This document shows positions 1-64,000 of a stretch of 64,000 bases of DNA, in pieces; within the stretch, counting starts at the first letter, position 1; every line of letters begins with the position of its first letter. A program made the position numbers and the translations under genes. This DNA is from an uncultured Bacteroides sp. (lineage in GTDB: Bacteria > Bacteroidota > Bacteroidia > Bacteroidales > GCA-2748055). The stretch is taken from NCBI GenBank assembly GCA_964500835.1, contig CAZCQL010000014.1, positions 3,029 through 67,028 of the forward strand, written 5' to 3'. The notes below the pieces were generated by a model that made no database searches, was not told where the DNA came from, and saw nothing but the letters and a program-made list of their open reading frames with translations.

Positions 1-14
1 TGCGACTGCTTTAT

Positions 15-2270
15 TTATCTCAAGCTTAACCATTTTCCGGAAATTTTTGAATTTACTTCAAGCACAATAGCATCTTCAATTATGTCATAATTGATTTTCT
101 TGCCCTTTTCGTCTACAATATATATTTTATATGGATTTACAGAGCCGGGGATGGGAATCTGAAGTTTTCCTTTTCCTTCAGCATATATCTTTATCCCGGG
201 AATACTTTCATCCATAGAAGGAACAAATGCTATTTTCCTCATGGGTTCTTCTGAAAAGCGGAACACTTTCCCATCAATTTCAATTTGATTGCACTCCAGG
301 CCTTCAAAGGCGATGAGCTCCTGCTTTTGATTGGTCCGGAAAGCCATGGTCAATCTTCCATTGTAAGTCACACTGTGACCATTCACTTTAAAATTATCCA
401 GAGCAATTAAATCAGATGGCAGTGGATTAGCAAGGAGTATCGCCGCATCCTCTTCAGGATTCCGGGAAAAACCTCCATCCCATGATTCCCGGTGGTTTTT
501 GTAATGCCTGACTATAGCTGTGGCTCCATTGGGGAAACCTGTTGCAAGGTAGTCGGTGGTCCTGGAGATATGTTCCGTGTTGTCATTTGTTTCGGCAAAG
601 GTACCGGTTGCCGGATAGGCTCCCAGCCCGTCAAGGATTTCAAACAGTGTCTTGGACTCATAACCAAGACTGGCCGACTGATCATCGCGCGGACGGAAAC
701 CAAAAAAGTAAGCCCCATTATTTGCGGTACCGTATAACTGACCATCGCAGTAGGCCAATGCAGATGTACCCGCCTCGACCTGTACGGGATGAATAAGGTC
801 GATGATAAAATCGGTCAAAATATACTGATGATCAAGTTGATTGAGCTGCCTGGTGAAATCAATTCTTTTCCCGGCTGCAACCTGGCCAAAAGACCTTCCG
901 GATTCAACCTTTATCCCGAAGATGTCCTGCCATTGTTGCGAACAGTTTTCACCACTGCCGTCAACAACAGGCGGTGGACCAAACCAGAACAGTTTTCCTC
1001 CTTCATTCTTAAGATCGGCCATCAAGTCAAGCAGGCCCTTTTGAGGTAAGGGCTCGAACAAAGCCACCAGATTCATGGGATAAAGGATGAGTACATCCAC
1101 ATCGCGATGTACAGCTCCTGTTATTTTTTTCAGGGATTGTGAGCGGATGCTGCCTCCATAGGCATCGTTGATGGCTGTTTTTCTTTCCCTTACCTTATGG
1201 GGCATTCCCCAGAAAGCCGGGTAAGACTGGGGTATCCGGTTTAACACCCCGATGGAAGCGGACATGGCAGCCCCATAATAATTCCTGTCGTTCCAGCCCA
1301 GTTCGGCAAAATCATTTCGCGTTGGTTCAAGGTATTCGCCCCATTTGAAATAGTCATAGCAGGCAGCGGCTGCCTGCTGTACAGTGTTGCCCCAAATAAA
1401 ATTAGGCGTATATTCGTATTTAGATGCATGCGGATTCAGATCCCCCACATTCCACAGGTCAACGGTGGGACTTTCTGCCCATGAGGAGTGCCCAAAAGTT
1501 CCAAAATCATCTACACCGAATAGCTCCCCTGCATATTGCTTTGCGTCTTTAAACAGGTCTACCACATGCGTGTTCAGCATTTTATAGTACCTGTCCCTGA
1601 ATAAAAATGTCCTGTGTATCTCCTCAGGGGATTCTCCACGTATATATTGCACATGTTGTATTGCCTTCGCACTTTTGCAGTCAATATCAGGACCATAGGC
1701 AAAATACAAGATGTCTTTTTCCTCGAATGGAACTCCGAATTTTTGCTGGTAGGCTTCTCCCATGGCAGGGGAATAATAGCGCAGGGCCAGCTGACCATTG
1801 TCGTGATGGTCAAAATAGATCCAGTCCTGCTGAATGTGCATTTCATCTGAGTAAAAATGCTGAATTTTAATGTCCTTGTCGTGGTATTTATTAAGCAGAT
1901 CCTTCAGGAAAGGCAGGGCCTGTGAACTGAAGTACTCCATTTCCGGAACCTCGTATTCCAAGAGCACCAGTACCCTGTCATATCCCTTTAGCTCTTCTGA
2001 GCCATTGGAATATACGGCTACCCTTTTTGCCATTTCGCCCTGTTTATCCTCATTGGAAGATGCATCCCAGGAATAGGTATCCGTATTGTTTTCTTTCACA
2101 ACTCTGTTGCCCACGGACCATTCGTCGAGCTCCACCTGCTCCAGGGGGAGTATATCGTCTCTGTCAACTGCCTTATAGGACGTGTTTCCCAGATGCTTTT
2201 CTTAAATAGCATAGGCTTTGAAGTTCTTTAGCTTCAAAGAAAAAAGAGAGTGTGCTGTCAAGCTTCACAT
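15..2270 (-). pseudogene. Degraded, 5'-truncated paralog of the 991-aa uncharacterised protein encoded at 17657..20632
   Basis: The 706-aa ORF (15..2135, GTG start, no signal peptide) aligns by eye with residues ~217-991 of the 991-aa protein. Shared blocks include HFYSDEMH.QQDW, GHSSWAESPTVD and NTVQQAAAACYDYFKWGEYLEPTRNDFAELGWNDRNYYGAAMS. Homology continues upstream of the ORF: SLKLKNFKAYAI*EKHLGNTSYKAVDRDD versus FSIKLKGVKAYAFKENHLPNSSFKAVDRKD. That upstream stretch runs through an in-frame TAA at 2202..2204 and then a frame change. The first ~160 residues, including the signal peptide, are missing. A 47-aa internal deletion maps to nt 1061/1062. The upstream boundary is approximate. Confidence 0.7.
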
Positions 2271-2299
2271 TATAGAACTTCCCCACCCAGACACAGGTG

Positions 2300-2718
2300 T
2301 TGTCTAAATGAAAATAATTCAGGAAATCACCAATTTGCTTCATGGTCTCCGTTTGCAGATCGAAGTAATGAAGTCCTTTGGCTGACTCTATGATTACTCC
2401 CTTACCCCAGGAGTGCAGGGCCCATATGGAATTACCGGAAAGTTGTGTTTCATCATTGGGCGAGAAAAAGTACTGTTTAAATTGATTCCCGTCAAAGCGG
2501 TTAAGGCCGTGTTCAGTGCCGATCCAGATAAATCCCAGTTCATCCTGACAAATAGATGTCACCTGCACATTGGAGAGGCCTTCTTTCATTGAAATGTTTT
2601 CAAAGGATAAGTACCTGCCCGTGTTTTCCGGATCCTGAGCCAGGGAAATATTTGATGCTAAGATCATTGCAAACAGCACAATCCCTGTCTTTGTAATATG
2701 TTGAATTGCCAAGTTCAA
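2300..2718 (-). pseudogene. N-terminal fragment of a hybrid two-component sensor (HTCS-type, Reg_prop beta-propeller repeats)
   Basis: A signal-anchor (GIVLFAMILASNISLAQ) is followed by FENISMKEGLSNVQVTSICQDELGFIWIGTEHGLNRFDGNQFKQY, the typical first propeller repeat of Bacteroidota HTCS regulators, which are normally ~1300 aa. The reading frame (ORF 2173..2718) then runs into sequence homologous, in another frame, to the neighbouring paralog pseudogene. Only ~130-140 aa of the sensor survive. The downstream boundary is approximate. Confidence 0.6.
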
Positions 2719-2888
2719 CCCTCTTGAATGAGGAATATTATTCTGTCACCTTTCCCCGCTAAGGTAAATATAGCTTCCATAATAGTAAATAGATAATAGG
2801 GGAAATAATTTGCACTATTTGGACCAAAATCAGGACAGGCAGCTCTGTTCCTGCCTATTATACGCTCACACAGCTCAGCATTTGGCCA

Positions 2889-3257
2889 ATGTATTTTAAT
2901 CAAGAACCGCTTTTACTCAACTGGATAGAGGAATCTATTCTTGAATTGCTAAATACGCTCATTGCTCAGATGGGCGGAAACTATTCTATTTGGCTGTATC
3001 GTATATGTTTTGATACTTACAGCCAAATACGACATAGGAATGAATGTACTTATTGGCAGAAAGAAGGAGCTCTCTTTTTTAAAACACTGGCTAACTCAAA
3101 TAAATCGGAGTTCATCGCAGTTTATGGAAGAAGAAGAGTAGGGAAGACATTCCTGATCAGGCAGGCCTTTGAGCATAAATTCTCTTTCCAGGTTACAGCC
3201 ATCGCAAACGCAAAAACATCACAGCAACTTTACAATTTCAATATAGCACTGCAATAA
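2889..3257 (+). pseudogene. N-terminal fragment of an AAA+/ATP-binding protein (archaeal-ATPase-like, Walker A only)
   Basis: NKSEFIAVYGRRRVGKTFLIRQAFEHKFSFQVTAIANAKTSQQL matches the GRRRVGKT Walker-A region of this ATPase family. The ORF stops ~50 aa after the P-loop, whereas full-length members are several hundred aa. Confidence 0.5.
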
Positions 3258-3329
3258 TCCGAAATCTTCGCATAATATTTGTTTGATTCTTAAAAATATT
3301 TCGATGCGACACTTTAGGAGTGTACACAA

Positions 3330-3659
3330 CTATTTGTCACGTGCCCTCCACCTGAAAACAAAAGCTTCTTCTAAGAAATTGGTGTCCCCGAAGTCAGCTC
3401 TCCGGGGCTTTTCGTCAAGCTCCCTCATATTGACCTTAAGCCTGGCTAGCTCGGGAGCCTCAAAGCCTTCTCCCCAATAGAGGAAGCACTGGCCAGCGTC
3501 ATCAACAAAACAAGCTGGGTTACTCCCGTCTGTTCCCTCAATAATCCCATTATCAGTAAACGGTCCTTCCGACATATTACTGACTGCAACTCCTGCGCAC
3601 CATTTTGCGGCTGGTATCTTTATGAAGATAGTAAAAGTTAAAATTATTAAGTTTCTCAT
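3330..3659 (-). pseudogene. Internal fragment of a GH43-type glycoside hydrolase
   Basis: AGVAVSNMSEGPFTDNG...ACFVDDAGQCFLYWGEG matches the characteristic GH43 blocks (VAvSdsP.GPFtD, FvDdDGq.YLyWG). Only ~100 aa are present. The 5' side abuts the transposase remnant at 3662. Confidence 0.55.
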
Positions 3660-3661
3660 TT

Positions 3662-3975
3662 CTGGAAAAGTTTATTGATCAGCTTGATCACCGGGTGTTT
3701 CAGGGAGAGAAGATCGCTCATGAGGAAAAGGTGTTCTCCATTTTTGAGGAAAATACCAGATGGATTACCTGTGGAAAATTACATCCTAATGTGGAACTGG
3801 GAAAGAAGCTGGCCATTACTACTGATCAGTAAAACCTGATTGTTGACTACCCGATGATGGAACATCAGAGTGAAGTGGAATTTACTGGACCTCTACAGGT
3901 CGGGGAAATATTCATTGGACCCGCTAATGGGTTTTTGGGGCATAGTAAAGAGACTCAACTCTGTTTTCAATAATG
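3662..3975 (+). mobile_element. DDE transposase remnant (IS5/ISNCY-like central region) with an in-frame stop
   Basis: The translation is LEKFIDQLDHRVFQGEKIAHEEKVFSIFEENTRWITCGKLHPNVELGKKLAITTDQ*NLIVDYPMMEHQSEVEF. The block GEK...EKvFSIFE.hT.wI.kGK...ELG.K..i..dq is what I recall from IS5/ISNCY-type transposases. There is no start codon, an internal stop, and no recognisable ends. Confidence 0.5.
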
Positions 3976-4141
3976 TGATAAGACTAAAACGGCCACAGAA
4001 ATTTTTGATAAATGGTTAAGCGTCACTTAACAGATTCTTTCAGTAAGTTTTCTTTCTTCCTGGGTTCTGCTTATTAGTTTGTGATATTGCTAATTTAGAT
4101 GTATCAATTTTTTGGTTCATTAGACAATTAAATACATTATC

Positions 4142-5710
4142 ATGAATAAGCTCTTATATTTTTTCATAGCTGGTAGTTTGCTGTTTTCCTGTTTATCACC
4201 TGAGAAAGTTGAATTGAGACGTCCGAACATTTTGTTCTGCATCGCCGATGACCAGTCCTATCCCCATGCCGGGGCCTATGGATGTGACTGGGTGAAGACA
4301 CCCTCCTTTGATTATATTGCGCAGCAAGGGATCCTATTTACCAGGGCTTTCACTCCCATGGCCAAGTGCTGCCCCTCCAGATCATGTATTGTGACCGGAA
4401 GGAATACCTGGCAACTAGAGGCTGCCGCCAACCATGTATGTTTTTTTCCCCCTGAGTTCAAGACCTATGCAGAGGTATTGGAGGAAAACGGTTATTATAC
4501 CGGTCATACGGTAAAAGGATGGGCACCAGGGGTGGCTGTCACAGAGTATGGTGTGAAAAGGAATATGGTTGGTCCTGCGTTTAATGATGTCAAGACCGAT
4601 CCGCCCACAGAATTTATCAGTGATGTGGACTATGCCGCCAATTTTGAAGTTTTCCTTGATGCCCGACCCCAGGGTCAACCTTTCTGCTTCTGGGCAGGGA
4701 GTATTGAACCCCACAGGGCCTATGAGTACCGTTCGGGGGTGACCAAAGGAGGCAAGCAGCTTGCAGATATAGACACAGTGCCTCCTTATTGGCCCGATTG
4801 CGATACGGTACGCAACGATCTGCTCGACTATGCTTTTGAGGTGGAGTACTGGGACAGTCATGTGGGAAGGATGGTGAAAGCCCTTGAGGAATGCGGTTTG
4901 CTGGAGAACACTTTGGTGATTGCCACCTCCGACCATGGCATGCCCTTCCCGCGGGTAAAAGGGATGCCTAACCAGATTGCAAACCGGGTGCCTCTGGCCA
5001 TCATGTGGCCGGAAAGGATTGATATGCCCGGAAAAGTGGTGGAGGATTTTGTCAGCTTCACTGATTTCGCTCCTACCTTTCTTGAAATGGCCGGAGTTTC
5101 CAATGATGAGAGTGGAATGCATGAGATGGAGGGGGAGAGCCTTGTACCCTTGCTGACAGGTGAACCAGGAGCCCGTGGCCGGGAGATCATGGTATTTGGC
5201 AAGGAGCGAACCGATATTGGAAGGCCCGATGATGTGGGATATCCGGCCAGGGGGATTTCTGACGGAGAGTTTGTGTATATCATGAACATCCATCCAGAAA
5301 GGTGGTGGGCCGGTAATCCTGAAGCCGGTTATCTCGATACCGATGGTTCCCCCACCAAATCGTATATTCTTAATGACCGCAGGAACAATGGGCAGAGCTG
5401 GTACTGGGATCAGAGTTTTGGGAAACATCCAGCAGAAGAGCTTTATAACATCATAGATGATCCGTACCAGGTGAAGAATCTGGCAGAAGATCCGGCATAC
5501 CATGCTATTAAAGAAGAACTTGAGACAAGATTGAGAACCGAACTAAGTTCGGAAGGAGATCCCCGCATGTTCGGGAAAGGGGATGAATTTGATAAATATC
5601 CTTATGCATCTGAGAATCAAAGGGACTATTACAACCGTCTAATGGTCGGTGAAGAGATGCATGCTGGCTGGATCAATGCCTCAGATGTTGAAACAAAGAG
5701 CCTGGACTGA
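4142..5710 (+). CDS. S1-family (formylglycine-dependent) sulfatase, lipoprotein
   Basis: Lipobox (LLFSC), metal-binding NILFCIADDQS, and the active-site signature C-C-P-S-R-S-C-I-V-T-G-R. Length of 522 aa is typical. Confidence 0.93.
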   Translation: MNKLLYFFIAGSLLFSCLSPEKVELRRPNILFCIADDQSYPHAGAYGCDWVKTPSFDYIAQQGILFTRAFTPMAKCCPSRSCIVTGRNTWQLEAAANHVCFFPPEFKTYAEVLEENGYYTGHTVKGWAPGVAVTEYGVKRNMVGPAFNDVKTDPPTEFISDVDYAANFEVFLDARPQGQPFCFWAGSIEPHRAYEYRSGVTKGGKQLADIDTVPPYWPDCDTVRNDLLDYAFEVEYWDSHVGRMVKALEECGLLENTLVIATSDHGMPFPRVKGMPNQIANRVPLAIMWPERIDMPGKVVEDFVSFTDFAPTFLEMAGVSNDESGMHEMEGESLVPLLTGEPGARGREIMVFGKERTDIGRPDDVGYPARGISDGEFVYIMNIHPERWWAGNPEAGYLDTDGSPTKSYILNDRRNNGQSWYWDQSFGKHPAEELYNIIDDPYQVKNLAEDPAYHAIKEELETRLRTELSSEGDPRMFGKGDEFDKYPYASENQRDYYNRLMVGEEMHAGWINASDVETKSLD

Positions 5711-6045
5711 TGAGAATATTCCTAAGCTATACCATTTTTCGATATGAATGAGTTGCGGCAAGCTTATAAAGAGGATTTAACAACTTTAGATAGGTTCTTT
5801 AACTTCTTATTTGTACTTTCCAGATGAAAAGTGATGTTTATTTGCTCATATTCATTGACTCAACATTTTGAATATAAGCAAAATACATCATTTTTTTAGT
5901 TCTTATTTTTGATTTTTAGGTGGTATATTAAACGTTATCTGTTTGTTTGTCTATATGCCTGCATCAATGCTTTTTCACCTTCAACCCCACTGATGCTCTT
6001 CCAATGCGCCCGCGTAATTCACTAGTTAAACCAATAGAGCAAAAA

Positions 6046-6273
6046 ATGAAAAAACTTCTATTTTTACCCATATTCATTGTCTTTCTGTCTCTTTCATCCT
6101 GTTACACAGATGATTGTGAATGTACCAAGAGAACCTATAACTACGAAGGCGATTATCCGGTTTCATCCACTGAAGTGGTTGATTGTCCTGATGATATTGA
6201 AGAAGGCGCAGACCTCATTGAATGGCGCGAGGACAATAGAATTGACTACGTGTTAACTAAAACTTGTATTTAA
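6046..6273 (+). CDS. Small lipoprotein, unknown function (75 aa)
   Basis: The internal ATG at 6046 gives MKKLLFLPIFIVFLSLSSC, a clean lipoprotein signal. The longer 5947 start adds a non-signal leader. No homology recognised. Confidence 0.5.
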   Translation: MKKLLFLPIFIVFLSLSSCYTDDCECTKRTYNYEGDYPVSSTEVVDCPDDIEEGADLIEWREDNRIDYVLTKTCI

Positions 6274-6291
6274 GATAGAGTTATCGCCCGT

Positions 6292-6666
6292 TCACCTGGA
6301 TCTGTATATTTTACCGTGATAACGCAGAAGCTCAACTTCAGGGTTATTGGTAACAGTACGTACCTCACCGGTGGCTGGGTCCCACTCCTCAAATTTTCCT
6401 TTGGACCTGAAGGTAATTCCAGTGGTTATGGTCTCTTCAGAATCATTGATGGTGAATCCCCCATACCCCATGTTGAGATGCTCCTGCATCATTTGCTCAT
6501 GTCCGGCATCATCCAGGGGAAAGTCATGGTGATTCAGGTTCATTCTGAATTCCAGGGGAGGCTTTTGAAAAGCCAGACGAAGGGCTTCTTCTCCTGGCCT
6601 TGTACAACCTTCCATAAGTAGTATTAAGCCGATGAAAAGAATGGATCGACGCAGGTAACGATTCAT
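6292..6666 (-). CDS. Small lipoprotein, possibly an internally collapsed remnant of a GH106-like hydrolase
   Basis: The lipobox LLMEGC is followed by FQKPPLEFR...EHLNMGYGGF. This resembles the N-terminal F.NPP.E.RP...AGfGG block of the 985- and 1082-aa GH106-like proteins in this window. It then runs directly into a C-terminal-like WDPATGEV segment (compare IWDPETGER in the 985-aa protein). At 124 aa it is far too short for that family. Confidence 0.4.
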   Translation of the reverse strand: MNRYLRRSILFIGLILLMEGCTRPGEEALRLAFQKPPLEFRMNLNHHDFPLDDAGHEQMMQEHLNMGYGGFTINDSEETITTGITFRSKGKFEEWDPATGEVRTVTNNPEVELLRYHGKIYRSR

Positions 6667-6916
6667 ATTTTAGGAATCTGGGAAATCGATAGCATTGCCT
6701 CAAATTGACAATTTTCGTACCTTGTTTCATGCCAAATTTATACACAAATTCAAATTTTAAAAAGTATAAATCTGAATTTGTAAGCGATACATTACACCAA
6801 AATGTGTAACATTATTCTCATTTTGTGTATTGACCATTTCAATATATATCTCTAATATCGTTTTTGGAAATCAGGTCTCAAACCTAATTCAATCAAACGC
6901 TACAGAAAAAGCAAAG

Positions 6917-9900
6917 ATGCACCTCAAAAGATTTTATAGAGAACTTATAGCGCTTGTTGCAGTTGGATTTATGGGATTGGGAATGGCCTATGCAGCCGGG
7001 ACTATTACTGGACAAGTGGACGATACGGATGGTAATCCACTTGCTTTTGCCAATGTGGTGATCACGCATAAAATTGTTAACGGGCAGGAGGTTGCTTTGC
7101 GTACGCAGATCGGCACTGTCACTGACCTGGATGGAACTTACGCATTGACTGCTGTAGCTGAAGGAACTTATGTATTAGAGGTAATCTACCTGGGGTATAC
7201 CAGCAATAAATCCACCGTCACCATATCAGGAGACGAATTAGTTACCCATAATGCAGTTCTGGAGAACAAAACCCTGGACCTGGAGGAGGTAGTGATCACA
7301 CAGCAGGCCAAGGGCCAGATGGCCGCCATTAACCAGCAGCTCTCAGCCCTTGCCATAAAGAATGTGGTAGCTGCCGACAGGATTCAGAGAAATCCGGATG
7401 CCAATGCAGCTGAGGCTATTGGAAGATTACCGGGTGTCTCTATTACAAGAAGCGGAGGAGAGGCTAACGATGTGATCATCCGCGGGATGTCCTCACAATA
7501 CAATACCGTATTGCTTAATGGGATAGAGATCCCCTCCAACAAAGGTACAAGCCGAAATGCCAGTCTTGGAGGTATTTCCCAGTTCTCTTTGCAGGGAATC
7601 GAGGTGTATAAAGCCATTACGCCTGATATGGATGCCAATACGGTATCGGGGGCTGTGAATATGCAAATGAAATCCGCTCCGGAAGGTTTTCATGGAAGCG
7701 CCATGTTACAGGGCGGTTATAATGATCAGAACAGCGATTTCAGCAATTATAAGTTTAATGCAAACCTGAGTAATCGCTGGTTCGACAACAAATTAGGTGT
7801 GGTCCTAAATGTTTCCAACGAAAGAACCAACCGCAGCACTGAGAGTATGGGTTCCAATTATGCTATTGAAACTGCCGATACTGCGCTCGAGTTTCAACCT
7901 ATGTTCCTGAACACAGTGAGCTTACAGAGCGTGGAAAGAATTAATAAAAGGACCTCGGGGAGCCTGGTCATCGATTACCGCTTTTCTCCAAGATCTAAAA
8001 TAGAATTTTCGAACTTCTACTCATCCAGCCCCACAGATCGGCTGACCATCAGTAAGTCTCATAACCTTTTAGCTCAAAGCGTTGCTTATAATCTTAACCA
8101 GGACCGTGGGGGACACTCCAAGCTTTACAGCGGAACCATAAAGGGGGAACATGTACTGGGAATATTCATGATCGACTACAGCCTGGCTTATTCTCAATCC
8201 GACAAGACCAATGAGGTCAGGCTTTATGGAGTTGCCAATCCAGATGGATATGCTGCAGGAAGCGGAACACAACCCAACAGGTTGTTGCCCTTACCGGAAA
8301 TCATTGACATGGCCCGCGATGAACAGACCCAGGAAAACCTCAGGGAATATGGAATGGGAGGACCGGGAAGCCGGCAGACTGATAGACTGAGCGAAAAACA
8401 GTATGATGCCCGACTTAATATTAAGGTCCCTATCCAAGCTGGAGACTGGCTTACAGGTAATGTGAAATTCGGTGGGATGTACCGCAATAAAGACCGTTTA
8501 CGCGATTTCAATAGATTTGTCTATGGAGGCCCCCCCTTTCACAAGCTGGTTTCCGGGATTCAGACCACGCCCGATGGTATATCCTGGGAAATCCCCTGGG
8601 TGGTTCTGAACAACAGGAATGGGGTATCGATGGAAAATATGGTGGGTGGTAATATGGATAATTTTCTTGGAGGAAGGTATAATTTTGGATGGTTTCCCAA
8701 TATCAATCAGATGAACGAAATCTTTGACTGGTGGCAGGATATTACAGGCTACTATCATCCCATGGGGCGTGATTATGTGAGTGCCCAAGTTCCTGGCTGG
8801 CAGCTTATTTTTGGACAGGAAAGAATGATTGGCTGGCTGGATCCCCGTCCCAGCGTAGCAAATGATAACAATGTACAAGAAAGTCAATATGCGGGATACC
8901 TGATGGCTGAACTAAAATTGGGAAACATGATTTCACTTATCCCGGGTGTTCGGTATGAAAATACAAATTATAATTTGCATGCCTGGTGGCTTGAACGCAG
9001 ACTTGATGAAGCTTTGGAGATTCCAGGATACGAAACCGAAGCCACCCGGCAAAATGATTTCCTTTTGCCCATGGTACATCTGAAGATAAAACCCGTGGAT
9101 TGGCTTCACATTCAGACATCCTACACCCAAACCATCTTCCGCCCCAATTATAACTGGATTGTTCCCTTTGAATATGTGGATAATGCTTTAGGTCCCTACG
9201 AGTATCAAGCAGGTGATCCTGATCTAAAGGTTGAACAATGGGACAACTTCGACCTGATGCTGGCTTTTCACAGCAATAAACTGGGTTTGATATCCCTGAA
9301 CGGCTTCTACAAAACTGTATCAGATAAAATCTGGAGCCGTACATGGACCAGGTTATCAACAGATGACCCGATTCCCCCTTTTGCTGATGATGAGGACGTG
9401 AATGTTACCTCATGGTATAATAACGATTATGATACCTATGTAAGGGGATTCGAGGTGGAGTGGCAGACCAACTTCTGGTATCTTCCAAAACCTCTGAGTT
9501 ATTTTACACTTACTGCCAACTATACTTATATGAATAACACCTCTGTTTATCCGGATTCCAGGGTATCTGTTGTCCAAACGGGTGTTACAGGCTCAGGCAG
9601 ACCCATATATGGGAAGGTCAGAGCTGACACCACATTTACAGGTCCAATGCTTAACCAGCCTACCCACATGGCCAATGTTTCATTGGGATTTAGTATAAAA
9701 ACTTTTGACATCTGGCTCTCCTACCAATACATAGGGGAAACTTTAACCGCTTATGCGATTCAGTTTGAGAATAACAAGTATAAAACCGCCTTCTACAGAG
9801 TTGGTTTGCAGGTCAAATATGAAATTCCCCTCAAAAAGCTCCATGGACTGGAAATATTAGGCAATGTATCTAATCTTAACAACCTGGTTGAAGCGGAGTA

Positions 9901-9979
9901 TTTCAGGGGAGATATAAGACCTGCCAGTTTGCAATCCTATGGATGGACTGCAGATTTTGGAGTACGATATGTATTTTAA
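6917..9979 (+). CDS. TonB-dependent outer-membrane receptor with N-terminal CarboxypepD_reg domain (not SusC/RagA-type)
   Basis: Start taken at MHLKRFYRELIALVAVGFMGLGMAYA (signal). GQVDDTDGNPLAFANVVI is the carboxypeptidase-regulatory-like domain. The plug region reads AEAIGRLPGVSITRSGGEANDVIIRGMSSQYNTVLLNGIEIPS...IEVYKAITPDMDANTVSGAVNM. A long beta-barrel ends in the aromatic terminus FGVRYVF. Confidence 0.9.
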   Translation: MHLKRFYRELIALVAVGFMGLGMAYAAGTITGQVDDTDGNPLAFANVVITHKIVNGQEVALRTQIGTVTDLDGTYALTAVAEGTYVLEVIYLGYTSNKSTVTISGDELVTHNAVLENKTLDLEEVVITQQAKGQMAAINQQLSALAIKNVVAADRIQRNPDANAAEAIGRLPGVSITRSGGEANDVIIRGMSSQYNTVLLNGIEIPSNKGTSRNASLGGISQFSLQGIEVYKAITPDMDANTVSGAVNMQMKSAPEGFHGSAMLQGGYNDQNSDFSNYKFNANLSNRWFDNKLGVVLNVSNERTNRSTESMGSNYAIETADTALEFQPMFLNTVSLQSVERINKRTSGSLVIDYRFSPRSKIEFSNFYSSSPTDRLTISKSHNLLAQSVAYNLNQDRGGHSKLYSGTIKGEHVLGIFMIDYSLAYSQSDKTNEVRLYGVANPDGYAAGSGTQPNRLLPLPEIIDMARDEQTQENLREYGMGGPGSRQTDRLSEKQYDARLNIKVPIQAGDWLTGNVKFGGMYRNKDRLRDFNRFVYGGPPFHKLVSGIQTTPDGISWEIPWVVLNNRNGVSMENMVGGNMDNFLGGRYNFGWFPNINQMNEIFDWWQDITGYYHPMGRDYVSAQVPGWQLIFGQERMIGWLDPRPSVANDNNVQESQYAGYLMAELKLGNMISLIPGVRYENTNYNLHAWWLERRLDEALEIPGYETEATRQNDFLLPMVHLKIKPVDWLHIQTSYTQTIFRPNYNWIVPFEYVDNALGPYEYQAGDPDLKVEQWDNFDLMLAFHSNKLGLISLNGFYKTVSDKIWSRTWTRLSTDDPIPPFADDEDVNVTSWYNNDYDTYVRGFEVEWQTNFWYLPKPLSYFTLTANYTYMNNTSVYPDSRVSVVQTGVTGSGRPIYGKVRADTTFTGPMLNQPTHMANVSLGFSIKTFDIWLSYQYIGETLTAYAIQFENNKYKTAFYRVGLQVKYEIPLKKLHGLEILGNVSNLNNLVEAEYFRGDIRPASLQSYGWTADFGVRYVF

Positions 9980-10086
9980 TAAAACCAAACTTAATGATAA
10001 GGAAGGAGGTGCCTGACAGAAACTACTACTCTAAAAAAAATCAGTTATTTTAGTTAATATTTTATGTTTAAACAAAAAAGAAAATT

Positions 10087-11874
10087 ATGAGAAAAATTAC
10101 TATTCGAACTAGTATTATTGCAATATGCATGTTTATTGGGACTGCGCTTATTGCACAGGACACTGTTACCGTGGCTCAGGGACTTGGTACCCTGGAAGCA
10201 GCTATTGCTGCAGATGGCGGGGATAAGGTCTATAAGCTTACCGCCGGTGCCTGGTACGGGTTGACCTCTATTGTTGAGATTAGTGATTCCACCATGGGCG
10301 ATGGAAACGGGCTGGTCATCATTGGAGAAGAAACTGATGGTCTTCCTGCAACCATTCAGGTTGGTATCGATGGAGAAGGCCTGGCCTTCCCCTTGATGTT
10401 TAGAACATTCAACGATCTGACGATCAAGAATGTATTCCTGGCAGCGCAGGATATTTCAGGAGTTGCAAGCCCCGGTGTTATGGAAGTTGCCGGTATGGCG
10501 AAAATTGTTGTTGACAACTGCGTGATAGATCCTGCCGGTACGGCCCGCACGTTTAACGGTGGTGTACCTGCAAATGGATCCGTGTTTTATCTTACCAACA
10601 ACCTGATCATGAACAACGGTAACGTGAACACACCAAATGATGGGGGATGGCTGGGTGGCATGGCCTGGGATACGCTCTGGGTGGAAAATAATACATTTGT
10701 GTCTTCAGGTCAGGATTTCATAGGAACCCCTTTTCACAATGTACCCAACAACCAGTTTATCTGGATCAATCACAATACCTTCCTGTGGCACGATGTATGG
10801 ATTAAGAAGTCCTACAACGACCAGAATCTGTACTTCACAAACAACCTGATGCAGGACATCAGCATCTTTGCCCAGCTTTATGCATGGGGACAGTTTTTCC
10901 CCGATTACAAGCAGGGAAATACCATGCTCAGCCTGCTCGCCATCGACACTTTGGAGATGGGCGCCGACAGCGCTAACGTCTATGAGACTTTGCCTTCAGA
11001 GAGAAATATGTTCTGGGAGTATAACCTTCAGTGGAATACACCACAATTACTCTCTATTCCTAAGCTCGGGCAAGACAGCGGATTTACTCCCATTTACAAC
11101 ATCCCCATGATGTGGGACGATGATGTACCACTTTCTTATACCGGTGGCGTAGAGGTAGCTTCTCCGGCAGATTCAAGCAGGGAGAACCGGATCCTGGCTG
11201 ACAAAACCAACTGGCCCAATATGAAGTATAACAACAACTGGTACGATGCCCTGGGTGATCCAGGCTGGAATGAACCGATGATTGAGCAGATCAATGACAG
11301 CGTAAAGATGAACCTTACCAGCTGGTGGGGTGCTGTTATCTGGGGCAGTCCTGCATACACCTTTGTAGCACATAATTATAACTACGAAGTGGATAAGTGG
11401 GCCGGAACTCCCGTCGGGGAATACCCTGCAGTATGGCCACGATTTGACGGTACATACTCAAATGCAGCTATGTTGACTGCTTCCATTGAAGGTCTTCCGC
11501 TGGGTGACCTGAACTGGTATCCTGCTGAGAAAGCAAGGTGGATGGCTGAGAAAGGTATGATTGAAGACCATATTATGGCTCTGAATGAGGACAAATACGA
11601 ACTGGGACCTGGTGTTGGGATTCAGGATGTATCCAGTTCAGCTGCATTCTCCATCTATCCAAATCCTGCTAACGATGTACTAAACATTGCAAGCGACGCT
11701 GAATTGAATGTCGCCAAGGTGTTTGATGTAGCAGGGAAATTGGTGAAGGTAGTTCACATTGGTGGTGCATTTAGCAATGCCATGGATATTTCTGACCTGA
11801 ACAATGGAGTTTATATCCTGGAACTTGAAACAGTTACTGGTGAAACTAATACTTCAAAGATTCTGAAGAACTAG
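10087..11874 (+). CDS. T9SS-exported right-handed beta-helix protein (candidate polysaccharide lyase/hydrolase or binding protein)
   Basis: Signal peptide, repeated Asn-ladder-like turns (NNLIMNNGN, VENNTFV, INHNTF, FTNNLM), and a C-terminal Por/T9SS sorting domain (FSIYPNPANDVLNI...LNNGVYILELET...KILKN). Confidence 0.8.
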   Translation: MRKITIRTSIIAICMFIGTALIAQDTVTVAQGLGTLEAAIAADGGDKVYKLTAGAWYGLTSIVEISDSTMGDGNGLVIIGEETDGLPATIQVGIDGEGLAFPLMFRTFNDLTIKNVFLAAQDISGVASPGVMEVAGMAKIVVDNCVIDPAGTARTFNGGVPANGSVFYLTNNLIMNNGNVNTPNDGGWLGGMAWDTLWVENNTFVSSGQDFIGTPFHNVPNNQFIWINHNTFLWHDVWIKKSYNDQNLYFTNNLMQDISIFAQLYAWGQFFPDYKQGNTMLSLLAIDTLEMGADSANVYETLPSERNMFWEYNLQWNTPQLLSIPKLGQDSGFTPIYNIPMMWDDDVPLSYTGGVEVASPADSSRENRILADKTNWPNMKYNNNWYDALGDPGWNEPMIEQINDSVKMNLTSWWGAVIWGSPAYTFVAHNYNYEVDKWAGTPVGEYPAVWPRFDGTYSNAAMLTASIEGLPLGDLNWYPAEKARWMAEKGMIEDHIMALNEDKYELGPGVGIQDVSSSAAFSIYPNPANDVLNIASDAELNVAKVFDVAGKLVKVVHIGGAFSNAMDISDLNNGVYILELETVTGETNTSKILKN

Positions 11875-11908
11875 GTTTCTCTTGTAGAATACAAATTTTG
11901 CAATAGTA

Positions 11909-11945
11909 GAGTGGTCCATCTGCATTCAGATGGACCACTCTTTTT
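11909..11945. terminator. Bidirectional rho-independent terminator between convergent genes
   Basis: Perfect 13-bp stem GAGTGGTCCATCT / AGATGGACCACTC with a 6-nt loop, followed by TTTTT. It lies between the stop of 10087..11874 (+) and the stop of 11972..14752 (-). Confidence 0.75.
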
Positions 11946-11971
11946 GGTATGGAAACGCCGAATTATGGTAT

Positions 11972-14752
11972 TCAATCCTTTTCCTGCAGAGTAAGTTCCA
12001 CAAGGTATTCACCTGGACCATAGGTGCCGATCAGGCTAAAGCCATCTTTCTCCCGAATCCCTTTCACCTTCTTCCCGTTTAGTGTGATAGGTGCCTGGTT
12101 GCCATATGTGGGAACCTGGATGCTTCCCAGCGAGTTTCCAGGGATCACAATCTTCCAGTAAAGCTCTTTACTCCCTCCCTCCCATTCACTTACAATAGTC
12201 CCTGATTTGGACTTATAGCTGGCCGAAACCGATTTCATATAGCGGGTCAGGTAGGGCTTAAACTCAATCTGCTGAAAGCCCGGTCCGGCCACGGAGGGAT
12301 TGATCCCTCCAAGACCCGAATAAAACCAGGCATCAAAACCGGCCTGCATGGGATGGCTGTGGGAACTCAAATAGGCGTTTTCGCCGTAGGTATCGTTGCA
12401 GGGGAGCACTTCCCAGAGGGTAGTGGCATCAAAATGGTCCCACATAAAGGCAAAACTGTTGTTTCCTGTTTTGGTCAGTATCCGGTAGACTTCGTCTTCG
12501 TACCCATTCTCCGACAGAACTTTAAACACCCGTGCAAGCCCAAAAATACCTGTATTCACAAATCCGTCATACTCTTCCCTGATGTTTTTAATCACAGCCA
12601 TGCATACTTGCTTCTCCATACCCTCAGGAACGATATGCATATCCAGGGCCATCACATTAGCGGTCTGACTGCTTCCGTAATTATGTATTTCAGCATCAAA
12701 GAAGTGACGGTTAAAATCCAACTTCAGCTGCTCCAGCATCTCTGTATAGTGCTTGAAATCCGATTCATTTCCCAGTACTTCTGCCACCTGCTTCATGATG
12801 CTTACATCCAGAATGTGATAGGCAGTTGAACTCACGGGAACAGGACAATCTATATTTACATTCCCTCCAGGAGGGCACCAGTCGCCCAATCCATGGGGCA
12901 CAATCCCATCTTCACATTTGGCTTGGATGTACTCCACCCAAACCTTCATATCGGGATAAAAATCCTCAAGCAACATCTGTTCTCCATAATATAGATAGAG
13001 GTACCAGGGAATCTGTACCATGGCGGTTCCCCAGTCTGGCGTCGCCACCCCGCTGGTGCGTTTTCCGGGTACAATCATGGTGGGAATTCCTGCCGGTTTC
13101 ATCACCATGGAGCGGTCGTGAAAACTCTCCCCGAAATAGAGTTCTTTCTTCTCTTCCCTGCCGGAAGAACGCATATCAAACATATATTTTGAGAAGAAAC
13201 GCTGTGAATCATAGTTATAAATCATGGACTGGATCATGGCATGTGAATCACCGGTCCAACCACATTTTTCCCGGTGTGGACAATCGGTGGGAATGCTGTG
13301 AATATTACCGATGATGGTCCACCTGGAAAGCTTATGAAGTTTATTGATGTTCTCTTCCGAACATTGGAAATCCCCCACATCTGCTACAGCCGAATGAACT
13401 ACGATTCCGGTAAGTAATTCCTTAGATGGGGTCTCTTGAAGACCGTTTACCTCGGCATATCGAAATCCCATATAGGCAAAACGAGGTTCCCAAACCTCTG
13501 TGCCTTCCCCTTTGCAGGTATATTTCTCTGTCTGGATTACCTGGGTGGCCCTTTGCCCGGTTGTACGGGGATCAATGATTCCCCCGGTATCGAGCTCCTC
13601 TGCGGTGCGCACGGTAATCACCTGGCCGGCCTCTCCTTCTACTTTCAACATTAGCCATCCGGCCATATTCTGACCAAAATCAATAATATAAGTCCCATCT
13701 CCCCTGTCGATAATCTCTTTTACTTCTATTTGATCCATGACCTTAATGGGCTCGGCAAACTGTTCATACAGCATGACTGGATGTACTTCGGGGTGTTCTG
13801 GGGCATGCCACACTCCTTCAGGCTCGCCTGGTTCATTCCAGCCCTTGATTTCAAGGCGGGCATCGTAATGCTCTCCTCCATAGACATTGGAATAGGTGAT
13901 GGGGCCTGGACTCCATTGCCAGCTCTCGCCAGAACCAACAAACTCAAGTTCCCCATCCTTACTGTGAATAACAAGCTGGCAGATAAATACCGGCTGCCCA
14001 TAGGCCATGGGAGCGTATTCCGCCTGCCCTCTCCATACCTGGTTCTGATTGTACCATCCATTCCCCAGCATAATCCCCAGAGCATTCTCACGGGAAAGTT
14101 CAGAGGGATCGATATCATAAGCCGAGTAGTACGCGTAATCCTCATAATTGGTCTGTCCGGGATCCAGGACGCTCTCCCCAATCTTCTGTCCATTCAGAGA
14201 GGCCTCATAGTAGCCAGGCGCCGAAATGTAGAAACGGACAAAATCGATACCCTCCAAATCGGTCAATTCAAATTCTTTTCGAAACAAGGGCAAAGGTGCC
14301 TCCTCCCTATAGGCATAGGTAAGCCAATCTGCTTTCCAGTCCGACGGATAATCAAGGGGGACTACAAACCTTACCGTCTCGCTCCATGGAGTGAGATACC
14401 CATCCTGATCCCAAACCCTGATGCTTGCGTAGTATGCCTGCCCTCTTATAAGGCTACTCCCACCATATTCAATCTGTAAAGAGCTGCTTCCCTCTTTCTT
14501 TCCTGAGTCCCACAGATTTCCCTCGCCCCGGTTAATCAATGTCTGATCATCCGATACAATTATCTGGAAAGCTTTCTGAAGATAATCTTTGGCGGCTTCA
14601 ATTGTCTTCCAGTAGAAAATGGGACAGGTGCTGAGGTTGCTCATAAAAGTAACTTGTACTTCCTCTACTCTATTTGTTGTTCTATAGCATGCGGTTACTA
14701 GCACCAAGAGCAAAAGTGCAAGCGTTCTCCGGAAATCCCTGTATTTTCTCAT
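11972..14752 (-). CDS. GH78 alpha-L-rhamnosidase (copy 1)
   Basis: 926 aa with a lipoprotein-like leader. GH78 catalytic-domain signature IPTDCPHREKCGWTGD. The N-terminal bacterial rhamnosidase domain architecture is shared with the other two copies. Confidence 0.92.
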   Translation of the reverse strand: MRKYRDFRRTLALLLLVLVTACYRTTNRVEEVQVTFMSNLSTCPIFYWKTIEAAKDYLQKAFQIIVSDDQTLINRGEGNLWDSGKKEGSSSLQIEYGGSSLIRGQAYYASIRVWDQDGYLTPWSETVRFVVPLDYPSDWKADWLTYAYREEAPLPLFRKEFELTDLEGIDFVRFYISAPGYYEASLNGQKIGESVLDPGQTNYEDYAYYSAYDIDPSELSRENALGIMLGNGWYNQNQVWRGQAEYAPMAYGQPVFICQLVIHSKDGELEFVGSGESWQWSPGPITYSNVYGGEHYDARLEIKGWNEPGEPEGVWHAPEHPEVHPVMLYEQFAEPIKVMDQIEVKEIIDRGDGTYIIDFGQNMAGWLMLKVEGEAGQVITVRTAEELDTGGIIDPRTTGQRATQVIQTEKYTCKGEGTEVWEPRFAYMGFRYAEVNGLQETPSKELLTGIVVHSAVADVGDFQCSEENINKLHKLSRWTIIGNIHSIPTDCPHREKCGWTGDSHAMIQSMIYNYDSQRFFSKYMFDMRSSGREEKKELYFGESFHDRSMVMKPAGIPTMIVPGKRTSGVATPDWGTAMVQIPWYLYLYYGEQMLLEDFYPDMKVWVEYIQAKCEDGIVPHGLGDWCPPGGNVNIDCPVPVSSTAYHILDVSIMKQVAEVLGNESDFKHYTEMLEQLKLDFNRHFFDAEIHNYGSSQTANVMALDMHIVPEGMEKQVCMAVIKNIREEYDGFVNTGIFGLARVFKVLSENGYEDEVYRILTKTGNNSFAFMWDHFDATTLWEVLPCNDTYGENAYLSSHSHPMQAGFDAWFYSGLGGINPSVAGPGFQQIEFKPYLTRYMKSVSASYKSKSGTIVSEWEGGSKELYWKIVIPGNSLGSIQVPTYGNQAPITLNGKKVKGIREKDGFSLIGTYGPGEYLVELTLQEKD

Positions 14753-15028
14753 TATTTCTAAGATTATTAATGAGTTACTACCATATTACCATCTCTCTTA
14801 ATGTATCAGTATTCTCTGAAGAGAAACTTCATTTTCCTGAATAGCCTCAACAAAATATAAGCCTACCTCCCATGCTTCAACATCAAGCTAAATATTGAAA
14901 GCACTCACATCCATTTGGAGTATCAACCTGCCATGGAGATCAAGAATTCTCAATAGCTGCATAGCGTGAAGACCCCTTGCAACAGTAATGCTATGCAGTG
15001 CCGGATTGGGGAAGACTGTCACATTTGC

Positions 15029-16021
15029 CTAGGGCACGTGGGTTACATTTCTGTTGGGATCTGCCTCTGCCAGGTTGATCCCGTAAGCCCTGTTGATGTT
15101 TTCATAGTAAAACATTTCAGGAGTAAGGTCCTCCCTGCCTTCCAGGTATTGATCCAGCATGGCGATCATATCGGCATAGGATCCATGCATATCCGAGAGG
15201 GTCCAGTTACTACCAAAGATGACCCTCTCCGGTCCGAATGCATCAATAACCGGATCAATGAGGGGTTTGTAAACATCTGGATTGGTGGGTGCAGGGTCCC
15301 GATTGATCTGGGTATAGAGTGCGGATATTTTACAAAAGACATTGGGTTCTCTGGCAAATTCAGTGAGTCGCGCCACGTAATCACCGGGTGCTACCTGGCC
15401 TCCCTGCATCCTAACTCCTGCCAGGTGATTCATAATGATATTCATATTGGGAAAGCGCCTGGCAATGGCAGTTATCGTTTTTGGGTCCACACCATTTCCA
15501 CCCAGCTCCAGGACCAGGTTTTTCCTGGCCAGATGGGCAAAACTTGCCATAATGCTTGCATCTGCGATGTTGATGGTTGTGGCTGGCCTGATGCGGATTC
15601 CTCTGAATTTCTTATAGGTGCAGAGCGAATCCATATCTGCTACATAAAAGGGGTCACGAGGATCCAGGTTGGCAATAAATGCCACCAGGGCATTGGAGGT
15701 ATCCACATGTTGCATCAGCCAGAAATTGTCTTCTCGTCTCTGACTTGCCTCCACTACCACAGCATAGTCAATACCAGCCGGTGAAGCTGTCTCTACAAAT
15801 TGTTGCGCAAAATGTGGAAAGTAAATCTTCTTGTTAACTGTGGGATTCAGAAAGGTGCTGCTCCCTTCCCGACGGTTATCGTAGAGATGTATGTGGGTAT
15901 CAATCCGTGTTTGAATGGTATCATCATAATCCTGATCAATCTTTAAAGCTGATCCACGGCCCGGACTCTCAACAACCATAGCCACTAGTAAAATAAACAG
16001 GATCAAATCAAATTTCTTCAT
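15029..16021 (-). CDS. Amidohydrolase_2 (PF04909-type) metal-dependent hydrolase with signal peptide; candidate sugar-acid lactonase
   Basis: MKKFDLILFILLVAMVV is the hydrophobic leader. RIDTHIHLYD (HxH), NIIMNHLAG and the overall ~300-aa TIM-barrel pattern fit the COG3618 family, which includes L-rhamnono- and L-fucono-lactonases. Confidence 0.8.
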   Translation of the reverse strand: MKKFDLILFILLVAMVVESPGRGSALKIDQDYDDTIQTRIDTHIHLYDNRREGSSTFLNPTVNKKIYFPHFAQQFVETASPAGIDYAVVVEASQRREDNFWLMQHVDTSNALVAFIANLDPRDPFYVADMDSLCTYKKFRGIRIRPATTINIADASIMASFAHLARKNLVLELGGNGVDPKTITAIARRFPNMNIIMNHLAGVRMQGGQVAPGDYVARLTEFAREPNVFCKISALYTQINRDPAPTNPDVYKPLIDPVIDAFGPERVIFGSNWTLSDMHGSYADMIAMLDQYLEGREDLTPEMFYYENINRAYGINLAEADPNRNVTHVP

Positions 16022-16064
16022 AATCGCAAAATCATTATATAGTGAATCGTTCTTATGGTAATAC

Positions 16065-17537
16065 TTAGTCAGTTTTACACTTTGGACTTTGCACTTTACC
16101 CTCCCCTTTATAAAAGCTCCAATAATTTATGTTGTTTTTTTCAATTTCAAAACCCCATTTCTCGATATAAAAATCCTTTGGCTTAATCGTTTCCTCACCT
16201 ATTTCACTTAACTCCTGGCCCAATTGTCGCTCAAGATCTGCCTGGATATCTGTATATGCCGGATTCCCGGCCAGGTTATCCATCTGGTATGGATCCTCCT
16301 GGTCATCAAACAGCATGAAAGGTCCTTCCGGCGATACTGCATAGGTAAACCTTGCGGTCCGGATCCCCCTGTATTCACGATCATCCCAATTTACATCAAA
16401 GGGAGAGACATTCATCACCAGTGCAGCCCGATCGGCCTCAGGATCAGGATTCAACATTAATTTGGAAAGGTCATCTCCTTCTATGGTGTTGGGAATTTCA
16501 ATGCCACAAAGGGATAGCAGGGAAGGAAGAATATCGGGCGTGGTCAAAGGGGCCTTAACCCTGACTCCCTGATGGGACTCACCATCTGGTAGCCTGATTA
16601 GAAAAGGAACGTGTACAGATTCATTCCAGGCCAGTTGTTTTCTGTATGGCAATCTGCCATGGGAACCCATCATCTCTCCATGGTCGGCGGTGAAAACCAG
16701 GATGCTATTCTCCAATAAACCCAGGGATCTCATCTGCTCTACCATGGATCCAATGGCCAGATCGGTTGCGGTGCAATGTGCATAGTACCCCTGAATCTCG
16801 GGCAGGACTCTCTCATATAATTCTTCGGGTACATTGGGAGAGAACTTGATCTCAGAGGGTGGATACATCTCCATATACTCCTCCGGAGCCGAATTATAGG
16901 GAAAATGGGGTGTTGCAATGGAAATAAATAGCAGGAAGGGCTGCTGATCATCAGTGTGATCATTCATATAGGTCGTGGCCTCTTTGGAGATGGCAAAGGG
17001 AGAGTATCCGTCCCATGTTTTCTGTTCCGGATCCTCATTTTCATAGTAAAGCATATGGTTGTAGTCGTGGGAGCACTCGAGGGCCTTCCAGTATTCAAAT
17101 CCCTGCCGGCGTTCCGGCTCCACATTATTCAACCTTCCATGTCCGTCCAGGTGCCACTTTCCAATATAGGCTGTCTGGTAACCGGCTGATTGAAAGATTT
17201 CAGCCATACACAGCTCCTCAGCCGGCAGGTAGATGTCGTTCAGAATCATTCCGGTGGAAGATGGAAACCGGCCGGTTAACAACGATGCCCTGTATGGAGT
17301 ACAAACAGGTGATACACTTACCGCATTCACAAAATTTACAGCCTGATCAGCAAGTTGATCAAGCTGGGGTGTTTTTACATTGGGATTACCCATATACCCC
17401 AGAGCTGATGCTCTCCACTGGTCTGTAAGGATAAAAACAACATTTGGTTTATCTGGAGCTTTACAGCCCGAAAGAAGGAATAGGGCCAGAGCAGAACAAA
17501 GCAACAGATTTCTTCTCATTTTTGTTAAGTATTTCAT
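16065..17537 (-). CDS. S1-family sulfatase, lipoprotein
   Basis: Lipobox LLSGC, NVVFILTDQ, and active-site C-T-P-Y-R-A-S-L-L-T-G-R. Confidence 0.93.
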   Translation of the reverse strand: MKYLTKMRRNLLLCSALALFLLSGCKAPDKPNVVFILTDQWRASALGYMGNPNVKTPQLDQLADQAVNFVNAVSVSPVCTPYRASLLTGRFPSSTGMILNDIYLPAEELCMAEIFQSAGYQTAYIGKWHLDGHGRLNNVEPERRQGFEYWKALECSHDYNHMLYYENEDPEQKTWDGYSPFAISKEATTYMNDHTDDQQPFLLFISIATPHFPYNSAPEEYMEMYPPSEIKFSPNVPEELYERVLPEIQGYYAHCTATDLAIGSMVEQMRSLGLLENSILVFTADHGEMMGSHGRLPYRKQLAWNESVHVPFLIRLPDGESHQGVRVKAPLTTPDILPSLLSLCGIEIPNTIEGDDLSKLMLNPDPEADRAALVMNVSPFDVNWDDREYRGIRTARFTYAVSPEGPFMLFDDQEDPYQMDNLAGNPAYTDIQADLERQLGQELSEIGEETIKPKDFYIEKWGFEIEKNNINYWSFYKGEGKVQSPKCKTD

Positions 17538-17656
17538 CAGTAATTATTTAGTCTGTTTTCAGTAAATTGTTTACGCGCATCCAATCTGGGAGGTTTACTC
17601 CTCTCAACCGGGCGGTCTTATTCCTGAGTAAATACTCATTCTAGCGCATCGGCCTT

Positions 17657-20632
17657 TTAGTCCCAACTCAGAGAGAGCCTAGCACCTCCGGCATGGTCAG
17701 TCATATCAATCCGGATCATATCTTTTGACTTTTTAAATTTGAACTTATCGCCTCTTGCATCAGTCAGTAAAAGTTTCTTTGAAGCCATCTCCTTGGTGAT
17801 GGGGATGCTCACTTTGGACTCTCCCTGTACAAATATCTGAATCTCTTTCAGATCTTTTTTCTCATCTTTATTCAGGCTAGACTGTGCCGAAATACCATCT
17901 TCGATATACTTGTTGATAATAGTCTGCGATGGGGCAAATGCAATTTTTTTCAATGGTGTGTCTGAGAAGTTGTAGACCTTCCCATCCATTTTTAGCTGGC
18001 GACAGTTTTCACCTTCAAAGGCGATTAACTCATTCTGATCATTCATCCTGAATGCCATGGTGAGGGTACCCTCAAAGCTTACCTCGTGGCCATTTAGCTT
18101 GAAGTTCTCCAGGGAGATCTCATCTGAAGGGAGCGGATTGGCCTCTAGTGCCGCTGCGTCGTCTTCCTCGTTCCGTGAGAAGCCTCCCGCCCAGGTCTCC
18201 CGGTGGCTGTTGTAATGTCTGACCAGCACTGTGGCTCCATTGGGAAAGCGTGTGGCCAGGTAGTTTGATGTGCGGGAAACATGTTCGGTATTGTCGTTTG
18301 CACCAGGAAAGGAACCGGTTGGTGGGTAGGCTCCCACGTGGTCCAGGATCTCAAAAAGTGTGCGTGTTTCATATCCAAGGCTACCCGATTGATCATCACG
18401 GGGTCGGAAACCGAAAAAATAGGCATTTCCTTTTCCCGTACCCACCAGAAGATTGTTGTCACAATAGGCCAGATTGGAGGTACTCTCCCCGGCTTCCACC
18501 GGGTATATCCTGTCCACCAAAAAATCACTCAGAATATATTGGGGTGGGATGTCTGTCATCTCATTGGTGAAATCGATCCGCATTCCGACAGCAATCCTGC
18601 CCTGTGGTTCCGGTGAAATGTATTTCACTCCAAACAGCGTTTCCCACTTGTTAAGACAATTTTCACCAGCGGCATTAATAATGGGTGGAGGGCCAAACCA
18701 AAGAGCATTTCCCCCTTTATTCGTAAGCTCTCCCATCATATCCAGCAAACCCTTATTTGGTAAGGGTTCAAACAAGGAAACCAGAGTGGTATACCTTTTA
18801 TCTTTAATCAGAATCTCTCCCATCTCATTGATGGTGGCCAACTCAAGCAATTTCTCTGCGGAGATAAAATTGCAATAGCCATACTGAGTCACCCAGCTTC
18901 CAAAACGTTCATCAACCGCCACCAGGTTCATGGGATAGAGTACCAGTACATCCACGTCCCTATGCACATGACCCTGGATCAGGTCAATGGTTCGGGAGCG
19001 GGGGGAACCTCCATAGGCATCATTGACGGCAGCTTTTCGCCGGGCTACCTTCCGAGGCATCCCCCAGAAAGCCGGGTAGGCATTTGGAATCCGGTTGAGT
19101 ACTCCCAGTGAAGTGGACATGGCGGCTCCATAGTAGTTCCGGTCGTTCCATCCAAGCTCTGCAAAGTCATTTCGGGTGGGTTCCAGGTATTCGCCCCATT
19201 TGAAGTAGTCGTAGCAGGCGGCGGCAGCTTGCTGCACGGTGTTCCCCCAAACAAAGTTAGGAGTATACTCATACTTATAGGCATGGCGGTCCAGATTCTC
19301 CAGGTTCCACATATCCACGGTAGGGCTCTCGGCCCAGGAGGAGTGTCCATGGGTTCCCCAGTCCTCCACACCAAAGAGCTCAGAAGCATATTCCTTTGCA
19401 TTCTTGAAGAGATCTACAATATATTCATTGAGCATGTAGTAATAGTTGTCCCTGAAGAGAAAAGATTTCTGGATTTCTTCTCGAGATTCTCCTCTCACAT
19501 ACTGAACATGCCGGGTGGCCATCACCGAATTGGAGTTGATATCGGGCCCACAGGCGAAATAGAGCAGATCTTTCTCTTCAAAAGGCACTCCAAAGCGCTC
19601 CTGGTAATAATTGCCCATGGAGGGGGTATAATACCTGACCGCCAGCTGACCATTGTCGTGGTGGCCGAAATAGACCCAGTCCTGCTGAAGGTGCATCTCA
19701 TCGGAATAGAAATGCTGAAGGTCAATCCCCTTATCTTTATATTTCTTCAATAATTGTTCCAGGAAGGGTTTTGCTTCCTGACTGAAATACTCCATCTCCG
19801 GGACATCGTATTCCAGCAGGACCATCACCCGGTCGTACCCTTCAAGTTCATCAGAACCCTTTGAAAAAACCTCTATGCGCCTGGCGCGATCCACATTTTG
19901 TCCCGAACCGGAAGTAGCGCTCCAGAGATCGGTGTCCATATCGGTATCGTCTACCGGAACGGGTATCTCCCACTGGGTATAATCTATATTGTTAAGCTCA
20001 ATGATATCCTTGCGGTCGACCGCCTTGAAAGAGCTGTTGGGCAGGTGGTTCTCCTTGAAAGCATAGGCTTTTACCCCTTTAAGTTTGATGGAAAATTTCC
20101 CTTTGTTATTGGTCCAGTACAGCTGCTGCCATAGCTTCACATGAAATTTCCCCGATTGAGGGTCGCGGAACCCTATTTTATAATGGACCCACTGCCCCGA
20201 TTCACCGGTCTGTTTTTTAAATGCAGGGCCCAATTCCAGGGGACTCAACAGGCTCAGTCCCATACCCATATCGTACCGGGCTGCAAACTCGGCAATGATC
20301 TTGATCTTATCCACATATTCGTCACTGTCTGGAGTCAACAGTCTTTCGGTACCTGACTGCTCCCTGTATTGCCTGAAAAACTCATCAAATGCGATGGTAA
20401 GGGTATGGTCACCCTGCTTCTGAGCGGATTCGCATATCTCCCTCAGACTGCCATACTGCTTATTAAACCCGGTTGATAAATCAATTTTCTTGTCCGGATC
20501 AAGCAGGTCGTTTAACTGCTGATCACTGGTGAGAATGATGGTGGCGGAATGTCCTGAAAACACTTGAAAAACCAGAAAGATCATCATAGGAACCCTCAGG
20601 TAAATAGCAACTCTTTTGGTCATGTTGAACAA
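17657..20632 (-). CDS. Large secreted protein of unrecognised family (991 aa); candidate novel carbohydrate-active enzyme
   Basis: Signal peptide (MMIFLVFQVFSGHSA). No motif of any family I know. It has a degraded paralog at 15..2270. It is flanked by a sulfatase and a GH106-like gene on the same strand. Confidence 0.85.
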   Translation of the reverse strand: MFNMTKRVAIYLRVPMMIFLVFQVFSGHSATIILTSDQQLNDLLDPDKKIDLSTGFNKQYGSLREICESAQKQGDHTLTIAFDEFFRQYREQSGTERLLTPDSDEYVDKIKIIAEFAARYDMGMGLSLLSPLELGPAFKKQTGESGQWVHYKIGFRDPQSGKFHVKLWQQLYWTNNKGKFSIKLKGVKAYAFKENHLPNSSFKAVDRKDIIELNNIDYTQWEIPVPVDDTDMDTDLWSATSGSGQNVDRARRIEVFSKGSDELEGYDRVMVLLEYDVPEMEYFSQEAKPFLEQLLKKYKDKGIDLQHFYSDEMHLQQDWVYFGHHDNGQLAVRYYTPSMGNYYQERFGVPFEEKDLLYFACGPDINSNSVMATRHVQYVRGESREEIQKSFLFRDNYYYMLNEYIVDLFKNAKEYASELFGVEDWGTHGHSSWAESPTVDMWNLENLDRHAYKYEYTPNFVWGNTVQQAAAACYDYFKWGEYLEPTRNDFAELGWNDRNYYGAAMSTSLGVLNRIPNAYPAFWGMPRKVARRKAAVNDAYGGSPRSRTIDLIQGHVHRDVDVLVLYPMNLVAVDERFGSWVTQYGYCNFISAEKLLELATINEMGEILIKDKRYTTLVSLFEPLPNKGLLDMMGELTNKGGNALWFGPPPIINAAGENCLNKWETLFGVKYISPEPQGRIAVGMRIDFTNEMTDIPPQYILSDFLVDRIYPVEAGESTSNLAYCDNNLLVGTGKGNAYFFGFRPRDDQSGSLGYETRTLFEILDHVGAYPPTGSFPGANDNTEHVSRTSNYLATRFPNGATVLVRHYNSHRETWAGGFSRNEEDDAAALEANPLPSDEISLENFKLNGHEVSFEGTLTMAFRMNDQNELIAFEGENCRQLKMDGKVYNFSDTPLKKIAFAPSQTIINKYIEDGISAQSSLNKDEKKDLKEIQIFVQGESKVSIPITKEMASKKLLLTDARGDKFKFKKSKDMIRIDMTDHAGGARLSLSWD

Positions 20633-20775
20633 TTATTCGGTTAAATAAGCTCAATATAAGCAGTTGTCAGGCGCGGGAAAATATACAAAGCGGGAATTCT
20701 TTTACACAATATGGCACAACACGTAAAAACAGTGGAATGTTGGATGAATGTTTTCAGGTTTATTCTATTATTTTT

Positions 20776-23631
20776 TCATTTCACATTTTGAGTTTCATGC
20801 ATAAAACTGACCGGCCCTTCTATTCCACAGGGTACCTTTTCTCTATAACTGGTCCATCTCCTGGCCACCGGATCATTCAAATCTATGCAATAGTTGGCGA
20901 GTACAGTGGTGTATATAATTTCCAGATTGTTTTTGCCCTCTTTCAGGTAGGGCTCAATGTAAAACAGGGCATCCCCATACCAATTTATACCGGCTTCTTC
21001 TCCGTTAACCATCACTTGTGTGACCCCCCTGTGTGTCTCTCTAATGTTCAGGTGGGTAATGTTCCCGGAATTTTTAAATGTGGTAGAATAGATGAGTTTC
21101 CCCGCAAATGAGTTCTGGTCAGAATCGGAAGATTTAGATAAGTCAATAAGCCCGGAAAGTTCCCACTGAAAATGGTTCCCATTCATATGTTCAGCCTTAA
21201 CAGTCCAGGATTGATCCAAATGACCCATTGCATACAACTTATTCTCAGACGGCAATGCATCTGCTTCTCTGGCTCCTGTCTCAAATACCAGCAGCAGCGA
21301 CCTAAGAGGTGGAAGGTCAATGTGGAGGTCCTTTTGCTCCTGTCCAACAGGATACCTCCATCTCTCACCGGTCTCAGGATCCCAAATACAGGCATTTCCA
21401 TTCGCCATAGGAAAACTGGCATCTATCTCGGCAGAATCTTTTCTGTGGACATTGGTAAAGAAAAATATGTCTTTGTCCCTGGCGGTTTGAAAGATCTGGT
21501 AAACATCGGGATCAGGGTTTGCAATCTCCACATCAGGCCTGATGGGAAGCTTTCTCAGCAATTCCCAGGTCCATTCATTGAGTGTAGAATGGTTTTTAGG
21601 AGCCACGGTCAAAAACACCTGGTCGGGATAATCTGCAATCAATTCAAGGAAGACCTGCGAGACCAGACTGTCATTGCTGTCAGCATCTTCCATATGTGCC
21701 GATCGCTCTGGTTTCCGGTCCACGATGAGAAGTGAACCCCCATTTTTGATAAATTCCGCAATCTTTATTGCAGTTTCAGGAGCCATGGACCTGACATCTG
21801 CAAGGATTAATGTTTTGTAGCTCATCGGTCCATAATCAATTCTACCGGAATCCACTGTGGAGTTCTGAAGTACCTTCTCATTGAGGTACTCCGATGAGTA
21901 GCCTGCCTGACTGATGGGTTGCCAAATGAGATGCAGGTACCAGGGTTCTGTATGAAAGGGTTGCCTGATTAAACCGACTTCGGACCATAGATCGGCTGTG
22001 GGGCCAAGGATGGCAATGGATTTCCTTGGCCGTGAATTTTGAAAAATATACGACAACCTGGCATTGTAATCCACCCAATGATGGAGGAAAGGCCACCAGG
22101 GATTTTGTTCACTGAAGTAAGTTCCGTACCTGACCCAGCCTGGAAATCCGGCCACCGGCGGTGAATAATTAAACCCATGAAGCACGGAATGGTTGATCCC
22201 AGTAATAAAATTCATGTCATCGTGTTGTTTGATCTCTTCGAGGGAGGCTTTAAATACTCCCCCGGTATTGGTCATGGCTTCACAACTGATTATCTTCCTG
22301 CCAGTGAGATGTCCCCCGGCAGCTGCGTACATATTCCATATCATGTATCCATGATCCTGGTTCCATACCCAGGTGGGAGCATCCATATCTGCTGAGTAGA
22401 TCCAGTTGTTGCTCTCCGGTATATCGGGTATCATATATCCCTCCAGCATGCCCATTAAAAAAGGTGTCCCGTAGGCCTGGTAACGACATTGCAATCCTTC
22501 TGAGGTACAGAATTCCTGAAAAACCTTCGTGAAATTTTTCAGAAAAACATCCACCAGCATCCGGTTAAAATCAAACCTGGCTCTTTTAACTCTGTCAACA
22601 AATTCAGCCGACTGATTGAATAATTCCAGGGTTGCGGTTTCGGTAGAAAATACAAAGGGCATATAGGGTTCAAGTGCATATCCATACCTCTCCTTGAAAT
22701 TATCCGAAAATCCATCTGACCAGTTCGATCCTGCCAGTTCGATGCTATCACAAAAGAGGGCCCTGATTAAGTCCGATAAAGGAATCCCCGTTTGTTCGGA
22801 GATGGTCTTCAGCCTTGAAAGGTAAGCAAGGGTCACCTCCTTCTTGTAGTGATCCATCACGGGTCCGGCTGCTCCCGGCGATCCATGCATGACTGTTCTA
22901 TGCCCCTTTTGAATAACTCCAAAACTAAGGATATAGGATTCTCCTGGATCAAGTGCCACATTCACGCTTCCATGCTTCTCCAAGTCAGTCATCAAATCGA
23001 ACATTTTCTCCTCCCCATCCAGGGGAATGCTCAAAAGGGAAGCGTAAAGCAATTTTGGAGGATACTTGTCTTTAAATCTGAAATGATTCCCACCGCTGCT
23101 CAAATCATGATTCAGTCTTTCAATGAGACCTTCAACTGATTCAGAAAGATGATCGCTTTCATGGATGTCGAACTGGTGGGGTATCACTATTTGAATGATT
23201 TCATCATCTTTCAGGAATTCTCCACCGAATGGCCAGCCAGAACCTACAATCAGGTCGGCAATCATATCCAATTCCCCAGCCTTGCTGCAGGCGTACACCA
23301 GTAAGTCAATCCACTTTTCACTCATCCAGATCAACGACTCCGCCCCTATCTCCTTTGAATCGGGAGGAAATGCAATGGGATTTATTTCAACCCCGCCAAA
23401 TCCTGCCTTCTTCAGAAGTTCAAGTTCACGGGTTATCTCCTGGCTCTCAATTTTGTTCCCGTTCCACCACCAACGAACAAAAGGTCTGGCCTCAGCCGGT
23501 GGATTCTTAAATCCCTCATATAAGTGATTGGAGTCGGGTGCTCCACTTTGACCTGTGCACCCTGCAAGGCAGGTCAGTATTAATATCATGATCCCATATC
23601 CGGACAGATAAATAGATACTCTTTTTTTCAT
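20776..23631 (-). CDS. GH106-like glycoside hydrolase (PF17132-type, probable alpha-L-rhamnosidase), lipoprotein
   Basis: Start taken at MKKRVSIYLSGYGIMILILTCLAGC (lipobox; ATG at 23631). The N-terminal block is FKNPPAEARPFVRWWWNGNKIESQEITRELELLKKAGFGGVEINPI. The C-terminus is a GH2-sugar-binding-like domain (VMVNGEEAGINWYGDALFYIEPYLKEGKNNLEI). Confidence 0.8.
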   Translation of the reverse strand: MKKRVSIYLSGYGIMILILTCLAGCTGQSGAPDSNHLYEGFKNPPAEARPFVRWWWNGNKIESQEITRELELLKKAGFGGVEINPIAFPPDSKEIGAESLIWMSEKWIDLLVYACSKAGELDMIADLIVGSGWPFGGEFLKDDEIIQIVIPHQFDIHESDHLSESVEGLIERLNHDLSSGGNHFRFKDKYPPKLLYASLLSIPLDGEEKMFDLMTDLEKHGSVNVALDPGESYILSFGVIQKGHRTVMHGSPGAAGPVMDHYKKEVTLAYLSRLKTISEQTGIPLSDLIRALFCDSIELAGSNWSDGFSDNFKERYGYALEPYMPFVFSTETATLELFNQSAEFVDRVKRARFDFNRMLVDVFLKNFTKVFQEFCTSEGLQCRYQAYGTPFLMGMLEGYMIPDIPESNNWIYSADMDAPTWVWNQDHGYMIWNMYAAAGGHLTGRKIISCEAMTNTGGVFKASLEEIKQHDDMNFITGINHSVLHGFNYSPPVAGFPGWVRYGTYFSEQNPWWPFLHHWVDYNARLSYIFQNSRPRKSIAILGPTADLWSEVGLIRQPFHTEPWYLHLIWQPISQAGYSSEYLNEKVLQNSTVDSGRIDYGPMSYKTLILADVRSMAPETAIKIAEFIKNGGSLLIVDRKPERSAHMEDADSNDSLVSQVFLELIADYPDQVFLTVAPKNHSTLNEWTWELLRKLPIRPDVEIANPDPDVYQIFQTARDKDIFFFTNVHRKDSAEIDASFPMANGNACIWDPETGERWRYPVGQEQKDLHIDLPPLRSLLLVFETGAREADALPSENKLYAMGHLDQSWTVKAEHMNGNHFQWELSGLIDLSKSSDSDQNSFAGKLIYSTTFKNSGNITHLNIRETHRGVTQVMVNGEEAGINWYGDALFYIEPYLKEGKNNLEIIYTTVLANYCIDLNDPVARRWTSYREKVPCGIEGPVSFMHETQNVK

Positions 23632-24117
23632 AGTTGGATTATTAATGTTTTTCTCAACTGTGTCAATCATTGTCAGGATATTAAGGACTCTCTCTTTAGA
23701 TTTCATTTTTTCAATCCTGATTGTGAATTGCAATTATTGGCTTAAAATATAAAAGAGCGTAGATATTGGCTAGTACAATGTAATCCTTTTGCTTATGAAA
23801 ATCAGATAAAGCAGTCCTTTTACATCTTACAATTCAGGTTTTACACTTTTTGAGCCTGATATAGCCGTCTCTATGTTGCATATTTGAGATACATTTGAAC
23901 TGTGCTCGCTAACCCCGTAGTAGAACTTCGGGGAACCGAGTTTACGAGCTCGGCAAAGCCAATGCGCGAGCGGGATTCAACAATGGATTCGTCACAACGC
24001 CCTTCTGCTTGTGTTCCAGAGCCTGTTTACTCACGGGTAAAATGACCAGAAATGAGGGACGCTAAGATTGCAGACACAATTAGAGTCCTCATTATCGGGC
24101 CTTTCAAGTCAGACCCT

Positions 24118-25995
24118 TCAAAACAGTGGCCAGTCCCTGATATAGTATCCATCACGGGTGGTGAGTTCCATATTCCTGATCTCAATGATTCCCTCTCCTG
24201 CCGAAGGCTGTAAACTAATTGTTTCTAACCTGCCCACTAGCGGCATCTCAATGCTGTACTGATGCCAGTGCCCATCATGATTTGTTTCAATAATCGATAC
24301 GTTCATATTTTCAACCGGTACAAACCCCTTGTCCATATATTTCTTGTAGTCGATATCATTCTGATCCTTCCAGAAGAGTCTGCCCTCCCCGGAACTGGTG
24401 GATTTCATCTCAAATGTAAACAGGAAAGTGTCATCAAAGACATTGGGGGTAAACACCGTTTCAACACTGGGTGCATTCCCGGTGGATTCTATTCTGAGTA
24501 CTTTATCTGAGACTGAGATTCGCGTATCGTCTGATCCATGCCAGGCTTCAGCCACATTTCCTTCATAATTCTGATTCAACTGTGGCAATAGAATTCCTGC
24601 CTCTTCTGCATGTTTATCAAGTTGAGTAAGCATCTCCCTCACTCTTTCAGGCTCCTCATCAACCAGGTTATTGGTCTCACCAATATCCACATCCAGGTTA
24701 TAAAGTTCATACCGGTGTTCCCGGTCCGGACCATCAAAGAAGAACTTATAGAAACGCCATGGACCATACCTCATGGCGATATTTGGTCGCCCTCCTGTAG
24801 CTGGTGTATAGTGGCAAAAGGTGGAATAAATGGGTTTACGAACATACTCCTTCTTCTTAAGGGCCGGGATATAGCTGACACCGTCCGTCAAGAAATCCTG
24901 ATCCAGGGGAATTCCAAGAAGTTCAAGCAGTGAGGAATAGTGATCCACTGTGGACACCACCACCTTAGATTTGCTCCCTGCCTTTGTTAAACCCGGTACC
25001 CTGACAATAAGAGGTACGCGGGTCCCGCCTTCATAATTGATACCTTTTCCGGCCCTCAGCGGATAGTTATTTGTGGGGGTAGTACCATCCGGTCCATCAT
25101 ACATGTTTCCCCCATTGTCTGAAGTGAAAATAATAATGGTCTCCTTATCGAGTCCCAAGGCTTTTACTTTATCTATTACCCTTCCAAAATTGGTGTCCAT
25201 ATTTCCAATCATGGCACCCATTGTGGGGCATCTTTGCTTATTTTCAGGAGTGATTTTCTCAGCATAGTATTCCTTCAAATCTTCCTTACCCTGAAACGGG
25301 GCATGCACATCATAGAACCAGAGGCAAAGCAGGAATGGATTGTCTTTGTTCTTTTCAATAAAATCAACTGCCAAATCGGTAACCACATCGCAAAGATGAG
25401 TACCTTCGGGAACCACAGGTAAGGTATTGCAATCCCAGGGGGCAAAGTAATGACCAGGTGGAGGCGGGCCAGGATGTTCCCTGCCACCAACAACGACATC
25501 AAAACCTTGATTTTCTGGTATATAAGGTTCTCGTCCCAGGTGCCATTTTCCCATAAAAGCTGTGGCATACCCCTCCTCTTTCAATACTTCTGCAAAGGTG
25601 ACATAGTCATTAGGCAGGCGTGTTCGGGACTGTGGTGTACCTGCTTTGTACCAGGGTGGTGCAATATCAGATTCTTCTGGATCGAGCACCACTTTTGCCA
25701 CATGCCCTGAAGGGGTGGTAAACCGCAATCTGCCGGGCTCCTGCCCGGTGAGAATACTTGCTCTGGTGGGAGAACAGAGGGGGCTGGCTGAATAAGCATC
25801 TGTGAAACGCATGCCCGAGGATGCAAAGTCATCGATGTTGGGGGTTTCATAAAGGTCAGATCCATAGCAGCCCAGGTCCTTCCAACCCAGATCGTCGGCA
25901 AGAACAAAGATTACATTCGGTTGCTCCGGAATCTTCTCACAGCCAAAAAGTGCAAGCAGGAGAAATCCGGTTAACGACAGAATTAGATTTTTCAT
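24118..25995 (-). CDS. S1-family sulfatase with ~150-aa C-terminal extra domain, lipoprotein
   Basis: Lipobox ALFGC, NVIFVLADDLG, and active-site C-S-P-T-R-A-S-I-L-T-G-Q. An additional C-terminal module follows the sulfatase fold (from ~aa 478). Confidence 0.93.
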   Translation of the reverse strand: MKNLILSLTGFLLLALFGCEKIPEQPNVIFVLADDLGWKDLGCYGSDLYETPNIDDFASSGMRFTDAYSASPLCSPTRASILTGQEPGRLRFTTPSGHVAKVVLDPEESDIAPPWYKAGTPQSRTRLPNDYVTFAEVLKEEGYATAFMGKWHLGREPYIPENQGFDVVVGGREHPGPPPPGHYFAPWDCNTLPVVPEGTHLCDVVTDLAVDFIEKNKDNPFLLCLWFYDVHAPFQGKEDLKEYYAEKITPENKQRCPTMGAMIGNMDTNFGRVIDKVKALGLDKETIIIFTSDNGGNMYDGPDGTTPTNNYPLRAGKGINYEGGTRVPLIVRVPGLTKAGSKSKVVVSTVDHYSSLLELLGIPLDQDFLTDGVSYIPALKKKEYVRKPIYSTFCHYTPATGGRPNIAMRYGPWRFYKFFFDGPDREHRYELYNLDVDIGETNNLVDEEPERVREMLTQLDKHAEEAGILLPQLNQNYEGNVAEAWHGSDDTRISVSDKVLRIESTGNAPSVETVFTPNVFDDTFLFTFEMKSTSSGEGRLFWKDQNDIDYKKYMDKGFVPVENMNVSIIETNHDGHWHQYSIEMPLVGRLETISLQPSAGEGIIEIRNMELTTRDGYYIRDWPLF

Positions 25996-26055
25996 GGTTA
26001 ATTAAGTTTGAAGTTAGTTTCAGACGCACCTTCATTTAAGAATAAGCCTCTTTTT

Positions 26056-28923
26056 TCATTTTAACTCTTTGTTCACCTTGTCCTGTAAAGAGGGAAGATT
26101 TCCTTTATGAATGTAGACCTTACCCCGGGTATGGTATCTTTTCCGAAGAGCAAATGTGACAGGTTCCAGGGCCATGCCGATGGCTACACCCGGATCAAGC
26201 AGAATTTCCTCAGACCGGGGCCAGGCCATACAGAGAAACTCCCCTCCCTCTTTTGACTCCACTGCAATAGCTCCCCTGCCGCTGATATCCAAGGTCGACC
26301 CCTCCTCGAAGCTTTTCCAACCCTTTGAAGTAAGGAGCCAGGTCCGCTCTCCTTCAGGATCCGAAAAGGGCGTTCCCTCCACATACATCAGAAACTCAGG
26401 GGGGGTGTGCAAAATGCCCTCTCCTTTATTTTGCCACCAGTACTCCAGATCCAGGTCGTCCTGATTGGGACTGATCCGGCCGCCCCGCAACCAGTCTCCC
26501 TCATTGGATTCGAACCAAAGAGAGTTTCCTTCACTCCGATTCCAATTGGCCTTTTTTGTTACATGTGACTCAACTTTAGCTGATGTACTGGGAAAACTCA
26601 GTCCAAGTTCAATCGATTGATCTTTTTTTATTAATGTTACAGAAGCAGGAATGCGCTTCCCTTCCCTTTCAACCAATTCTATCTGTTCCACCTCTTTGAG
26701 GGCTTTTCCCACACTCACTTTAAGTGTCTGCTCCGTCCCATCGCTATATACCAGGAATACCGCTCCAAAAGTCCCTCCTTCTTCACTGAATACCTGATAG
26801 CCATCAAGTTCACTATTCCTGGCATGAGATAGCAAGCTCCACCTGCTCCCCTCCTTTTTCCAGATCCGGGGATATTGCCATTCGGTCAGTCCTGTGATCA
26901 CCACCGGCAATAGATTCTTCCCTCCCTGGAGGGTAAATTTGGCTTGGTTTCTATGGGCCCCGATCTTCACAGGCAGATTCAACAATATAGTTCCTTTTTT
27001 GCAGGAAGTAATTTTCGGAGCATCAATGCCATATTGTTCTGCTTCACGCCTTGGGGTTTCCGAACCATCTCTGGTCCCATACGGCAACCAAAACCCGTTA
27101 ATTTCGAAAAAATCTCCAGGATTTAATACCATTTTGTTCTGGTCCGGAACCAGCAGCAGCCGGGTATCATCTTCCCTGTCCATGGCAAACCGGCCTTTGT
27201 AGGCTCCGGTTTGCAACGATGCTGCAGGACCAATACCATGAGGTCCTTTAAAACTGCGAATCACTATGGCATTGGAACCTCGCTCCTTTACACTATCCCC
27301 AAACACCGCCAGAAATGCATTTTCCGAAGGAAGCTTTCGCCCCTTGACGGGAAAGGGGGATTTTGTAAAGTCTATCTCCATGTCTTCGGTGCCAGTGGTT
27401 GCAAATCCGGTGAATTTCAGGTTCTGGATTCTCGAGGTGATGGTCAGAAACCTGAAATTAGCCCCTGCATCCTCTATTGTGATGGGTCTCAATACCTCAT
27501 AGGTTACATGGAAGAAGCTTCTCAGTTCATCCACCTGCGGGGTCTCCCAGATATCGGCTGCAATTCTGATGCTGCTGTCTGCACTGAGGTAGTTTATCTG
27601 TATATCATACCAGTTAGGACCGGTACTGCGGTAGAGTGTACTTTCGTATTTGGAGTGTTGCCAGACCTCTCCATCGTAAAAGCTTAAAAAACTATGTCCG
27701 GCTAGGTTGTCATGCTGGGGCTGACCGGTCCAGAAGGATTCCTGCCCCATGGCGCGGAAATCGGCGATGGCCACCCCTCCTATACCGGCATATTTAAATG
27801 GAACATAACAGGTGGTTTCAGTCACCCCGGTGGATGAATGAAAATAGTCCATCCAGGCTCCCAGCGAAGACCAGTGTTTGGTCATGTGCCTGCCCCAGTT
27901 CTGATAAAGGTGCAGGGAGGTCAGGCTGACCTGCTCTCCGGGTTCCAGGTAGAGCGGAAAAAAGGTTTCACTAAATGCAGTATCGTCGGGATTGTAAAAC
28001 TTCTCCTCCTTTTCACCTCCAAAATTTTTTGACACCTGAACCAATACCGGCATCGGATGGCCCTCTTTATCGAGTAAAGCCCCTCCCTCCACAATGGCTC
28101 CTCCCTCTACAGAAGTATGACCAATGTATATCTTCCTGGGTTCATCATCGTTAGTCAGGCTGAATTCAGCAGTCTCGTAGCGATTGGGAAACTCATAGAA
28201 TTGCTTCTGGAAACTACTGGAAGTAACTGTTCCGATTTCATAGTAGCCTTTTCTGTAATTGTAATGCAAGGGCACCTTTCCCATTGTAGTTGTAAAGAAC
28301 TGATTGGGCAGGGGATCTTCTTCCCCGAAGAGCGGAAAGGTGAAATTCTGCTTTGTGCCTTCCGCAAAGGGGAAGCAATCAAAGCTCTGGGGAGCAATTC
28401 CCCGCACATGCACCTTGCTGGCCTTGAAATTCCCGGTAGCATGCCAGGTAATCTCGGCCAGCATTTTTTCCGGATAGCAATAGAGGGTCAGGTCTCCGCT
28501 TAAAGGGGCCACCTCCCCCCCTTCCGATGTGGGATGCATATCAAACCAGTGTACCTCGCAAAAGTAGGGCCCCCTTCTATAGAGGTTTATCCTCGTGGTA
28601 TCGGCCGAAAGCTTTGTCGAGTACAGGATTCCCTGATCATCCTCCAGCTCCATCCACAACCAGGGCCTGTTCTGATCGTCCGCCAGAAGGTGCGGTTTTT
28701 CAAGCTGACCGGTAACCAGGTATTCTTCTGCCAGAATCTGAAAGGCATGTCGGGATGCATCTGCATATTTTACCTCAAGACCTGGTCTGGACGAAACAGG
28801 TTGGTGATTGAAGTCCTCTGTCCACTGATCTGAAGCGACCTTTCCACATTGATTCAGGGATGCTGCAGTAAGAAGTATAAAGATGGTAGTAACAAATAAC
28901 CTTTGTGATTTGAGGTAATTCAT
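26056..28923 (-). CDS. Large secreted lipoprotein-like protein of unrecognised family (955 aa)
   Basis: Leader MNYLKSQRLFVTTIFILLTAASLNQC. Long uninterrupted ORF sandwiched between two sulfatase genes on the same strand. No recognisable catalytic motif. Confidence 0.85.
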   Translation of the reverse strand: MNYLKSQRLFVTTIFILLTAASLNQCGKVASDQWTEDFNHQPVSSRPGLEVKYADASRHAFQILAEEYLVTGQLEKPHLLADDQNRPWLWMELEDDQGILYSTKLSADTTRINLYRRGPYFCEVHWFDMHPTSEGGEVAPLSGDLTLYCYPEKMLAEITWHATGNFKASKVHVRGIAPQSFDCFPFAEGTKQNFTFPLFGEEDPLPNQFFTTTMGKVPLHYNYRKGYYEIGTVTSSSFQKQFYEFPNRYETAEFSLTNDDEPRKIYIGHTSVEGGAIVEGGALLDKEGHPMPVLVQVSKNFGGEKEEKFYNPDDTAFSETFFPLYLEPGEQVSLTSLHLYQNWGRHMTKHWSSLGAWMDYFHSSTGVTETTCYVPFKYAGIGGVAIADFRAMGQESFWTGQPQHDNLAGHSFLSFYDGEVWQHSKYESTLYRSTGPNWYDIQINYLSADSSIRIAADIWETPQVDELRSFFHVTYEVLRPITIEDAGANFRFLTITSRIQNLKFTGFATTGTEDMEIDFTKSPFPVKGRKLPSENAFLAVFGDSVKERGSNAIVIRSFKGPHGIGPAASLQTGAYKGRFAMDREDDTRLLLVPDQNKMVLNPGDFFEINGFWLPYGTRDGSETPRREAEQYGIDAPKITSCKKGTILLNLPVKIGAHRNQAKFTLQGGKNLLPVVITGLTEWQYPRIWKKEGSRWSLLSHARNSELDGYQVFSEEGGTFGAVFLVYSDGTEQTLKVSVGKALKEVEQIELVEREGKRIPASVTLIKKDQSIELGLSFPSTSAKVESHVTKKANWNRSEGNSLWFESNEGDWLRGGRISPNQDDLDLEYWWQNKGEGILHTPPEFLMYVEGTPFSDPEGERTWLLTSKGWKSFEEGSTLDISGRGAIAVESKEGGEFLCMAWPRSEEILLDPGVAIGMALEPVTFALRKRYHTRGKVYIHKGNLPSLQDKVNKELK

Positions 28924-28999
28924 GAGGCTGATTATTATTGAAACCTATAGTTGAATCTTCGTGCCAGCCAAGGGCTTGTGGAAAATGATCTACCAAGGG

Positions 29000-29062
29000 C
29001 CACTCATGTAAGATTAACTTCATTTTATATCCAGCGTGATCATTTCCAATTGCAATCTTCAC
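29000..29062 (-). pseudogene. Possible 5' scrap of an RpiB/LacAB-family sugar-phosphate isomerase gene
   Basis: ORF 28775..29062 begins MKIAIGNDHAGYKMKLILHEW. MKIAIG.DHAG... is the highly characteristic RpiB N-terminus. Similarity is lost after ~20 codons, and the frame then runs across the start of the 955-aa gene. Confidence 0.3.
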
Positions 29063-29196
29063 AAATTTTAGGTAAGTATCATTTATTGTTTAATGAATTT
29101 CATTCGATGCACCCGGTTCTCCGAAGCCAGGATCAGAATAACAGCAGTCCAAATCTTACTTATTCTTTTCATAGATAGGCCTGTCTTTAGTTGGGT

Positions 29197-30510
29197 TTAT
29201 TGATTCCACCATCTCTCAAGATGATCTGTAAGCCGGGCTGCAATCTCGGGATTCGCTTCTGCCTGGTTATTCCATTCAAAGGGATCTTCGTCCAGATTGT
29301 ATAGCTCCGGACCACGCTTCGGATCATATGTCGGATCTGTTAGGATTAGTTTCCAGGGCCGGGTTATTATTATCCGGTGATAGAGACTGGAATCCACACT
29401 TTTAAAATCGTGTGCATACACTTCAGCAAAAATTGCCTCACGGTCAGTCCGTGCCTCTTTGTCAAGGATATTGATCCCCTGCAAATCCCCTGGTGCTTTT
29501 ATGTCACATACATCCAGAATGGTGGTGGCTATGTCGACACTGCTGGAGAGCGAGGTTTTATCCATTACCGGTTCGATCATCCCTTTCCAGCGGTAGATGA
29601 TGGGAGTACGGATTCCCATATCATAAGGTTCCCTTTTGGACCTGGGAGCATAGCGGTTGGGACGGTCTGGATCCTGGATCCATCCGTTGTCGGCTATATA
29701 AACAAAGAGGGTGTTTTCTGACAACTCTTTTTTATCAATGTAATCCATCAGCTGCCCGCAGGTGATGTCAAACCATTCACACATGGCCCAGTAATTAGCC
29801 ATTGCCGGGGTCGGCGCCAATGGCAAATATTTGATCCGGAGGCTGTCTGGAGGTGTATGAGGTGCATGGGGTAGAAAGGGCGCATACCAGACAAAAAAAG
29901 GCGTTTCTGAGTCCTGCGCTTCATCTATAAAATCGAAGATCACATCTAGTCCCTCTCTTCCAATCTTAAGTCCTTCATCGCCATGCCTTCCACCCCTGGA
30001 AGGATCCCCATGGGTCATACCCTGGGAGAATCCCCCCACAGAATAGTTTCCTTCCCACCATTTTCCTGTTTGTAAAGAGACATAGCCAGCTTCTCCAAGG
30101 AGGTCTGCCAGGGCAGGTAAATTTTCAAATCCATCGACAAACGATTGGTTATTCTTAGCCCGCTGAGCCAGCCACTTTTTTCCATAGGCTGCCTTGCCCC
30201 CGGGATTGAATACCGGATCATTGCCAAGCACCTTATGTTGATGCGGATAGAGCCCGGTGGCCATGGAGGCCAGTGCCGGTCTGCAGAGCGGAGCCGTGGT
30301 ATAGCCATTTGTAATGGTAAGTCCTTCTGCAGCCAGTTGATCTATTCTTGGAGTCTCTATGTACCCATGACCCATAAAGCTGTAATCGGTCCAGCTCTGA
30401 TCATCAGAGATAAGTAAAATGATATTTGGTTTGTCGGGTTGCTGACTAATTTGACAACCAGAAACTCCTAATGACAGAGCCAGGCCGAACAGCAATAGGT
30501 TCTTATTCAT
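29197..30510 (-). CDS. S1-family sulfatase with non-canonical active-site motif (C-R-P-A-L)
   Basis: Lipobox GVSGC and NIILLISDDQS, with the sulfatase fold throughout. The signature reads APLCRPALASMATG, so Leu replaces the conserved Arg of C-x-P-x-R-x4-T-G. Confidence 0.9.
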   Translation of the reverse strand: MNKNLLLFGLALSLGVSGCQISQQPDKPNIILLISDDQSWTDYSFMGHGYIETPRIDQLAAEGLTITNGYTTAPLCRPALASMATGLYPHQHKVLGNDPVFNPGGKAAYGKKWLAQRAKNNQSFVDGFENLPALADLLGEAGYVSLQTGKWWEGNYSVGGFSQGMTHGDPSRGGRHGDEGLKIGREGLDVIFDFIDEAQDSETPFFVWYAPFLPHAPHTPPDSLRIKYLPLAPTPAMANYWAMCEWFDITCGQLMDYIDKKELSENTLFVYIADNGWIQDPDRPNRYAPRSKREPYDMGIRTPIIYRWKGMIEPVMDKTSLSSSVDIATTILDVCDIKAPGDLQGINILDKEARTDREAIFAEVYAHDFKSVDSSLYHRIIITRPWKLILTDPTYDPKRGPELYNLDEDPFEWNNQAEANPEIAARLTDHLERWWNQ

Positions 30511-30741
30511 AACAGGCCGTTTATTTGGTGGTTTTCAAATGTAATAAAACTCAACCTGTCTGTAAATGCACGAACCGAGAAAGGATTTACACTATTTGAC
30601 CCAATAGTTTGGCTATAGAATGTGAATCTGTTTACTCCCTTCATTGAGTTTCAATTTCAAAACTCTCCAACTTCAACAGGCAGTTCAAGAAAACAAAAAG
30701 GACTCCCCCTCTCAATAAACCAGGTTCTTCCGAAGACTATG

Positions 30742-31722
30742 CTATGTCTTGATCAGGTTCTTATCCTTGTCATAAAGGAGCCTTCGATACTTTTCGATCT
30801 GGTCTGACTTTCCTTCAGAGCGTGTCAGGAACTCAGCTTTTTCATCCTCAGAAAGCGGAGTAAAATTCTGAACTAGGGACATATTTTCATGGAGTATATC
30901 CATGGAATCGATGCCGGATACTACCGTGGAAACAGGCTGACTAAGGGCATACCTCATTCCCTCCACAGGCGTGGCGATCCCCGATTCTTTCAAATGTCCC
31001 ATTCCATTGGATTTCATGGCAAAAATTCCAATATTGTTCTCCAGACAAAGGGGTAAAACATCTCTTTCAAAACTCACGTTCCGGTGAAAATCCCCAATAT
31101 TGATAGGCATCTGGGTGGTATCCCATGGGTAACCTCTTTTAATCATCTCAATGTGTGCTTTCGGATCGCTGTGTCCTGTGAAGCCAATGTACCTGAAAAT
31201 ACCCTGACTTCTCTGCTCGCCAGCCCATTCAATAAGCTTGTTGTTGAAAATATTGTCCACATCATCATCCTTGTTACCGATGGCATGAAACTGCATGATA
31301 TCAAAGCTGTCCAGCTGGAACCTGCTAAGTGTATCCTCCAGTTGTTTCTTGATTTCGTCCAGCGTACGGGCAGTAAACTTGGTCATCAACAATACCTTTT
31401 CACGGTATCCGTCCTTCAGGGCCTTTCCCATGATAGTTTCGGCCCTTCCCTTGTGGTAGAGCCAAGCATTGTCCATCATGTTAATGCCCTGATCAATGGA
31501 CTTACGAATGATACGAACTCCTTCATCTTCAGGTAAATCAGGATGTGAAACGTGAAACCCCCCCATGGTGAGTATGGAAATTTCCTCTCCCGTACGCCCC
31601 AGGATTCTTTTAGGAATAGTGATTGGTTTCATGCCTGCATAGCTGGATACAGGAAGAAGTGCAGCTCCAGCAGCCAGACCTGTGACCGATTTAATGAAAG
31701 TTCGTCTATTTGGATTTTGCAT
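30742..31722 (-). CDS. Aldo/keto reductase with twin-arginine (Tat) signal
   Basis: Start taken at MQNPNRRTFIKSVTGLAAGAALLPVSSYAG (RRxFIK Tat motif; ATG at 31722). AKR-family pattern follows: LGRTGEEISILTMGG, DNAWLY..G..E, and a GFTGH-type block. Confidence 0.88.
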   Translation of the reverse strand: MQNPNRRTFIKSVTGLAAGAALLPVSSYAGMKPITIPKRILGRTGEEISILTMGGFHVSHPDLPEDEGVRIIRKSIDQGINMMDNAWLYHKGRAETIMGKALKDGYREKVLLMTKFTARTLDEIKKQLEDTLSRFQLDSFDIMQFHAIGNKDDDVDNIFNNKLIEWAGEQRSQGIFRYIGFTGHSDPKAHIEMIKRGYPWDTTQMPINIGDFHRNVSFERDVLPLCLENNIGIFAMKSNGMGHLKESGIATPVEGMRYALSQPVSTVVSGIDSMDILHENMSLVQNFTPLSEDEKAEFLTRSEGKSDQIEKYRRLLYDKDKNLIKT

Positions 31723-31814
31723 ATTGTTCCGTTGGTTTATTATTATCTGTTCTTCTATCCCTTTTAACAACCATAACTCTTTAATGTTTTGCAAATAACG
31801 TGGTACAAATTATT

Positions 31815-34322
31815 TTACTCCTTCACAAGCTGATAATGAGCAACATCTCCCTCCTTGCTTATGGTCTGCAGAAAATAGATTCCCGGGATCAGAAATTCGA
31901 TGTCCAGGGTAAATGGGGAATGTTGCGTACCATAATTACGGATCATCCTGCCACTGGTACTAAAGAGTGTAGCTGATTGAACTGCAGAGGAATTCGCAAT
32001 ATAAAGAACAGATCTGGCTGGGTTTGGATAGATCGTAATCTGGTTGGTTTGGACCTTATGGATTGAAGTGTGATCTGCATTCACATCAATTACCATTTCA
32101 CCAATAATACCCGATCCTTCCTTATCCGAAGCAGTTACCACTACCTGTCCCTCCTTTACAGAGGTAACCTGTCCATTTTGATCTACAATGGCCACACCAG
32201 AAGAATCAACGCTCCACTCCAATTCTATGGGATGGTCCGTATCAATAAGAACTTTGGCATATAACTGGAGGGTATTGCCAAGGCCTGCTATCTCAGTTGC
32301 CCCCCCTTCTCCAGTGACAGCCACTAAATCCTCTCTGAAGCGAATAAAATCGAAACAGATATCCCCCAGTTCCCCCCCGTTATTTGCGTCGAGCCTCAGA
32401 GATTCGATGACCAGTCCCGGGTCCCACTTTTCAGCATTCCTCATATCCACAAATACATCCCTGAAGGCAGTATCCTCAGGGAGCAAGTGAAAAGGGACAA
32501 AATCGTGCCCTCCCCCGCTGGGAAAAAGGTACATGGCCCCCCCTTTGCCTTTGGTTTCATTCCTTACCCTCATCCAGAGGTACTTCAGGCTACCCACTTC
32601 CCAGGGAGCCACGTTGTTAACCACGTAGGGGTCTCCATCCTGCACAGTAACCTTCAGGGCTCCTTCTGAATGGGATACCGTACATGCATGGGGATTCTCA
32701 TCCCAGCCTTCCACATCGTTCAAAAACTCCCACGAGGCTCTTTGCGTGTCATCTATGATTTCTATGGCAATCGATGCCTGTGCAGCACTACCAACCCTGG
32801 CAGTGGCAGTTACAGTTACAATTCCTTCAGCCAGGGCCGTAAGATATCCTGAAGAGCTGACTGAAACAATCTCCGGTGGATATGACGACCAATCCACATT
32901 TGCTGTATTCATTTCTGGTATGGTCTCTGCATACAACTGCAAACTATTGCCCAATCCATTAATCTCATTCACATCCTCATCGGTACGGAGCCTGATCAGG
33001 CTTTCAAGAAACCTGATGTGGCCCACCCGGGCTGTACCGGGCTCATTGCCGGAAACAGGCCGAAACCTGAACCTGCCATATGTAGTGTCTGCGGACCAGA
33101 AATCAAGGGTATCCAGATCCAGCACCACGTTCCTGTATTCCGTATCATTTGGAGTTAAAGGATATTGTACGGAATCGATATATCCTGCATTGGAGAAGAA
33201 ATGAAAAGCACCTGAATCCCCGGCAGTCTCGTTTTTTATGCTAATCCAGAGATAGCGAAGTTCACCCGGTTCCCAGGACTCGACAACATTGTCTACAGAA
33301 GGATGGTCACCAGATACGGTAAATTCAAGGTTCCCGGCTGATTGATTCACGCTGCCTCCGATTGTATTCTTGTTCCATCCCTCCAGGTCATCGGTAAATT
33401 CCCAGGCGTTTTTCTGCACTCCTTTTAAGTTATAGATCTCGGTCCGGATTTGATTCAGTGTTCCAATCACCAGCCAATAATCATATTCATAGACAGTGCT
33501 TTTATACATCTGGACGGTTTTGACCGGAGCAATATAGGAGGTAGATCCGTTAAGTGCTTCGCCACCGGGCTGTCCTGACATACCTGCCAGGAAATTATCG
33601 CAGATGGGCGTATAGACTCCCATTCCCCAGTGGTTATCATCCACAAAGGCCATCCAGTTTTCGGTCACCATATTATGGTGATACCGGCCCCAGAATCCAT
33701 TCTGCAGATACTCCACTTCCGGATTATCCAGGGGGCCTCCACTAAAAGGCAGAGACCCAAAGTAGGAATAGAGGTTCTTAAGGGCCGAAATGGGATAAAC
33801 AGCTGGCAGCTCCTGGCTTTTGTTTGTGCCTTCTGTCCAAATATTATCGGTCCTCAGGCAGGTGAGTTTGTTGTGCACTTTTATCACATTACCCGTCAGG
33901 GTGGTCCACTGCTCCATCTCAGCCTCTGCCGGTTCATTATTCATATCCCATAGCATAGGGATACACCTTGTATACAGTGTATTTCCATCAATGCGCTGCT
34001 CCAGGATCTCTGCCCGGTTGTTATAGGAATCACCCACCTGGATTGGATTCCACGACCAGGGTGACCAGTTGGGATTCTGGCCATCAGCCTGTCTGTTCAG
34101 GGCTTGACCTGCATAATAGGATTGCTGAATATATCTCCCCTCATCATGGATATTAACCAGGTTCCTGGTGCTACCCGATTCAGAGATGTATTTGATGGCC
34201 CCTCCCCTGGTTAGGTCGAGTTTCAAGTGGAGGGTATCGTTATTTAGTTCCAGGGTCTGCGCGGTTAATTCCATTCCTGATAGGATCAAAACCATCACCA
34301 GGATTGCATTCTTCGTTTTCAT
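31815..34322 (-). CDS. T9SS-exported multidomain protein: unknown N-terminal domain + 2x(CBM-like module + Big_2) + Por sorting domain
   Basis: Signal peptide. The ~300-aa N-terminal domain belongs to no family I recognise. A tandem repeat follows: module WEF.(D/N)D.EGW...(aa 307-441 and 531-663), each followed by an Ig-like Big_2 segment (LQLYA...VTVTA / VVVTA). The C-terminus is a T9SS CTD (ITIYPNPARSVLYI...GIYFLQT). Confidence 0.85.
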   Translation of the reverse strand: MKTKNAILVMVLILSGMELTAQTLELNNDTLHLKLDLTRGGAIKYISESGSTRNLVNIHDEGRYIQQSYYAGQALNRQADGQNPNWSPWSWNPIQVGDSYNNRAEILEQRIDGNTLYTRCIPMLWDMNNEPAEAEMEQWTTLTGNVIKVHNKLTCLRTDNIWTEGTNKSQELPAVYPISALKNLYSYFGSLPFSGGPLDNPEVEYLQNGFWGRYHHNMVTENWMAFVDDNHWGMGVYTPICDNFLAGMSGQPGGEALNGSTSYIAPVKTVQMYKSTVYEYDYWLVIGTLNQIRTEIYNLKGVQKNAWEFTDDLEGWNKNTIGGSVNQSAGNLEFTVSGDHPSVDNVVESWEPGELRYLWISIKNETAGDSGAFHFFSNAGYIDSVQYPLTPNDTEYRNVVLDLDTLDFWSADTTYGRFRFRPVSGNEPGTARVGHIRFLESLIRLRTDEDVNEINGLGNSLQLYAETIPEMNTANVDWSSYPPEIVSVSSSGYLTALAEGIVTVTATARVGSAAQASIAIEIIDDTQRASWEFLNDVEGWDENPHACTVSHSEGALKVTVQDGDPYVVNNVAPWEVGSLKYLWMRVRNETKGKGGAMYLFPSGGGHDFVPFHLLPEDTAFRDVFVDMRNAEKWDPGLVIESLRLDANNGGELGDICFDFIRFREDLVAVTGEGGATEIAGLGNTLQLYAKVLIDTDHPIELEWSVDSSGVAIVDQNGQVTSVKEGQVVVTASDKEGSGIIGEMVIDVNADHTSIHKVQTNQITIYPNPARSVLYIANSSAVQSATLFSTSGRMIRNYGTQHSPFTLDIEFLIPGIYFLQTISKEGDVAHYQLVKE

Positions 34323-35017
34323 ATCATTATATAGGGTATTTGAGGGTTCCGTTTGTTCTTTCTAATTCCTACGTGGAAAATCCATGTAAAATACAATTCC
34401 ATTATCATTCGGTCAATGTATAAAATGAGACACTTTATGCACAATTTGAGCCATCATGCAGCCGAATGAAAGCCTTGCAGAATTTCTCGTTTATTCGCTA
34501 ATATACTCCAACTCATTGAGAATTGACTATTCTCTCAGGAAACCGCTAGGAATCACCGGTAAATTACTAATTTTGGTTGAGCTCGCTAACCCAGAAATTC
34601 TTCTCCAGAGAACTGGAATTATGTAGCAGAACTGGACTGGATGGTGCAGGACAGGACAGTTACAGTTTCCTACACGCACCAAACCACCAACCAATTCAGG
34701 AAGCACCCGGTAATAGTGAAAGAACTCACTGCCCGCTTTGAACAGATCAAAGCAGAGTAACCAATCATTACCTGACCAACACCCGCTTCAGGTAATCTTT
34801 CATATACACATTGATATCAAAAAAATCAGAGACGGGCATGCCCGTATGAGGTACGGTCCAGGTATAAGGCACCGGGCCGAATTCAGGTGTTATGGTCACA
34901 TAGGGCCTCTTTTCAGCAACGAATCTGTCCACAACTCCTTTCTAAAGTTTCGACCAAATTCACCATGCACAAAAAAGCTTTATCTCCATGATTTCTTAGT
35001 TATTTGACGATTCGTGG

Positions 35018-35833
35018 TTACCGGGAAAAGATCAGGGGATTTTGTTGATCATCATTCATAGGATCGCCTACCTTCAGGCGTGAAACCTGTTCATTTGTAA
35101 GAATGTTCTGCACCCCGTTATATAGGCTGCCGTCTGGCATATAAGCGCAAGTCATGGCCCTTCGGAATCCAGGAGTCATATTGGCATGCGCTCCATGAAT
35201 GCAAAGCCCATTGTGAAAGGAGCAGCTGCCCGCTTTCATGAGTGCCGGCACAGAGGCTGATTGTATGAATTCAGGATAGAAATCAAAGACAGCATCCATG
35301 TTTTTGGTAATACCTGGATTTTTAAAGCTTGTCTTCTTGTGAGAACCCGGGATGAAAAACAAACAACCGTTTTCCAGGGTCACATCATCCAGTGCCACCC
35401 ATAAGGAGAGGGCTTCCCGGTGACTAAATGACCAGAAGGGGGTATCCAGGTGCCAGCTGGTGGGATTGGCCCAGGCCCGCTTGATAAGCGCCTGGTCGTG
35501 CCAGATCCTGATCCCATCCTGTCCGGATAACCGGGCAGCCATTTCTCCGATGTGTACATCAAGCATAAGTTTTTTAACCTTCTCATTGGTCTGCCACAGA
35601 TTTAAGAGCTGGTCAAATACTTTCCCGTAGTAATCACCGTTTTCATTGATGCCGTCATTTTCACCGGTCTTGATATCCAGTCCAGGGAATTTCCTTCCAT
35701 TCCTTTGCTGAACAGCCTCTTCCACTGCTTCACGCCACTCTTCAAGTTCATCAGGAGAGAGAAAATCCTCGATAATCACAAATCCATCTTCCTGATACTT
35801 TTTAATTTGATTTTCATTTAATTGATAATTCAT
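35018..35833 (-). CDS. Phytanoyl-CoA dioxygenase (PhyH) family Fe(II)/2-oxoglutarate oxygenase, cytoplasmic
   Basis: N-terminus LNENQIKKYQEDGFVIIEDFLSPDELEEW is typical of PhyH. The facial-triad candidates are WHLD (HxD) and a distal HGAHAN. No signal peptide. Confidence 0.85.
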   Translation of the reverse strand: MNYQLNENQIKKYQEDGFVIIEDFLSPDELEEWREAVEEAVQQRNGRKFPGLDIKTGENDGINENGDYYGKVFDQLLNLWQTNEKVKKLMLDVHIGEMAARLSGQDGIRIWHDQALIKRAWANPTSWHLDTPFWSFSHREALSLWVALDDVTLENGCLFFIPGSHKKTSFKNPGITKNMDAVFDFYPEFIQSASVPALMKAGSCSFHNGLCIHGAHANMTPGFRRAMTCAYMPDGSLYNGVQNILTNEQVSRLKVGDPMNDDQQNPLIFSR

Positions 35834-35872
35834 GGTATTTCATTTAAAGTGTGATCCACCTGTACAAATCTT

Positions 35873-37033
35873 CTAAAGTTGCCGGTAATATGCATCCAGG
35901 CTTTCAATAATAATAGGATCACTGGTATTTAATTCTTTCAGAAATTTATAGGCCTTTTGAGAGATATACCTATTCTCATTTTTAAGTATTTTAGCTATCG
36001 TCTGGCAAGTTTCCAAATCATATACGGAATGCTTTATATACAATCTTAGAAAATCTCCCAGTTGCTGGCCATTCAATTGTTCCAGCATGCTTCTGGATGA
36101 TATGACCACATCAGCACTCAAATAAGGAGCCTCCATCAATTTCTCAATGATCATTTTCCTAATGCTGTAATTCACTTCTCCATATAGAGAGAACAAGGCT
36201 GATTGAAAAGATTTAGAATCCAAATGAACAGATTCGATGGCATTAATAGCGCTGTACTGTAAGAAGAACTCCTCTCCTGTGATAATGTTCAAAAGTGAAG
36301 AAGTCAACCTCGGATTCATCTCGATTGATTGATCTATTCTATTTAATGCCCAAACCCTGTCACTTAATTCCGGACTCTTTAATATCAGGTCAATAAGATC
36401 CGGCGTTAACTGCTTCTCGGTAAGATGAGTAACAATATTCTGAGTGGGGCCATGCACCATGTTCCATAATTTGTAAGTGGTATAAGCGGCTCCCTTAACC
36501 ACAATTGTTGCGACTTCTGCAGAAGTGGCGCCGGAAAACCCGTCAACCAGACCGGATTCTGATTTTGATGCATCAATCAGCTTATTGAAAGAGATTCCTC
36601 CAAGCGGCAGTGAAGGATTGGCCAGTAATTCATTTAATCTTTCATATTCCTCTGCCGAAAAGGGCTTATGTTCAGATTTGCTCAGGAATTCACCCACCGG
36701 AAGTTCAAAGCCCAGGTACCGGCCCGTTATGTTCCAGTAAATTATGATGTCCAGGTCTCGACATTTGTTTTCGACACATACTCCTGTATGTATCTCCCTG
36801 AAATATTGTAAGGGAATATTCTCGCTGGACCTGAGTAAGAATAGTGAATCTGACATTAAGGAATCCGGAAAAACCAATGTATCGATTAGGATACTATTAT
36901 TGTCAATTGTGATTGTGGCCCTTTGGGTATATTTTAACTTCTCTTTTTCCTGCCAAAAAGAGCTGAAAATAATTACTCCAAAAAAACTTGCAACTATAAT
37001 TAAGCGATTCATTTTTATAAATAATCCATCCAA
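35873..37033 (-). CDS. Membrane-anchored protein with FMN_bind-like motif and C-terminal helical-repeat region
   Basis: N-terminal TM/signal-anchor (LIIVASFFGVIIFSSF). VDGFSGATSAEVATIVVKGAAYTTYKLW resembles the S-G-A-T motif of FMN-binding (NqrC/RnfG-type) domains. The C-terminal ~180 aa are leucine-rich and helical (HEAT-like by eye). The start could be M1 (37033) or M8 (37012). Confidence 0.65.
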   Translation of the reverse strand: MDGLFIKMNRLIIVASFFGVIIFSSFWQEKEKLKYTQRATITIDNNSILIDTLVFPDSLMSDSLFLLRSSENIPLQYFREIHTGVCVENKCRDLDIIIYWNITGRYLGFELPVGEFLSKSEHKPFSAEEYERLNELLANPSLPLGGISFNKLIDASKSESGLVDGFSGATSAEVATIVVKGAAYTTYKLWNMVHGPTQNIVTHLTEKQLTPDLIDLILKSPELSDRVWALNRIDQSIEMNPRLTSSLLNIITGEEFFLQYSAINAIESVHLDSKSFQSALFSLYGEVNYSIRKMIIEKLMEAPYLSADVVISSRSMLEQLNGQQLGDFLRLYIKHSVYDLETCQTIAKILKNENRYISQKAYKFLKELNTSDPIIIESLDAYYRQL

Positions 37034-37054
37034 ATCTTTATAGATAATTAACGT

Positions 37055-38431
37055 TTAATCCTTTGCCGGAACTATAGCTCCATGCTTTTCCAAAAGTTGC
37101 CGTATATCTTCCATGGGAACTTCTGCAGGTGTTTTTCCAGACCTGCTGGCCAATACAGCTGCAACCGCAGCTGCCTGTCCCATTCCCATACAAGATGCCT
37201 GAACCCGAAGTGCGGAATTAGCCCCTCTATCACTGCTTATGCACCTTCCCGCCACTACTAGATTTTTGCTTCCCCGGGGGACCAAAGCCCTAAATGGGAT
37301 TGTGGCTACCACATTTTCTGAAAGGTACTCCGGGTGTACGCCACTTTCATCGTGGATGTCGATGGGATAATAGGAATAAGAAATGGCATCCTTAAACACC
37401 TTTCCGCTTACATAATCCGATTGTGTGATCTTATAGAGGCCATCAATTCGATAGGTCTCCCTCACTCCTGTCTCTGTTTGAACTTTCACCACCCTGGTAT
37501 TTTCACAGCCAGGCAATGTTCTCAGAAAACGCAACATCTTAAAAAGAGCCTTGCGACCATTGATATTGGTAATGGAATGGGTTTCTGAAGTGGTAGAGTC
37601 CGCTCCGAAAACATGGCCGCTGAAGGTATAACCATTGCTGTTAAGCACTCCCCGGATGCTGCGGAATTCTTCCCTGACCATCTCCCCCTTTTTTAATTCT
37701 TCACTATACAGGTTCTCCAAATGATCCATGTCCAACATGGACATGTCATACCCTTCCAGAGTGAATAAAAGGGTGCCGGGTTGAGTTTCGACCTCCCTTA
37801 ATACATTGAAACCGGCCATTGATGTGACCAATGCATTACCTGTACAATCAATCATTTGATTGCAGGTAATCTCTGTATGGGTGCCTTTCCCCATCGTCTC
37901 CACGATCCATTTATCCTTTTTAAAATCAATTTTGAAAGGAGTCTCATAAAACCTGAGTTCCACACCGGCCTCGATGCATTTGTCTTCAGCCAGAAGGGTG
38001 TACAGGGGGCCATTTATATACACCTGGTGTTTGGGATGATGTCTGCCATGAGGAATTGAGAAATTGGGTAGTTCATCGTCATTCATTGCCACACATTCCT
38101 CTACCAGTTCCCACCCTATTCCTCCAATAACCTGTCTTCCCCAGGCATGAAAAATTCCGGGAAATGAGACTCCTCCGGTGGTGGTGGTTCCTCCCAACTG
38201 ACTTCCATATTCTACCAGCAGGGTCTTGCTCCCGGCTCTTGCAGCCTGAATGGCGGCAATGGTTCCTGCGGTTCCTCCACCCACCACCAATACATCGGTG
38301 CTAATTTCTTTCTTTCTGGTTTCATAAGGCTTTGCCAGTTCTTCTCCCTTTGCGACCAAAGGAGCAGCGATTCCAAACGAAAGAGCCCCCATCGATTTTA
38401 ACATTGTTCTTCTCTCTATCTTTTCCATCAT
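37055..38431 (-). CDS. FAD-dependent oxidoreductase (PF12831-like) with Tat signal
   Basis: Start taken at MMEKIERRTMLKSMGALSFGIAAPLVAKG (RRxMLK Tat motif). Dinucleotide fold DVLVVGGGTAGTIAAIQAARAGSKTLLVE...GGTTT. Confidence 0.85.
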   Translation of the reverse strand: MMEKIERRTMLKSMGALSFGIAAPLVAKGEELAKPYETRKKEISTDVLVVGGGTAGTIAAIQAARAGSKTLLVEYGSQLGGTTTTGGVSFPGIFHAWGRQVIGGIGWELVEECVAMNDDELPNFSIPHGRHHPKHQVYINGPLYTLLAEDKCIEAGVELRFYETPFKIDFKKDKWIVETMGKGTHTEITCNQMIDCTGNALVTSMAGFNVLREVETQPGTLLFTLEGYDMSMLDMDHLENLYSEELKKGEMVREEFRSIRGVLNSNGYTFSGHVFGADSTTSETHSITNINGRKALFKMLRFLRTLPGCENTRVVKVQTETGVRETYRIDGLYKITQSDYVSGKVFKDAISYSYYPIDIHDESGVHPEYLSENVVATIPFRALVPRGSKNLVVAGRCISSDRGANSALRVQASCMGMGQAAAVAAVLASRSGKTPAEVPMEDIRQLLEKHGAIVPAKD

Positions 38432-38509
38432 ATTCAAAGTAATAGTTTCAGGAAGGATCAGCATCAGCAGGCGGTCAGATTCCTAAAACGGTTATATCCT
38501 GTTTGCCAT

Positions 38510-38640
38510 GTCCCAGATATCCATACCTGCCAAAGGATCGATGGGACCCAAGCAATCAATACCCAAATCGATCAGATCATCCGCCACATCCATGATGTTC
38601 TTTGATAGCCGAAAGGGATAGCTCCATGTTTCCAATCTCT
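38510..38640 (-). pseudogene. Possible remnant of a uroporphyrinogen-decarboxylase (URO-D/MtaA-like) family gene
   Basis: Two adjoining frames read ...GNMELSLSAIK / NIMDVADDLIDLGIDCLGPIDPLAGMDIWDMANRI*. This resembles the C-terminal h.CGN....dl.e.GvD.lnp..p.aGmD block of the URO-D family. It is short, frameshifted and the boundaries are approximate. Confidence 0.3.
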
Positions 38641-38727
38641 TCTACCAGCAGGTCATAATTCTTTTGATCACTTATAAGTTGGTTTTTATTATTCACTGAA
38701 GAATTAAATAATCCACAATATGCTATC

Positions 38728-39816
38728 TCAATGAGGCACGGAAAGGGGCAGATCCAGCCAGGCCAGGCCCACATGCCGTTTCATATGACTCGTACTGTTT
38801 CCGCCGGGAGCATCATAAAATAGAGCCAGCTGTTGGCCAACCTGAACCACTGATGGCAGCCCGATGCATTTCTTTGACCAAGAACAATTTTGCCCATCCA
38901 GAACCACCGCCTTCTTCTCAGGATCCCATTGGTTCAAATCCTTGCTCCAATATACCCAGATGGCATCGGTGTATTCTGTTTCATCAATTCCAATATGATT
39001 GGTAAACAAAAACCAGGTCTCAATATTTTTCTCGTAATACAATGTGGAGTTCTCGATCTGCTCTTCGATAGGAACCATGGGTTGTGGGTCGGGAGTCCAG
39101 GGACCATCCAGATCCCTGGTCCTGGCAATGCCCAACGTGCGCTGAACGGATGGAATTCCCTGTTTTTGGGTTGTCGCACTGAAGAACTGAAGGTACTCTT
39201 CCTTGTACCTGATGACCACGCCCGGACTGGCGGTGATGGAATAGTATGTGTTCGGACGGGTTCGAAAAGGGACCACATCCTTCTGCTTGATCCACGGGCC
39301 TGCAGCACTTTTTCCCTTGGCCTTCATCGTAAGATAAGGGAAAGAAGGAACTAGGTCGGGTGGGTCCGAAACGTTGGGCGTTCCCAAGTAGAACATGTGC
39401 CACTGCTCACCATCAAAATAGGTGACCCCATAGGAAGCCGACCTGGAATCCTCTTCATCAGGTCTTCCAAAGTGGAGAATGGGCCCTCTCTTTTCCCAAT
39501 TAATCAGATCTTTACTTACAGCCTGAGAACAGAGCCATCCTCTGGGCCCCGCCGCATCGTAATGCATGTAGTATGTACCATCCGCTTCGAATACCCAGAC
39601 ATCGCGGGCACCGAGTAGGTCACAGTTGTCCGGCCCATCTCCGTACCAGAGTACAATACCATGGTCCTTTGCATCCATCCTCAAGGCGGCCGCCGGTCTT
39701 CCATCAAGGTACAGGCTTCCGGACTGTTTCCCGTTTTCTTCTGTTTGCCCGGTAACTGAAGCGGATGCAGCATAAATGATTAATGCAAAATACGCAATCC
39801 TGGTTGACATAGTCAT
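38728..39816 (-). CDS. Secreted five-bladed beta-propeller glycoside-hydrolase-like protein (GH43/GH32-clan fold)
   Basis: Signal peptide. GARDVWVFEADGTYYMHYDAAG...SKDLINWEKRGPIL...WHMFYLG...GIARTRDLDGPW is the repeated blade pattern of clan GH-F/J propellers. The family is not assignable by eye. Its ATG overlaps the upstream gene's stop (ATGA at 39813..39816). Confidence 0.7.
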   Translation of the reverse strand: MTMSTRIAYFALIIYAASASVTGQTEENGKQSGSLYLDGRPAAALRMDAKDHGIVLWYGDGPDNCDLLGARDVWVFEADGTYYMHYDAAGPRGWLCSQAVSKDLINWEKRGPILHFGRPDEEDSRSASYGVTYFDGEQWHMFYLGTPNVSDPPDLVPSFPYLTMKAKGKSAAGPWIKQKDVVPFRTRPNTYYSITASPGVVIRYKEEYLQFFSATTQKQGIPSVQRTLGIARTRDLDGPWTPDPQPMVPIEEQIENSTLYYEKNIETWFLFTNHIGIDETEYTDAIWVYWSKDLNQWDPEKKAVVLDGQNCSWSKKCIGLPSVVQVGQQLALFYDAPGGNSTSHMKRHVGLAWLDLPLSVPH

Positions 39817-42800
39817 TGCCGTTTTTGTTCTTGATTAATCGCCTCAATAGTGACCGGTCCCAATAGTCCCGATGGAGTGAGTGCCTCTCCCTTCCTGATA
39901 TCTGCTACAGTATAGGTAGTAAAGCGATCAGCCTCCGGAAGCTCCAGGTCTCCCACCATGCGGTTTCTCCACACATTTACCACCTCAACCTCTAGCTGGT
40001 TTGTTCCTGCTTTAAGTAAATCTCTTGTATTCAACCGGTAGGGTGCCATCCAGGCTACCCCCAGATCGGCTCCATTGAGTTTTACCCGGGCCATCACTCC
40101 CACCGCACCCAGGTTCAGGAATAGATCCCCTTCAGGAATCGCCTCCAGGGTAAATGTAGTCGCATAGGTGGCAGTCCCGGAATAATATTTTACCCTCCAG
40201 TCCTCCGATTCGGTCCAGCTGCTCAACCGCATGACCTTCACCGGACTGGCAGGGCCAAACTCCTTATTCTCGAAATCCACCTCCCATTCTGATTCCAGTG
40301 TTGCAATCAATTCAGGCACCGGGGAATTTTCCCCATATCCTGTGCCAACGTTCTCATTGCTGCCCGAGGTAAAGACAATAAAACAGCTTTCATTCTTCTG
40401 CATGGCCAGGGGAACAGTAGTTCTGTTGCCATCGTCCATGAAGTCATTGAGCAGACGAATATCGCCTGTGACCGCATTCCACAATTGAGGCTGAAGACCG
40501 CTTATTCTGAAAGAGGGTTCAAAATTCAGCACTTCATCGCCCTGGTTGGTCAGGAAATAGATCTCCATCCCAGGCAAGGTGCGGTGTGTCCACAGAAAGG
40601 CTGCATCTGCAGGATAGACCACATCTTGAGGAACACCCATATAATCAAGTGCTTCCTGAATTCCCATTCCAGCCAATACATGACCCTCTCCAACGTCGTT
40701 TTCCAGTTTCCCACCGGCATGAGAATCGCCCCACATGCGGTTGGCAATCTCCTTGATCTCCTGGTCGCATTGCGGATAGTTCTGGAGGCTTGGAGACTTT
40801 ATAGGTTTGCCACCCAGGAAGGTCCCGCCAGCCATCGCCAATTCTTCCATTTTAGCAAGTACATGGGGCCTCATATTTGAATTTTCGGGCAGAACCATGA
40901 TCGAATAAGACATTCCATCCGGCAGCACAAACCTGCCATTTTCAACGGATAGCCTCTCCAAAATCACCTCTGCATTGATATAGTCATAGGAATATCCTGC
41001 TGGGAGTTCCGGATCTTTGGTTCCTGTCATTTTTGGCGCATCTTCGCCAATGAAATAGAGTACATCAGCGGCATATTTTCCCTGTTGCAGCATATGCTGG
41101 CACCTCCTGGTGTAGTCCACCCAGGCTTTTCCCTGGTCAAACCAGGTATTCAGACGGTTGAATTCGGTGGAGAACCATGCATTGATACCGGGAGCCTCTT
41201 CCCTCGGCTGCTGGATATACAGATGGAACACATAGTGGTTGATCCCTTCGGTCCAGGACCAGTCTCCCCTCTTTTTCAGCAAAGCAGGATGCCTGGCATA
41301 GGATTGTCCTCCGGCTGTGAATGCTTCTGCCGAAGTAATTGGCTTCCCATAAATATGGGCTGCCGATGAGCCCGATTTACATTCAATATCTCCCAGGCTA
41401 CCCTCGTTCCAGAACTCCCCTGCTACCAGGTCGCTCTGGCCACCATACATCAGGAATTCGCCAGGGTATCCCCAGTGTCCATAATTTTCCAACCACGTTT
41501 TAAGCCCATATTCATTGGCTGCTTTACGTAATCCACCCACATATTCATAGGCTACGTCATCGGCCACCAAACGACGAAGGTCCCAGAGAAATCGATCCGA
41601 CTCTTCCACACTACCAACCACCCTACCGGAAATTGTAGGAAGGTATTTAACTGGGTCATATTCATATTTCTTCTGGAATTTTTCAGCATACCCATCGGTC
41701 CAGTTCTGTGAACCCATCTCATAGCTGTCGGCGATCAGGTATTTTAGCGCCGGGCGGCTCTCTTCCGGGATTCGCTCGATGATTTTAAGCATGTATTGCT
41801 CAAAATGGAATTTTGCCAGCTCGCTGCTGGCCTTGTCAATCTCATATCCTTTTCCCTGGGGGGCGGCCGGCGAATTTTGTGTTCCTGTAGGGGTCATACC
41901 AATGCGTAAAACGGTCCACTTACCCTCAGGCACATCCTCCATGGTCAGGGTTCCACTGGCATCCATCCGGTCGCTCACATCATGCACCTCCGACACCACC
42001 AATCGGGCATCCTTGATAGATTCCTGTGATTCCCAAAGGTAGGTCTCAAATACCGGGAAAGGAGTGGGATGCATCTTTCCAAGGGATTTCTCAATATAAT
42101 TTTCAAGTACCCGGGCTTCCGTTATCCGGATTTCAGCAAAGCCCGCTGCCGTGAGCACCTCTCCTGCTCCGGCAGCTGCATCCCAACTGGCACTTGTGGC
42201 ATTGGTGCACACCAGCCTGAATGATTTTGCATCAGTTTCAGGAATAGAAATGGCCACAGGTCCGTGAGTTACAGGGCCCACATTTACCTTGCTGTTGCTG
42301 CGATCAAATGCAAATGATTTAATGGTCTTATAGGTTCCATCCACCATGGCCTGTAGCTCCACATTGCACTTAAAATCTGGGGTTGCTGGTGTGAGCAGAA
42401 TACTTCGGGCAGCCAGTGATTCTGCAGAAGAGAGAGTTACCACATAGGGATTTTTATTGCTTCCGCTGAAGAGTGCATTCTTCTTTGAAATATAGCTGTC
42501 CTCTGAAGCAATCTTTTGAAAAGCAAGTACATAAGTATCCTGAAACTCTGCTTCGGGTTTCGGAAGATTGACAGTAACGTTTCCTCCTCCCGCAACCGTG
42601 GTTTCTGAGTAGACAAGGTGTCGCATGGCTTTGTCGGAGGTTACCCAGGGTCCGCCACTCTGGCTCCAACCGGGACAGTTAAAGAATCCAATATCGATAC
42701 CAATCCTGTGGCCCTCATTGACCACATGAACCATGGCATCCCACCATTCGTTGCTAAACAATGGCACCGGGCCATCCACCTCATCTGGATTAATGTTTCC

Positions 42801-43061
42801 GATCAGGACCGCTCCCAGTCCAAACTCCTTCATGGCCTCCAGGTCCCTGGTGATCCCCTCCTTGGAAATGTCATCACCAATCCAGTAGTAGTAACACCAT
42901 GGTTTATTGGTATCTGCCGGGATAACAAATCCCTCCTGGATATTGTCATAGACCTCCTGGGCGATCTTTTCCGGACGATCGCAATAGAAAAATGCCATGG
43001 AGAGCAGTATTAACAAAGAAAATCTGTAGATCCTAACAGGTTTCATTGAGTGTTTTTTCAT
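39813..43061 (-). CDS. GH106-like glycoside hydrolase (PF17132-type, probable alpha-L-rhamnosidase), lipoprotein
   Basis: Lipobox-like FFYC. N-terminal block KPWCYYYWIGDDISKEGITRDLEAMKEFGLGAVLIGNI. C-terminal sugar-binding-like domain YSGTATYATTFTL...VKLNGADLGVAWMAPYRLNTRDLLKAGTNQLEVEVVNVWRNRM. Confidence 0.82.
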   Translation of the reverse strand: MKKHSMKPVRIYRFSLLILLSMAFFYCDRPEKIAQEVYDNIQEGFVIPADTNKPWCYYYWIGDDISKEGITRDLEAMKEFGLGAVLIGNINPDEVDGPVPLFSNEWWDAMVHVVNEGHRIGIDIGFFNCPGWSQSGGPWVTSDKAMRHLVYSETTVAGGGNVTVNLPKPEAEFQDTYVLAFQKIASEDSYISKKNALFSGSNKNPYVVTLSSAESLAARSILLTPATPDFKCNVELQAMVDGTYKTIKSFAFDRSNSKVNVGPVTHGPVAISIPETDAKSFRLVCTNATSASWDAAAGAGEVLTAAGFAEIRITEARVLENYIEKSLGKMHPTPFPVFETYLWESQESIKDARLVVSEVHDVSDRMDASGTLTMEDVPEGKWTVLRIGMTPTGTQNSPAAPQGKGYEIDKASSELAKFHFEQYMLKIIERIPEESRPALKYLIADSYEMGSQNWTDGYAEKFQKKYEYDPVKYLPTISGRVVGSVEESDRFLWDLRRLVADDVAYEYVGGLRKAANEYGLKTWLENYGHWGYPGEFLMYGGQSDLVAGEFWNEGSLGDIECKSGSSAAHIYGKPITSAEAFTAGGQSYARHPALLKKRGDWSWTEGINHYVFHLYIQQPREEAPGINAWFSTEFNRLNTWFDQGKAWVDYTRRCQHMLQQGKYAADVLYFIGEDAPKMTGTKDPELPAGYSYDYINAEVILERLSVENGRFVLPDGMSYSIMVLPENSNMRPHVLAKMEELAMAGGTFLGGKPIKSPSLQNYPQCDQEIKEIANRMWGDSHAGGKLENDVGEGHVLAGMGIQEALDYMGVPQDVVYPADAAFLWTHRTLPGMEIYFLTNQGDEVLNFEPSFRISGLQPQLWNAVTGDIRLLNDFMDDGNRTTVPLAMQKNESCFIVFTSGSNENVGTGYGENSPVPELIATLESEWEVDFENKEFGPASPVKVMRLSSWTESEDWRVKYYSGTATYATTFTLEAIPEGDLFLNLGAVGVMARVKLNGADLGVAWMAPYRLNTRDLLKAGTNQLEVEVVNVWRNRMVGDLELPEADRFTTYTVADIRKGEALTPSGLLGPVTIEAINQEQKRQ

Positions 43062-43219
43062 TTTGATGGCTTATAATATTTTTGTTGGTTGCCGGACCAA
43101 GGTAACTGTTTTTCTAATTGATTCACCTGTATTGTATTCGGGATTAAGTACAGGCCAATTTGGCCGGTCCATTTCCTCCAGCCAGGATACTTGGATGGCT
43201 ATGTATGTTATATTCATGA

Positions 43220-46000
43220 TCAGAGATTTATTTTGAACAGGTGTTCTCCAGGATTCAACTTTTGGCTTCCTGAAGGCAATACCAATAGGGCACTTGTATT
43301 TGGAGGAACAGTCACCGAATACTCAAATGTTCCGGATGAAGTCTGTTCCCACGCTGCCCTAATCTCCCCCTGGATGGAATTGTAAGTTGCCTCCGCATGA
43401 TCCAGCCTCCTTATGAAATTGGGACGAAAGATGATCTGTTTGAAACCCGGCTCCTGCTTATCAAAATTGATCCCTGCCAGGTGTCGATAAAAAAAGTTGT
43501 CGACAGCACCCATAAAATGATGGATACGAGAATTTCTCCTGGTAAACCCTTCCCACAGAGTGGTGGCTCCTTCCCCTACCATCCACCCAAATGAGGGCCA
43601 GGTGGGCTCTGTAATCAGGTCAAAGGCCAGATCGGCATACCCGTGTTTGGGCAAATACTCATAGGCAGAATGGATCGCAAAAACTCCTCCATAAAGGTGG
43701 TTCACTTTCTCCTCAACTATGTTTTGAATAAGGCGGCCCTCCACCCGCTCGATATCGTCTTCAGGCACAATCCCATATTCCAGGGCACTCACATTTAAGA
43801 CGGGAACATACTCATCATAAGGCTCATCACCGACATACTCTGCACTCTCAGCATCGTAAATCCATTTATTAATACCGGTTTTCACCCTTTCGGCCTGTTC
43901 TTCAAGCTGTTTCTGATCCTGCTTGTACCCCAGGATACCTGCCATATGTGCCATTCGTTTCAAGACCAGGTGAAAGTTCAGAGCCGCGTTGGCCGCATTC
44001 CCCCCAGGTTTTTGACCCTCCTTATTGGGTAGAGGGGTTACCCAGTCACCCAGCACATCTGTAAAAATACCATCCATTTCGGGCCTGTTGTTATGCTCCC
44101 ATGAGAATCTCACCCAGCGCATCATATTGCTCCAGTACTGTTCAAAGAGTCGGGTGTCTCCGTAATACATATACATGTACCATGGTACATGCACTGCTGC
44201 CGATGACCAGAGTGTGGACTTGCCACGATTATAGTGATTATCAGGTGCAATGATAGCCAGACCTCCGTCGCAGTCCTGGGTGTCGAACATATCCCTGGTA
44301 AATTTCGTCATCAAAGCCGCCAGGTCATAGTTTGCCATCCCGAATTCCATGCCGGTTACTGCATCTCCCATCCATCCGTTCTTCTCCCGGTGGGGACAAT
44401 CTGTGGGGATGCTGTGAAGGTTAAATTTGAGCGATTTGACACAAATATCATGCACCGCATTGGCCACCTCATCCGAACATTCAAAGAATCCCACCCGCGG
44501 AACATCCGAATGTACTTCAATGACCTCAATATCCTCTTTGGAAAGTGTACCCTTGTAGCCAAAGATGGTAGCATAACGGAATCCCTTATAGGTAAACCTG
44601 CAAACTGCTTCTTCACCAGGTTCTCCCTTGGCCACGTATGCCATCTGCTGAAGCTGAGCAGGCTGTTTTGGATCCGTCGGATCCTCATGTTCTCCGAAAT
44701 AAACAAGGATTCTATCCCCTTTTTGTGCTTTGGGAAGTTTGATTCTTAAGCAACCAGCCAGTTGAGTTCCTGCATCAATCCAGATTCCATTTCTCCAGCC
44801 TCCCCGATTCACAACCTCTGCGGGGGGATAGGATTTTACTTTGCGAATGGGTTGACAAAGCTGCGCTGTTAATTCTCCCCCAGGTGAAGGGGCAGGTTGC
44901 ACCGGGTCCCAAGTTGATTCATCCAGACCGGTCTCCGCCCACCCGTCAATTTCTTTGGTAGCATCGTAGATTTCACCCATATGCGGTCCATCATAAACCA
45001 CCGGTCCGCCTGTTACTTTCCACGACAGATCTGATACCAAATCCTCGCTGCTGCCATCGGAATATTCTATTTTGATCCGGCAGATCAGTTTGGGCTGACC
45101 CACGTACCCGTCTTTGCGATAAAAGCCCCAGTGATCGTAGGCCCTTTGGCTGTAGAAGCCACTCCCCAACATCACTCCGAACACATTTTGCCCTTTTCTC
45201 ATTTGAGGGCCTACATCATGGGTGGCATATAGGATGGTTTTTGAGTAGTTGGTCCAACCTGGGTCCAGCACCTGGTCCCCGATACGCTGCCCATTCACAA
45301 ACAATTCATAGTAACCGATGCCACTGATAAAGGCTGTGGCTTTGGCCACCTCTTTGGGAGCATCGAACTCCTTTCTATAAAGAGGAGCAGGATCATATTT
45401 ATTCTTGTCGAAGAAATTATAGCGCTCCCACATATTCATCCGCATCCCAAAATAACTGGGCAAGCCCCACTCGAAGCACTCCTTTTCCACATCCATCTTC
45501 CTCCACCACTCCTGAGCCCACTCCTCCTGAGGCCTCCAGGAGATCCACTCGGCTCCTTTCCAATCGGCTACTGTGAAAAGCCCGGTGGTAAATTTGGCTG
45601 CTTTGCTCCACTCCTGCTCTTTCCCATTCCTGTCCCATATTTTTACTTTCCAAAAATAGGAAGTGGCTGGCTCAAGAGCCTTTCCGTTATATGCGATATG
45701 GGTATTCTGACCCGACTTCTTCTTGCCGGAATCGAGCATATCTCCCTTATCTGTCTGAAGCAGCTCTTCCGAAGTGGCCACCACAATGCGATAGGCCTTT
45801 TGGAACTGCCCTTCCACATCGGAGGAGAGTTGCCAGTAAAATCGGGGATCGGACATGTCCACACCCATGGGATTTTTCATGTATTCACATTTTAGGTTAA
45901 CAACCTCAACCTGTGCACTGAGATGCAGGTGAGCAAGTAAAACCAGAAGCAGAAGAATTATTACCCTATTCATTAAAACTCGGTTTGGTGCTGTATTCAA
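43220..46000 (-). CDS. GH78 alpha-L-rhamnosidase (copy 2)
   Basis: 926 aa with a signal peptide. N-terminus NLKCEYMKNPMGVDMSDPRFYW and catalytic signature IPTDCPHREKNGWMGD. Confidence 0.92.
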   Translation of the reverse strand: MNTAPNRVLMNRVIILLLLVLLAHLHLSAQVEVVNLKCEYMKNPMGVDMSDPRFYWQLSSDVEGQFQKAYRIVVATSEELLQTDKGDMLDSGKKKSGQNTHIAYNGKALEPATSYFWKVKIWDRNGKEQEWSKAAKFTTGLFTVADWKGAEWISWRPQEEWAQEWWRKMDVEKECFEWGLPSYFGMRMNMWERYNFFDKNKYDPAPLYRKEFDAPKEVAKATAFISGIGYYELFVNGQRIGDQVLDPGWTNYSKTILYATHDVGPQMRKGQNVFGVMLGSGFYSQRAYDHWGFYRKDGYVGQPKLICRIKIEYSDGSSEDLVSDLSWKVTGGPVVYDGPHMGEIYDATKEIDGWAETGLDESTWDPVQPAPSPGGELTAQLCQPIRKVKSYPPAEVVNRGGWRNGIWIDAGTQLAGCLRIKLPKAQKGDRILVYFGEHEDPTDPKQPAQLQQMAYVAKGEPGEEAVCRFTYKGFRYATIFGYKGTLSKEDIEVIEVHSDVPRVGFFECSDEVANAVHDICVKSLKFNLHSIPTDCPHREKNGWMGDAVTGMEFGMANYDLAALMTKFTRDMFDTQDCDGGLAIIAPDNHYNRGKSTLWSSAAVHVPWYMYMYYGDTRLFEQYWSNMMRWVRFSWEHNNRPEMDGIFTDVLGDWVTPLPNKEGQKPGGNAANAALNFHLVLKRMAHMAGILGYKQDQKQLEEQAERVKTGINKWIYDAESAEYVGDEPYDEYVPVLNVSALEYGIVPEDDIERVEGRLIQNIVEEKVNHLYGGVFAIHSAYEYLPKHGYADLAFDLITEPTWPSFGWMVGEGATTLWEGFTRRNSRIHHFMGAVDNFFYRHLAGINFDKQEPGFKQIIFRPNFIRRLDHAEATYNSIQGEIRAAWEQTSSGTFEYSVTVPPNTSALLVLPSGSQKLNPGEHLFKINL

Positions 46001-46339
46001 ATATAGTTTATCGCACCAAGCGTTTCAATGACCAGAATGGGCTTTCATTTGTATTATTTGATCCGTTTGAAGGGCTACAATGAGAAGTCCAGAAACTGGT
46101 GGTACGCGGTCCGGGCAAATTATAAAAAAAGAAGTGGATGTAATGAAGCTGAAAATCGTGAAAATGATTTTTTGTTTCAATGTCTCCGGAGTATTAAATG
46201 TGCATTGACAAATAATTTCTGCCAGGGGAAGGCACACCAACTTCTGAAAAGTTTTTCGATAGAATTTCCGTTATATAATAATAGGGCCCTTGTTGGGACA
46301 ATAAAAGAAAAGTCAGTAACTTTTCGCAGCTGCAGAACA

Positions 46340-46474
46340 CAACTAGCCATTGGAAGGATGGGGAAACCGGAAGAAATAGGTTCATTGGCACTCTACCTTT
46401 GCTCAGATGAAGCATCATTTATTACGGGAAGCTGCATTTCCATTAATGGCGGATTTATTACCTTGAACACTTAA
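46340..46474 (+). pseudogene. 3'-terminal remnant of a short-chain dehydrogenase/reductase (SDR) gene
   Basis: LAIGRMGKPEEIGSLALYLCSDEASFITGSCISINGG is the canonical SDR C-terminus (p.gR.g.peEia..v.fLaSdeAsfitGq...vdGG). The preceding ~100 codons of ORF 46028..46474 have no SDR features: no TGxxxGxG and no YxxxK. Confidence 0.55.
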
Positions 46475-46492
46475 ACAGTAGAAAGAGATAGT

Positions 46493-46603
46493 ATGAAACT
46501 TAGTAGATTAGGTATCCCTGGAAACGAAAAACCAGGCAAAGAGATCCAATTGGGGATTGATCGTCTTGGGACCTCAAAACAAACTGTAAAATTGTGGTCC
46601 TGA
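46493..46603 (+). pseudogene. Possible 5'-terminal remnant of a fumarylacetoacetate-hydrolase (FAH) family gene
   Basis: The 36-codon ORF MKLSRLGIPGNEKPGKEIQLGIDRLGTSKQTVKLWS* resembles the conserved FAH-family N-terminus (MKL.R.G.pG.EkPG....dg...dls). It starts 18 nt after the SDR remnant. Short, so tentative. Confidence 0.4.
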
Positions 46604-46640
46604 AAAAACTGATGCCGTCATGTAAATAACGTTACCTCAT

Positions 46641-47915
46641 ATGAATGCAACAACAAAAAAATCCTTTCTGAGGAGAATATGGTATATGATGCTCGCTGTG
46701 GGTCCGGGTTTCTTCGCAATTGGCTATACCATTGGGACGGGCAGTGTAACCTCCATGGCAAAAGCAGGCAGTGAATTCGGCACCCAGCTGATGTGGGTGC
46801 TCGCACTGAGTGTGTTTTTCTCATGGGTGATGATGGAAGCATACGGCCGTTATGCAGTGGTAACAGGAGGGACAGCCATGCACGGCATCAGGGGTAAGAT
46901 CAAATTCGGCAATACCTTGGCCATCGCTATTATCATAGGCTGTGTTATGGCCCAATGGACCTGCCTGTCGGGGATCATTGGCCTCACATCCAACGCTATA
47001 TATGAATTGATCCACATCTTTTTTCCCAGCACATCCTCAACCAGCTACTGGGCCGTGCTGGGTATAGCGATTGTCATGACGCTTATTTTATACGGAATAC
47101 TGCTGCTGGGGGATTATTCATTGTTCGAAAAGATCCTTGTGATATTTGTAACCGTAATGGGTATATCATTTATTGTTTCCATGTTTATCGTTCTCCCGGA
47201 ACCCGGAGAAATATTGAGGGGATTTATACCCTCCATACCCAGTGTACCAGGGGGGAAGCTACTGGTCGCAGCCTTTGTTGGAACCACCATGGCAGCCCCT
47301 GTGTTTGTTACAAGACCCCTGTTTATTAAAGGAAAAGGATGGGGAAAAGAAAACACCAGGGAACAGAGCAGAGATGCCATTGTTTCAGCCATCCTGATGT
47401 TTGTTGTCAGCGGTTCAATTATAATAGCTGCCACCGGCGCCCTGTATCACGAAGGGAAAGTGATCAACAAAGTACTGGACATGGTGTATACCCTCGAACC
47501 TGTGGCCGGAAAATTCGCGGTTGCTCTATTCATGGTAGGCACCCTTAGTGCAGGTATATCCTCCATCTTTCCTATACTTATGGTAGCCCCGCTTTTAATA
47601 GCCGATTATCGCAAAGGTGTGCTCGATACCAAATCCGGTCAATTCAAGGTTGTCACTGCTATTGCCGCCCTGATAGGACTTACAGTCCCCATCCTGGGAT
47701 CTAATCCCATTGTGGCTCAAATCACTACTCAGGTATCCGGTGTTTTCGTTCTCCCGCTGGCGGTTGCAGGCATAGCCCTGCTGGTTAACCGAAAGGAAAT
47801 GGGCATTCACCGTGCAGGCATCGGCTTGAATGCAGGCATGCTGGCTGCCTTTCTGTTTTCCTGCTTCATGTTTTATACGGGAATTTCTGCTTTAATAGAT
47901 TTGTTTGGAAAATAA
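46641..47915 (+). CDS. Nramp-fold (PF01566-like) membrane transporter lacking the DPGN metal-binding motif
   Basis: 424 aa and polytopic. TM1 GPGFFAIGYTIGTGSVTSMAKAGSEFGTQLMWVLALS aligns with Nramp GPG...S.AY.DPGN....Q.GA.fGy.LLWVLL., but DPGN is replaced by IGTG. Confidence 0.85.
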   Translation: MNATTKKSFLRRIWYMMLAVGPGFFAIGYTIGTGSVTSMAKAGSEFGTQLMWVLALSVFFSWVMMEAYGRYAVVTGGTAMHGIRGKIKFGNTLAIAIIIGCVMAQWTCLSGIIGLTSNAIYELIHIFFPSTSSTSYWAVLGIAIVMTLILYGILLLGDYSLFEKILVIFVTVMGISFIVSMFIVLPEPGEILRGFIPSIPSVPGGKLLVAAFVGTTMAAPVFVTRPLFIKGKGWGKENTREQSRDAIVSAILMFVVSGSIIIAATGALYHEGKVINKVLDMVYTLEPVAGKFAVALFMVGTLSAGISSIFPILMVAPLLIADYRKGVLDTKSGQFKVVTAIAALIGLTVPILGSNPIVAQITTQVSGVFVLPLAVAGIALLVNRKEMGIHRAGIGLNAGMLAAFLFSCFMFYTGISALIDLFGK

Positions 47916-47921
47916 GATGAG

Positions 47922-48695
47922 ATGAAGATGATTCAAGAATTTAAAAAGAAACTAAGTGATGGCGAAACGGTATTCGGGCCATTCATGAAAACCTCGGATG
48001 CTGCCTTCGTGGAGATCACAGGTCATGCCGGATTTGATTTTGTGATCCTGGATATGGAACATGCCCCTTTCACCTATGCCAATCTTCAGAACCTGGTCAT
48101 GGCCGCTGAGCTATCCGGAACCCTGCCTGTAGTCAGGGCCCAGAATTCGAACGATATATTTATTTCCAAAGCCCTTGATATTGGGGCATTGGCAGTTCAG
48201 GTTCCCCATATTACAAATGCCGCCGAAGCGGAATCATCTATTTCTGCGGCGAAATTCCATCCTTCGGGTCAGAGAGGAATGGACCCGTTCGTAAGGGCAG
48301 CTTCCTATTCATCGATCCCGCGTGATACATATTTTTCACAGGCCAACGAAACCTTGGTTATCCTGCAACTGGAGGGCAAGGAGGCCATTGACAATCTGGA
48401 TGAGATCATGGATGTAGCCGGAGTTGATATCCTTTTTATCGGGCCCTACGATCTTTCCCAATCCATGGGTGTACCCGGACAGGTTTCTCATCCCAGCGTC
48501 ATCGGGCACATGGAAACTATTGTAACCCGCGCAAAAGAACGAGGAATTGTGGTCGGCACTTTTAGCGATACCCTTGAATCGGCCAGGATGTGGCAAGATG
48601 CCGGGATCCAATATATTTCCTATGGAGTGGATGTCTTTCTATTTAAAAATGCCTGCAACAGCCTGCTGAAGCAACTGCACACTCCCCATAAGTAG
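47922..48695 (+). CDS. HpcH/HpaI-family 2-keto-3-deoxy-sugar-acid aldolase (2-keto-3-deoxy-L-rhamnonate aldolase-like), cytoplasmic
   Basis: FKKKLSDGETVFGPFMKTSDAAFVEITGHAGFDFVILDMEHAP...VVR...ALDIGA..VQVPH...AEAE..I.A.KF.P.G.RG...LQLEGKEAIDNLDEIMDV.GVD.LFIGPYDLS parallels E. coli RhmA/HpcH block for block. No signal peptide. Confidence 0.88.
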   Translation: MKMIQEFKKKLSDGETVFGPFMKTSDAAFVEITGHAGFDFVILDMEHAPFTYANLQNLVMAAELSGTLPVVRAQNSNDIFISKALDIGALAVQVPHITNAAEAESSISAAKFHPSGQRGMDPFVRAASYSSIPRDTYFSQANETLVILQLEGKEAIDNLDEIMDVAGVDILFIGPYDLSQSMGVPGQVSHPSVIGHMETIVTRAKERGIVVGTFSDTLESARMWQDAGIQYISYGVDVFLFKNACNSLLKQLHTPHK

Positions 48696-48841
48696 AATTC
48701 TAAGGAAGATCTGACAGATCCGGGCAAGATTTTTGAATTGTTGAATCGATGATTCTTCGCTGCTTGCCGCGGGGAACGTCAATATGCCTCGTTCCTTAAG
48801 GACACCTTTTTCCGTTGGCAGCCAATTTTTCTTTCATCGGT

Positions 48842-50137
48842 CTATACCTCTAATTCAAAGCCGAATCCCGGACGATCGGGGGGAACCATGTAGATGCCTT
48901 CCGGGCCTTTTGTAATTCCATTTTCCTTGGCATACATTTCATAGACTTCATTGGGACCACCGGGAGCCGGCATGAACATTTCGCACCAGGGACTATTTGG
49001 AGTGGCCATAATAAAATGGGGAGCCCCATCTCTCCATCCGCCATGGGGAATTACCGGGATACCATGAGCTGCAGCCATGGCTCCAATTCTGCGTAATTCG
49101 CTGAGTCCCCCACACCATTCCATATCAGGTTGCCAGATTTTGGCACCCTCATAGTCAAGCAACAACTGGAAACCATAGCGGGTATATTCGTGTTCCCCGG
49201 TTACGATCCTTGTGGAGGTGATTCCTTTATTCAGGCGGCCATATCCGGCGTATTCATCAGGGGGCAGACACTCTTCCATCCAATATACCCGGTAGGGTTC
49301 AAGCATCCTGGCAAATTCAAAGGTATAGTCTTCTGTAAATGCCATCCAGCAATCCAGCATGATCTCCCCATCAGGGCCCAACAAGTTTCTGGCCCTTTCT
49401 ACCAGTTCGATATTTTTTCTCATCCCTTCTCTGCCATCAGCAGGACCATAAGGTATGGCAAGTTTTAATTTTGTAAAACCAAATTCGACATGTTGCTCCA
49501 AATCATTCCCTGTACAATAGGCAGGGATCCGCTCTTTGGTTTTGCCTCCCAGCAATTGGTATACCGGCGTTCCCAGAGCCTTTCCGATCAGATCCCAGAG
49601 TGCATTGTCCACGGCACTGATAGCATGAACGGCGATCCCCTTTCTTCCATAAGACAGGGTTGACCTCCACATGATGTCCCAAAGCCGCTCCACGTTAAAG
49701 GGATCTTCCCCGATCAGTAATTTGGTCAGGTGATTTTCGATCACAAAACCTGCACCTGGTCCCCCAAAGCCAATACCCGAGACTCCCTTGTCAGTCATAA
49801 TTTGTACAGTGGAAAGACCCTGATTACCGGCCATAAATAAGGCCCTGTATGCTTTATATTCCGGGTAAATTGACATGGGATTAGCCACTTCCACCCTGCC
49901 TGTAGACCAGGAACCTTCAGCCGGCTTGTACTCAGGCCAGGGTTTTTTCCTTTTGGGACTGACCATCTTTACCTCAGTGATTTTCAGTTTACTTTTCACC
50001 TCTCTGAAGGGCAAAGGTGGAAGGCTGATCTCAGCCGTAGCAGGCGATACGTGTGTTTCTGCATGGATCTGGCCAAATGGCATTAAGATGGCGGGAGCTG
50101 TGAGTGCCCCGGCCTTAATAAAATGACGTCGTTTCAT
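48842..50137 (-). CDS. rhmD: Enolase-superfamily L-rhamnonate dehydratase homolog with N-terminal Tat signal
   Basis: Blocks shared with E. coli RhmD/YfaW as I recall it: ISAVDNALWDLIGKALGTPVYQLLGG, MLDCWM, WMEECLPPDEYAGY, TGEHEYT, QPDMEWCGGL, DRPGFGFEL. These are preceded by MKRRHFIKAGALTAPAILMPFGQIHA. Confidence 0.9.
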   Translation of the reverse strand: MKRRHFIKAGALTAPAILMPFGQIHAETHVSPATAEISLPPLPFREVKSKLKITEVKMVSPKRKKPWPEYKPAEGSWSTGRVEVANPMSIYPEYKAYRALFMAGNQGLSTVQIMTDKGVSGIGFGGPGAGFVIENHLTKLLIGEDPFNVERLWDIMWRSTLSYGRKGIAVHAISAVDNALWDLIGKALGTPVYQLLGGKTKERIPAYCTGNDLEQHVEFGFTKLKLAIPYGPADGREGMRKNIELVERARNLLGPDGEIMLDCWMAFTEDYTFEFARMLEPYRVYWMEECLPPDEYAGYGRLNKGITSTRIVTGEHEYTRYGFQLLLDYEGAKIWQPDMEWCGGLSELRRIGAMAAAHGIPVIPHGGWRDGAPHFIMATPNSPWCEMFMPAPGGPNEVYEMYAKENGITKGPEGIYMVPPDRPGFGFELEV

Positions 50138-50155
50138 AAGAGCTTTTTAATTAGT

Positions 50156-50332
50156 TTATTTGCTATAGTTAAGGAGGCCGAACCATTCCTGGTACGAAGT
50201 GGCAGGCATATCAATCTCCATGGGATCTTACATGTTTTCACACTTTAGGTGGACTGCTTTCAGGGTTGTCTCTTCGGGAGCAGCAGAGAGAGTTGCTGCA
50301 ATGCAAAATGAGGTAGCCACGAGGGTGTTCAT
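50156..50332 (-). pseudogene. 5' remnant of a fourth GH78 rhamnosidase gene with an in-frame nonsense codon
   Basis: MNTLVATSFCIAATLSAAPEETTLKAVHLKCENM*DPMEIDMPATSYQEW... parallels the N-terminus of GH78 copy 2 (VVNLKCEYMKNPMGVDMSDPRFYW). A TAA sits where copy 2 has Lys. The reading frame ends after ~58 codons. Confidence 0.5.
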
Positions 50333-50455
50333 TTCAAACGTTTATTCATGGTTAAAGCTAATGATTATTTAACTCAAGTTCTGTCCACAGCAGTTATTGC
50401 AACTGACAATGATACCAATACAATGGTCAACAGGATAGTTCTGCTGATTCTCATG

Positions 50456-52612
50456 CTACTTAGCTGATAGTGCCCAGTTCACTGTACCTATGGTGATGAG
50501 CTGTACCTGCCCCTTATCATCCACCAGGTAATGAATAGGTACAATACCCTCTCCTATCTGGGCATAACTGTCCATCATCACTTCACCATCCTCTACAGGG
50601 ACATCAATCCTGCCCTTATAGCTCAGTGTTTGATTTGGGCGTAGTGCAGAATCATCAAGCATATCAAACACCAGGGGAGCTTCTTTAATGCTTCCGGAGG
50701 CCAGAAGCGGCAAAAGCGCCCAACGATGAATAAGGGGATGAGAAGTGGTCATCTGCCGGGACCAAGACTTTGCTTCGACATTCATCGTTGTCCCGTCCCA
50801 TTGGCCAACTTCAATGAACGTTACATGATCCCTGTCCTCTACCTGAGACTCCAGTGTCCATTGAGTTGTGGTGTTATTCTCTCCTGTTAACTGCATGGTT
50901 GTCTTGACTATACTGCCGGGGGCTGCAACTGTTCCTCTGCCATTGCGCATTTCAATGGTCTGGCATTGCCTATCATTAAAGGTTACATCCATAGAACCCA
51001 TGGGGGTGTTTTTTGACTTTTCAGCAGCACCCATCCATGCAACAAGTAAGTAATGTGCTGTAAAATCACCGTTCATGTTTTCTCCTGACAAAGGAGTGAA
51101 GGTCGATAGATAGCCGGTAACCGGCTCAATGGCACAGGGTTCTACATACGAATTCACCAGGGAACGATCAATCTTCTTTCTGTATCTGGCTTTGGCATTC
51201 CGGTTAACAGGTGTTGGCACAGAGGTCTTTTTTGATGATTTACCCTCCATGGCCTTCTTAAAGTCAGCGTAATATTTCAAATAAACTTCATGTTCCTTGT
51301 CCTTCTCCTCGGGCTCATAAATCTCAATCTTGTGTAAGTATTCGAAAAGAAACTCCTCATGCCTCGCCATCACTGCCGTGCCGTCAGGCCCGGACGAAAG
51401 ATTATTCATCTCCAAGGGGTCATTTTTCAGGTTATAGACCTTTGTTGGCTTGCCATCGCAATAGAAAATCGTCTTGTATTGTTTGTCGCGCACTGCCACC
51501 TGTCCTCCCCCAAGGAAGGATTCACCCACAATATATTGGCGCCAATCATTAACTTTCTTTCCTTCTGCAATCGGACGCAAACTCTTGCCAACTGTCATAT
51601 TCGGCAGCATAGGGACCTGGGCATAGTCGCAAATCGTTGCTGCCAGATCAACACCAATTGTAAGGTGCGCATCATCCTGTATACCTTTCAAGGCCTTGCC
51701 CGGATCCACAATGATTGTCGGCACCCGCCATGCTTCTTCTTCCATATATCCTTTGCTAACCTTACCGTGAAAACCCAGTCCGTCTCCGTGGTCAGCAGTA
51801 AAAATTACAACAGTGTTTTCGGCAAAGCGTGAGTTCATCAAAGCATCGTAAAGGCTGGCTATCTCAGCATCCACCATCTCAACCCAACGATAATAGGTGT
51901 ATATGTAATAGCGCCAGTCAAGTTCTGTCCAGTCACCGGTAAATCCCCATGGTTTATCCGCCTTTACCCAGTTCTCGGGCAGCGGGGGCAACCGGTCTTC
52001 AATCTCTTTGGCAAAACGTATCTTGCCCTGACCTCCTGCAGCACCGCATGAGTAACAACAATCATGTGGGTTGAGGAATCCTGCATTTAAAAAGAACGGT
52101 TCATCGCCGATGTAGTTTTCAAGGAAACCCATACATGCACGTGCCACATTTCCATCAATATATTCCCCTTTGCCTATTGGCTTACCGTAAAGCAAATCAA
52201 AGCTCTTGGTCACATCCCTGCCATTCACATGCCACTTGCCGGAGTAAGCAGATGTATAGTTGCCGTGCTTCGTGAGCCACTGGCCGAGGTCAGGGATGTC
52301 CTCACGCAGTTTGTTGCTGTTGGTTGGCATACCTGTTTCACACGATGTAAGTCCGGTGTACCAGCATGCCCGGGCCGGACAGCACTGCGGCATGGAGGCG
52401 TAGCTGGCACGAAATGAATAGCCATCACCGGCTAATTTATCCATTGCAGGGGTTTTAACATATGGGTTGCCATAGGCAGACATAGCCTCCCAGTGCATCT
52501 GGTCAACATGGATAAAAAGAATATTGGGGCGTTCTTTAGGAGAAGTCATGCCAAGGCATGAAACACAAATTTGGACCAATAAAAGCGTTACCGTCGATTT
52601 AAAAGTTTTCAT
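50456..52612 (-). CDS. S1-family sulfatase with ~260-aa C-terminal domain of unknown function
   Basis: Start taken at MKTFKSTVTLLLVQICVSC (ATG at 52612). NILFIHVDQ and active-site C-C-P-A-R-A-C-W-Y-T-G. After ~aa 470 comes a non-sulfatase extension. Confidence 0.9.
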   Translation of the reverse strand: MKTFKSTVTLLLVQICVSCLGMTSPKERPNILFIHVDQMHWEAMSAYGNPYVKTPAMDKLAGDGYSFRASYASMPQCCPARACWYTGLTSCETGMPTNSNKLREDIPDLGQWLTKHGNYTSAYSGKWHVNGRDVTKSFDLLYGKPIGKGEYIDGNVARACMGFLENYIGDEPFFLNAGFLNPHDCCYSCGAAGGQGKIRFAKEIEDRLPPLPENWVKADKPWGFTGDWTELDWRYYIYTYYRWVEMVDAEIASLYDALMNSRFAENTVVIFTADHGDGLGFHGKVSKGYMEEEAWRVPTIIVDPGKALKGIQDDAHLTIGVDLAATICDYAQVPMLPNMTVGKSLRPIAEGKKVNDWRQYIVGESFLGGGQVAVRDKQYKTIFYCDGKPTKVYNLKNDPLEMNNLSSGPDGTAVMARHEEFLFEYLHKIEIYEPEEKDKEHEVYLKYYADFKKAMEGKSSKKTSVPTPVNRNAKARYRKKIDRSLVNSYVEPCAIEPVTGYLSTFTPLSGENMNGDFTAHYLLVAWMGAAEKSKNTPMGSMDVTFNDRQCQTIEMRNGRGTVAAPGSIVKTTMQLTGENNTTTQWTLESQVEDRDHVTFIEVGQWDGTTMNVEAKSWSRQMTTSHPLIHRWALLPLLASGSIKEAPLVFDMLDDSALRPNQTLSYKGRIDVPVEDGEVMMDSYAQIGEGIVPIHYLVDDKGQVQLITIGTVNWALSAK

Positions 52613-52662
52613 TTTTTTTTGAAATATAGTTATTGCCATTGGTAATTTGATGTCCTGCTGCT

Positions 52663-53052
52663 TTAATTTCTTCCAGTTTCTGTTTCATCTTGTTTACGAT
52701 CTCCCTGTCCTTCAATGTATACCCATTTGCCTATTCGGATAGAAAGTGCATTAACGCCCCCGCTGGAAAAGACCAGGGGACGTTCCGGGTCGGGCAGCAC
52801 TGTAAAAGTTTCTCGCTTTTGATGAAGATCTTTGTCATTTCTGTTGCTGCATTCCAGACTCCAGTTGAAGTCTCCCTTTTTTGAAGATGCATAGCGCGCT
52901 TTCCATGTATTACCACCCGCCCAAAATGCGGGCACGTTTTGCGACACTTCAGCCTGAATCAATACTTCGGAACCAGATTGTGCAAACCCGGTTGAACCCA
53001 TTACTACTGACAATGTGAAAGGTAATATTCTATTCATATTCAAGTGTTTCAT
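52663..53052 (-). pseudogene. Short secreted ORF: partial DUF5060-like domain, possibly fused to a sulfatase C-terminal scrap
   Basis: A signal peptide is followed by NVPAFWAGGNTWKARYASSKKGDFNWSL...QKRETFTV. This is clearly paralogous to KIPAFWDGGNTWKVRFAPPETGSYTYRV...KKQSLNV of the upstream 743-aa protein. The tail PLVFSSGGVNALSIRIGKWVYIEG resembles sulfatase C-terminal strands. Its ATG overlaps the upstream stop (ATGA at 53049..53052). It could still be expressed. Confidence 0.45.
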
Positions 53053-55280
53053 GGGTTAATCCTTTCCATCACCAGCACCCAGTCCTGGGGAGATGGAAGA
53101 TCCGGAGCCAGGTAGAGGCCGGTTTCACCCATGGCATTCCCGGCTCCAATGTCTGAAACTTCGAATTTTCCAAACTCTTGTTTTTCACCAATCCGGTTGA
53201 CCCAGAGTCCTGTTTTTCCTTCTTTTGTATTGTTTATTTTTACCGGCGGAATTCGCCAGGTGCGTGTTCCGTCTGAAACAATGATTGTTGCATATTCACC
53301 CGAGATTGCAGCAGTCATGGTGAACTCTTCACCAATATCCCCCAGGTCAATGGTTCCTATGGCAGGACCATATTCCCCGTTCTGCCGGTCATGCAAAAAG
53401 ACCCTGTTTTTCCACCCCGGTGAGTATAGCGCTACAATGTAATTATCGGCATCCTGAAACCGCATGACCAGTCCGGCTTCCGCATCGAATCTTGCCTTAG
53501 CACAACTTACCACCACATCTTTATCCTTAACCGGTTCAAGGATGGTCAGCATACCCTTTGTACCAACCAGAACACCATTCTCACGTAAAGTTGGTGTACC
53601 GTAATCCTTCCAGTCAGCAACATTTCCTTTTGCCTGAAAGCCTACAGCTTCCCTGTCGAAGTCGTCTTCGTATAAAAACGGCTGGGTATGTCCCTGAAAT
53701 TCATTCAGATTGTTGGTGAAAACTTTTACCGCACCCGCATCAAAACGCCTTCCTGTGGCGGGATCAAAATACCAGGCCGTATAATTCACATCTGTTTCAA
53801 CTCCTCGTACCACTGCTCCCTTCCAGTTGTAGATGGTTCTTCTTGGTTGATAAATGAATCGCACCTCTCCGGGGATGCCGGCGGCAAAACTCCCATCTTC
53901 TGCCCACTCCGGATGTGGCTCAAATTTATCCCATGGATATTCTTCCAGTAATTTCTTACCCAGCCCCACCTGGATGGCTCCGGGATAGTTCATTCCCTCA
54001 CGCCACGTGGTCCAGTCATACACCTTACGGCCGCCAAATGCGCTGGACGCGCATCCTGGATGGCCCTCCACACTGGCGTGCCAGATGCCGGCGGCCCCGT
54101 AGGTATGTCCTGCCGCTCCGCTAAGTATGTACTGCCAGAACATGTGCCGCTGCACGTAGGGAAATCCCGTCTGCATATGCCCTTCATAGCAGGTTTCTCC
54201 CACCAGCACCGGCATAGCAGGTTCCTTGCTGTAGGCTGCTAAAAAATTATTGATGGCCGAACTGATGGCAATCGCCTGATTGTGGCTACCACCTACCATG
54301 TCATAGGAAATAATCAGATCATCTTCAGGATTCCCCCGCCTTCCCCCTCCGGTATGCGCAGAAATGGGATGATGGTAAGGATCAATTTCTCTTACGTATC
54401 GTCCAACCTCGCCCCAGGGACCCACACCCCACTTGCTGTCGTTTTGCAATTCACCAGCAAGGATCCAGATCACCGGGTATGCACCGTAACGAGCAATCAG
54501 GTAGCGCCAGTGCCGCTCAAGGCCTTCCACACCCACGTGCTTCATGGCATCGCAGTCGGCCCTGCCCCAGGCCCCGACGATGGCAGGCACCAGCTCCATG
54601 TCCACCAGGTGCTGCAAACGCCGGTCGGCATAGGTCCAGTATTCAGGATTCAAAATTGTAAAGTCCTGCGTTTCATACATGAATCCGCCTTCGTTCTTCC
54701 ACATTTCTTCGAATGGTCCTTCATCCGGGTAAGGACCGGCAACGATCTGGATCACGGAAAAACCCTTTTCCCTGCGGTCGGCTGCCAGTTCCCGGAAACC
54801 GTCCCAGGTCAGCCGCTTGCAAAGGTTCTTCCACCAGGTATCTCCCAGCCAGAAGAACGGGGTTCCGTCGGCATGGGAAAAATGACGCCCGTTTTCGCTG
54901 ATTCCAATCATCCCGTGCAAATAAAGGATGTTATCGCCCTTGTATGCCGTAACGTTTAAAGATTGCTTCTTCCCGTTCAGGCCTTTGTTTGACCTGTCAC
55001 TGGATATAACTCGATAGGTATAGCTTCCTGTTTCCGGCGGAGCAAAACGCACCTTCCAGGTGTTTCCCCCGTCCCAGAAAGCCGGGATTTTCCATTCCTT
55101 ACCCTCCTTTTCGAAAAGCACATCCACCTGCACATCCATAAATGGATTGCTGTAGTTAAGTGAAGATTCGAAAGAGGTTTCGAATACCTTCCAATGTTGA
55201 GCGTCCTTTTCGCTCTGGCTATATGCTGATATGCTCAAAGCCAGAAAGAACAGTAATAGTGATTTTTTAATTGGATTCAT
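53049..55280 (-). CDS. DUF5060 + DUF4038 (GH140-like TIM-barrel) + collagen-binding-like + LamG/DUF1080-like domain protein
   Basis: Signal peptide. The N-terminal Ig-like DUF5060 pattern (IPAFWDGGNTWKVRF) is followed by PFFWLGDTWW...GFSVIQIVAG, typical of DUF4038/GH140-like barrels. WYFDPATGRRF is typical of the following beta-sandwich. The C-terminal GLVMRFQDADNYIVALYSP is a concanavalin/LamG-like block. Confidence 0.78.
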   Translation of the reverse strand: MNPIKKSLLLFFLALSISAYSQSEKDAQHWKVFETSFESSLNYSNPFMDVQVDVLFEKEGKEWKIPAFWDGGNTWKVRFAPPETGSYTYRVISSDRSNKGLNGKKQSLNVTAYKGDNILYLHGMIGISENGRHFSHADGTPFFWLGDTWWKNLCKRLTWDGFRELAADRREKGFSVIQIVAGPYPDEGPFEEMWKNEGGFMYETQDFTILNPEYWTYADRRLQHLVDMELVPAIVGAWGRADCDAMKHVGVEGLERHWRYLIARYGAYPVIWILAGELQNDSKWGVGPWGEVGRYVREIDPYHHPISAHTGGGRRGNPEDDLIISYDMVGGSHNQAIAISSAINNFLAAYSKEPAMPVLVGETCYEGHMQTGFPYVQRHMFWQYILSGAAGHTYGAAGIWHASVEGHPGCASSAFGGRKVYDWTTWREGMNYPGAIQVGLGKKLLEEYPWDKFEPHPEWAEDGSFAAGIPGEVRFIYQPRRTIYNWKGAVVRGVETDVNYTAWYFDPATGRRFDAGAVKVFTNNLNEFQGHTQPFLYEDDFDREAVGFQAKGNVADWKDYGTPTLRENGVLVGTKGMLTILEPVKDKDVVVSCAKARFDAEAGLVMRFQDADNYIVALYSPGWKNRVFLHDRQNGEYGPAIGTIDLGDIGEEFTMTAAISGEYATIIVSDGTRTWRIPPVKINNTKEGKTGLWVNRIGEKQEFGKFEVSDIGAGNAMGETGLYLAPDLPSPQDWVLVMERINP

Positions 55281-55965
55281 GAAGTTTTGCTTCCAGGGTT
55301 AGTGCTTCCGCTAAAAATGTTTCAGTTCCATGATACTTTTCCAAACCCGGTACCGGACGAGCATGGGGCGAGAAATCCTTTGCATCGATACCGTACCTTG
55401 TTTCACCATAATATGATCTCGGGGCCCCGACATTTGCTCCTTCTATGTTTACTTCAAAACCCAGGTTTAGAGGTTCGGCTCCCTCATAGCCAACAGGACG
55501 AAGATATCCTTTTCCAATGTGAATGATGGTATATCCCACATCTCTCAGGATGCCAACCAGTGTCATATCACCTGATTTCAGTCCCTCCCAGTTCCATTCT
55601 TCGGGGGTATGAGGGCCGGTATTCTTGGTAAAGGGATGCAGAGCACGAGTATTACGATGGCGAGCCGAGTTCTTTCCTGTAAATATACTTATCCGGCTTG
55701 GAGAACAAAGGGAATGGCTGTAAAAATTACTAAACCGCATCCCCTTTTCAGCCAGCCTTTCCATGTTCGGATTACGGTACCAGTCATTGAGAGGATGCCT
55801 TTGAGGATGGCCGTTTTCATCAACCAGCATCGGGACCGATGTATCCATCAGTTCCATATCATCCACCAGGAACACAATGATATTGGGCAATCGTGGTTCG
55901 TTCTCTTTTCTGCAAGTTAAGAAAAGGAGAACGATTGAAATCAGGATACCGGCCAGTCTTTTCAT
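55267..55965 (-). pseudogene. N-terminal half of an S1 sulfatase (truncated at ~232 aa)
   Basis: NIIVFLVDDMELMD and C-S-P-S-R-I-S-I-F-T-G-K are present, but the ORF ends ~230 aa before a normal sulfatase would. It overlaps the start of the next gene by 14 nt. Confidence 0.7.
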
Positions 55966-56146
55966 TTAAATATCTTTAATTCTCTCACACCATCGCATCT
56001 GTGCAGGCTATCAAATGTAATCAGGGGCTGCCAGACAGCAGGCAAAAATTATTGTTTTATTGCTCGCATATTCATTTTGTTGATCCTACTGCCGGCCAGA
56101 GAACTGTAAAAACGATATGATGAAAAGTTTGCGCATCATGGATTCT

Positions 56147-56557
56147 TTAAACTATTGTACTTGCATAGGCCATCAAAGCTGCGGCTCCCACCGAACAGAT
56201 CCCCGAGATCACACACATGACCAGTCCGCCGAAAAACCCTCCGCTTCTTTCATCCTTCTTTTTAAGGATTTTATCACGACCGAAGCCTGCCAGTGCCACG
56301 AAGACCACCCCCACGAGCATGAGTGCAGTGGCGATCAGGATCACCCTTCCCGCCGGGGAATTCAGATCGGCAGCCTCCTGGAACCGTCCGCTGCCTTTAA
56401 AGACCATGGGTATGATCACCCCCAGGGGAGAACGATCTATCCGAATAGCATGCCCGGAAACCAGGTCTGCTCGAATTTGAACTTTTTCATAGTCAAAAGA
56501 GCCCGCCATGCAGCAGCAGCCAGATGGAGTCTCTGTGACCGTGTAATTGGCTGGCAA
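56147..56557 (-). pseudogene. rhaT: Internal fragment of an L-rhamnose/H+ symporter (RhaT family)
   Basis: IIPMVFKGSGRF...AGRVILIATALMLVGVVFVALAGFGRDKILKKKDE...GFFGGLVMCVISGICSVGAAALM parallels E. coli RhaT LMTPIINGNFDV...[31 protein letters not shown]...[22 protein letters not shown]. Only ~90 of ~340 residues are recognisable. Confidence 0.55.
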
Positions 56558-56584
56558 TGCCCATGCAATAAGATATGCTTCTCC

Positions 56585-56663
56585 CGGGCAGGTTCAGAAC
56601 AATGGCTTCATGATATCGACGGTTCTTGTAGTAATCAACAAACCCAGCAATATGAGCCTCCGG
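56585..56663 (-). mobile_element. Possible C-terminal scrap of an rve/integrase-core transposase
   Basis: PEAHIAGFVDYYKNRRYHEAI.LNL resembles the ...i..Fv.yYNn.RyHeaL.nLtP... tail of DDE integrase-core transposases. It is ~25 codons long, has no catalytic region, and directly abuts the RhaT fragment. Confidence 0.3.
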
Positions 56664-56914
56664 TTATTCAGGGCTGAAGTATTGCTCAAGTTTAATAATG
56701 TTTTTCATTGTAAATTTTCAGTTCTGATTCTATACAGGGAGTTATTGGCCCGCAGGCTTAATATGAATTTGGGGTAGTCTCCAAATATAGCAGGATCAGG
56801 GATTTGTTCCAATGTTCAGAATGGCTTTTATTTATATTTTTTGATCCAAAAAGTGCAAACAATTGCCCGTATTAGGTATTTATCCCAATATTCTCAATCC
56901 TTATATTTATAGGC

Positions 56915-59608
56915 ATGAAAACGACTCACTTGCTACTTTGGTTAGCCCTGATTACTATATTGTCTGCCTGTAATCAAATCACTACCAATCAATTGGTTGA
57001 TCTTAAGACCGAAAACAGAACGGCTCCCCTTGGGATTGACAGGAAACAACCCCGTTTTAGCTGGATCATTAAATCAATGGAAAATGGGATGATTCAATCG
57101 GCCTACCAGGTCCTTGTGGCCACCGCCCCTTCCTTGCTCAGGGATGATACTTCCGACCTGTGGGATTCGAAGAAAATAATCTCCGGACAGTCAAATCTGG
57201 TATCCTATGAGGGTGCTTCACTTACCTCGGGCAGTGAAGTATTCTGGAAAGTCAGAATCTGGGATGCACAAGATCGTCGCACCCCCTGGAGCGATGTGGC
57301 TTCCTTTAGCGTGGGCCTGCTTGAGAAGGAAGACTGGAAAGCAAGCTGGATTGGGATTGACAGGCAGGTAGGCATTGACCGGCCTGATATTGAAAACCGG
57401 GTGCTCTCGGCGCGTTACCTAAGGAAAGAATTCCTTGTGGAAAAACCTGTCAAACGGGCCATGGCTTATATCGTGGGGATGGGCACCTATGAACTCTACC
57501 TCAATGGCATAAAAGTGGGCGATCATGTGCTCTCTCCTGCACTTTCCGAATACCCGGTACGTTCCTACTATGTAAGCTATGATGTGACGGATCAGATCCA
57601 TGAAGGCCTGAATGCCGTGGGCACCATCCTGGGAAATGGCCGTTACTTCGCTCCGAGGATCAAGGCCCCCACACCCACCCTTACCTATGGCTTCCCCAAA
57701 CTGTTGTTGCAAATCGAACTGGAGTTCAGTGATGGCAGCCAAGGCAGGGTCCTGAGCGACGCTTCATGGAGCATCACTACAGAAGGGCCGATACGTGGAA
57801 ACAATGAGTATGATGGAGCAACCTTTGATGCACGAATGGAATTTCCGGGCTGGAATGAATCTGGATTTGACGCTTCAGGATGGCAAGAGGTCGAAATTGT
57901 GGAACCATCCTCACCGGTGATCTCCTCCCAGTTTATCGAACCCATGAAGGTGACTGAAACCATTCGGCCCGTTGCCCTCACCAATCCTGAACCCGGTGTC
58001 TATATCTTCGATATGGGACAAAATATGGTGGGCTGGACAAAGTTGAAGACAGAAGCAGAATCAGGGACCGAAATCAGGCATCGCTTTGCTGAAACATTGC
58101 AAGAAGATGGCACACTATACCTGGCCAATATACGCGGGGCAAAAGTGACCGATATCTATATCGCCAACGGGGAAGGGATCGAACTGTACGAACCTCGATT
58201 TGTATTTCATGGATTCAGGTATGTGGAGCTTACCGGTTATCCGGGTAAGCCCGATCTCTCCACCCTGGAAGGTAAAGTGGTGCATGACGACCTGGCCACG
58301 ACCGGCCATTTTGAATGCTCCGATTCCCTCATCAACCAGGTGTATAAAAATGCCATCTGGGGACTCAGGGGAAACTACCGGAGTATTCCGACTGATTGTC
58401 CACAGCGGGATGAACGACAGGGTTGGCTGGGAGATCGTGCAGGCGGTTCCAGGGGTGAATCCTATGTTTTTGATATCAGGAACCTCTATAGAAAGTGGCT
58501 GGTGGATATTTTTGATGCGCAGAAGGAGAACGGCAGTATTTCCGATGTAAGCCCTGCCTACTGGCCTTTTTACAACGACAATGTCACCTGGGCCGGAACT
58601 CCCATTCAACTGGTGAAGATGTTGTACGACCAGTACGGAGAGAGGGATGTAATTGATGAAAGCTATGGCCCCATGAAAAAATGGGTGGATTATATGGTTG
58701 AAAACTACATGGAACGGGACCTGATGCCCAGGGATAATTACGGAGACTGGTGTGTTCCTCCCATCAATCCGGAGGTGATCCATACCAGGGATCCTGCACG
58801 CCTGACTTCAGGTGATTACCTGGGCACCTCTTATTTCTTCCACAACCTCTCACTGATGAAGGGATATGCAGAGATGCTTGGGAAAAATGAGGATGCGGCA
58901 TATTTCAACGATCTTGCATCCCGTATGAAAGCGGCTTTCCACAGGGAATTTTTTGATCCTGTAACCCGTAGATACAGTAACAACACCGCCACGGTCAACA
59001 TCCTGGCCCTGGCTTTTGGCATGGTACCATCTGAATATGAGAAAATCATTTTCGACAACCTGGTGCAGAAGATCGAGGTGGAACATCACTCCCATATTAC
59101 CACGGGCCTCATTGGACAACAATACTTCAACCGGATCCTGACTAAATACGGAAGGGCAGATTTGGCCCTTACCGTCAATACACAAACAGACTACCCTGGC
59201 TATGGTTACATGATCGAGAACGGTGCAACCACCATCTGGGAGCTTTGGAACGGAAATACAGCAGATCCCGCCATGAATTCGGGGAACCATGTGATGCTCC
59301 TGGGCGATTTCCTGACCTGGTTGTATGAGGACCTGGCAGGAATTAAACCCGATCCCTTAAATCCCGGCTTTAAACATATTGTGATGAAACCGGTCCTGAT
59401 ACCAAGATTGGACCATGTGAAAGCCAGTCACCTCTCACCCTTTGGATTAATTGAAAGTAAATGGGAAAAATCTGGAGATCTGTTTAACTGGCATGTAACG
59501 GTTCCTGCCAACAGCACGGCTACCATACATGTACCCGGGATGGATGAACCTGTGCAGGTTGGTTCAGGTGCACATCATTTTACAAGCCAATTAAACGAAC
59601 AGAGATAA
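56915..59608 (+). CDS. GH78 alpha-L-rhamnosidase (copy 3), lipoprotein
   Basis: Lipobox ILSAC. LKTENRTAPLGIDRKQPRFSW and catalytic signature IPTDCPQRDERQGWLGD. Confidence 0.92.
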   Translation: MKTTHLLLWLALITILSACNQITTNQLVDLKTENRTAPLGIDRKQPRFSWIIKSMENGMIQSAYQVLVATAPSLLRDDTSDLWDSKKIISGQSNLVSYEGASLTSGSEVFWKVRIWDAQDRRTPWSDVASFSVGLLEKEDWKASWIGIDRQVGIDRPDIENRVLSARYLRKEFLVEKPVKRAMAYIVGMGTYELYLNGIKVGDHVLSPALSEYPVRSYYVSYDVTDQIHEGLNAVGTILGNGRYFAPRIKAPTPTLTYGFPKLLLQIELEFSDGSQGRVLSDASWSITTEGPIRGNNEYDGATFDARMEFPGWNESGFDASGWQEVEIVEPSSPVISSQFIEPMKVTETIRPVALTNPEPGVYIFDMGQNMVGWTKLKTEAESGTEIRHRFAETLQEDGTLYLANIRGAKVTDIYIANGEGIELYEPRFVFHGFRYVELTGYPGKPDLSTLEGKVVHDDLATTGHFECSDSLINQVYKNAIWGLRGNYRSIPTDCPQRDERQGWLGDRAGGSRGESYVFDIRNLYRKWLVDIFDAQKENGSISDVSPAYWPFYNDNVTWAGTPIQLVKMLYDQYGERDVIDESYGPMKKWVDYMVENYMERDLMPRDNYGDWCVPPINPEVIHTRDPARLTSGDYLGTSYFFHNLSLMKGYAEMLGKNEDAAYFNDLASRMKAAFHREFFDPVTRRYSNNTATVNILALAFGMVPSEYEKIIFDNLVQKIEVEHHSHITTGLIGQQYFNRILTKYGRADLALTVNTQTDYPGYGYMIENGATTIWELWNGNTADPAMNSGNHVMLLGDFLTWLYEDLAGIKPDPLNPGFKHIVMKPVLIPRLDHVKASHLSPFGLIESKWEKSGDLFNWHVTVPANSTATIHVPGMDEPVQVGSGAHHFTSQLNEQR

Positions 59609-59835
59609 AAGCTTGTCTACTCAAGGGATGGGATTGGATTATACACATTTGTTGTGAGATGGCTGTCGGGGCCTCCATAATCACACGAAAAGTGCTTGGG
59701 GAAGCCCTCTTAAAGCGTCAATCCGGTGCCGGGCTAAAGGACAAGGATGTACGAGCGATTGCAGCACAGTGCCTCCATAACAATGCCGTTGAGATATACA
59801 ACAAAGGCGAGATCTATATTTAAAATCTACTGATC

Positions 59836-61926
59836 ATGACACCTGTAACCCGTAAATACTCATTTCCTGAAAAACTCCTTATCATCCTGTTTCTGACACC
59901 TCTAGCATGCAGTTCGCCGGTGAATATGGATCAGGATTCCGCTGAGCAAGCTGATGATGATAGCTACTACCGTGACATCTATTCCGATACCTGGGTGGCC
60001 ACAGATGCACTGGGAAGAACCATGCCTTCTTATGAAGAGGTGGGACCTGTGAAGGATGACCAACGCAGGGTAACAGGTATTTTTTATATCACCTGGCATA
60101 CACAGGATAAGGCCGGTTTGGAACAACCCTACCGCGCCGATGTGACCAAAATCCTGAATGAAGCTCCTGAAGCAAGACTGGATACAGATCATGAACTCTG
60201 GTATACCAACTCCTACCACTGGGGAGAGCCCGAAATGGGCTATTTCCTCAGTCAGGACGAATATGTGATTCGCAAAGATATGTCCATGCTTACCGATGCG
60301 GGAGTCGATGTACTGGTTTTGGATGTGACCAACGGGGTGCATTACTGGGATGAGTGGGAGGTAACCTTCAAAGTAATGAGCCAGATGAAGGCAGAGGGAA
60401 ATAAGGTACCTCACTTCTGTTTCTGGGCATTTAATGGTCCTGTCATCACCGTAGTTCAGGATTTATACGAAAGAATTTATAAAGAAGAAAGATACTCGGA
60501 TCTCTGGTTTTACTGGGACAAAAAGCCTTTGTTGCTATTCAATGGCAGACCTGAATTTGATGCCAATCGTGCAGGTATTAAGCATCGCAATCGCAATTTT
60601 GATCCTTTGGCGAAAACAGATCCAAATCATCCACACTATATGGATCCCGATTATTCTGAAGAGTTTTACCTGGACTACACCAGGGAAGTAAAAGAATTCT
60701 TTACAACCCGCACCATGTGGTGGGGTTATTATGAATGGGGAGGTGAGCGATTTGTGGGAACCGAAGATAACTGGAGTTTTGGATACAGTCTGGCTGATGA
60801 GAAAGTCAAAGCTTTGAAGCCAGAAGAGCTGCTATCAACCCATAATGGCATGCGGGAACAAGCTGCAGTCACAGCTGCACAGCATCCGATTACCATGACC
60901 GAAGAGAATATGGGCGTGGGAAAATCCTGGTCCCGCGAAAACGGCCAACCGGTATTAAATGAATATGATTTGCCCGAACCAACTTTCGTTCCCTGGTTAG
61001 GCGAAACAGTTGCAAATCCCTCCGGATATGGGATCTATTTCCAGGAGCGGTGGGACGAAGCCATCGAGGCCGATCCGGAGTTCCTCTACATCAATGACTG
61101 GAATGAATGGACCGCAGGTAAATATAATCCTGATGGAAAAGGACGGATTAGCTTTGCCCCGGGAAACCATACCATGCCATGGCTCGGACGCAACAATCCG
61201 TTTGTTTTTGTGGATCAGTATAATTCGGAATTCAATCGCTGCATCCACCCCATGAAAGCTGGGTATACTGATAACTATTACATGCAGATGGCCCAGAACA
61301 TCCGGCATTACAAAGGGGTCCGGCCCATACCTGAAAACCAGGGATATCAAAAGGTGAAAATTGATGGGGTATTTAGAGAATGGGAGGAAGTCGCCCTGGA
61401 GTACCGGGACACCAGAGGAGATGTTTATCACCGCGATTATCCGGGTTACGGAGGATTGCATTACACGGATGAATCAGGCCGGAATGATATTATCACCAGC
61501 AAAGTCGCGGTAAGTAAAAAGGAGATCGCATTCTATGCAGAAACTGATCATCCCCTTACCTCACACCTGGACTTAAACTGGATGCTTTTGCTGATAGATT
61601 CAGATCAGGATCCATCCACCGGATGGTATGGATACGATTACCTGGTCAATAAACAGATCGAGGACGGCCAGAAAACCATGCTTATGAAATATGATCCAGA
61701 AGAGGGTGAATGGCTTGATCAAAACTCACTTGAATTCGGCTACAATCACAATCAGTTGGAACTGGCCATACCAAGGAATCAGATAGGGCTTGAGGGAGAA
61801 GAGCTGGCTTTTGACTTCAAATGGAGCGATAACCCAAATGGACTGGACAATCCCATCTCATTGTGTACAGGTGGAGACACCGCTCCAAACCGCAGATTTA
61901 ATTACCGTTGCATATGGAAAAAATGA
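59836..61926 (+). CDS. Lipoprotein with putative TIM-barrel glycosidase-like N-terminal domain, family not recognised (696 aa)
   Basis: Lipobox PLACS. GIFYITWH...WGEPEMGYFLSQDEYVIRKDMSMLTDAGVDVLVLDVTN...WFYWDKKPLLLFNG is a pattern I associate with uncharacterised GH-like barrels of Bacteroidota. There is also a C-terminal beta-rich domain. Confidence 0.7.
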   Translation: MTPVTRKYSFPEKLLIILFLTPLACSSPVNMDQDSAEQADDDSYYRDIYSDTWVATDALGRTMPSYEEVGPVKDDQRRVTGIFYITWHTQDKAGLEQPYRADVTKILNEAPEARLDTDHELWYTNSYHWGEPEMGYFLSQDEYVIRKDMSMLTDAGVDVLVLDVTNGVHYWDEWEVTFKVMSQMKAEGNKVPHFCFWAFNGPVITVVQDLYERIYKEERYSDLWFYWDKKPLLLFNGRPEFDANRAGIKHRNRNFDPLAKTDPNHPHYMDPDYSEEFYLDYTREVKEFFTTRTMWWGYYEWGGERFVGTEDNWSFGYSLADEKVKALKPEELLSTHNGMREQAAVTAAQHPITMTEENMGVGKSWSRENGQPVLNEYDLPEPTFVPWLGETVANPSGYGIYFQERWDEAIEADPEFLYINDWNEWTAGKYNPDGKGRISFAPGNHTMPWLGRNNPFVFVDQYNSEFNRCIHPMKAGYTDNYYMQMAQNIRHYKGVRPIPENQGYQKVKIDGVFREWEEVALEYRDTRGDVYHRDYPGYGGLHYTDESGRNDIITSKVAVSKKEIAFYAETDHPLTSHLDLNWMLLLIDSDQDPSTGWYGYDYLVNKQIEDGQKTMLMKYDPEEGEWLDQNSLEFGYNHNQLELAIPRNQIGLEGEELAFDFKWSDNPNGLDNPISLCTGGDTAPNRRFNYRCIWKK

Positions 61927-61930
61927 TTAC

Positions 61931-62222
61931 ATGAATATTCGACTCTTAATCCTCTTCATTAATATTCTGTTACCGATTGTTGGATATTCCCAAATCTGGG
62001 AACTAAGCGAAGGATCAGATCTCAACCCTTTTTGCGGTAAAAGGTGAAAGCGATTTTTTCCGTCTTGAGCTGGGCACCCTCATATTCTCTAAGGAGTATG
62101 AAGCTACATGGAAATCCGAAGCCAATGGCGGGGATTTCCGCTTATACAACAATATCTCAAACGAAGAGATGGTTGAAGCTATTGAAGAGTTAATGATTCA
62201 ACCTCCAAAACATCTCCGTTGA
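61931..62222 (+). pseudogene. Small secreted-protein ORF split by a 1-nt frameshift in a T5 run
   Basis: Frame A reads MNIRLLILFINILLPIVGYSQIWELSEGSDLNPFCGKR*. Frame B reads ...[65 protein letters not shown]. Removing one T from TTTTT at 62029..62033 joins them into a ~97-aa protein. Confidence 0.35.
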
Positions 62223-62257
62223 TATATCACAACTGTAGAACAAATCACGAAACAACT

Positions 62258-62518
62258 ATGCATAGCAAAAAAGAAAGAGTTCTTGAAAAGAATTACGGCG
62301 ATAATGAGCTCAGGTATTTGGAGTTGCTTGCCGAAAAATTTTCCACAGTTCAAGCGGCCCCTACTGAAATAATAAATCTTCAATACATTTTAAACCTGCC
62401 AAAGGGGACCGAACATTTCCTGACAGATATACACGGGGAGTACGAAACCTTTAGCCATGCGTGGAGGAATGCCTCCGAAATGGTAAGAAAAAAAATGAGG
62501 ATGTGTAATATAAACTGA
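62258..62518 (+). pseudogene. fbp: N-terminal fragment of class 3 fructose-1,6-bisphosphatase
   Basis: [54 protein letters not shown] matches the conserved N-terminus of FBPase class 3 (B. subtilis Fbp: YLDLLAQKY...[36 protein letters not shown]). The ORF ends after ~86 aa, whereas the full length is ~640 aa. Confidence 0.65.
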
Positions 62519-62590
62519 CCATGGAAGAGTGGTACCAAAGAATGAGAAAAGAATTTGATGCCATTGAACCCGATCACTTATAAAATCATT

Positions 62591-63910
62591 ATGATGAGGA
62601 ATTTAATGCTATTCATTATCTCTGGTATTTTGACCGTACTTCTGGCCGCCTGTGGCACAGGAAGAACTGATGATCCGATAAATTCCACACCGGATCAATC
62701 CGGCTTACTGAACGAATTCATTATCATGGCCTATTCCGGTCCTCCGCTTGAAGAGGTGACACTGGAAAGATACCGGGAGATAGCTGAAGCAAGGATCGAA
62801 TTCCTGGTTCCTGGCAATGGAACTTTCAGCGGGGAACAAAATCTCAGGGCAATGGATCTTGGCGCAGAAAGCGGCATCAGGATCATTCCCATTGATATGC
62901 GAATCATGCCTTTTACCCTGGAAAAGGATGTAAGCATTGACACCATGGCCATCCGGGCTATTGCGAATGATTACAAGGACCATCCGGCATTTGCAGGATA
63001 TGTGATAAGGGACGAACCGAGTGGTGATTTGTTTGCGGGATTAAGGGACGTTTGTAAAATTTTCAGGGAAGAAGATCCACTGCATGAACCACTGATTAAC
63101 CTTCTCCCATCGTATGGTAGTCCCACCCAGCTTGGATTTGATGATTACCGAACCTATGTTCGTACCTATATCGAAACTGTAAAACCCGGATTGCTTTCTT
63201 ATGATAATTATGCCCTGAGGGAGCCTGTCACCTGGTACAACTTCTGGTTCAACGACCTGACCATTGTGAGGGAGGAGACACAAAAAGCCCGGATCCCGTT
63301 TATGGTATTTATGCAGAGTGAAGGTATCAGGGGCCATCTGCATGTTCCCAACAGGGCAGAGATACTCTGGCAGGTCAATACTGCGCTGGCATATGGGGCA
63401 CAGGGAATCGGATGGTTCAGCTACTGGACGCCTGCCCCTGACCAGGGATTTCCGCAGGGTGATGAGGCACCACCACCACTGGTTGAGTCACATTATGATG
63501 GCATGATAGATATCAATGGCAAACGCACAGAAGTATATGACCTTGTACGGGAGGCCAATATCTACCTGAAGAAGGCCGGGAAAGGAATACTTGGCTGGGA
63601 AAGTACCCACGTCGCAAGGTATGAAGGAGGGCAAATGGTTGAAGGGGGATCTTCTCCGGCTGTAACACCGGCAGGTGAGGAGGCCAATATCGTTATCGGA
63701 ACATTCAGGAACGGTAACAGGAAACGCATTGTAATATCCAATAGCAGTTATGAAAAACCTGCATCATTTTCGCTTCAGGTATCTTCGGGCTGGAAAATTG
63801 ATGGAATTTTCACATCCATTGATGCAAATCCTGCAGGAGATATGGATTCGTTGCTTGATTGGACCATGGAACCAGGCGGGTCAGTCCTGCTCAACCTGAA
63901 ACCGGTGTGA
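62591..63910 (+). CDS. Lipoprotein, putative clan GH-A-like TIM-barrel glycoside hydrolase (family not recognised)
   Basis: Start taken at MMRNLMLFIISGILTVLLAAC (lipobox). YVIRDEPS (acid/base-like N/DEP motif) and MVFMQSEG (candidate nucleophile strand) are spaced as in GH-A barrels. A C-terminal beta-domain follows. Confidence 0.65.
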   Translation: MMRNLMLFIISGILTVLLAACGTGRTDDPINSTPDQSGLLNEFIIMAYSGPPLEEVTLERYREIAEARIEFLVPGNGTFSGEQNLRAMDLGAESGIRIIPIDMRIMPFTLEKDVSIDTMAIRAIANDYKDHPAFAGYVIRDEPSGDLFAGLRDVCKIFREEDPLHEPLINLLPSYGSPTQLGFDDYRTYVRTYIETVKPGLLSYDNYALREPVTWYNFWFNDLTIVREETQKARIPFMVFMQSEGIRGHLHVPNRAEILWQVNTALAYGAQGIGWFSYWTPAPDQGFPQGDEAPPPLVESHYDGMIDINGKRTEVYDLVREANIYLKKAGKGILGWESTHVARYEGGQMVEGGSSPAVTPAGEEANIVIGTFRNGNRKRIVISNSSYEKPASFSLQVSSGWKIDGIFTSIDANPAGDMDSLLDWTMEPGGSVLLNLKPV

Positions 63911-64000
63911 CAGGATGGACACCAGCAATTACAAGATGATAAACTATACGACTAAAATGAAAAAGAGAATGTCTATTCCAGGAAATGTTTACTGCTCGAT

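Follow-up and report, generated by a model that had tools for sequence, protein, structure and literature searches.

The question raised by this locus is what kind of protein is encoded by the long open reading frame (ORF) at 17657..20632 on the minus strand of the window, the 64,000-nt stretch of DNA analysed here. The initial annotation had described a secreted protein that standard family models do not see, lying within an array of rhamnosidase and sulfatase genes, and had proposed it as an enzyme acting on sulfated rhamnan. The first part of that description was borne out, and the protein is a good candidate enzyme. Bacteria have difficulty breaking down the rhamnose-rich sulfated polysaccharides that green algae and diatoms make, and no rhamnan sulfate enzymology was found in our literature searches, which also returned no characterised member of the protein family concerned, no rhamnanase and no new rhamnosidase family.

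The ORF comprises 991 aa if read from a TTG codon at 20632. An ATG three codons inside it, at 20623, opens a protein of 988 aa (MTKRVAIYL...), and this is the likely start because it agrees with the N-termini of the homologs and with the gene call on the source contig. The gene order, which had been given as sulfatase, target gene, GH106-like gene, sulfatase, gene for a 955-aa protein and sulfatase, was confirmed:

16065..17537, minus strand: sulfatase, downstream neighbour (PF00884, E = 4.6e-57)
17657..20623, minus strand: CDS of the 988-aa protein, with the ATG at 20623-20621 and the stop at 17657-17659; the TTG-start ORF adds three residues
20776..23733, minus strand: divergent GH106, upstream neighbour (PF17132, E = 4.9e-65)
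24118-25995: sulfatase
26056-28923: 955-aa protein of no recognised family
29197-30510: sulfatase

The 955-aa neighbour was considered as a relative of the 988-aa protein and rejected, as the two have no similarity. PDB sequence searches with five other uncharacterised proteins of the window gave nothing solid. The window also encodes an HpcH-type aldolase, an enolase-superfamily dehydratase and an Amidohydro_2 protein, which we take to be the products of candidate L-rhamnose catabolic genes.

The first 27 residues form a predicted signal peptide, after which the mature protein begins at the conserved TIILTSDQQ strand. The same N-terminal arrangement, with a signal peptide devoid of a lipobox, was found in 48 of 48 close Bacteroidota homologs. 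Judged by its sequence pattern, the signal peptide would be cleaved by signal peptidase I, and the protein would be exported to the periplasm as a non-lipoprotein. A lipoprotein or a T9SS substrate was rejected, given the missing lipobox and the absence of a T9SS sorting domain, which is present in two other proteins of the cluster.

Searches with direct sequence tools agreed with the earlier impression of a protein without known relatives. Neither Pfam nor NCBIfam gave a match to the 988-aa protein, and PDB sequence searches, run with the protein itself and with a profile, yielded chance matches only, such as TBX5. The GH106 model PF17132 matched none of the 49 aligned members, even with the threshold relaxed to E ≤ 10; one member had a weak Pfam match to the second domain of a GH35 glucosaminidase. 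PF17132 does match the two GH106 genes of the window and nearly all proteins of the Ram106B type, and the family thus lies outside GH106 as currently modelled. Homologs numbered 1300 at E ≤ 1e-3 in 90% clusters, all of them named "hypothetical", and 440 representatives in 50% clusters. At least 457 family loci were present in 185,579 species genomes, with a range that includes gut Parabacteroides, rumen Prevotella, Ignavibacteria and Calditrichia. Conservation within the family is far beyond chance.

The claim that the protein matches no CAZy family did not survive remote-homology methods, which yielded the kind of confident profile match that the initial annotation had itself named as grounds for giving up its reading. 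When the family alignment (A3) was compared by hhalign with 35 GH106 sequences, gathered from neighbouring genes, the match had a probability of 97.5%, an E-value of 8.6e-12 and a score of 112, and paired aa 274-652 with GH106 positions 405-758. The controls (GH78, sulfatase, two other neighbour families, and reversed and column-shuffled GH106) had P-values of at least 0.02 and scores of at most 29. The strongest sequence match was between the central alpha/beta domain and the equivalent domain of GH106, but the barrel half alone also scored 37.5 (P = 1.7e-4) against a maximum of 21.5 in ten shuffles. An independent comparison with 35 Ram106B-type GH106 sequences covered the same region (probability 93%, E = 3.1e-7) and placed Asp-Glu on Asp-Glu. 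The 35-sequence GH106 alignment was needed for the barrel signal; a 5-sequence alignment matched the alpha/beta domain only (E = 1.9e-4, then 1.3e-6). By hhalign, the N-terminal half of the barrel had no significant sequence similarity to GH106, and an alignment whose first row was aa 25-560 only gave no match to GH106 (P = 0.09). Single-sequence comparison with Ram106B fragments taken from a published supplement was not significant; as the labels of that supplement's machine-read alignment are scrambled in places, only blocks with agreeing labels and numbering were used. The barrel alignment from a forced near-global hhalign run (low mact) was unreliable, and this run was discarded.

In the AlphaFold model of the full 988-aa protein (pLDDT 77.7, pTM 0.80), strands and helices alternate, interrupted by a beta-rich insertion, and are followed by an alpha/beta domain and beta-sandwiches. 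The worst-modelled parts are aa 433-462 and 482-498, the loops with the highest conservation. The predicted layout is as follows:

20543..20623, minus strand: signal peptide, aa 1-27 (MTKRVAIYLRVPMMIFLVFQVFSGHSA), without a lipobox cysteine; assigned by sequence pattern
18968..20542, minus strand: predicted catalytic (beta/alpha)8-type domain, aa 28-552, with GH106 rhamnosidases as its only PDB neighbours at E ≤ 1e-3 and the barrel-half hhalign match to GH106
19802..20197, minus strand: beta-rich insertion in the barrel, aa 143-274, after the third barrel strand and before the E276-x-D278 motif; from the secondary structure of the model
18224..18967, minus strand: central alpha/beta domain, aa 553-800, like the GH42 'trimerisation' domain; contains DVDVLVLYPMNLVA, RFGSWVTQYGY and WFGPPP
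17660..18136, minus strand: C-terminal beta-sandwich region, aa 830-988; from the model, with an insertion at about aa 899-923 that is lineage-specific and modelled with low confidence

This architecture would correspond to the GH106 layout of a (beta/alpha)8-type barrel with a beta-rich insertion, a GH42-like alpha/beta domain and C-terminal beta-sandwiches; GH106 itself appears, from the sequence alignments, to carry a long insert at this barrel position. The best PDB match of the full-length model in Foldseek was the GH106 enzyme RHA-P (6Q2F, E = 2e-13), followed by GH42, GH35 and GH164 structures at about 1e-8. The model of aa 25-560 alone matched 6Q2F (2.2e-5), 5MQM (2.8e-5) and 5MWK (6.3e-5), and at E ≤ 1e-3 it matched GH106 only, whereas its E-values to GH42 were 0.07-0.27. 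TM-scores to GH106 were low (0.25-0.30) and the rmsd large, making this a remote match resting on E-values. The resemblance to GH42 that had been suspected for the DVDVLVLYPMNLVA...WFGPPP segment holds: numerous GH42 and GH35 structures match the full-length model at about 1e-8. This signal was lost with the N-terminal domain alone, from which the central alpha/beta domain had been removed; since GH106 has the same domain, the feature does not discriminate between GH42 and GH106. Profiles and models together indicate that the 988-aa protein is a very distant GH106 homolog and not an orphan.

The conserved residues were then compared with those of characterised GH106 enzymes at three motifs:

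19676..19708, minus strand: YSDEMHLQQDW motif, aa 306-316; D308-E309 lie opposite D458-S459, two Ca2+ ligands of BT_0986, and opposite Asp-Glu in GH106 enzymes of the Ram106B type
19307..19348, minus strand: GHSSWAESPTVDMW motif, aa 426-439; D437 aligns with BT_0986 E561
19115..19243, minus strand: NTVQQAAAACYDYFKWGEYLEPTRNDFAELGWNDRNYYGAAMS block (NTVQQ...GAAMS), aa 461-503; the GH106 base (BT_0986 E593) falls one residue from E478, and model confidence is lowest here

In BT_0986, E461 is the catalytic acid, E593 the base, and D458, S459, E538 and E561 are Ca2+ ligands (PMC6828813); the BT_0986 numbering used here was derived from an alignment. Enzymes of the Ram106B type, which are metal-dependent exo-rhamnosidases active on pNP-rhamnoside, have Asp-Glu for Asp-Ser, His for E538 and Asp for E561 (PMC6828813). 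In the profile alignments, D308 lies opposite D458, E309 opposite S459 and D437 opposite E561, and E538 lands near H427. The GH106 base sits opposite Y479, one off E478, in all three profile alignments. No aligned counterpart of the catalytic acid E461 was found in the family, and in Ram106B enzymes its counterpart is likewise unaligned (PMC6828813). The GHSSWAESPTVDMW motif aligns without gaps to MPHYEYMQxPGxD of Ram106B-type enzymes, with H427, P434 and D437 paired with His, Pro and Asp, respectively. Pairing E309 with E461 and E432 with E593 by eye found no support in the profile alignments and was dropped in favour of D308-E309 with D458-S459.

D308 and E309 were invariant in all 25 diverse members and in all 49 aligned members. 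Among the 25, E276 was kept in 24, H427, D486 and E489 in 23 each, and D437 in 22; E478 was Glu or Asp in 21, and E432 was Gln in two members. D486 and E489 are nearly invariant, family-specific and without a counterpart in GH106. The conserved carboxylates and His were kept across members of just 22-40% identity. The site is best predicted as a variant of the metal-dependent inverting site of GH106, of the kind found in the Ram106B branch. The invariant D308-E309 pair would take the place of the Asp-Ser Ca2+ ligands of BT_0986 and D437 that of E561, with H427 probably in place of E538; the catalytic base could be E478, or the family-specific D486 or E489.

Set against classical GH106 (BT_0986 of Bacteroides thetaiotaomicron, 5MQM/5MWK; RHA-P of Novosphingobium sp. 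PP1Y, 6Q2F), which provides the best structural neighbours and the only significant ones for the catalytic domain, the family is predicted to have the same domain order and keeps the same genomic company. It shares a Glu-x-Asp (E276/D278 with GYEIDK), the Asp at the D458 position, a helix (RY.TP....Y...FG matched to WTD..F...YGY) and the Y..LV.....P..L..M..L...GG motif of the alpha/beta domain. It differs in having Glu for S459, Asp for E561 and probably His for E538, 15 residues inserted behind the Asp-Glu pair, and D486, E489 and D494 as additional, nearly invariant residues; E461 has no counterpart, and the N-terminal barrel half has no detectable similarity. Ram106B-type GH106 (Thermotoga maritima Tm_Ram106B; Caldicellulosiruptor bescii; Thermoclostridium stercorarium; Niabella aurantiaca 'GH106_dist'; PMC6828813) has the same Asp-Glu and Asp swaps, probably the same His, and shares the insertion that separates the Asp-Glu pair from the YT...F..RFG helix. 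However, its overall profile match to the family is weaker than that of classical GH106 (E = 3.1e-7 versus 8.6e-12), and PF17132 recognises it but not the target family. About 23 residues between its TGH.MAED and PGVD motifs are absent from the target, whose N-terminus lacks a PFWSWN-type start.

The three conserved blocks quoted in the initial annotation were located in the protein, and all three recur in a second copy at the edge of the window:

15..2243, minus strand: decayed paralog (pseudogene) of the same family, 57% identical over target aa 180-988 (tblastn)

That this copy is decayed, as had been suggested, was confirmed by an N-terminal truncation, an in-frame stop and an internal deletion. 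The Smith-Waterman alignment begins at target aa 176; the first 175 residues are missing, with no remnant found upstream. The stop lies at codon 14 of the paralog, and a 47-aa in-frame deletion (aa 569-615) removes the family-invariant RFGSW.TQYGY motif.

We estimated the genomic context of the family from the 39 loci flanked by 8 kb or more on each side, counting neighbours within 10 kb. GH106 was present in 26 and GH78 in 25, with one or both in 32 (82%). A sulfatase was near 31% of these loci; in the marine clade, sulfatases occurred at every full-flank locus. The proposed action on sulfated rhamnan is hence too narrow for a family with this context and with gut and rumen members, although a sulfated rhamnose-rich substrate is plausible for this marine clade because of its sulfatases. 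Two further uncharacterised families travel with the target family. Divergent members have no signal peptide and adjoin ABC sugar permeases, a pattern typical of oligosaccharide-processing enzymes.

On balance, and with moderate confidence, we regard the protein as a probably metal-dependent glycoside hydrolase of the periplasm, whose unannotated family is very distantly homologous to GH106; it probably releases rhamnose together with the other enzymes of the cluster. It would most likely remove alpha-L-rhamnose, or a close 6-deoxyhexose, by exo-action from imported oligosaccharides, which in this marine cluster would be sulfated and rhamnose-containing. It may act as a partner of the cluster's GH106 and GH78 rhamnosidases and sulfatases, on a linkage or substitution pattern that those do not handle. 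Homology, domain layout, residue conservation and gene neighbourhood come from the data; catalysis, metal dependence, exo-action and the identity of the released sugar are predictions. By sequence, the family is a candidate new glycoside hydrolase family or a deep branch of GH106. We propose only tentatively that it founds a new family of the GH106 fold group whose specificity lies beyond those of GH106 and GH78, for example removal of L-rhamnose that carries sulfate or another substituent, or cleavage of a rhamnose linkage at which the other exo-enzymes stop.

The shared loci with two other rhamnosidase families could mean that the enzyme targets a different sugar of the same glycan. As a GH106-like glycosidase, it would then remove, for example, L-fucose, a 6-deoxyhexose bearing sulfate or methyl groups, or some other sugar. 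This would account for its coexistence with GH106 and GH78, but we consider it unlikely. Its near-constant position beside canonical rhamnosidases argues for a non-redundant job, E432, D486 and E489 are nearly invariant, unlike in classical or Ram106B-type GH106, and the two further uncharacterised families co-occur. Rhamnosidase-rich clusters, however, often carry several enzymes for different rhamnose linkages. There is no direct pointer to another sugar, and all characterised GH106 enzymes in PMC6828813 are alpha-L-rhamnosidases.

An endo-acting rhamnanase or lyase, forming a new enzyme class for sulfated rhamnan with no meaningful relation to known CAZy families, appears a little more doubtful still. 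The protein is invisible to standard family models and sits between sulfatases in a rhamnosidase-rich cluster, D486 and E489 are without GH106 counterparts, and our literature search found no enzyme that depolymerises rhamnan sulfate. Homology to GH106 in both profiles and structures speaks against such a class, as do the distant cytoplasmic members beside ABC permeases and the 69% of full-flank loci without a sulfatase, together with the gut and rumen members. Surface or secreted depolymerases of Bacteroidota usually have a lipobox or a T9SS domain, and the target has neither.

We also judged it improbable that the protein is a retaining glycosidase of the GH42/GH35/GH164 type (clan GH-A), for example beta-galactosidase-like, whose likeness to GH106 reflects a common barrel and alpha/beta architecture. 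The full-length model does match dozens of GH42, GH35 and GH164 structures at E-values of 1e-9 to 1e-6, with TM-scores of 0.28-0.35 compared to 0.30 for 6Q2F and 0.25 for BT_0986, and the single weak Pfam match concerned a GH35 glucosaminidase. GH42 beta-galactosidases (3TTS, 5DFA, 4UOQ) and GH35 exo-beta-glucosaminidases likewise consist of a barrel and then a flavodoxin-like alpha/beta domain. Nevertheless, the catalytic domain alone favours GH106 (about 2e-5) and is not significant for GH42, and the profiles match GH106, and not these enzymes, over the second barrel half including the metal-ligand motif. Clan GH-A is defined by an Asn-Glu motif after strand 4, with the nucleophile Glu after strand 7. 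The catalytic motifs of this clan are not conserved here, including the Asn-Glu acid/base motif at the end of the fourth strand, E271 being variable in the wider family.

A non-catalytic binding or scaffold protein with a glycosidase fold is very improbable: the GH106 catalytic acid is unaligned and E432 and E478 are not strictly invariant, but carboxylates and His at the GH106 metal and substrate site positions are strictly kept among such divergent members, the gene lies within operon-like arrays of enzymes, and the copy missing conserved motifs is visibly a pseudogene.

The family is found beside rhamnosidases in bacteria of marine, freshwater, gut and rumen habitats, but all of its copies carry the annotation "hypothetical". 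A deep kinship with GH106 turns an uncharacterised family into a testable enzyme, with named residues, substrates and metals. No new principle of catalysis is involved. The family would add a new CAZy family or a deep GH106 branch and improve the annotation of polysaccharide utilisation loci. If the new specificity is true, it would fill a gap in the degradation of rhamnose-rich glycans, among them rhamnan sulfate and those of the ulvan type, in habitats ranging from the sea to the gut.

The open reading frame initially annotated at 17657–20632 was present on the minus strand. An ATG lies at 20623, three codons downstream of the TTG, and the product reads MTKRVAIYLRVPMMIFLVFQVFSGHSA and then TIILTSDQQ. 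The gene call on the source contig (JGI 3300002231) is 988 aa long, and the N-terminal start of the target is common to 48 close homologs. Three conserved blocks quoted in the initial annotation were located at aa 306–316, 426–439, and 461–503. A lineage-specific insertion, QTIINKYIEDGISAQSSLNKDEKKD, was observed in the C-terminal region (aa about 899–923; window 17858–17932, minus strand); it is not found in the decayed paralog and was modelled with very low confidence.

The protein had been described as matching no known family, which held for standard sequence tools but not for remote-homology methods, which link it to GH106. Searches of Pfam, NCBIfam, and PDB sequences with the target were all empty, and a Pfam scan of each of 49 family members (E ≤ 10) returned nothing. 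We found 1300 homologs at E ≤ 1e-3 (90% clusters), every one named hypothetical; 440 representatives at 50% identity among 1.84 billion proteins all belonged to the target family. The family was represented by 457 loci in 185,579 species genomes. Most hosts were Bacteroidota (marine Cyclobacteriaceae and Flavobacteriaceae, Prolixibacteraceae, gut Parabacteroides, rumen Prevotella, and Tannerella), and further hosts were Ignavibacteria, Melioribacter, Calditrichia, and KSB1.

An AlphaFold2 model was built from a 49-sequence alignment (pLDDT 77.7, pTM 0.80). Its top PDB match was the GH106 rhamnosidase RHA-P (6Q2F, E = 2e-13). GH42, GH35, and GH164 enzymes followed at about 1e-8, and BT_0986 (GH106) at 2.5e-8. 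A second model, of aa 25–560 alone (pLDDT 79.7), had just three PDB matches at E ≤ 1e-3, all GH106, and GH42 dropped to E of 0.07–0.27. As the TM-scores were low (0.25–0.30), the fold match to GH106 is a remote one.

We compared a diverse alignment of the target family (A3) with an alignment of 35 GH106 sequences encoded next to family members in the retrieved loci. Using hhalign, target aa 274–652 were paired with GH106 residues 405–758 (probability 97.5%, E = 8.6e-12, score 112), whereas the controls (GH78, sulfatases, two other neighbour families, and reversed and column-shuffled GH106) gave P of at least 0.02 and scores of at most 29. The central alpha/beta domain contributed most of the score. 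The barrel half alone (aa 255–552) scored 37.5 against GH106 (P = 1.7e-4; maximum of ten shuffles, 21.5), and the N-terminal barrel half had no significant sequence match to GH106. The target family also matched, over the same region, a profile built from 35 full-length proteins of the Ram106B type, another GH106 branch (probability 93%, E = 3.1e-7). The Pfam model PF17132 detected the two GH106 genes in the window and nearly every Ram106B-type protein; of the 49 target-family members it detected none. The family is thus homologous to GH106 yet outside GH106 as currently modelled, and we therefore call it a GH106-like family rather than a member of GH106. Set apart by the PF17132 model, it is a candidate new family or very deep branch.

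Active-site residues were mapped using BT_0986 numbering from a phmmer alignment of the canonical GH106 of the window to 5MQM. In BT_0986, E461 is the catalytic acid, E593 the catalytic base, and D458, S459, E538, and E561 are Ca2+ ligands (PMC6828813).

Mapped target residues and their conservation among 25 diverse family members
E276-x-D278: aligns with the Glu-x-Asp of GYEIDK; E276 in 24, position 278 Asp in 23 and Glu in 2
D308-E309: aligns with BT_0986 D458-S459; each in all 25
H427: near BT_0986 E538; in 23
D437: aligns with BT_0986 E561; in 22
E478: one residue from BT_0986 E593, which is itself opposite Y479; Glu in 13, Asp in 8

The catalytic acid E461 had no aligned counterpart in the target. 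Ram106B-type GH106 enzymes and the Niabella 'GH106_dist' enzyme have Asp-Glu for Asp-Ser, His for E538, and Asp for E561, and likewise lack an aligned catalytic acid (PMC6828813). Judged by alignment, the target appears to share this substitution pattern and missing acid with the Ram106B type. The Ram106B motifs FTDEPQF...PYTD.F...F..RFG, TGH.MAE, and PGVD (alignment blocks in the supplement of PMC6828813) have as target counterparts YSDEMHL...RYYTP.M...Y..RFG and GHSSWAESPTVD. The Ram106B-type profile alignment placed the target Asp-Glu on Asp-Glu, and H427..P434..D437 on MPHYEYMQ.PG.D without gaps. D486, E489, and D494 are nearly invariant in the family and lack a GH106 counterpart; E432 is Gln in two members. 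The D308-E309 mapping is backed by the barrel-only alignment; the remaining mappings, from longer sequence alignments, are less certain, and the loops bearing them are the worst-modelled parts (pLDDT < 50 at aa 433–462 and 482–498).

The gene order reported initially was borne out: sulfatase (16065–17537), target, GH106-like (20776–23733), sulfatase (24118–25995), 955-aa unknown, and sulfatase (29197–30510). The window as a whole is a rhamnose cluster. It includes three GH78 genes, all full-length, a second, canonical GH106 (39813–43061), and six ORFs of the sulfatase family, one of them a truncated fragment. Genes for an HpcH-type aldolase, an enolase-superfamily dehydratase, and an Amidohydro_2 protein are probable L-rhamnose catabolic genes.

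Further features of the window
6830–9979, plus strand: SusC-like TonB-dependent transporter
10087–11874, plus strand: 595-aa protein following the transporter; sole match a T9SS C-terminal sorting domain
31815–34322: second T9SS protein, with Big_2 domains
53049–55280, minus strand: 743-aa DUF5060 and apiosidase-like gene, its start overlapped by 14 bases by the 232-aa sulfatase ORF
55267–55965, minus strand: 232-aa sulfatase ORF, probably a truncated remnant, matching only model positions 1–154 of 301 (first half)

No Pfam-recognisable SusD was found directly after the SusC-like transporter. The 955-aa protein (26056–28923, minus strand) had no match in Pfam, NCBIfam, or PDB sequence searches and no similarity to the target; its homologs occurred at six of the 80 target-family loci examined.

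Neighbourhoods were counted at the 39 genome loci flanked on each side by 8 kb or more, taking partners within 10 kb. GH106 was found at 26 and GH78 at 25, with one or both at 32 (82%). Sulfatases were found at 12 loci (31%), among them all the full-flank loci that belong to the close marine clade. In individual contexts, freshwater and sediment Bacteroidota carried GH78, GH106, the target homolog, and a short GH78 without sulfatases, and marine clusters included sulfatases, RhaM or RhaT. A short GH78 form (565–588 aa, six-hairpin and C-terminal domains only) recurs beside target homologs in other genomes (loci L001 6698–8452, L002 15806–17572, L003 12971–14668, and L006 19897–21633).

The 696-aa ORF at 59836–61926 (plus strand), which had no Pfam match, represents an uncharacterised 600–700 aa family present at 13 of the 39 full-flank loci and within 10 kb of a target homolog at 26 of 80. 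It often directly adjoins the homolog (L001 12880–15024, L002 7690–9777) and may be a functional partner; its single lead was a weak PDB sequence match to the GH99 endo-alpha-mannosidase 4ACY (E = 0.015, aa 384–429 of that ORF). The 451-aa ORF at 62555–63910 (plus strand) had no Pfam or PDB match and homologs at 5/80 loci. Its Parabacteroides goldsteinii homolog (L057 12757–13998) overlaps the target homolog at the stop codon of the latter and is followed by a SusC/SusD pair, with neither GH106 nor GH78 in the vicinity.

The decayed paralog at 15–2243 (minus strand) was confirmed, with an in-frame stop (its own codon 14), internal loss (47 residues, target aa 569–615), and no N-terminus. It is 57% identical to target aa 180–988 (tblastn); the Smith–Waterman alignment begins at residue 176, and nothing resembling residues 1–175 was found upstream. 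This copy is a pseudogene. Two intact paralogs of the family are present in related marine Bacteroidota genomes, one sharing about 80% and the other about 65% identity with the target (L009 and L017, about 21 kb apart on contig CAVQMZ010000015.1; L007/L016; L008/L019); they correspond to the target and the decayed copy. The pseudogene thus descends from a long-standing paralog and did not arise by recent duplication. Upstream of it, at 2244–4100, all ORFs are short and resemble fragments of larger genes, and one is similar to the propeller repeats found in hybrid two-component sensors. With the pseudogene, these fragments suggest a decayed or rearranged cluster edge.

Bacteroidota members have a signal peptide without a lipobox and no T9SS domain; divergent members lack a signal peptide and adjoin ABC sugar permeases. 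This pattern fits periplasmic or cytoplasmic trimming of imported oligosaccharides rather than a surface depolymerase. The T9SS proteins at 10087–11874 and 31815–34322 are more plausible candidates for making the initial, extracellular cut in the polymer. The target is most likely a metal-dependent, probably inverting, exo-acting glycosidase predicted to release L-rhamnose or a close relative; in the linkages or substitutions it accepts, it would complement the co-encoded GH106 and GH78 enzymes. Its substrates in the window are probably sulfated. A GH106-like enzyme acting on a different sugar of the same glycan is a less probable alternative. The reading as a novel endo-rhamnanase or lyase without relatives among known families is weakened by the GH106 homology, predicted location, and family distribution; the fold search with the catalytic domain alone and the missing clan catalytic motifs likewise weaken the reading as a GH42-type clan GH-A enzyme. 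A non-catalytic protein is unlikely given the invariant carboxylates. Read as a GH106-like glycosidase, the target is no orphan but represents a deep branch, so far unannotated, of an enzyme kind already known.

Follow-up and report, generated by a model that had tools for sequence, protein, structure and literature searches.

The SLC11/Nramp proteins are viewed as a cation-only family whose members carry Mn, Fe, Mg or Al. The known non-phosphorylative L-rhamnose pathway, LRA1–LRA6 of Azotobacter and Sphingomonas, is cytoplasmic, and so is RhmD of the E. coli rhm operon (rhmRDTA, yfaXWVU), where an L-rhamnonate-dehydratase-like enzyme and a YfaU-like aldolase are encoded together with RhmT, an MFS carrier for L-rhamnonate. 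In the amino-acid carriers of the APC group, the backbone amides of a TM1 G[ST]G motif bind the substrate carboxylate. Substrate-site signatures published for SLC11 proteins are DxxN-A/CxxM, DxxN-AxxT and DxxG-TxxA/T (PMC8806188), and the TM1 Asp is present in every characterised metal-transporting clade (classical, NRAT and NRMT). NRMT genes frequently lie behind M-box riboswitches or beside an MgtE-like fragment (PMC4072509). Growth on 5-oxoproline genetically requires PxpT, also of the Nramp family (PMC13274462), and YcsG has been called a Mn importer and renamed MntG (PMC10448178); its function is disputed.

The window analysed here is a stretch of 64,000 nucleotides from an uncultured Bacteroides sp. 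As in the rhm operon, it encodes a transporter together with a RhmD-like enzyme and a YfaU-like aldolase, and the window and its relatives hold counterparts of the LRA proteins (an LRA3-like dehydratase, an LRA4-type aldolase function, an LRA5-like SDR and an LRA6-like hydrolase). In contrast to the E. coli system, the carrier is of Nramp fold and a Tat leader precedes the dehydratase, so that the membrane step would come one reaction later; in contrast to LRA1–LRA6, export signals are predicted on the enzymes proposed for the first three steps. We propose that what the carrier imports is most likely a keto-deoxy sugar acid, 2-keto-3-deoxy-L-rhamnonate (KDR) or a related compound, that is made outside the cytoplasm. 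That it is specifically the KDR-importing inner-membrane step of a two-compartment oxidative L-rhamnose route is a proposal we hold with about even confidence.

Fold and substrate site of the Nramp-like protein

The carrier gene (46641..47915, plus strand) encodes a 424-aa Nramp-fold (SLC11-like) secondary transporter of an Asp-less 'IGTG' subfamily. Membership of SLC11/Nramp in the broad sense follows from a full-length match to the Pfam Nramp profile PF01566 (residues 36–392, profile positions 1–355 of 357, 178 bits, E 3e-52) together with an 11-TM LeuT-type fold. The AF2 model (pLDDT 83, pTM 0.84) has helix breaks at I31–G32 in TM1 and at M217–A218 in TM6, and a Foldseek search with it placed DraNramp and EleNRMT on top (TM 0.78–0.87). 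The best 26 matches belong to the Nramp family throughout (Nramp, NRMT and NRAT, plus one YcsG integrative model); ApcT, AdiC and LAT1 rank lower. With the classical Nramp/MntH/DMT1 proteins (DraNramp, ScaDMT, BfraNramp, human NRAMP1) the carrier shares the Pfam family, the 11-TM LeuT fold and the unwound TM1 and TM6. The nearest solved relative by sequence is EleNRMT (7qia, E 1.7e-14), and the Mg2+-transporting NRMT clade to which it belongs with CabNRMT has the same fold (Foldseek TM 0.82–0.87).

The unwound segment of TM1 reads GYTIGTGSVT (residues 28–37, 46722..46751, plus strand), as the first-pass annotation had it, and pairwise HMMER alignments agree that both the Asp and the Asn ligands are gone: TIGTG aligns with NDAGG of EleNRMT (7qia), IDPGN of Bacteroides fragilis Nramp (10ky) and LDPGN of human NRAMP1 (9f6p), so that the classical Asp becomes Ile31 and the Asn Gly34. 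The TM6 segment VGTTMAAPVFVTR (residues 213–225, 47277..47315, plus strand) carries a TxxA signature (Thr215, Ala218) as in NRMTs; its VGTTMAAP aligns with IGTTIAPW in the NRMT and LGAVVMPH in classical proteins, with Ala replaced by Thr and Met by Ala. The site is thus IxxG-TxxA where classical proteins have DxxN-A/CxxM, neither half of which is retained, and an alignment to PYNLFLH-type relatives puts an invariant Arg, Arg225, at the position of the classical TM6b His. The NRMT signature DxxG-TxxA/T is matched in part: the replacement of the TM1 Asn by Gly and the TM6 TxxA are common to both (PMC8806188), whereas NRMTs keep the TM1 Asp and our protein has Ile. An NRMT-type remodelled site is still able to carry a hydrated cation, a point we count against a keto-deoxy acid as substrate.

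These replacements run through the subfamily. In an alignment of 111 sequences (37–91% identity), I31, G32, T33, G34, S35 and T37 of TM1 and G214, T215, T216, F222 and R225 of TM6 are invariant, and no further invariant acidic residue occurs in the unwound TM1 and TM6 segments. The pattern [YF][TM][IV]GTG is found in 60 of 64 genome-derived homologues, the other four falling outside it, and [IV]GTG in 231 of 238 database relatives; all told, about 290 relatives have Ile or Val at the position of the TM1 Asp. Since the motif is conserved in this way, the loss of the Asp is no sequencing accident, and since the metal-binding Asp, Asn and Met are lost across the branch, the carrier is, judged by its sequence, no Mn/Fe importer. 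The first-pass annotation had drawn the same conclusion and had asked for a structure-guided alignment and an AlphaFold model; the comparison of sequence and predicted structure made here does not restore a metal site, and metal genes are never visibly linked to the carrier's relatives.

The genetic surroundings also differ from the M-box and MgtE-like context of NRMT genes, the carrier lying in a sugar-acid operon. No Rfam match was found in the whole window, and none upstream of the carrier even at a permissive E ≤ 1, so that neither an M-box nor a Mn riboswitch was detected in these searches; among the top neighbour families of 45 related loci there was no metal-homeostasis family, and no MgtE-like neighbour fragment turned up at these loci. 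The missing riboswitch and metal-regulator neighbours, the Ile or Val in place of the TM1 Asp and the lack of another invariant acidic residue make it highly improbable that the protein is still a divalent-cation carrier, supplying Mg2+ or Mn2+ as cofactor to the class II aldolase or the enolase-superfamily enzyme, even though its closest solved relative is a Mg2+ transporter with the same TM6 TxxA (PMC8806188), it passes the NCBIfam model 'Nramp family divalent metal transporter' (61 bits, cut-off 50) and YcsG, another catabolic-operon protein, is reported to raise cellular Mn (PMC10448178). Annotation pipelines call every SLC11/Nramp member a divalent metal transporter, this protein included, and here that public label is probably wrong.

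For a keto-deoxy acid, the site suggests a binding mode in which the carboxylate and alpha-keto group would be held by the backbone amides of the TM1 G-T-G, by Thr215 and Thr216 and by the invariant Arg225 of TM6b, in a manner resembling the TM1 G[ST]G of APC carriers. The resemblance of G-T-G to the APC motif is offered as a lead only: AdiC, ApcT and LAT1 share the LeuT fold with our carrier and have no detectable sequence relationship to it beyond the fold.

The transporter–aldolase pair and its intact relatives

The transporter stop codon (TAA, 47913–47915) is separated by the six nucleotides GATGAG (47916..47921, plus strand) from the ATG (47922) of a same-strand gene for a class II HpcH/HpaI aldolase of the YfaU/RhmA-like type (47922..48695, 257 aa, Pfam HpcH_HpaI 122 bits). 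Both the six-nucleotide gap and the leaderless state of the aldolase had been noted in the first-pass annotation; the N-terminus MKMIQEFKKKLSDGE indeed carries no signal sequence. From the gap we infer that the two genes are co-transcribed. A scan of 45900–50400 gave no terminator-like site between them, with a model that is not fitted to Bacteroidota promoters, and sigma-70 promoter and terminator counts in the same interval did not exceed those of shuffled sequence, Bacteroidota promoters lying outside the models of the scan. The best solved relative of the aldolase is 2vws, YfaU, a '2-keto-3-deoxy sugar aldolase' (E 1.2e-43), and we propose from this similarity that it would cleave KDR to pyruvate and L-lactaldehyde. 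Its score against the NCBIfam equivalog for the KDR aldolase RhmA/YfaU, 152.5 bits, lies below the cut-off of 441, and the HpaI and GarL models score it slightly above the RhmA/YfaU model.

Upstream of the transporter lie the remains of two further genes. The first is the 3' end of an SDR gene (46333..46474, plus strand, within a mechanical ORF at 46028..46474) that has lost about 640 bp at its 5' side: the Pfam match is restricted to profile positions 183–235 of 236, and blastn matches it to 9000–9201 of L004, a related locus encoding an intact SDR of 260 aa. The remnant occupies the position that the KDR 4-dehydrogenase has in the intact operon. The second (46493..46603, plus strand) consists of the first ~15 and the last ~17 codons of an FAH-family hydrolase gene, with an internal deletion of ~738 bp; the intact 283-aa FAH protein of L004 has as its best match 8gsr, an L-2,4-diketo-3-deoxyrhamnonate hydrolase (E 1.2e-83). 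The intact order SDR-FAH-transporter-HpcH, with FAH overlapping the transporter gene, is found in L004, L075 and L076, whose carriers are 88–91% identical to ours.

All of the KDR-consuming enzymes (SDR, FAH and aldolase) are leaderless, and each enzyme of the L004-type operon, that of an 88% identical transporter, acts at or after KDR. Because the operon of intact relatives thus couples leaderless KDR-consuming enzymes to the transporter, it strengthens the idea that KDR is made outside the cell's cytoplasm and cleaved within it. In these close relatives the SDR and the diketo-hydrolase would form a second cytoplasmic branch, which in the window has decayed to remnants.

The same operons bear on the possibility that the carrier moves another small organic solute: L-lactate or pyruvate (which would apply if more steps of the pathway were periplasmic), L-lactaldehyde in efflux, L-rhamnose itself or carboxylates of a broad range. 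The leaderless SDR, FAH and aldolase need intracellular KDR, and a Mariniphaga locus encodes RhaT separately, so that we regard this explanation as quite unlikely. It draws on an exported lipoprotein with weak similarity to FAH that is encoded after the transporter at four loci (L020, L037, L039, L059), on LutC-like LUD genes at other transporter loci, and on E. coli and haloarchaeal relatives whose contexts point to quite different organic acids. A cluster of 'FAH-like' genes (cluster 25) was considered among the cytoplasmic consumers of keto-deoxy acids and was excluded from the count, as the encoded proteins have lipoprotein-signal N-termini and a weak FAH match (E 3e-4).

Predicted export of the upstream enzymes

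Converging on the transporter–aldolase pair, and the next gene downstream of the aldolase, is the sole dehydratase gene of the locus (48842..50137, minus strand), encoding a 431-aa enolase-superfamily protein (Pfam MR_MLE_N/C) of the L-rhamnonate-dehydratase-like type. Its best solved relatives are L-rhamnonate dehydratases (E 2.6e-81 to 3.7e-62), including the RhmD entries 2oz3, 3fxg and 2i5q (E 2.6e-81 to 3.7e-63), and it begins with the Tat-type leader MKRRHFIKAGALTAPAILMPFGQIHA (50057..50137, minus strand), in agreement with the Tat-RhmD gene that had been reported on the opposite strand. The leader combines a [ST]RRxFLK-type motif with a hydrophobic stretch and with an AxA-like cleavage site, after which the protein continues with ET, and export is thereby predicted only. 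We propose, again by similarity, that this enzyme would be the periplasmic producer of KDR. It reaches 299 bits against the NCBIfam L-rhamnonate dehydratase equivalog (cut-off 393); since dehydratase and aldolase both fall under their equivalog cut-offs, the sugar could be another 6-deoxy- or hexonate.

Candidates for the two oxidative steps before dehydration also carry signals. An aldo/keto reductase (AKR; 30742..31722, minus strand) with the Tat leader MQNPNRRTFIKSVTGLAAGAALL is a candidate periplasmic L-rhamnose (aldose) 1-dehydrogenase; it has weak similarity to L-galactose dehydrogenases in the PDB and is 62.5% identical to an AKR that, at locus L079, adjoins a Tat-lactonase-like gene and a Tat-RhmD relative. 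An Amidohydro_2 protein (15029..16021, minus strand) with the Sec-type signal MKKFDLILFILLVAMVVES is a candidate periplasmic aldonolactonase, its best PDB match being 4dlf, 'Amidohydrolase 2' (E 5.5e-10), which we take to be of the L-fucono-1,5-lactonase family. Tat-AKR and Tat-Amidohydro_2 genes recur beside Tat-RhmD relatives, and on a single contig, L077, the order is Tat-AKR and Tat-RhmD in one orientation, followed by HpcH and Nramp in the other. We infer that the AKR and the Amidohydro_2 protein of the window belong to the same system as the transporter, and the presence of such exported enzymes both here and beside Tat-RhmD relatives strengthens the idea that KDR is made outside. Their distances in the window, 15 kb for the AKR and 31 kb for the lactonase-type gene, count against a route split between compartments. 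A periplasmic AKR would also have to recycle its nicotinamide cofactor, and this too we count against such a route.

Two alpha-L-rhamnosidases with signal peptides, of families GH106 (39813..43061, minus strand) and GH78 (43220..46000, minus strand), are a likely source of free L-rhamnose. On the route we favour, L-rhamnose freed by these exported enzymes would be oxidised and dehydrated to KDR in the periplasm by the Tat-AKR, the lactonase-type Amidohydro_2 protein with its signal peptide and the Tat-RhmD-like enzyme; the Nramp-like carrier would then take KDR in, presumably driven by a coupling ion, and the co-transcribed YfaU-like aldolase would split it into pyruvate and L-lactaldehyde. 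The first-pass annotation had suggested just this division, a sugar acid made outside and cleaved inside, and the intact SDR-FAH operon and the exported enzymes now lend it weight, as do the dehydratase leaders of the relatives described below. An RG-II-like PUL (GH106, GH78, a GH140-like apiosidase, BNR_2 neighbours) would offer Kdo or DHA, which we considered as the main substrate for the window and set aside, since the enzymes of the operon and of the 88% relative match the rhamnonate pathway; for loci linked to BNR_2, Kdo or DHA is a possibility.

Neighbourhood survey and the wider Asp-less branch

At 24 of the 45 non-redundant transporter loci surveyed, the carrier gene lies beside Tat-leader enolase-superfamily dehydratases, keto-deoxy-acid aldolases or kinases, or exported sialidase-like proteins. 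An HpcH aldolase is near the transporter in nine of the 45, a Tat-leader enolase-superfamily gene in eight and, truncated, in one more, an exported BNR_2 protein in 11 and PfkB in one; three dgo-like loci (L031, L033, L035) have DGOK and a KDPG-type aldolase and no dehydratase. The survey therefore bears out a linkage to sugar-acid genes with no visible metal genes, but not for the family at large: a recognisable keto-deoxy-acid context is missing at 21 of the 45 loci, the Cyclobacteriaceae loci among them, and the linkage is limited to a subclade of at least 55% identity, a sister subclade at 40% identity having unrelated gene contexts. In the reciprocal survey, the transporter lay within 5 kb of only three of 80 Tat-RhmD relatives.

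Where the carrier does adjoin a dehydratase, all 13 assessable cases have an RRxF leader with a hydrophobic stretch after it, compared with 52 of the 822 ORFs (6.3%) at these loci, which strengthens the idea that KDR is made outside. The same leaders weigh against the alternative that the transporter imports the aldonate (L-rhamnonate or another sugar acid) in place of the MFS carrier RhmT, with dehydration in the cytoplasm through an unused RR leader or by another dehydratase encoded elsewhere. Although the set of RhmD-like enzyme, transporter and YfaU-like aldolase has its counterpart in the E. coli rhm operon, and import of an oxidised amino-sugar acid, not of a keto-deoxy acid, would fit the Cyclobacteriaceae loci (a PQQ-type GSDH-cytochrome c, two amidohydrolases, a PLP enzyme and RidA), aldonate import is unlikely, as the three dgo-like loci have kinase and aldolase without a dehydratase and the transporters of L004, L075 and L076 are flanked by enzymes all acting on KDR.

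An import of KDR would give the SLC11/Nramp family a new type of substrate. It had been remarked in the first-pass annotation that no sugar-acid substrate is known for the Nramp fold; this stands for sugar acids, for which we found no claim in the literature, and calls for a qualification as regards organic acids in general, PxpT/YcsG being genetically required for 5-oxoproline use (PMC13274462) and YcsG having also been called a Mn importer (PMC10448178). Our search of the literature on Nramp proteins with sugar acids, PULs or rhamnose gave one find, an Nramp gene in an Alteromonas alginate locus that is labelled a metal-ion transporter, with no functional claim. PxpT/YcsG (PxpG) resembles our carrier as an Nramp-family protein whose gene lies in an operon for the breakdown of a small organic acid; it differs in substrate class and enzymes and is distantly related (IGTG as against IGPGT branch), and no 5-oxoprolinase genes pxpABC were found in the window or at 65 related loci. 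Plasmid matches did not serve to assign PxpT/YcsG to an Asp-less type, the Agrobacterium one being an ordinary MntH with metal-related neighbours. A Pseudoalteromonas plasmid homologue, taken as a stand-in, has an unrelated gene context.

The Asp-less branch, with its IGTG and IGPGT types, comprises several hundred clusters at 50% identity from Bacteroidota, PVC phyla, Acidobacteriota, E. coli and haloarchaea. Other Asp-less Nramp-like genes are found in operons for organic acids or lactams: in Haloferax volcanii an 'IGPGT' gene abuts hydantoinase/oxoprolinase genes, and in E. coli the neighbours of an Asp-less gene encode a CoA-transferase and an enoyl-CoA hydratase. Tentatively, and with slightly less than even confidence, we suggest that the whole branch consists of organic-acid carriers, the subclade of the window being the link of an undescribed periplasmic oxidative pathway for 6-deoxy sugars that would comprise a Tat-exported aldo/keto reductase, a lactonase and an enolase-superfamily dehydratase. 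If so, the chemistry of the Nramp fold would extend to sugar acids, thousands of annotations would be corrected, and the branch would be a natural experiment in converting the metal site of a LeuT fold to an anion site. Polysaccharide degraders would, moreover, compartmentalise sugar oxidation, with dehydrogenase, lactonase and dehydratase in the periplasm, and carbon-flux models for marine and soil glycans rich in rhamnose and fucose would have to change. An IGTG-type homologue is present in 10–15% of complete E. coli genomes, which makes the Asp-less branch open to experiment.

Fold and substrate site of the transporter

The transporter gene (window positions 46641..47915, + strand) encodes a protein of 424 aa that matches the Pfam Nramp model across the entire profile (178 bits) and has its nearest named relatives in Prolixibacteraceae, e.g. 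Mariniphaga and Maribellus. Among proteins of solved structure it is closest in sequence to the Mg2+ transporter EleNRMT (7qia, E 1.7e-14), the Nramp of Bacteroides fragilis (10ky) and human NRAMP1. The first-pass annotation had claimed loss of both the TM1 Asp and Asn, and indeed TIGTG of the transporter stands opposite NDAGG in EleNRMT and IDPGN or LDPGN in classical Nramps; in TM6, GTTMAAP aligns with GTTIAPW and GAVVMPH, respectively. Set against the published site signatures (DxxN–A/CxxM for the classical clade, DxxN–AxxT for NRAT and DxxG–TxxA/T for NRMT; PMC8806188), the transporter reads IxxG–TxxA and fails all three; its site is NRMT-like minus the single ligand common to all metal-carrying clades. 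All three side-chain ligands are gone and the motifs replacing them are strictly conserved: G28, Y29, I31, G32, T33, G34, S35 and T37 in TM1 and G214, T215, T216, F222 and R225 in TM6 are invariant across relatives of 37-91% identity, [YF][TM][IV]GTG is present in 60 of 64 genome homologues and GT[TS]…R in 61. By alignment, Arg225 occupies the position of the His of NLFLH in relatives with a classical-type TM6b.

An AlphaFold2 model built from a 111-sequence alignment (mean pLDDT 83, pTM 0.84) predicts one break in TM1 (residues 31-32) and another in TM6 (217-218), both coinciding exactly with the motifs. A Foldseek search of the PDB with this model placed DraNramp and EleNRMT first (TM-scores 0.78-0.87), with APC amino-acid carriers ranked far below. 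The remaining invariant acidic residues (E163, D245, E286 and D322) lie outside the unwound TM1 and TM6 segments and, in pairwise alignments read by eye, 10ky has acidic residues opposite E163 and E286, and NRAMP1 has one opposite E163. No replacement ligand is therefore evident, and the structure-guided comparison and modelling proposed in the first-pass annotation left the metal site as broken as the sequence had suggested. By fold and profile the protein is a member of the SLC11/Nramp family, and its present annotation as a manganese or divalent-metal carrier is probably wrong. That it is nonetheless a cation carrier supplying metalloenzymes seems very improbable given the loss of the universal Asp and the lack of a metal-related context or riboswitch: metal-regulator, metal-efflux and MgtE-like families are absent from the most frequent neighbour families at 45 transporter loci, and no Rfam family was detected in the entire 64 kb.

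A predicted KDR operon and a dehydratase with a Tat leader

As first read, the transporter gene ends 6 nt before an HpcH-family aldolase gene on the same strand; the stop codon TAA (47913-47915) is followed by GATGAG and then by the aldolase ATG. The aldolase (47922..48695, +; 257 aa, Pfam HpcH_HpaI 122 bits) has as its best solved match YfaU (E 1.2e-43), the 2-keto-3-deoxy-sugar aldolase of E. coli that acts on 2-keto-3-deoxy-L-rhamnonate (KDR). In an 88% identical relative (L004) the genes for a 260 aa SDR, a 283 aa FAH-family hydrolase overlapping the transporter start, the transporter and the HpcH aldolase are consecutive, with a Tat-leader dehydratase gene convergent upon them; gene order is identical in two metagenomic loci (L075 and L076). 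The best solved match of the L004 hydrolase is L-2,4-diketo-3-deoxyrhamnonate hydrolase (8gsr, E 1.2e-83). The window retains two gene remnants 5' of the transporter (46028-46603), namely the last ~45 SDR codons and a stretch of 36 codons that fuses the beginning of FAH to its end. In alignment, positions 46333-46537 cover the 3' end of SDR plus the initial 45 nt of FAH, and 46541-46591 the 3' end of FAH; ~738 bp of FAH (an internal deletion) and ~640 bp of SDR are missing. Since both genes are intact in L004, the aldolase branch survives in this genome and the dehydrogenase/hydrolase branch has been lost.

The convergent gene downstream (48842..50137, −) is where a Tat-leader L-rhamnonate dehydratase had been claimed to be the next gene on the opposite strand. 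Its 431 aa product contains both enolase-superfamily Pfam domains, its best solved matches are L-rhamnonate dehydratases (E 2.6e-81), the NCBIfam model for that enzyme scores highest (299 bits; cut-off 393), and the predicted KDR-making enzyme bears MKRRHFIKAGALTAPAILMPFGQIHA. All 13 assessable enolase-superfamily genes adjoining the transporter (one more, cut by a contig end, was left out), which comprise at least three sequence types, encode an RRxF-type leader and then a hydrophobic stretch; the same rule detects a leader in 52 of 822 ORFs at transporter loci (6.3%). An exported sugar-acid dehydratase of this superfamily is unusual in itself. The aldolases, kinases, SDR and FAH of transporter loci are leaderless. 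Because the solved matches of FAH, aldolase and dehydratase fit one pathway, the leaderless operon enzymes would all act on KDR or its oxidation product, and judged from these matches the operon is predicted to be a KDR operon. It is quite unlikely that the transporter carries another small organic solute or has broad specificity, as the operon's own leaderless enzymes, predicted to consume KDR, need it inside the cell and the Mariniphaga locus has a separate RhaT.

Over the whole window, rhamnosidase genes number at least four for GH78 and two for GH106, and there are also six or more sulfatases, two T9SS-tailed proteins and a SusC-like receptor; the target of the region is evidently a sulfated polysaccharide rich in rhamnose (ulvan-like or similar). 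The same rhamnosidase- and sulfatase-rich region also contains a Tat-leader aldo/keto reductase (AKR) (30742..31722, −; leader MQNPNRRTFIKS…) with weak similarity to L-galactose dehydrogenases, a Tat-leader FAD-dependent oxidoreductase (PF12831; 37055..38464, −) and an Amidohydro_2 protein (15029..16021, −) that has a Sec signal and weak similarity to 4dlf, an L-fuconolactonase. In the route we propose, the GH78 and GH106 enzymes would free L-rhamnose, which would be oxidised, delactonised and dehydrated to KDR in the periplasm, export being predicted from leaders; the Nramp-like transporter would import KDR and the presumably co-transcribed aldolase would split it. Rhamnose as the sugar rests on best matches scoring under curated equivalog cut-offs. 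The 2-keto-acid head group may be held by backbone amides of the TM1 G-T-G, Thr215/216 and Arg225, by analogy with the G[ST]G motif of APC carriers. The transporters of the E. coli rhm operon and of the dgo operon would be closest in working role; the fold here is different and the membrane step would lie one reaction further downstream. What we propose as new is a substrate class for a secondary carrier of known fold, tied to a compartmentalised version of an already known pathway.

Gene neighbourhoods of transporter and dehydratase relatives

Taking one genome per species, we collected 65 loci with 55-88% identical transporter homologues from Bacteroidota (Prolixibacteraceae, Cyclobacteriaceae, Saprospiraceae and others), Acidobacteriota, Phycisphaerae, Lentisphaeraceae, Kiritimatiellia and Verrucomicrobia, collapsed them at 90% identity to 45 and counted neighbours within four genes. 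HpcH aldolases and enolase-superfamily dehydratases each occur at 9 loci, exported BNR_2 (sialidase-like) proteins at 11, a PfkB kinase at one, and 2-keto-3-deoxygalactonate kinase plus a KDPG-type aldolase at three, none of which has a dehydratase in ~15 kb; these three resemble, by gene content, a dgo operon minus its dehydratase. At least one aldolase, dehydratase, kinase or BNR_2 neighbour is found at 24 of the 45 loci, so the survey of IGTG homologues suggested in the first-pass annotation upholds a sugar-acid-type or BNR_2 linkage, which is lineage-restricted. Some other loci have SDR or Tat-leader GFO/IDH/MocA oxidoreductases, and eight are uninformative. Import of L-rhamnonate followed by dehydration in the cytoplasm is unlikely in view of the uniform Tat leaders and the dgo-like loci without a dehydratase.

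At several loci from Bacteroidales, Lentisphaeraceae and Kiritimatiellia (L002 5773-9962, L003 8801-9988, L007, L052, L055-L057) exported BNR_2 genes lie immediately 5' of the transporter and its HpcH partner, sometimes with a 575-aa protein lacking a Pfam match. Their sialidase likeness is very remote (best PDB E about 1e-4), and they may free an ulosonic (2-keto-3-deoxy) acid from glycan. At Cyclobacteriaceae loci (L010, L013, L015, L018, L021 and others) two amidohydrolases, a 539-aa PLP-enzyme-like protein and RidA/YjgF flank the transporter, with an FGE-sulfatase/DinB protein, a PQQ-type glucose/sorbosone dehydrogenase-cytochrome c fusion and SusC/SusD adjoining; these may represent an amino-sugar-acid route.

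A reciprocal survey covered 80 metagenomic loci (L075-L154) with 65-91% identical RhmD-like genes, of which about 72 of 78 assessable carry an RR leader. Beside them are Tat-leader AKRs at 8 loci and Amidohydro_2 at 3 (one with MKRRTFIKNA). On a single 4.4-kb contig (L077) a Tat-AKR and a Tat-RhmD, in that order, converge on HpcH followed by Nramp, and the window AKR is 62.5% identical to that of L079, which adjoins a Tat-lactonase-type gene and a Tat-RhmD. An Nramp-like gene is found at only the three closest of the 80 loci, and no other transporter family is prominent near the rest. Thus the exported trio of AKR, lactonase-type enzyme and dehydratase looks like a real, widespread module, with the Nramp-like carrier as partner in one lineage only. 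Tat-leader L-rhamnonate-dehydratase-like enzymes have a wide distribution across metagenomes of peat, soil, lakes and sediment, often beside Tat-AKRs and Amidohydro_2.

The wider Asp-less branch and other genes of the window

Searched exhaustively with the transporter, 1.8 billion cluster representatives gave 71 matches at E≤1e-30 and 553 at E≤1e-10; the TM1 Asp is absent from every one among the matches listed. G[YF]x[IV]GTG occurs in full-length matches down to about 30% identity, and a second Asp-less type (AAFIGPGT…) retains a classical-looking TM6b (VVPYNLFLH). For an IGTG sister group at 40% identity (Latescibacterota, Gemmatimonadota and others) gene contexts varied and no sugar-acid link was seen. 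The wider branch as a whole may carry organic acids, but the case for this is weaker than that for the transporter locus. Our literature searches found no paper on a sugar-acid substrate for any Nramp-fold protein. The old 'Nramp outgroup' has been interpreted as connecting metal carriers to LeuT-fold carriers of non-metal substrates (PMC4072509).

On Haloferax volcanii pHV4 the stop of an IGPGT-type gene (L073 5989-7206, HVO_RS04250; AAFIGPGTVTT, TM6 LIGTTVVGYNLFLH) overlaps the start of hydantoinase/oxoprolinase A and B genes, which suggests a lactam or oxoproline-type substrate. PxpT, the Nramp-family protein of the 5-oxoprolinase operon, is needed genetically for growth on 5-oxoproline (PMC13274462); its B. 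subtilis homologue YcsG has instead been assigned Mn import (PMC10448178). Of 5,426 complete E. coli genomes, 546-827 carry a 37% identical IGTG-type gene. It lies between dnaB and qorA in an island that also encodes a 678-aa FAD oxidoreductase, a LacI-type regulator, an enoyl-CoA hydratase and an acyl-CoA:acetate/3-ketoacid CoA-transferase. The gene is annotated as a divalent metal transporter and is frameshifted in the CP054241.1 record (L074 8001-9280).

Elsewhere in the window, a 129-aa ORF with weak DUF5060 similarity (52663-53052, −) overlaps the start of a 743 aa DUF5060 plus apiosidase-like (GH140-type) protein gene (53049-55280, −) and resembles an N-terminal fragment that arose by duplication or splitting. 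No Pfam match at E<=1e-5 was obtained for seven large ORFs (362-991 aa) of the polysaccharide-utilisation region: 15-2135, 17657-20632, 26056-28923, 35873-37033 and 38728-39816 (all −) and 59836-61926 and 62555-63910 (both +). Most have signal-peptide-like N-termini, and they are candidate new glycan-active enzymes. Among them lies a PhyH-type dioxygenase gene (35018-35833).

Follow-up and report, generated by a model that had tools for sequence, protein, structure and literature searches.

The locus and its dehydratase gene

The window, that is, the whole stretch of 64,000 nucleotides that was analysed, contains an enolase-superfamily dehydratase gene of the L-rhamnonate dehydratase (RhmD) type, whose product begins with a predicted twin-arginine (Tat) leader. 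This gene, the segments of its product, and the sulfatase, downstream and rhamnosidase genes discussed with it are located as follows.

48842..50137, minus strand: RhmD-like enolase-superfamily dehydratase gene with predicted twin-arginine leader (ORF of 431 amino acids plus stop, ATG start)
50060..50137, minus strand: predicted Tat signal peptide MKRRHFIKAGALTAPAILMPFGQIHA (codons 1-26; RR-x-F-I-K n-region, uncharged h-region of 16 amino acids, I-H-A)
49988..50059, minus strand: spacer with the clade-conserved PPLPF motif (codons 27-50, before the start of leaderless relatives)
48845..49987, minus strand: catalytic domains (codons 51-431; Mg2+ ligands D262, E288 and E315; Asp-His dyad D338/H365)
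50456..52639, minus strand: sulfatase of 727 amino acids with a Sec or lipoprotein leader (Pfam Sulfatase and SGSH_C)
47922..48695, plus strand: HpcH/HpaI-family aldolase without signal peptide, candidate 2-keto-3-deoxy-L-rhamnonate (KDR) aldolase (Pfam HpcH_HpaI)
46641..47915, plus strand: Nramp-fold membrane transporter directly upstream of the aldolase, candidate keto-deoxy acid importer (Pfam Nramp)
46028..46474, plus strand: remnant of a short-chain dehydrogenase (SDR) gene (adh_short_C2 match; SDR-like only over the C-terminal ~40 amino acids)
43220..46000, minus strand: GH78 alpha-L-rhamnosidase (Pfam)
11972-14752, minus strand: GH78 gene (Pfam)
56915-59608, plus strand: GH78 gene (Pfam)
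20776-23733, minus strand: GH106 gene (Pfam)
39813-43061, minus strand: GH106 gene (Pfam)

Reading of the upstream region showed a stop codon, and the dehydratase frame opens at the first ATG that follows it, so that it has no in-frame upstream extension. A scan of positions 48600-50600 for promoters and terminators gave no more sites than shuffled controls. The product opens with the listed signal peptide, followed by ETHV. A preliminary description of this DNA had called the protein a RhmD homolog on the basis of the blocks MLDCWM, WMEECLPPDEYAGY, QPDMEWCGGL and DRPGFGFEL; every one of these is found in the ORF, and the best models and structures are likewise those of RhmD. The Pfam domains MR_MLE_N (E 5.7e-18) and MR_MLE_C (E 2.2e-43) were detected, which agrees with the N-terminal capping domain and modified C-terminal TIM barrel of the mandelate-racemase subgroup, and the top NCBIfam model was the RhmD equivalog NF011968, with 299.2 bits against 148.5 bits for the runner-up, a score that lies under the equivalog cutoff of 393 bits. 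By sequence and by fold, the best matches in the PDB were the RhmD structures 2oz3, 3fxg/2p0i and 2p3z/2i5q. In phmmer, 2oz3 and 3fxg/2p0i gave E values of 2.7e-81 and 1.8e-80, in the same order as in Foldseek, where ranks 1-16 of the AF2 model (pLDDT 91.8) were taken by 2oz3, 2p0i, 3fxg, 2p3z, 2gsh and 2i5q. Foldseek yielded 621 matches at E<=0.001, and all 50 among those listed were enolase-superfamily structures. Identity to the solved RhmDs in the fold alignment is about 30-36%.

In acid-sugar dehydratases of this subgroup, Mg2+ is bound by three carboxylates, one each at the end of barrel strands 3, 4 and 5, and in Salmonella RhmD H329 at the end of strand 7, together with D302 at the end of strand 6, is presumably the sole acid/base catalyst. 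Residues D262, E288, E315, D338 and H365 of the window protein align with D226, E252, E280, D302 and H329 of Salmonella RhmD in the PDB alignment and are invariant in all 121 members of the leader-bearing clade described below. Sequence and fold comparison thus support its reading as a RhmD-family protein that has kept all its catalytic residues and bears a leader of the twin-arginine type. The clade also differs from characterised RhmDs by many specific substitutions, including in the N-terminal cap. A basic, proline-rich insert specific to the clade occupies residues 60-76, with K or R conserved at 62, 64 and 65. The loop that follows the catalytic histidine is also remodelled and reads HGGWR(D/G)G, with arginine at 369 in 91 of the 121 members.

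The sulfatase gene lies directly upstream of the dehydratase gene, co-directional and 318 bp apart, and the aldolase gene is convergent with it. The aldolase has E. coli YfaU (2vws, E 1.2e-43) as its best PDB match. In the Nramp-like protein, TM1 reads GYTIGTGS and TM6 reads TMAAP, where the MntH counterparts are GYIDPGN and MPH; its putative cargo is a keto-deoxy acid. In the closest syntenic genome (L002), the order is SDR, LRA6-like hydrolase, Nramp-like transporter and HpcH aldolase, next to the Tat dehydratase gene. An intact SDR of 260 amino acids with the same C-terminus stands there, with the hydrolase, at the position of the SDR remnant, and the hydrolase scores 377.6 bits against the model for 2,4-didehydro-3-deoxy-L-rhamnonate hydrolase. 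The enzymes expected to consume the dehydratase product, namely the YfaU-like aldolase and, in L002, the LRA6-like hydrolase and the SDR, are all without signal peptides. The Nramp-like and HpcH genes are kept as a pair in L002, L084 and L085, and among 80 loci compared the pair is linked to the dehydratase gene in the window and L002 only. Mariniphaga has the transporter-aldolase pair with no dehydratase gene within 8 kb; a 431-aa gene beside this pair in Mariniphaga sediminis resembles an ortholog in length and position, yet is unrelated. Three large unannotated proteins of the locus have no sequence relatives in the PDB. Jointly, the three GH78 and two GH106 genes would supply L-rhamnose.

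The twin-arginine leader and its clade

The RR-x-F-I-K motif and hydrophobic core in which a Tat leader had initially been recognized hold up in the sequence and across the clade. Residues 2-8 read K-R-R-H-F-I-K, which fits the Tat consensus S/T-R-R-x-F-L-K, and are followed by the h-region AGALTAPAILMPFGQI of 16 uncharged residues and by a c-region, I-H-A before E, whose likeness to A-x-A is partial and which varies among homologs. Between the predicted cleavage site and the column in which leaderless relatives have Met-1, the spacer measures 24 amino acids (residues 27-50) rather than the ~30 of the preliminary description, and its PPLPF motif is part of the clade consensus. The alignment column of L51 is where leaderless outgroups begin, and 35 of 45 have M there. 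In the AF2 model, pLDDT is below 50 for residues 1-30, and confidence becomes high at about residue 41, where the fold begins.

With the first 35 amino acids as query, Pfam TAT_signal (PF10518) was the sole family match, at 17.1 bits (E 0.0053) and below its threshold of 22.7, and TIGR01409 (cutoff 16.7 bits) gave no match to the 40-aa N-terminus; these Tat signal models are very short, and misses are common. Because the scans were null or sub-threshold for the dehydratase, we relied on conservation of the motif across the clade. An RR pair occurs within the first 30 residues in 115 of 121 clade members, and among these 115, F stands at +2 in 112, L or I at +3 in 104, and K or R at +4 in 72. 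The uncharged run after the motif has a median of 17 amino acids and a mean hydropathy of 1.07. Leader codons differ fast among close relatives while the reading frame is kept. A regular expression recovered the motif in at least 74 of the 80 genome loci, the misses being mostly start-call artefacts, and in all seven phyla sampled, including four of four Acidimicrobiia. Judged from these alignments, the conserved leader is more than chance. The preliminary description had named leaderless orthologs as one finding that would speak against its reading; the leader is kept in essentially all orthologs, and the few leaderless database entries resemble truncated gene calls. NCBI lists one homolog under the name of a Tat-signal protein; all database names of clade members are automatic. 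A microcompartment-targeting peptide was considered and rejected, as the N-terminus consists of RR-x-F-L-K and an uncharged stretch, not an amphipathic helix.

The leader-bearing clade is represented by 481 matches among species-representative genomes, drawn from seven phyla or more, and also counts thousands of members among metagenomic proteins. Its nearest full-length relatives outside show ~50% identity and are mostly without leader. Clustered at 50%, the clade collapses to a single full-length sequence of 711 bits, and the full-length relative that ranks next, at 352 bits, is leaderless. The predicted leader thus marks a tight, discrete and widespread clade. The 80 best genome loci that were compared all come from metagenome-assembled genomes or, in one case, a single-cell genome, and 45 of them are from Acidobacteriota. 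A second leader-bearing lineage, related to ManD/RspA, has the same export-signal trait. To our knowledge, characterised enolase-superfamily acid-sugar dehydratases are treated as cytoplasmic, and a full-text literature search found no report of exported or periplasmic enolase-superfamily dehydratases or of Tat-exported aldo/keto reductases (AKRs). The predicted leader suggests an exported form of a sugar-acid dehydratase, an enzyme type known only from the cell interior.

Partner enzymes, a proposed route and its alternatives

Two further genes of the window encode predicted exported proteins that could act before the dehydratase.

30742..31722, minus strand: aldo/keto reductase with predicted twin-arginine leader MQNPNRRTFIK, candidate exported aldose 1-dehydrogenase (Pfam Aldo_ket_red)
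15029..16021, minus strand: amidohydrolase_2 with Sec-type signal peptide, candidate exported aldonolactonase (Pfam Amidohydro_2)

Both had been noted earlier as exported, together with the proposal that steps of the LRA1-3 type may run in the periplasm. Their leaders are plain in the sequence, and that of the AKR passes TIGR01409 (17.5 against 16.7 bits). Comparison lends the proposal support: RR leaders are found on 10 of 10 AKR neighbours and 7 of 8 amidohydrolase_2 neighbours of clade members. The AKR has visible D/Y/K/H tetrad motifs, and its PDB relatives include L-galactose dehydrogenases. For the amidohydrolase_2, the best NCBIfam model is L-fucono-1,5-lactonase, with 73.8 bits and far below cutoff, and the best PDB match is 4dlf/4dnm/4do7. 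In the window, candidates for all LRA steps (AKR, Amidohydro_2, RhmD-like gene and HpcH) are spread over 35 kb, and the dehydrogenase candidate is an AKR, not the SDR LRA1. The genes for AKR, amidohydrolase_2 and dehydratase are adjacent in three acidobacterial loci (L028, L050 and L051). In six loci, the dehydratase gene has a neighbour that encodes a PQQ dehydrogenase, an enzyme type of the periplasm. In L028, a 3-keto-disaccharide hydrolase homolog adjoins the three-gene set.

The comparison of loci shows that the dehydratase occurs together with predicted exported AKR and lactonase homologs and with predicted cytoplasmic KDR-type enzymes, and suggests that rhamnose-type sugars are oxidised and dehydrated outside the cytoplasm in many bacteria. 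Export of the dehydratase, its substrate, the cargo of the transporter and the way in which the AKR cofactor is recycled are inferred. The window protein is probably a Mg2+-dependent acid-sugar dehydratase of the RhmD family, exported by Tat and acting on L-rhamnonate in the periplasm. The locus would serve the utilisation of sulfated rhamnans, with GH78 and GH106 rhamnosidases and sulfatases freeing L-rhamnose in the periplasm, where an exported dehydrogenase (the Tat-AKR is the candidate here, PQQ or FAD enzymes elsewhere) would turn it into the lactone and ring opening of the lactone by the exported amidohydrolase_2 would yield L-rhamnonate. The dehydratase, folded in the cytoplasm and exported via Tat, would take the C2 proton with His365/Asp338, Mg2+ being held by D262, E288 and E315, and loss of the C3 hydroxyl would give 2-keto-3-deoxy-L-rhamnonate. 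The adjacent Nramp-fold transporter would bring this product into the cell, the leaderless YfaU-like aldolase would cleave it to pyruvate and L-lactaldehyde, and relatives have an additional branch of the LRA5/LRA6 type. Against this route, it is not obvious which NAD(P) pool an exported AKR could use. In crystals, characterised RhmDs form large oligomers, with 8-10 chains per PDB entry, and an oligomer of such size may be awkward for Tat export if assembly precedes transport.

Because the RhmD score is below the cutoff and the N-terminal cap and the post-histidine loop are altered, the substrate could be another sugar acid. On this reading, the exported enzyme would dehydrate, for example, L-fuconate, L-mannonate, L-lyxonate, L-galactonate or D-gulonate, with rhamnonate an inherited annotation. 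The low identity to solved RhmDs and the numerous clade-specific substitutions are consistent with it, as are the L-fucono-1,5-lactonase model of the lactonase homolog, the likeness of the AKR to L-galactose dehydrogenases and the fact that most acidobacterial loci have no rhamnosidase near the dehydratase gene. However, with its three GH78 and two GH106 genes, the sugar of the window should be rhamnose, YfaU, the closest match of the adjacent aldolase, is a KDR aldolase, L002 has the LRA6-like hydrolase, and GH78, found within 10 kb of the dehydratase gene in 10 of the 80 loci, is the only glycosidase family that recurs nearby. We consider a different sugar acid rather unlikely.

Another reading, put forward in the preliminary description as a speculative extension, takes 3-O-sulfo-L-rhamnonate as the substrate of the exported dehydratase, which would release sulfate by beta-elimination and so desulfate it independently of sulfatases. 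Chemically this is plausible, as the group that leaves is on C3 and sulfate is a better leaving group than hydroxide. The basic insert (K/R at 62, 64 and 65), the remodelled post-histidine loop with Arg369 and the position of the window gene just downstream of a sulfatase gene also count in its favour. Of the 80 related loci, 10 have a sulfatase gene no more than 300 bp from the dehydratase gene and 16 have one no more than 3 kb away, in Bacteroidota, Verrucomicrobiota, Planctomycetota, Acidobacteriota and one deltaproteobacterium. Most clade loci, however, are free of sulfatases: only 5 of the 45 acidobacterial loci have one within 10 kb, and in Acidobacteriota the dehydratase gene pairs with Tat-AKR and GH78 genes. 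No alignment column sets the sulfatase-linked members apart. Of 381 positions in the mature protein, 172 show at least 90% identity in the linked and in the unlinked group alike. Such a reaction would also be redundant next to adjacent sulfatases, and the literature search found no precedent. The data thus lean weakly against sulfate elimination as the purpose of the clade, and we regard it as improbable. We give an equally slim chance to a broader form, in which AKR, amidohydrolase_2 and dehydratase, exported by Tat and Sec in many Bacteroidota, Acidobacteriota, Planctomycetota, Verrucomicrobiota and Acidimicrobiia, make up a module whose dehydratase removes a C3 sulfate or glycosyl group, so that glycans would be desulfated or depolymerised by carbanion chemistry and not by sulfatases or glycosidases.

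The AKR and lactonase might instead oxidise oligosaccharide ends, making a reducing-end rhamnonate in a 1,3-linked rhamnan from which the dehydratase would eliminate the 3-O-glycosyl group, so that the chain would be peeled with no need for a glycosidase. The predicted location of all three enzymes is the compartment that processes imported oligosaccharides, the cap, which in this superfamily covers the bound substrate, has been rebuilt in the clade, and the 3-keto-disaccharide hydrolase homolog stands by the trio in L028. Nevertheless, this reading is purely inferential and seems very improbable: exo-rhamnosidases are abundant in the loci and already free rhamnose, the downstream enzymes suit KDR derived from a monosaccharide, and known enolase-superfamily active sites enclose small ligands. 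It is likewise highly unlikely that the dehydratase is cytoplasmic, with a non-functional RR stretch or translation from a downstream methionine, as the missed cutoffs of the curated Tat models and the internal Met codons at residues 19 and 58 might indicate, since RR-x-F-[LI]-[KR] and the uncharged run are kept in frame in 115 of 121 members and seven phyla while other positions drift, a start at M58 would delete the first conserved strand (residues 53-59), and leaderless entries are few and look truncated.

Implications and comparison with known systems

Pathway reconstructions place oxidative deoxy-sugar routes inside the cell, and the clade bears on that placement. If export is true, rhamnose and related sugars from algal, plant and microbial glycans would be converted to keto-deoxy acids before uptake, which would change the relevant transporters and public-goods dynamics, suggest a candidate new cargo for an Nramp-fold transporter, and raise the question of how an exported NAD(P)-dependent AKR turns over. 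The clade also offers a defined set of proteins for asking whether beta-elimination can strip sulfate from sulfated rhamnans.

The window dehydratase shares, at about 30% identity in the fold alignment, the two-domain fold of RhmD (YfaW) of E. coli and Salmonella, encoded in the rhmRDTA (yfaXWVU) operon and represented by PDB entries 2i5q, 2p3z, 3box, 3cxo and 3d46, and has in common with it the Mg2+ ligands, the Asp-His dyad and the linkage to a YfaU-type aldolase and a transporter. Unlike RhmD, it has a 26-aa twin-arginine leader and a 24-aa spacer and is predicted to be periplasmic, whereas RhmD is cytoplasmic. The loop after the catalytic histidine is HGGWRxG in the clade and HGSS-VYS in RhmD, and the clade has the basic, proline-rich cap insert. 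The linked transporter has an Nramp fold in the window, in contrast to RhmT of the rhm operon, an MFS transporter.

The closest solved relatives of the window dehydratase are the LRA3 enzymes (2oz3 from Azotobacter vinelandii; 3fxg/2p0i, fungal). The LRA pathway runs in the order dehydrogenase, lactonase and dehydratase, and then by an aldolase or the LRA5/6 branch, and the route proposed here has the same logic. The LRA1-4 enzymes known so far work in the cytoplasm, with an SDR as LRA1, whereas here the candidate dehydrogenase is a predicted exported AKR, and export signals are found on the first three steps while the later steps are without them.

In the L-fucose oxidative pathway of Xanthomonas and Burkholderia, which is cytoplasmic, an AKR or SDR dehydrogenase is followed by an amidohydrolase_2 lactonase and by FucD, a member of another branch of the enolase superfamily. 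The window candidates belong to the same trio of protein families, and for the lactonase homolog L-fucono-1,5-lactonase is the best model and PDB match, far below the equivalog cutoff. Periplasmic conversion of an aldose via the lactone to the aldonate is known from Zymomonas mobilis, with GFOR and a periplasmic gluconolactonase, and from glucose oxidation in Pseudomonas. Zymomonas GFOR is a Tat-exported sugar oxidoreductase with tightly bound NADP, and by analogy, NADP bound in this way is a possible answer to the cofactor problem of the AKR. These systems use other protein families, and in them the aldonate enters the cell before a cytoplasmic enzyme dehydrates it, whereas the dehydratase of the window is apparently itself exported.

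The dehydratase and its leader

The RhmD-like protein (RhmD, L-rhamnonate dehydratase) is encoded by a single ORF, which holds all the sequence blocks quoted in the preliminary description and confirms the observation made there:

48842-50137, minus strand: RhmD-like dehydratase gene, 431 aa, start at the first ATG following a stop

The protein contains the Pfam domains MR_MLE_N and MR_MLE_C, and its top NCBIfam model is the L-rhamnonate dehydratase equivalog, at 299 bits, below the cutoff of 393 bits (second model, 148 bits). The nearest solved sequences and folds are those of RhmD from Azotobacter vinelandii (2oz3), Gibberella zeae (3fxg and 2p0i), Salmonella, and E. coli. An AlphaFold2 model (70 sequences) had a mean pLDDT of 91.8, with values below 50 for residues 1-30 and a confident fold from about residue 41. 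In the PDB alignment, D262, E288, and E315 align with D226, E252, and E280 of Salmonella RhmD, its Mg2+ ligands, and D338 and H365 align with D302 and H329, its dyad. Since these five catalytic residues are intact, and invariant in 121 of 121 sequences of the clade, the protein is, judged by its residues, an enzyme and not a degenerate binding protein.

The N-terminus reads MKRRHFIKAGALTAPAILMPFGQIHA, then ETHV. Its motif KRRHFIK fits the twin-arginine consensus, and after it come 16 uncharged residues and I-H-A. Of the 121 sequences compared, namely the query and the 120 relatives that scored best in the database, 115 have RR within the first 30 residues, 112 of which have F at +2, 104 L or I at +3, and 72 K or R at +4; across the clade, the uncharged run after the motif has a median length of 17 residues, and its hydropathy, at 1.07, is modest. 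The few members lacking RR resemble shortened gene calls or single substitutions, and the genome loci scored as leader-negative are mostly start-call artefacts. By genome group, the leader was found in Bacteroidota (10/10), Acidobacteriota (45/45), and Acidimicrobiia (4/4), and also in Verrucomicrobiota, Planctomycetota, and one alpha- and one deltaproteobacterial MAG. Comparison of close relatives showed rapid change in the leader codons, with 8-9 synonymous and 10-11 non-synonymous changes in 26 codons, yet frame and motif are kept. TAT_signal is the sole Pfam family matching residues 1-35 (17.1 bits, cutoff 22.7), and model TIGR01409 did not match this leader. Clade members carry automatic database names (L-rhamnonate dehydratase, enolase C-terminal domain-like protein, and, for one homologue at NCBI, Tat-signal protein). 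Because the motif fits and the leader is conserved throughout the clade, Tat targeting of the dehydratase is strongly indicated by sequence and conservation.

A word-indexed search yielded 4305 relatives (E<=1e-20), the best 120 of which are 68-93% identical and 411-444 aa long. When representatives at 50% identity were searched exhaustively, the clade corresponded to one full-length representative (P0083, 711 bits), and the next full-length relative (352 bits, 50% identity) begins straight at the catalytic domain. The same search returned two distinct enolase-superfamily representatives with RR leaders, P0135 and P0250. In a large ManD/RspA-like clade of the superfamily, RR is present in 116 of the 120 best members. 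A paralog of this type (448 aa, starting MHRRGLLGG) adjoins a Tat-amidohydrolase_2 gene and lies within about 4 kb of the Tat-RhmD homologue in four Acidobacteriota loci:

L013, 5175-6704: ManD/RspA-like paralog
L014, 6777-8414: ManD/RspA-like paralog
L019, 6155-7501: ManD/RspA-like paralog
L022, 6562-8091: ManD/RspA-like paralog

As additional enolase-superfamily lineages bear RR leaders, export of acid-sugar dehydratases looks like a recurring trait and not a one-off.

Gene neighbourhoods and candidate oxidation steps

A genome scan confirmed 481 dehydratase loci, and in the best 80, all from MAGs except one single-cell genome, ORFs were called and compared with the window proteins, and neighbours were clustered de novo. 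Two contigs (KVRMV2_100016113 and KVRMV2_101189898; L081 and L082) of JGI metagenome 3300002231, from which the window also derives, encode an identical dehydratase, and one of the two carries its GH78, apiosidase-like, and sulfatase genes as fragments, through strain-level gene decay or through assembly or frameshift errors.

The window encodes candidates for the two steps preceding the dehydratase in the non-phosphorylative L-rhamnose route, a dehydrogenase and a lactonase:

30742-31722: aldo/keto reductase (AKR), starting MQNPNRRTFIK, passing TIGR01409
15029-16021: amidohydrolase_2 with a Sec-type leader

The AKR keeps its D/Y/K/H motifs, and its PDB relatives include L-galactose dehydrogenases; for the amidohydrolase_2, both the top model, far under its cutoff, and the top PDB match are L-fucono-1,5-lactonase. 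Among the 80 loci, AKR homologues lie <=300 bp from the dehydratase gene in 9, and all ten members of the AKR neighbour cluster start M-[RK]-R-R-T-F, while seven of eight amidohydrolase_2 neighbours have an RR leader. All three genes stand side by side in L028, L050, and L051; in L051 they share one direction and are preceded by an RpiR-type regulator. In six Vicinamibacterales-type loci, the dehydratase gene has a PQQ dehydrogenase, a periplasmic enzyme, as its neighbour.

An FAD-dependent oxidoreductase of the window (PF12831, 37055-38464, minus strand) has the twin-arginine-like start MEKIERRTMLKSMG (Pfam TAT_signal, 13.6 bits) and is a candidate for another exported redox enzyme of the locus. 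A PhyH-family dioxygenase without a leader (35018-35833, minus strand) also occurs in a Planctomycetota genome (L083, 18758-19540), about 7 kb from the Tat-RhmD homologue, whose surroundings there include Amidohydro_2, a sulfatase, a DHDPS-family protein, and DUF1501. In seven loci (L026, L027, L048, L062, L074, and others), a DUF1501 protein with a Tat-like start precedes the dehydratase homologue and is paired with a protein of about 1100 aa, taken, by its sequence, to be a planctomycete-type cytochrome/DUF1553 protein.

Candidates for later steps lie in an operon, convergent with the dehydratase gene, in which an Nramp-fold transporter is followed by an HpcH aldolase. The aldolase has no signal peptide, and its top PDB relative is E. 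coli YfaU (E 1.2e-43), the 2-keto-3-deoxy-L-rhamnonate aldolase.

46641-47915, plus strand: Nramp-family transporter, upstream of the aldolase
L002, 12045-13382: Nramp-like counterpart
L084, 8001-9272: Nramp-like counterpart
L085, 8001-9257: Nramp-like counterpart
46028-46474, plus strand: SDR remnant, 148-aa ORF, SDR-like in the last ~40 residues only

The transporter lacks the metal-binding motifs of MntH, with GYTIGTGS in place of GYIDPGN and TMAAP in place of MPH, and its cargo may be a keto-deoxy sugar acid instead of a metal. Its pairing with the HpcH aldolase is conserved in a Bacteroidales MAG, another genome, and Mariniphaga sediminis, where RhaT, rhaM, a LacI regulator, and BNR_2 proteins lie next to the pair. 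Cultured relatives of the transporter occur in Mariniphaga and Maribellus, which, with the 84% identity to the Bacteroidales MAG L002, puts the window organism in the Bacteroidales/Marinilabiliales area. L002, the closest syntenic genome, has beside its Tat dehydratase, in this order, an SDR, an FAH-family hydrolase (377.6 bits to the model for LRA6, 2,4-didehydro-3-deoxy-L-rhamnonate hydrolase), the Nramp-like transporter, and HpcH, and the SDR, hydrolase, and aldolase there have no leaders. At the position of the SDR remnant, it encodes an intact 260-aa SDR with a matching C-terminus, plus the LRA6-like hydrolase; in the window organism, the LRA5/LRA6 branch seems to be lost and the aldolase route retained. 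The arrangement is consistent in that candidate steps 1-3 carry export signals and the keto-deoxy-acid steps, with a transporter among them, do not.

The glycan locus and the substrate of the dehydratase

The window holds a locus for the utilisation of a sulfated glycan rich in rhamnose, which encodes rhamnosidases (three of GH78, two of GH106), sulfatases (at least six genes), a TonB-dependent receptor, T9SS-tailed proteins, and an apiosidase-like hydrolase. The receptor (6830-9979, plus strand, CarboxypepD_reg domain) is followed by a 595-aa T9SS-tailed protein (10087-11874, plus strand), and no SusD-family partner was recognisable beside it. A 232-aa ORF (55267-55965, minus strand) is probably a shortened or decaying sulfatase gene, because its sulfatase domain is limited to the N-terminal half and it overlaps the start of the apiosidase-like gene (53049-55280, minus strand) by 14 bp. 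Five large proteins (451-991 aa) without a Pfam family are candidates for new glycan-active enzymes:

17657-20632, minus strand
26056-28923, minus strand
59836-61926, plus strand
62555-63910, plus strand
15-2135, minus strand

Three of them were compared with the PDB, and none had sequence relatives there. In Saprospiraceae and Bacteroidia MAGs (L003, L007), the dehydratase gene again has homologues of the 991-, 955-, and 696-aa proteins nearby.

We consider it somewhat probable that the dehydratase is exported by Tat and acts on L-rhamnonate in the periplasm, the imported product being cleaved in the cytoplasm. The enzyme would be exported already folded; an exported dehydrogenase and lactonase would make L-rhamnonate from rhamnose in the periplasm; the dehydratase would there perform the ordinary RhmD reaction, in which the C2 proton is abstracted, Mg2+ stabilises the enediolate, and the 3-OH is lost; and its product would be imported and then cleaved. 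The data show that the protein belongs to the family, that its catalytic residues are intact and its leader conserved, and that its gene is associated with those described above; that it is exported, which substrate it takes, what the transporter carries, and how the cofactor is recycled are inferred. GH78 genes lie <=10 kb from the dehydratase gene in ten of the 80 loci.

The preliminary description had also proposed that the enzyme expels sulfate from 3-O-sulfated L-rhamnonate by beta-elimination. Such an elimination is chemically reasonable, and the association with sulfatases is real: a sulfatase, the commonest neighbour, lies <=300 bp from the dehydratase gene in 10/80 loci and <=3 kb in 16/80, across Bacteroidota, Verrucomicrobiota, Planctomycetota, Acidobacteriota, and one deltaproteobacterial MAG, and in the window the dehydratase gene is 318 bp downstream of a co-directional sulfatase gene. 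However, the clade is mostly from soil and freshwater Acidobacteriota, where only 5 of 45 loci have a sulfatase <=10 kb away; no alignment column separates the 17 sulfatase-linked from the 62 other sequences, and 172 of 381 mature positions are >=90% identical within both groups. These observations suggest one substrate common to the clade in sulfated and non-sulfated settings, and we regard sulfate elimination as improbable. Still less probable is a related reaction, in which the enzyme would remove a 3-O-glycosyl group from the oxidised ends of oligosaccharides. The interpretation in the preliminary description is partly supported: conservation and gene association favour the Tat leader and a periplasmic module resembling LRA1-3, and sulfate elimination is unsupported.

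Comparison with known systems

The weak points of the proposed periplasmic RhmD mechanism are the score under the equivalog threshold together with the rebuilt cap and post-His loop, and the re-oxidation of NAD(P)H by an exported AKR. For the latter, the glucose-fructose oxidoreductase of Zymomonas, which is Tat-exported with bound NADP, offers a precedent. In full-text literature searches, with most subscription journals outside their scope, neither enolase-superfamily dehydratases with a Tat leader or a periplasmic location nor Tat-AKRs acting in sugar oxidation were found described. The Tat dehydratase is a prediction from sequence, one that would surprise those who study the enolase superfamily or glycan catabolism.

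The clade differs from characterised RhmDs by a conserved insert in the capping region (residues 60-78, P-[KR]-P-[KR]-[KR]-P-x-P-x-Y-x-P-x-P-G-S-W-S) and in the loop after the catalytic His, which reads HGGW(R)(G/D)G instead of HGSS-VYS, with a Trp inserted and Tyr replaced by Gly; about 40 more positions are fixed within the clade and differ in outgroups. The enzyme family and its chemistry are known; the predicted compartment is unexpected, within a module that appears to be exported.
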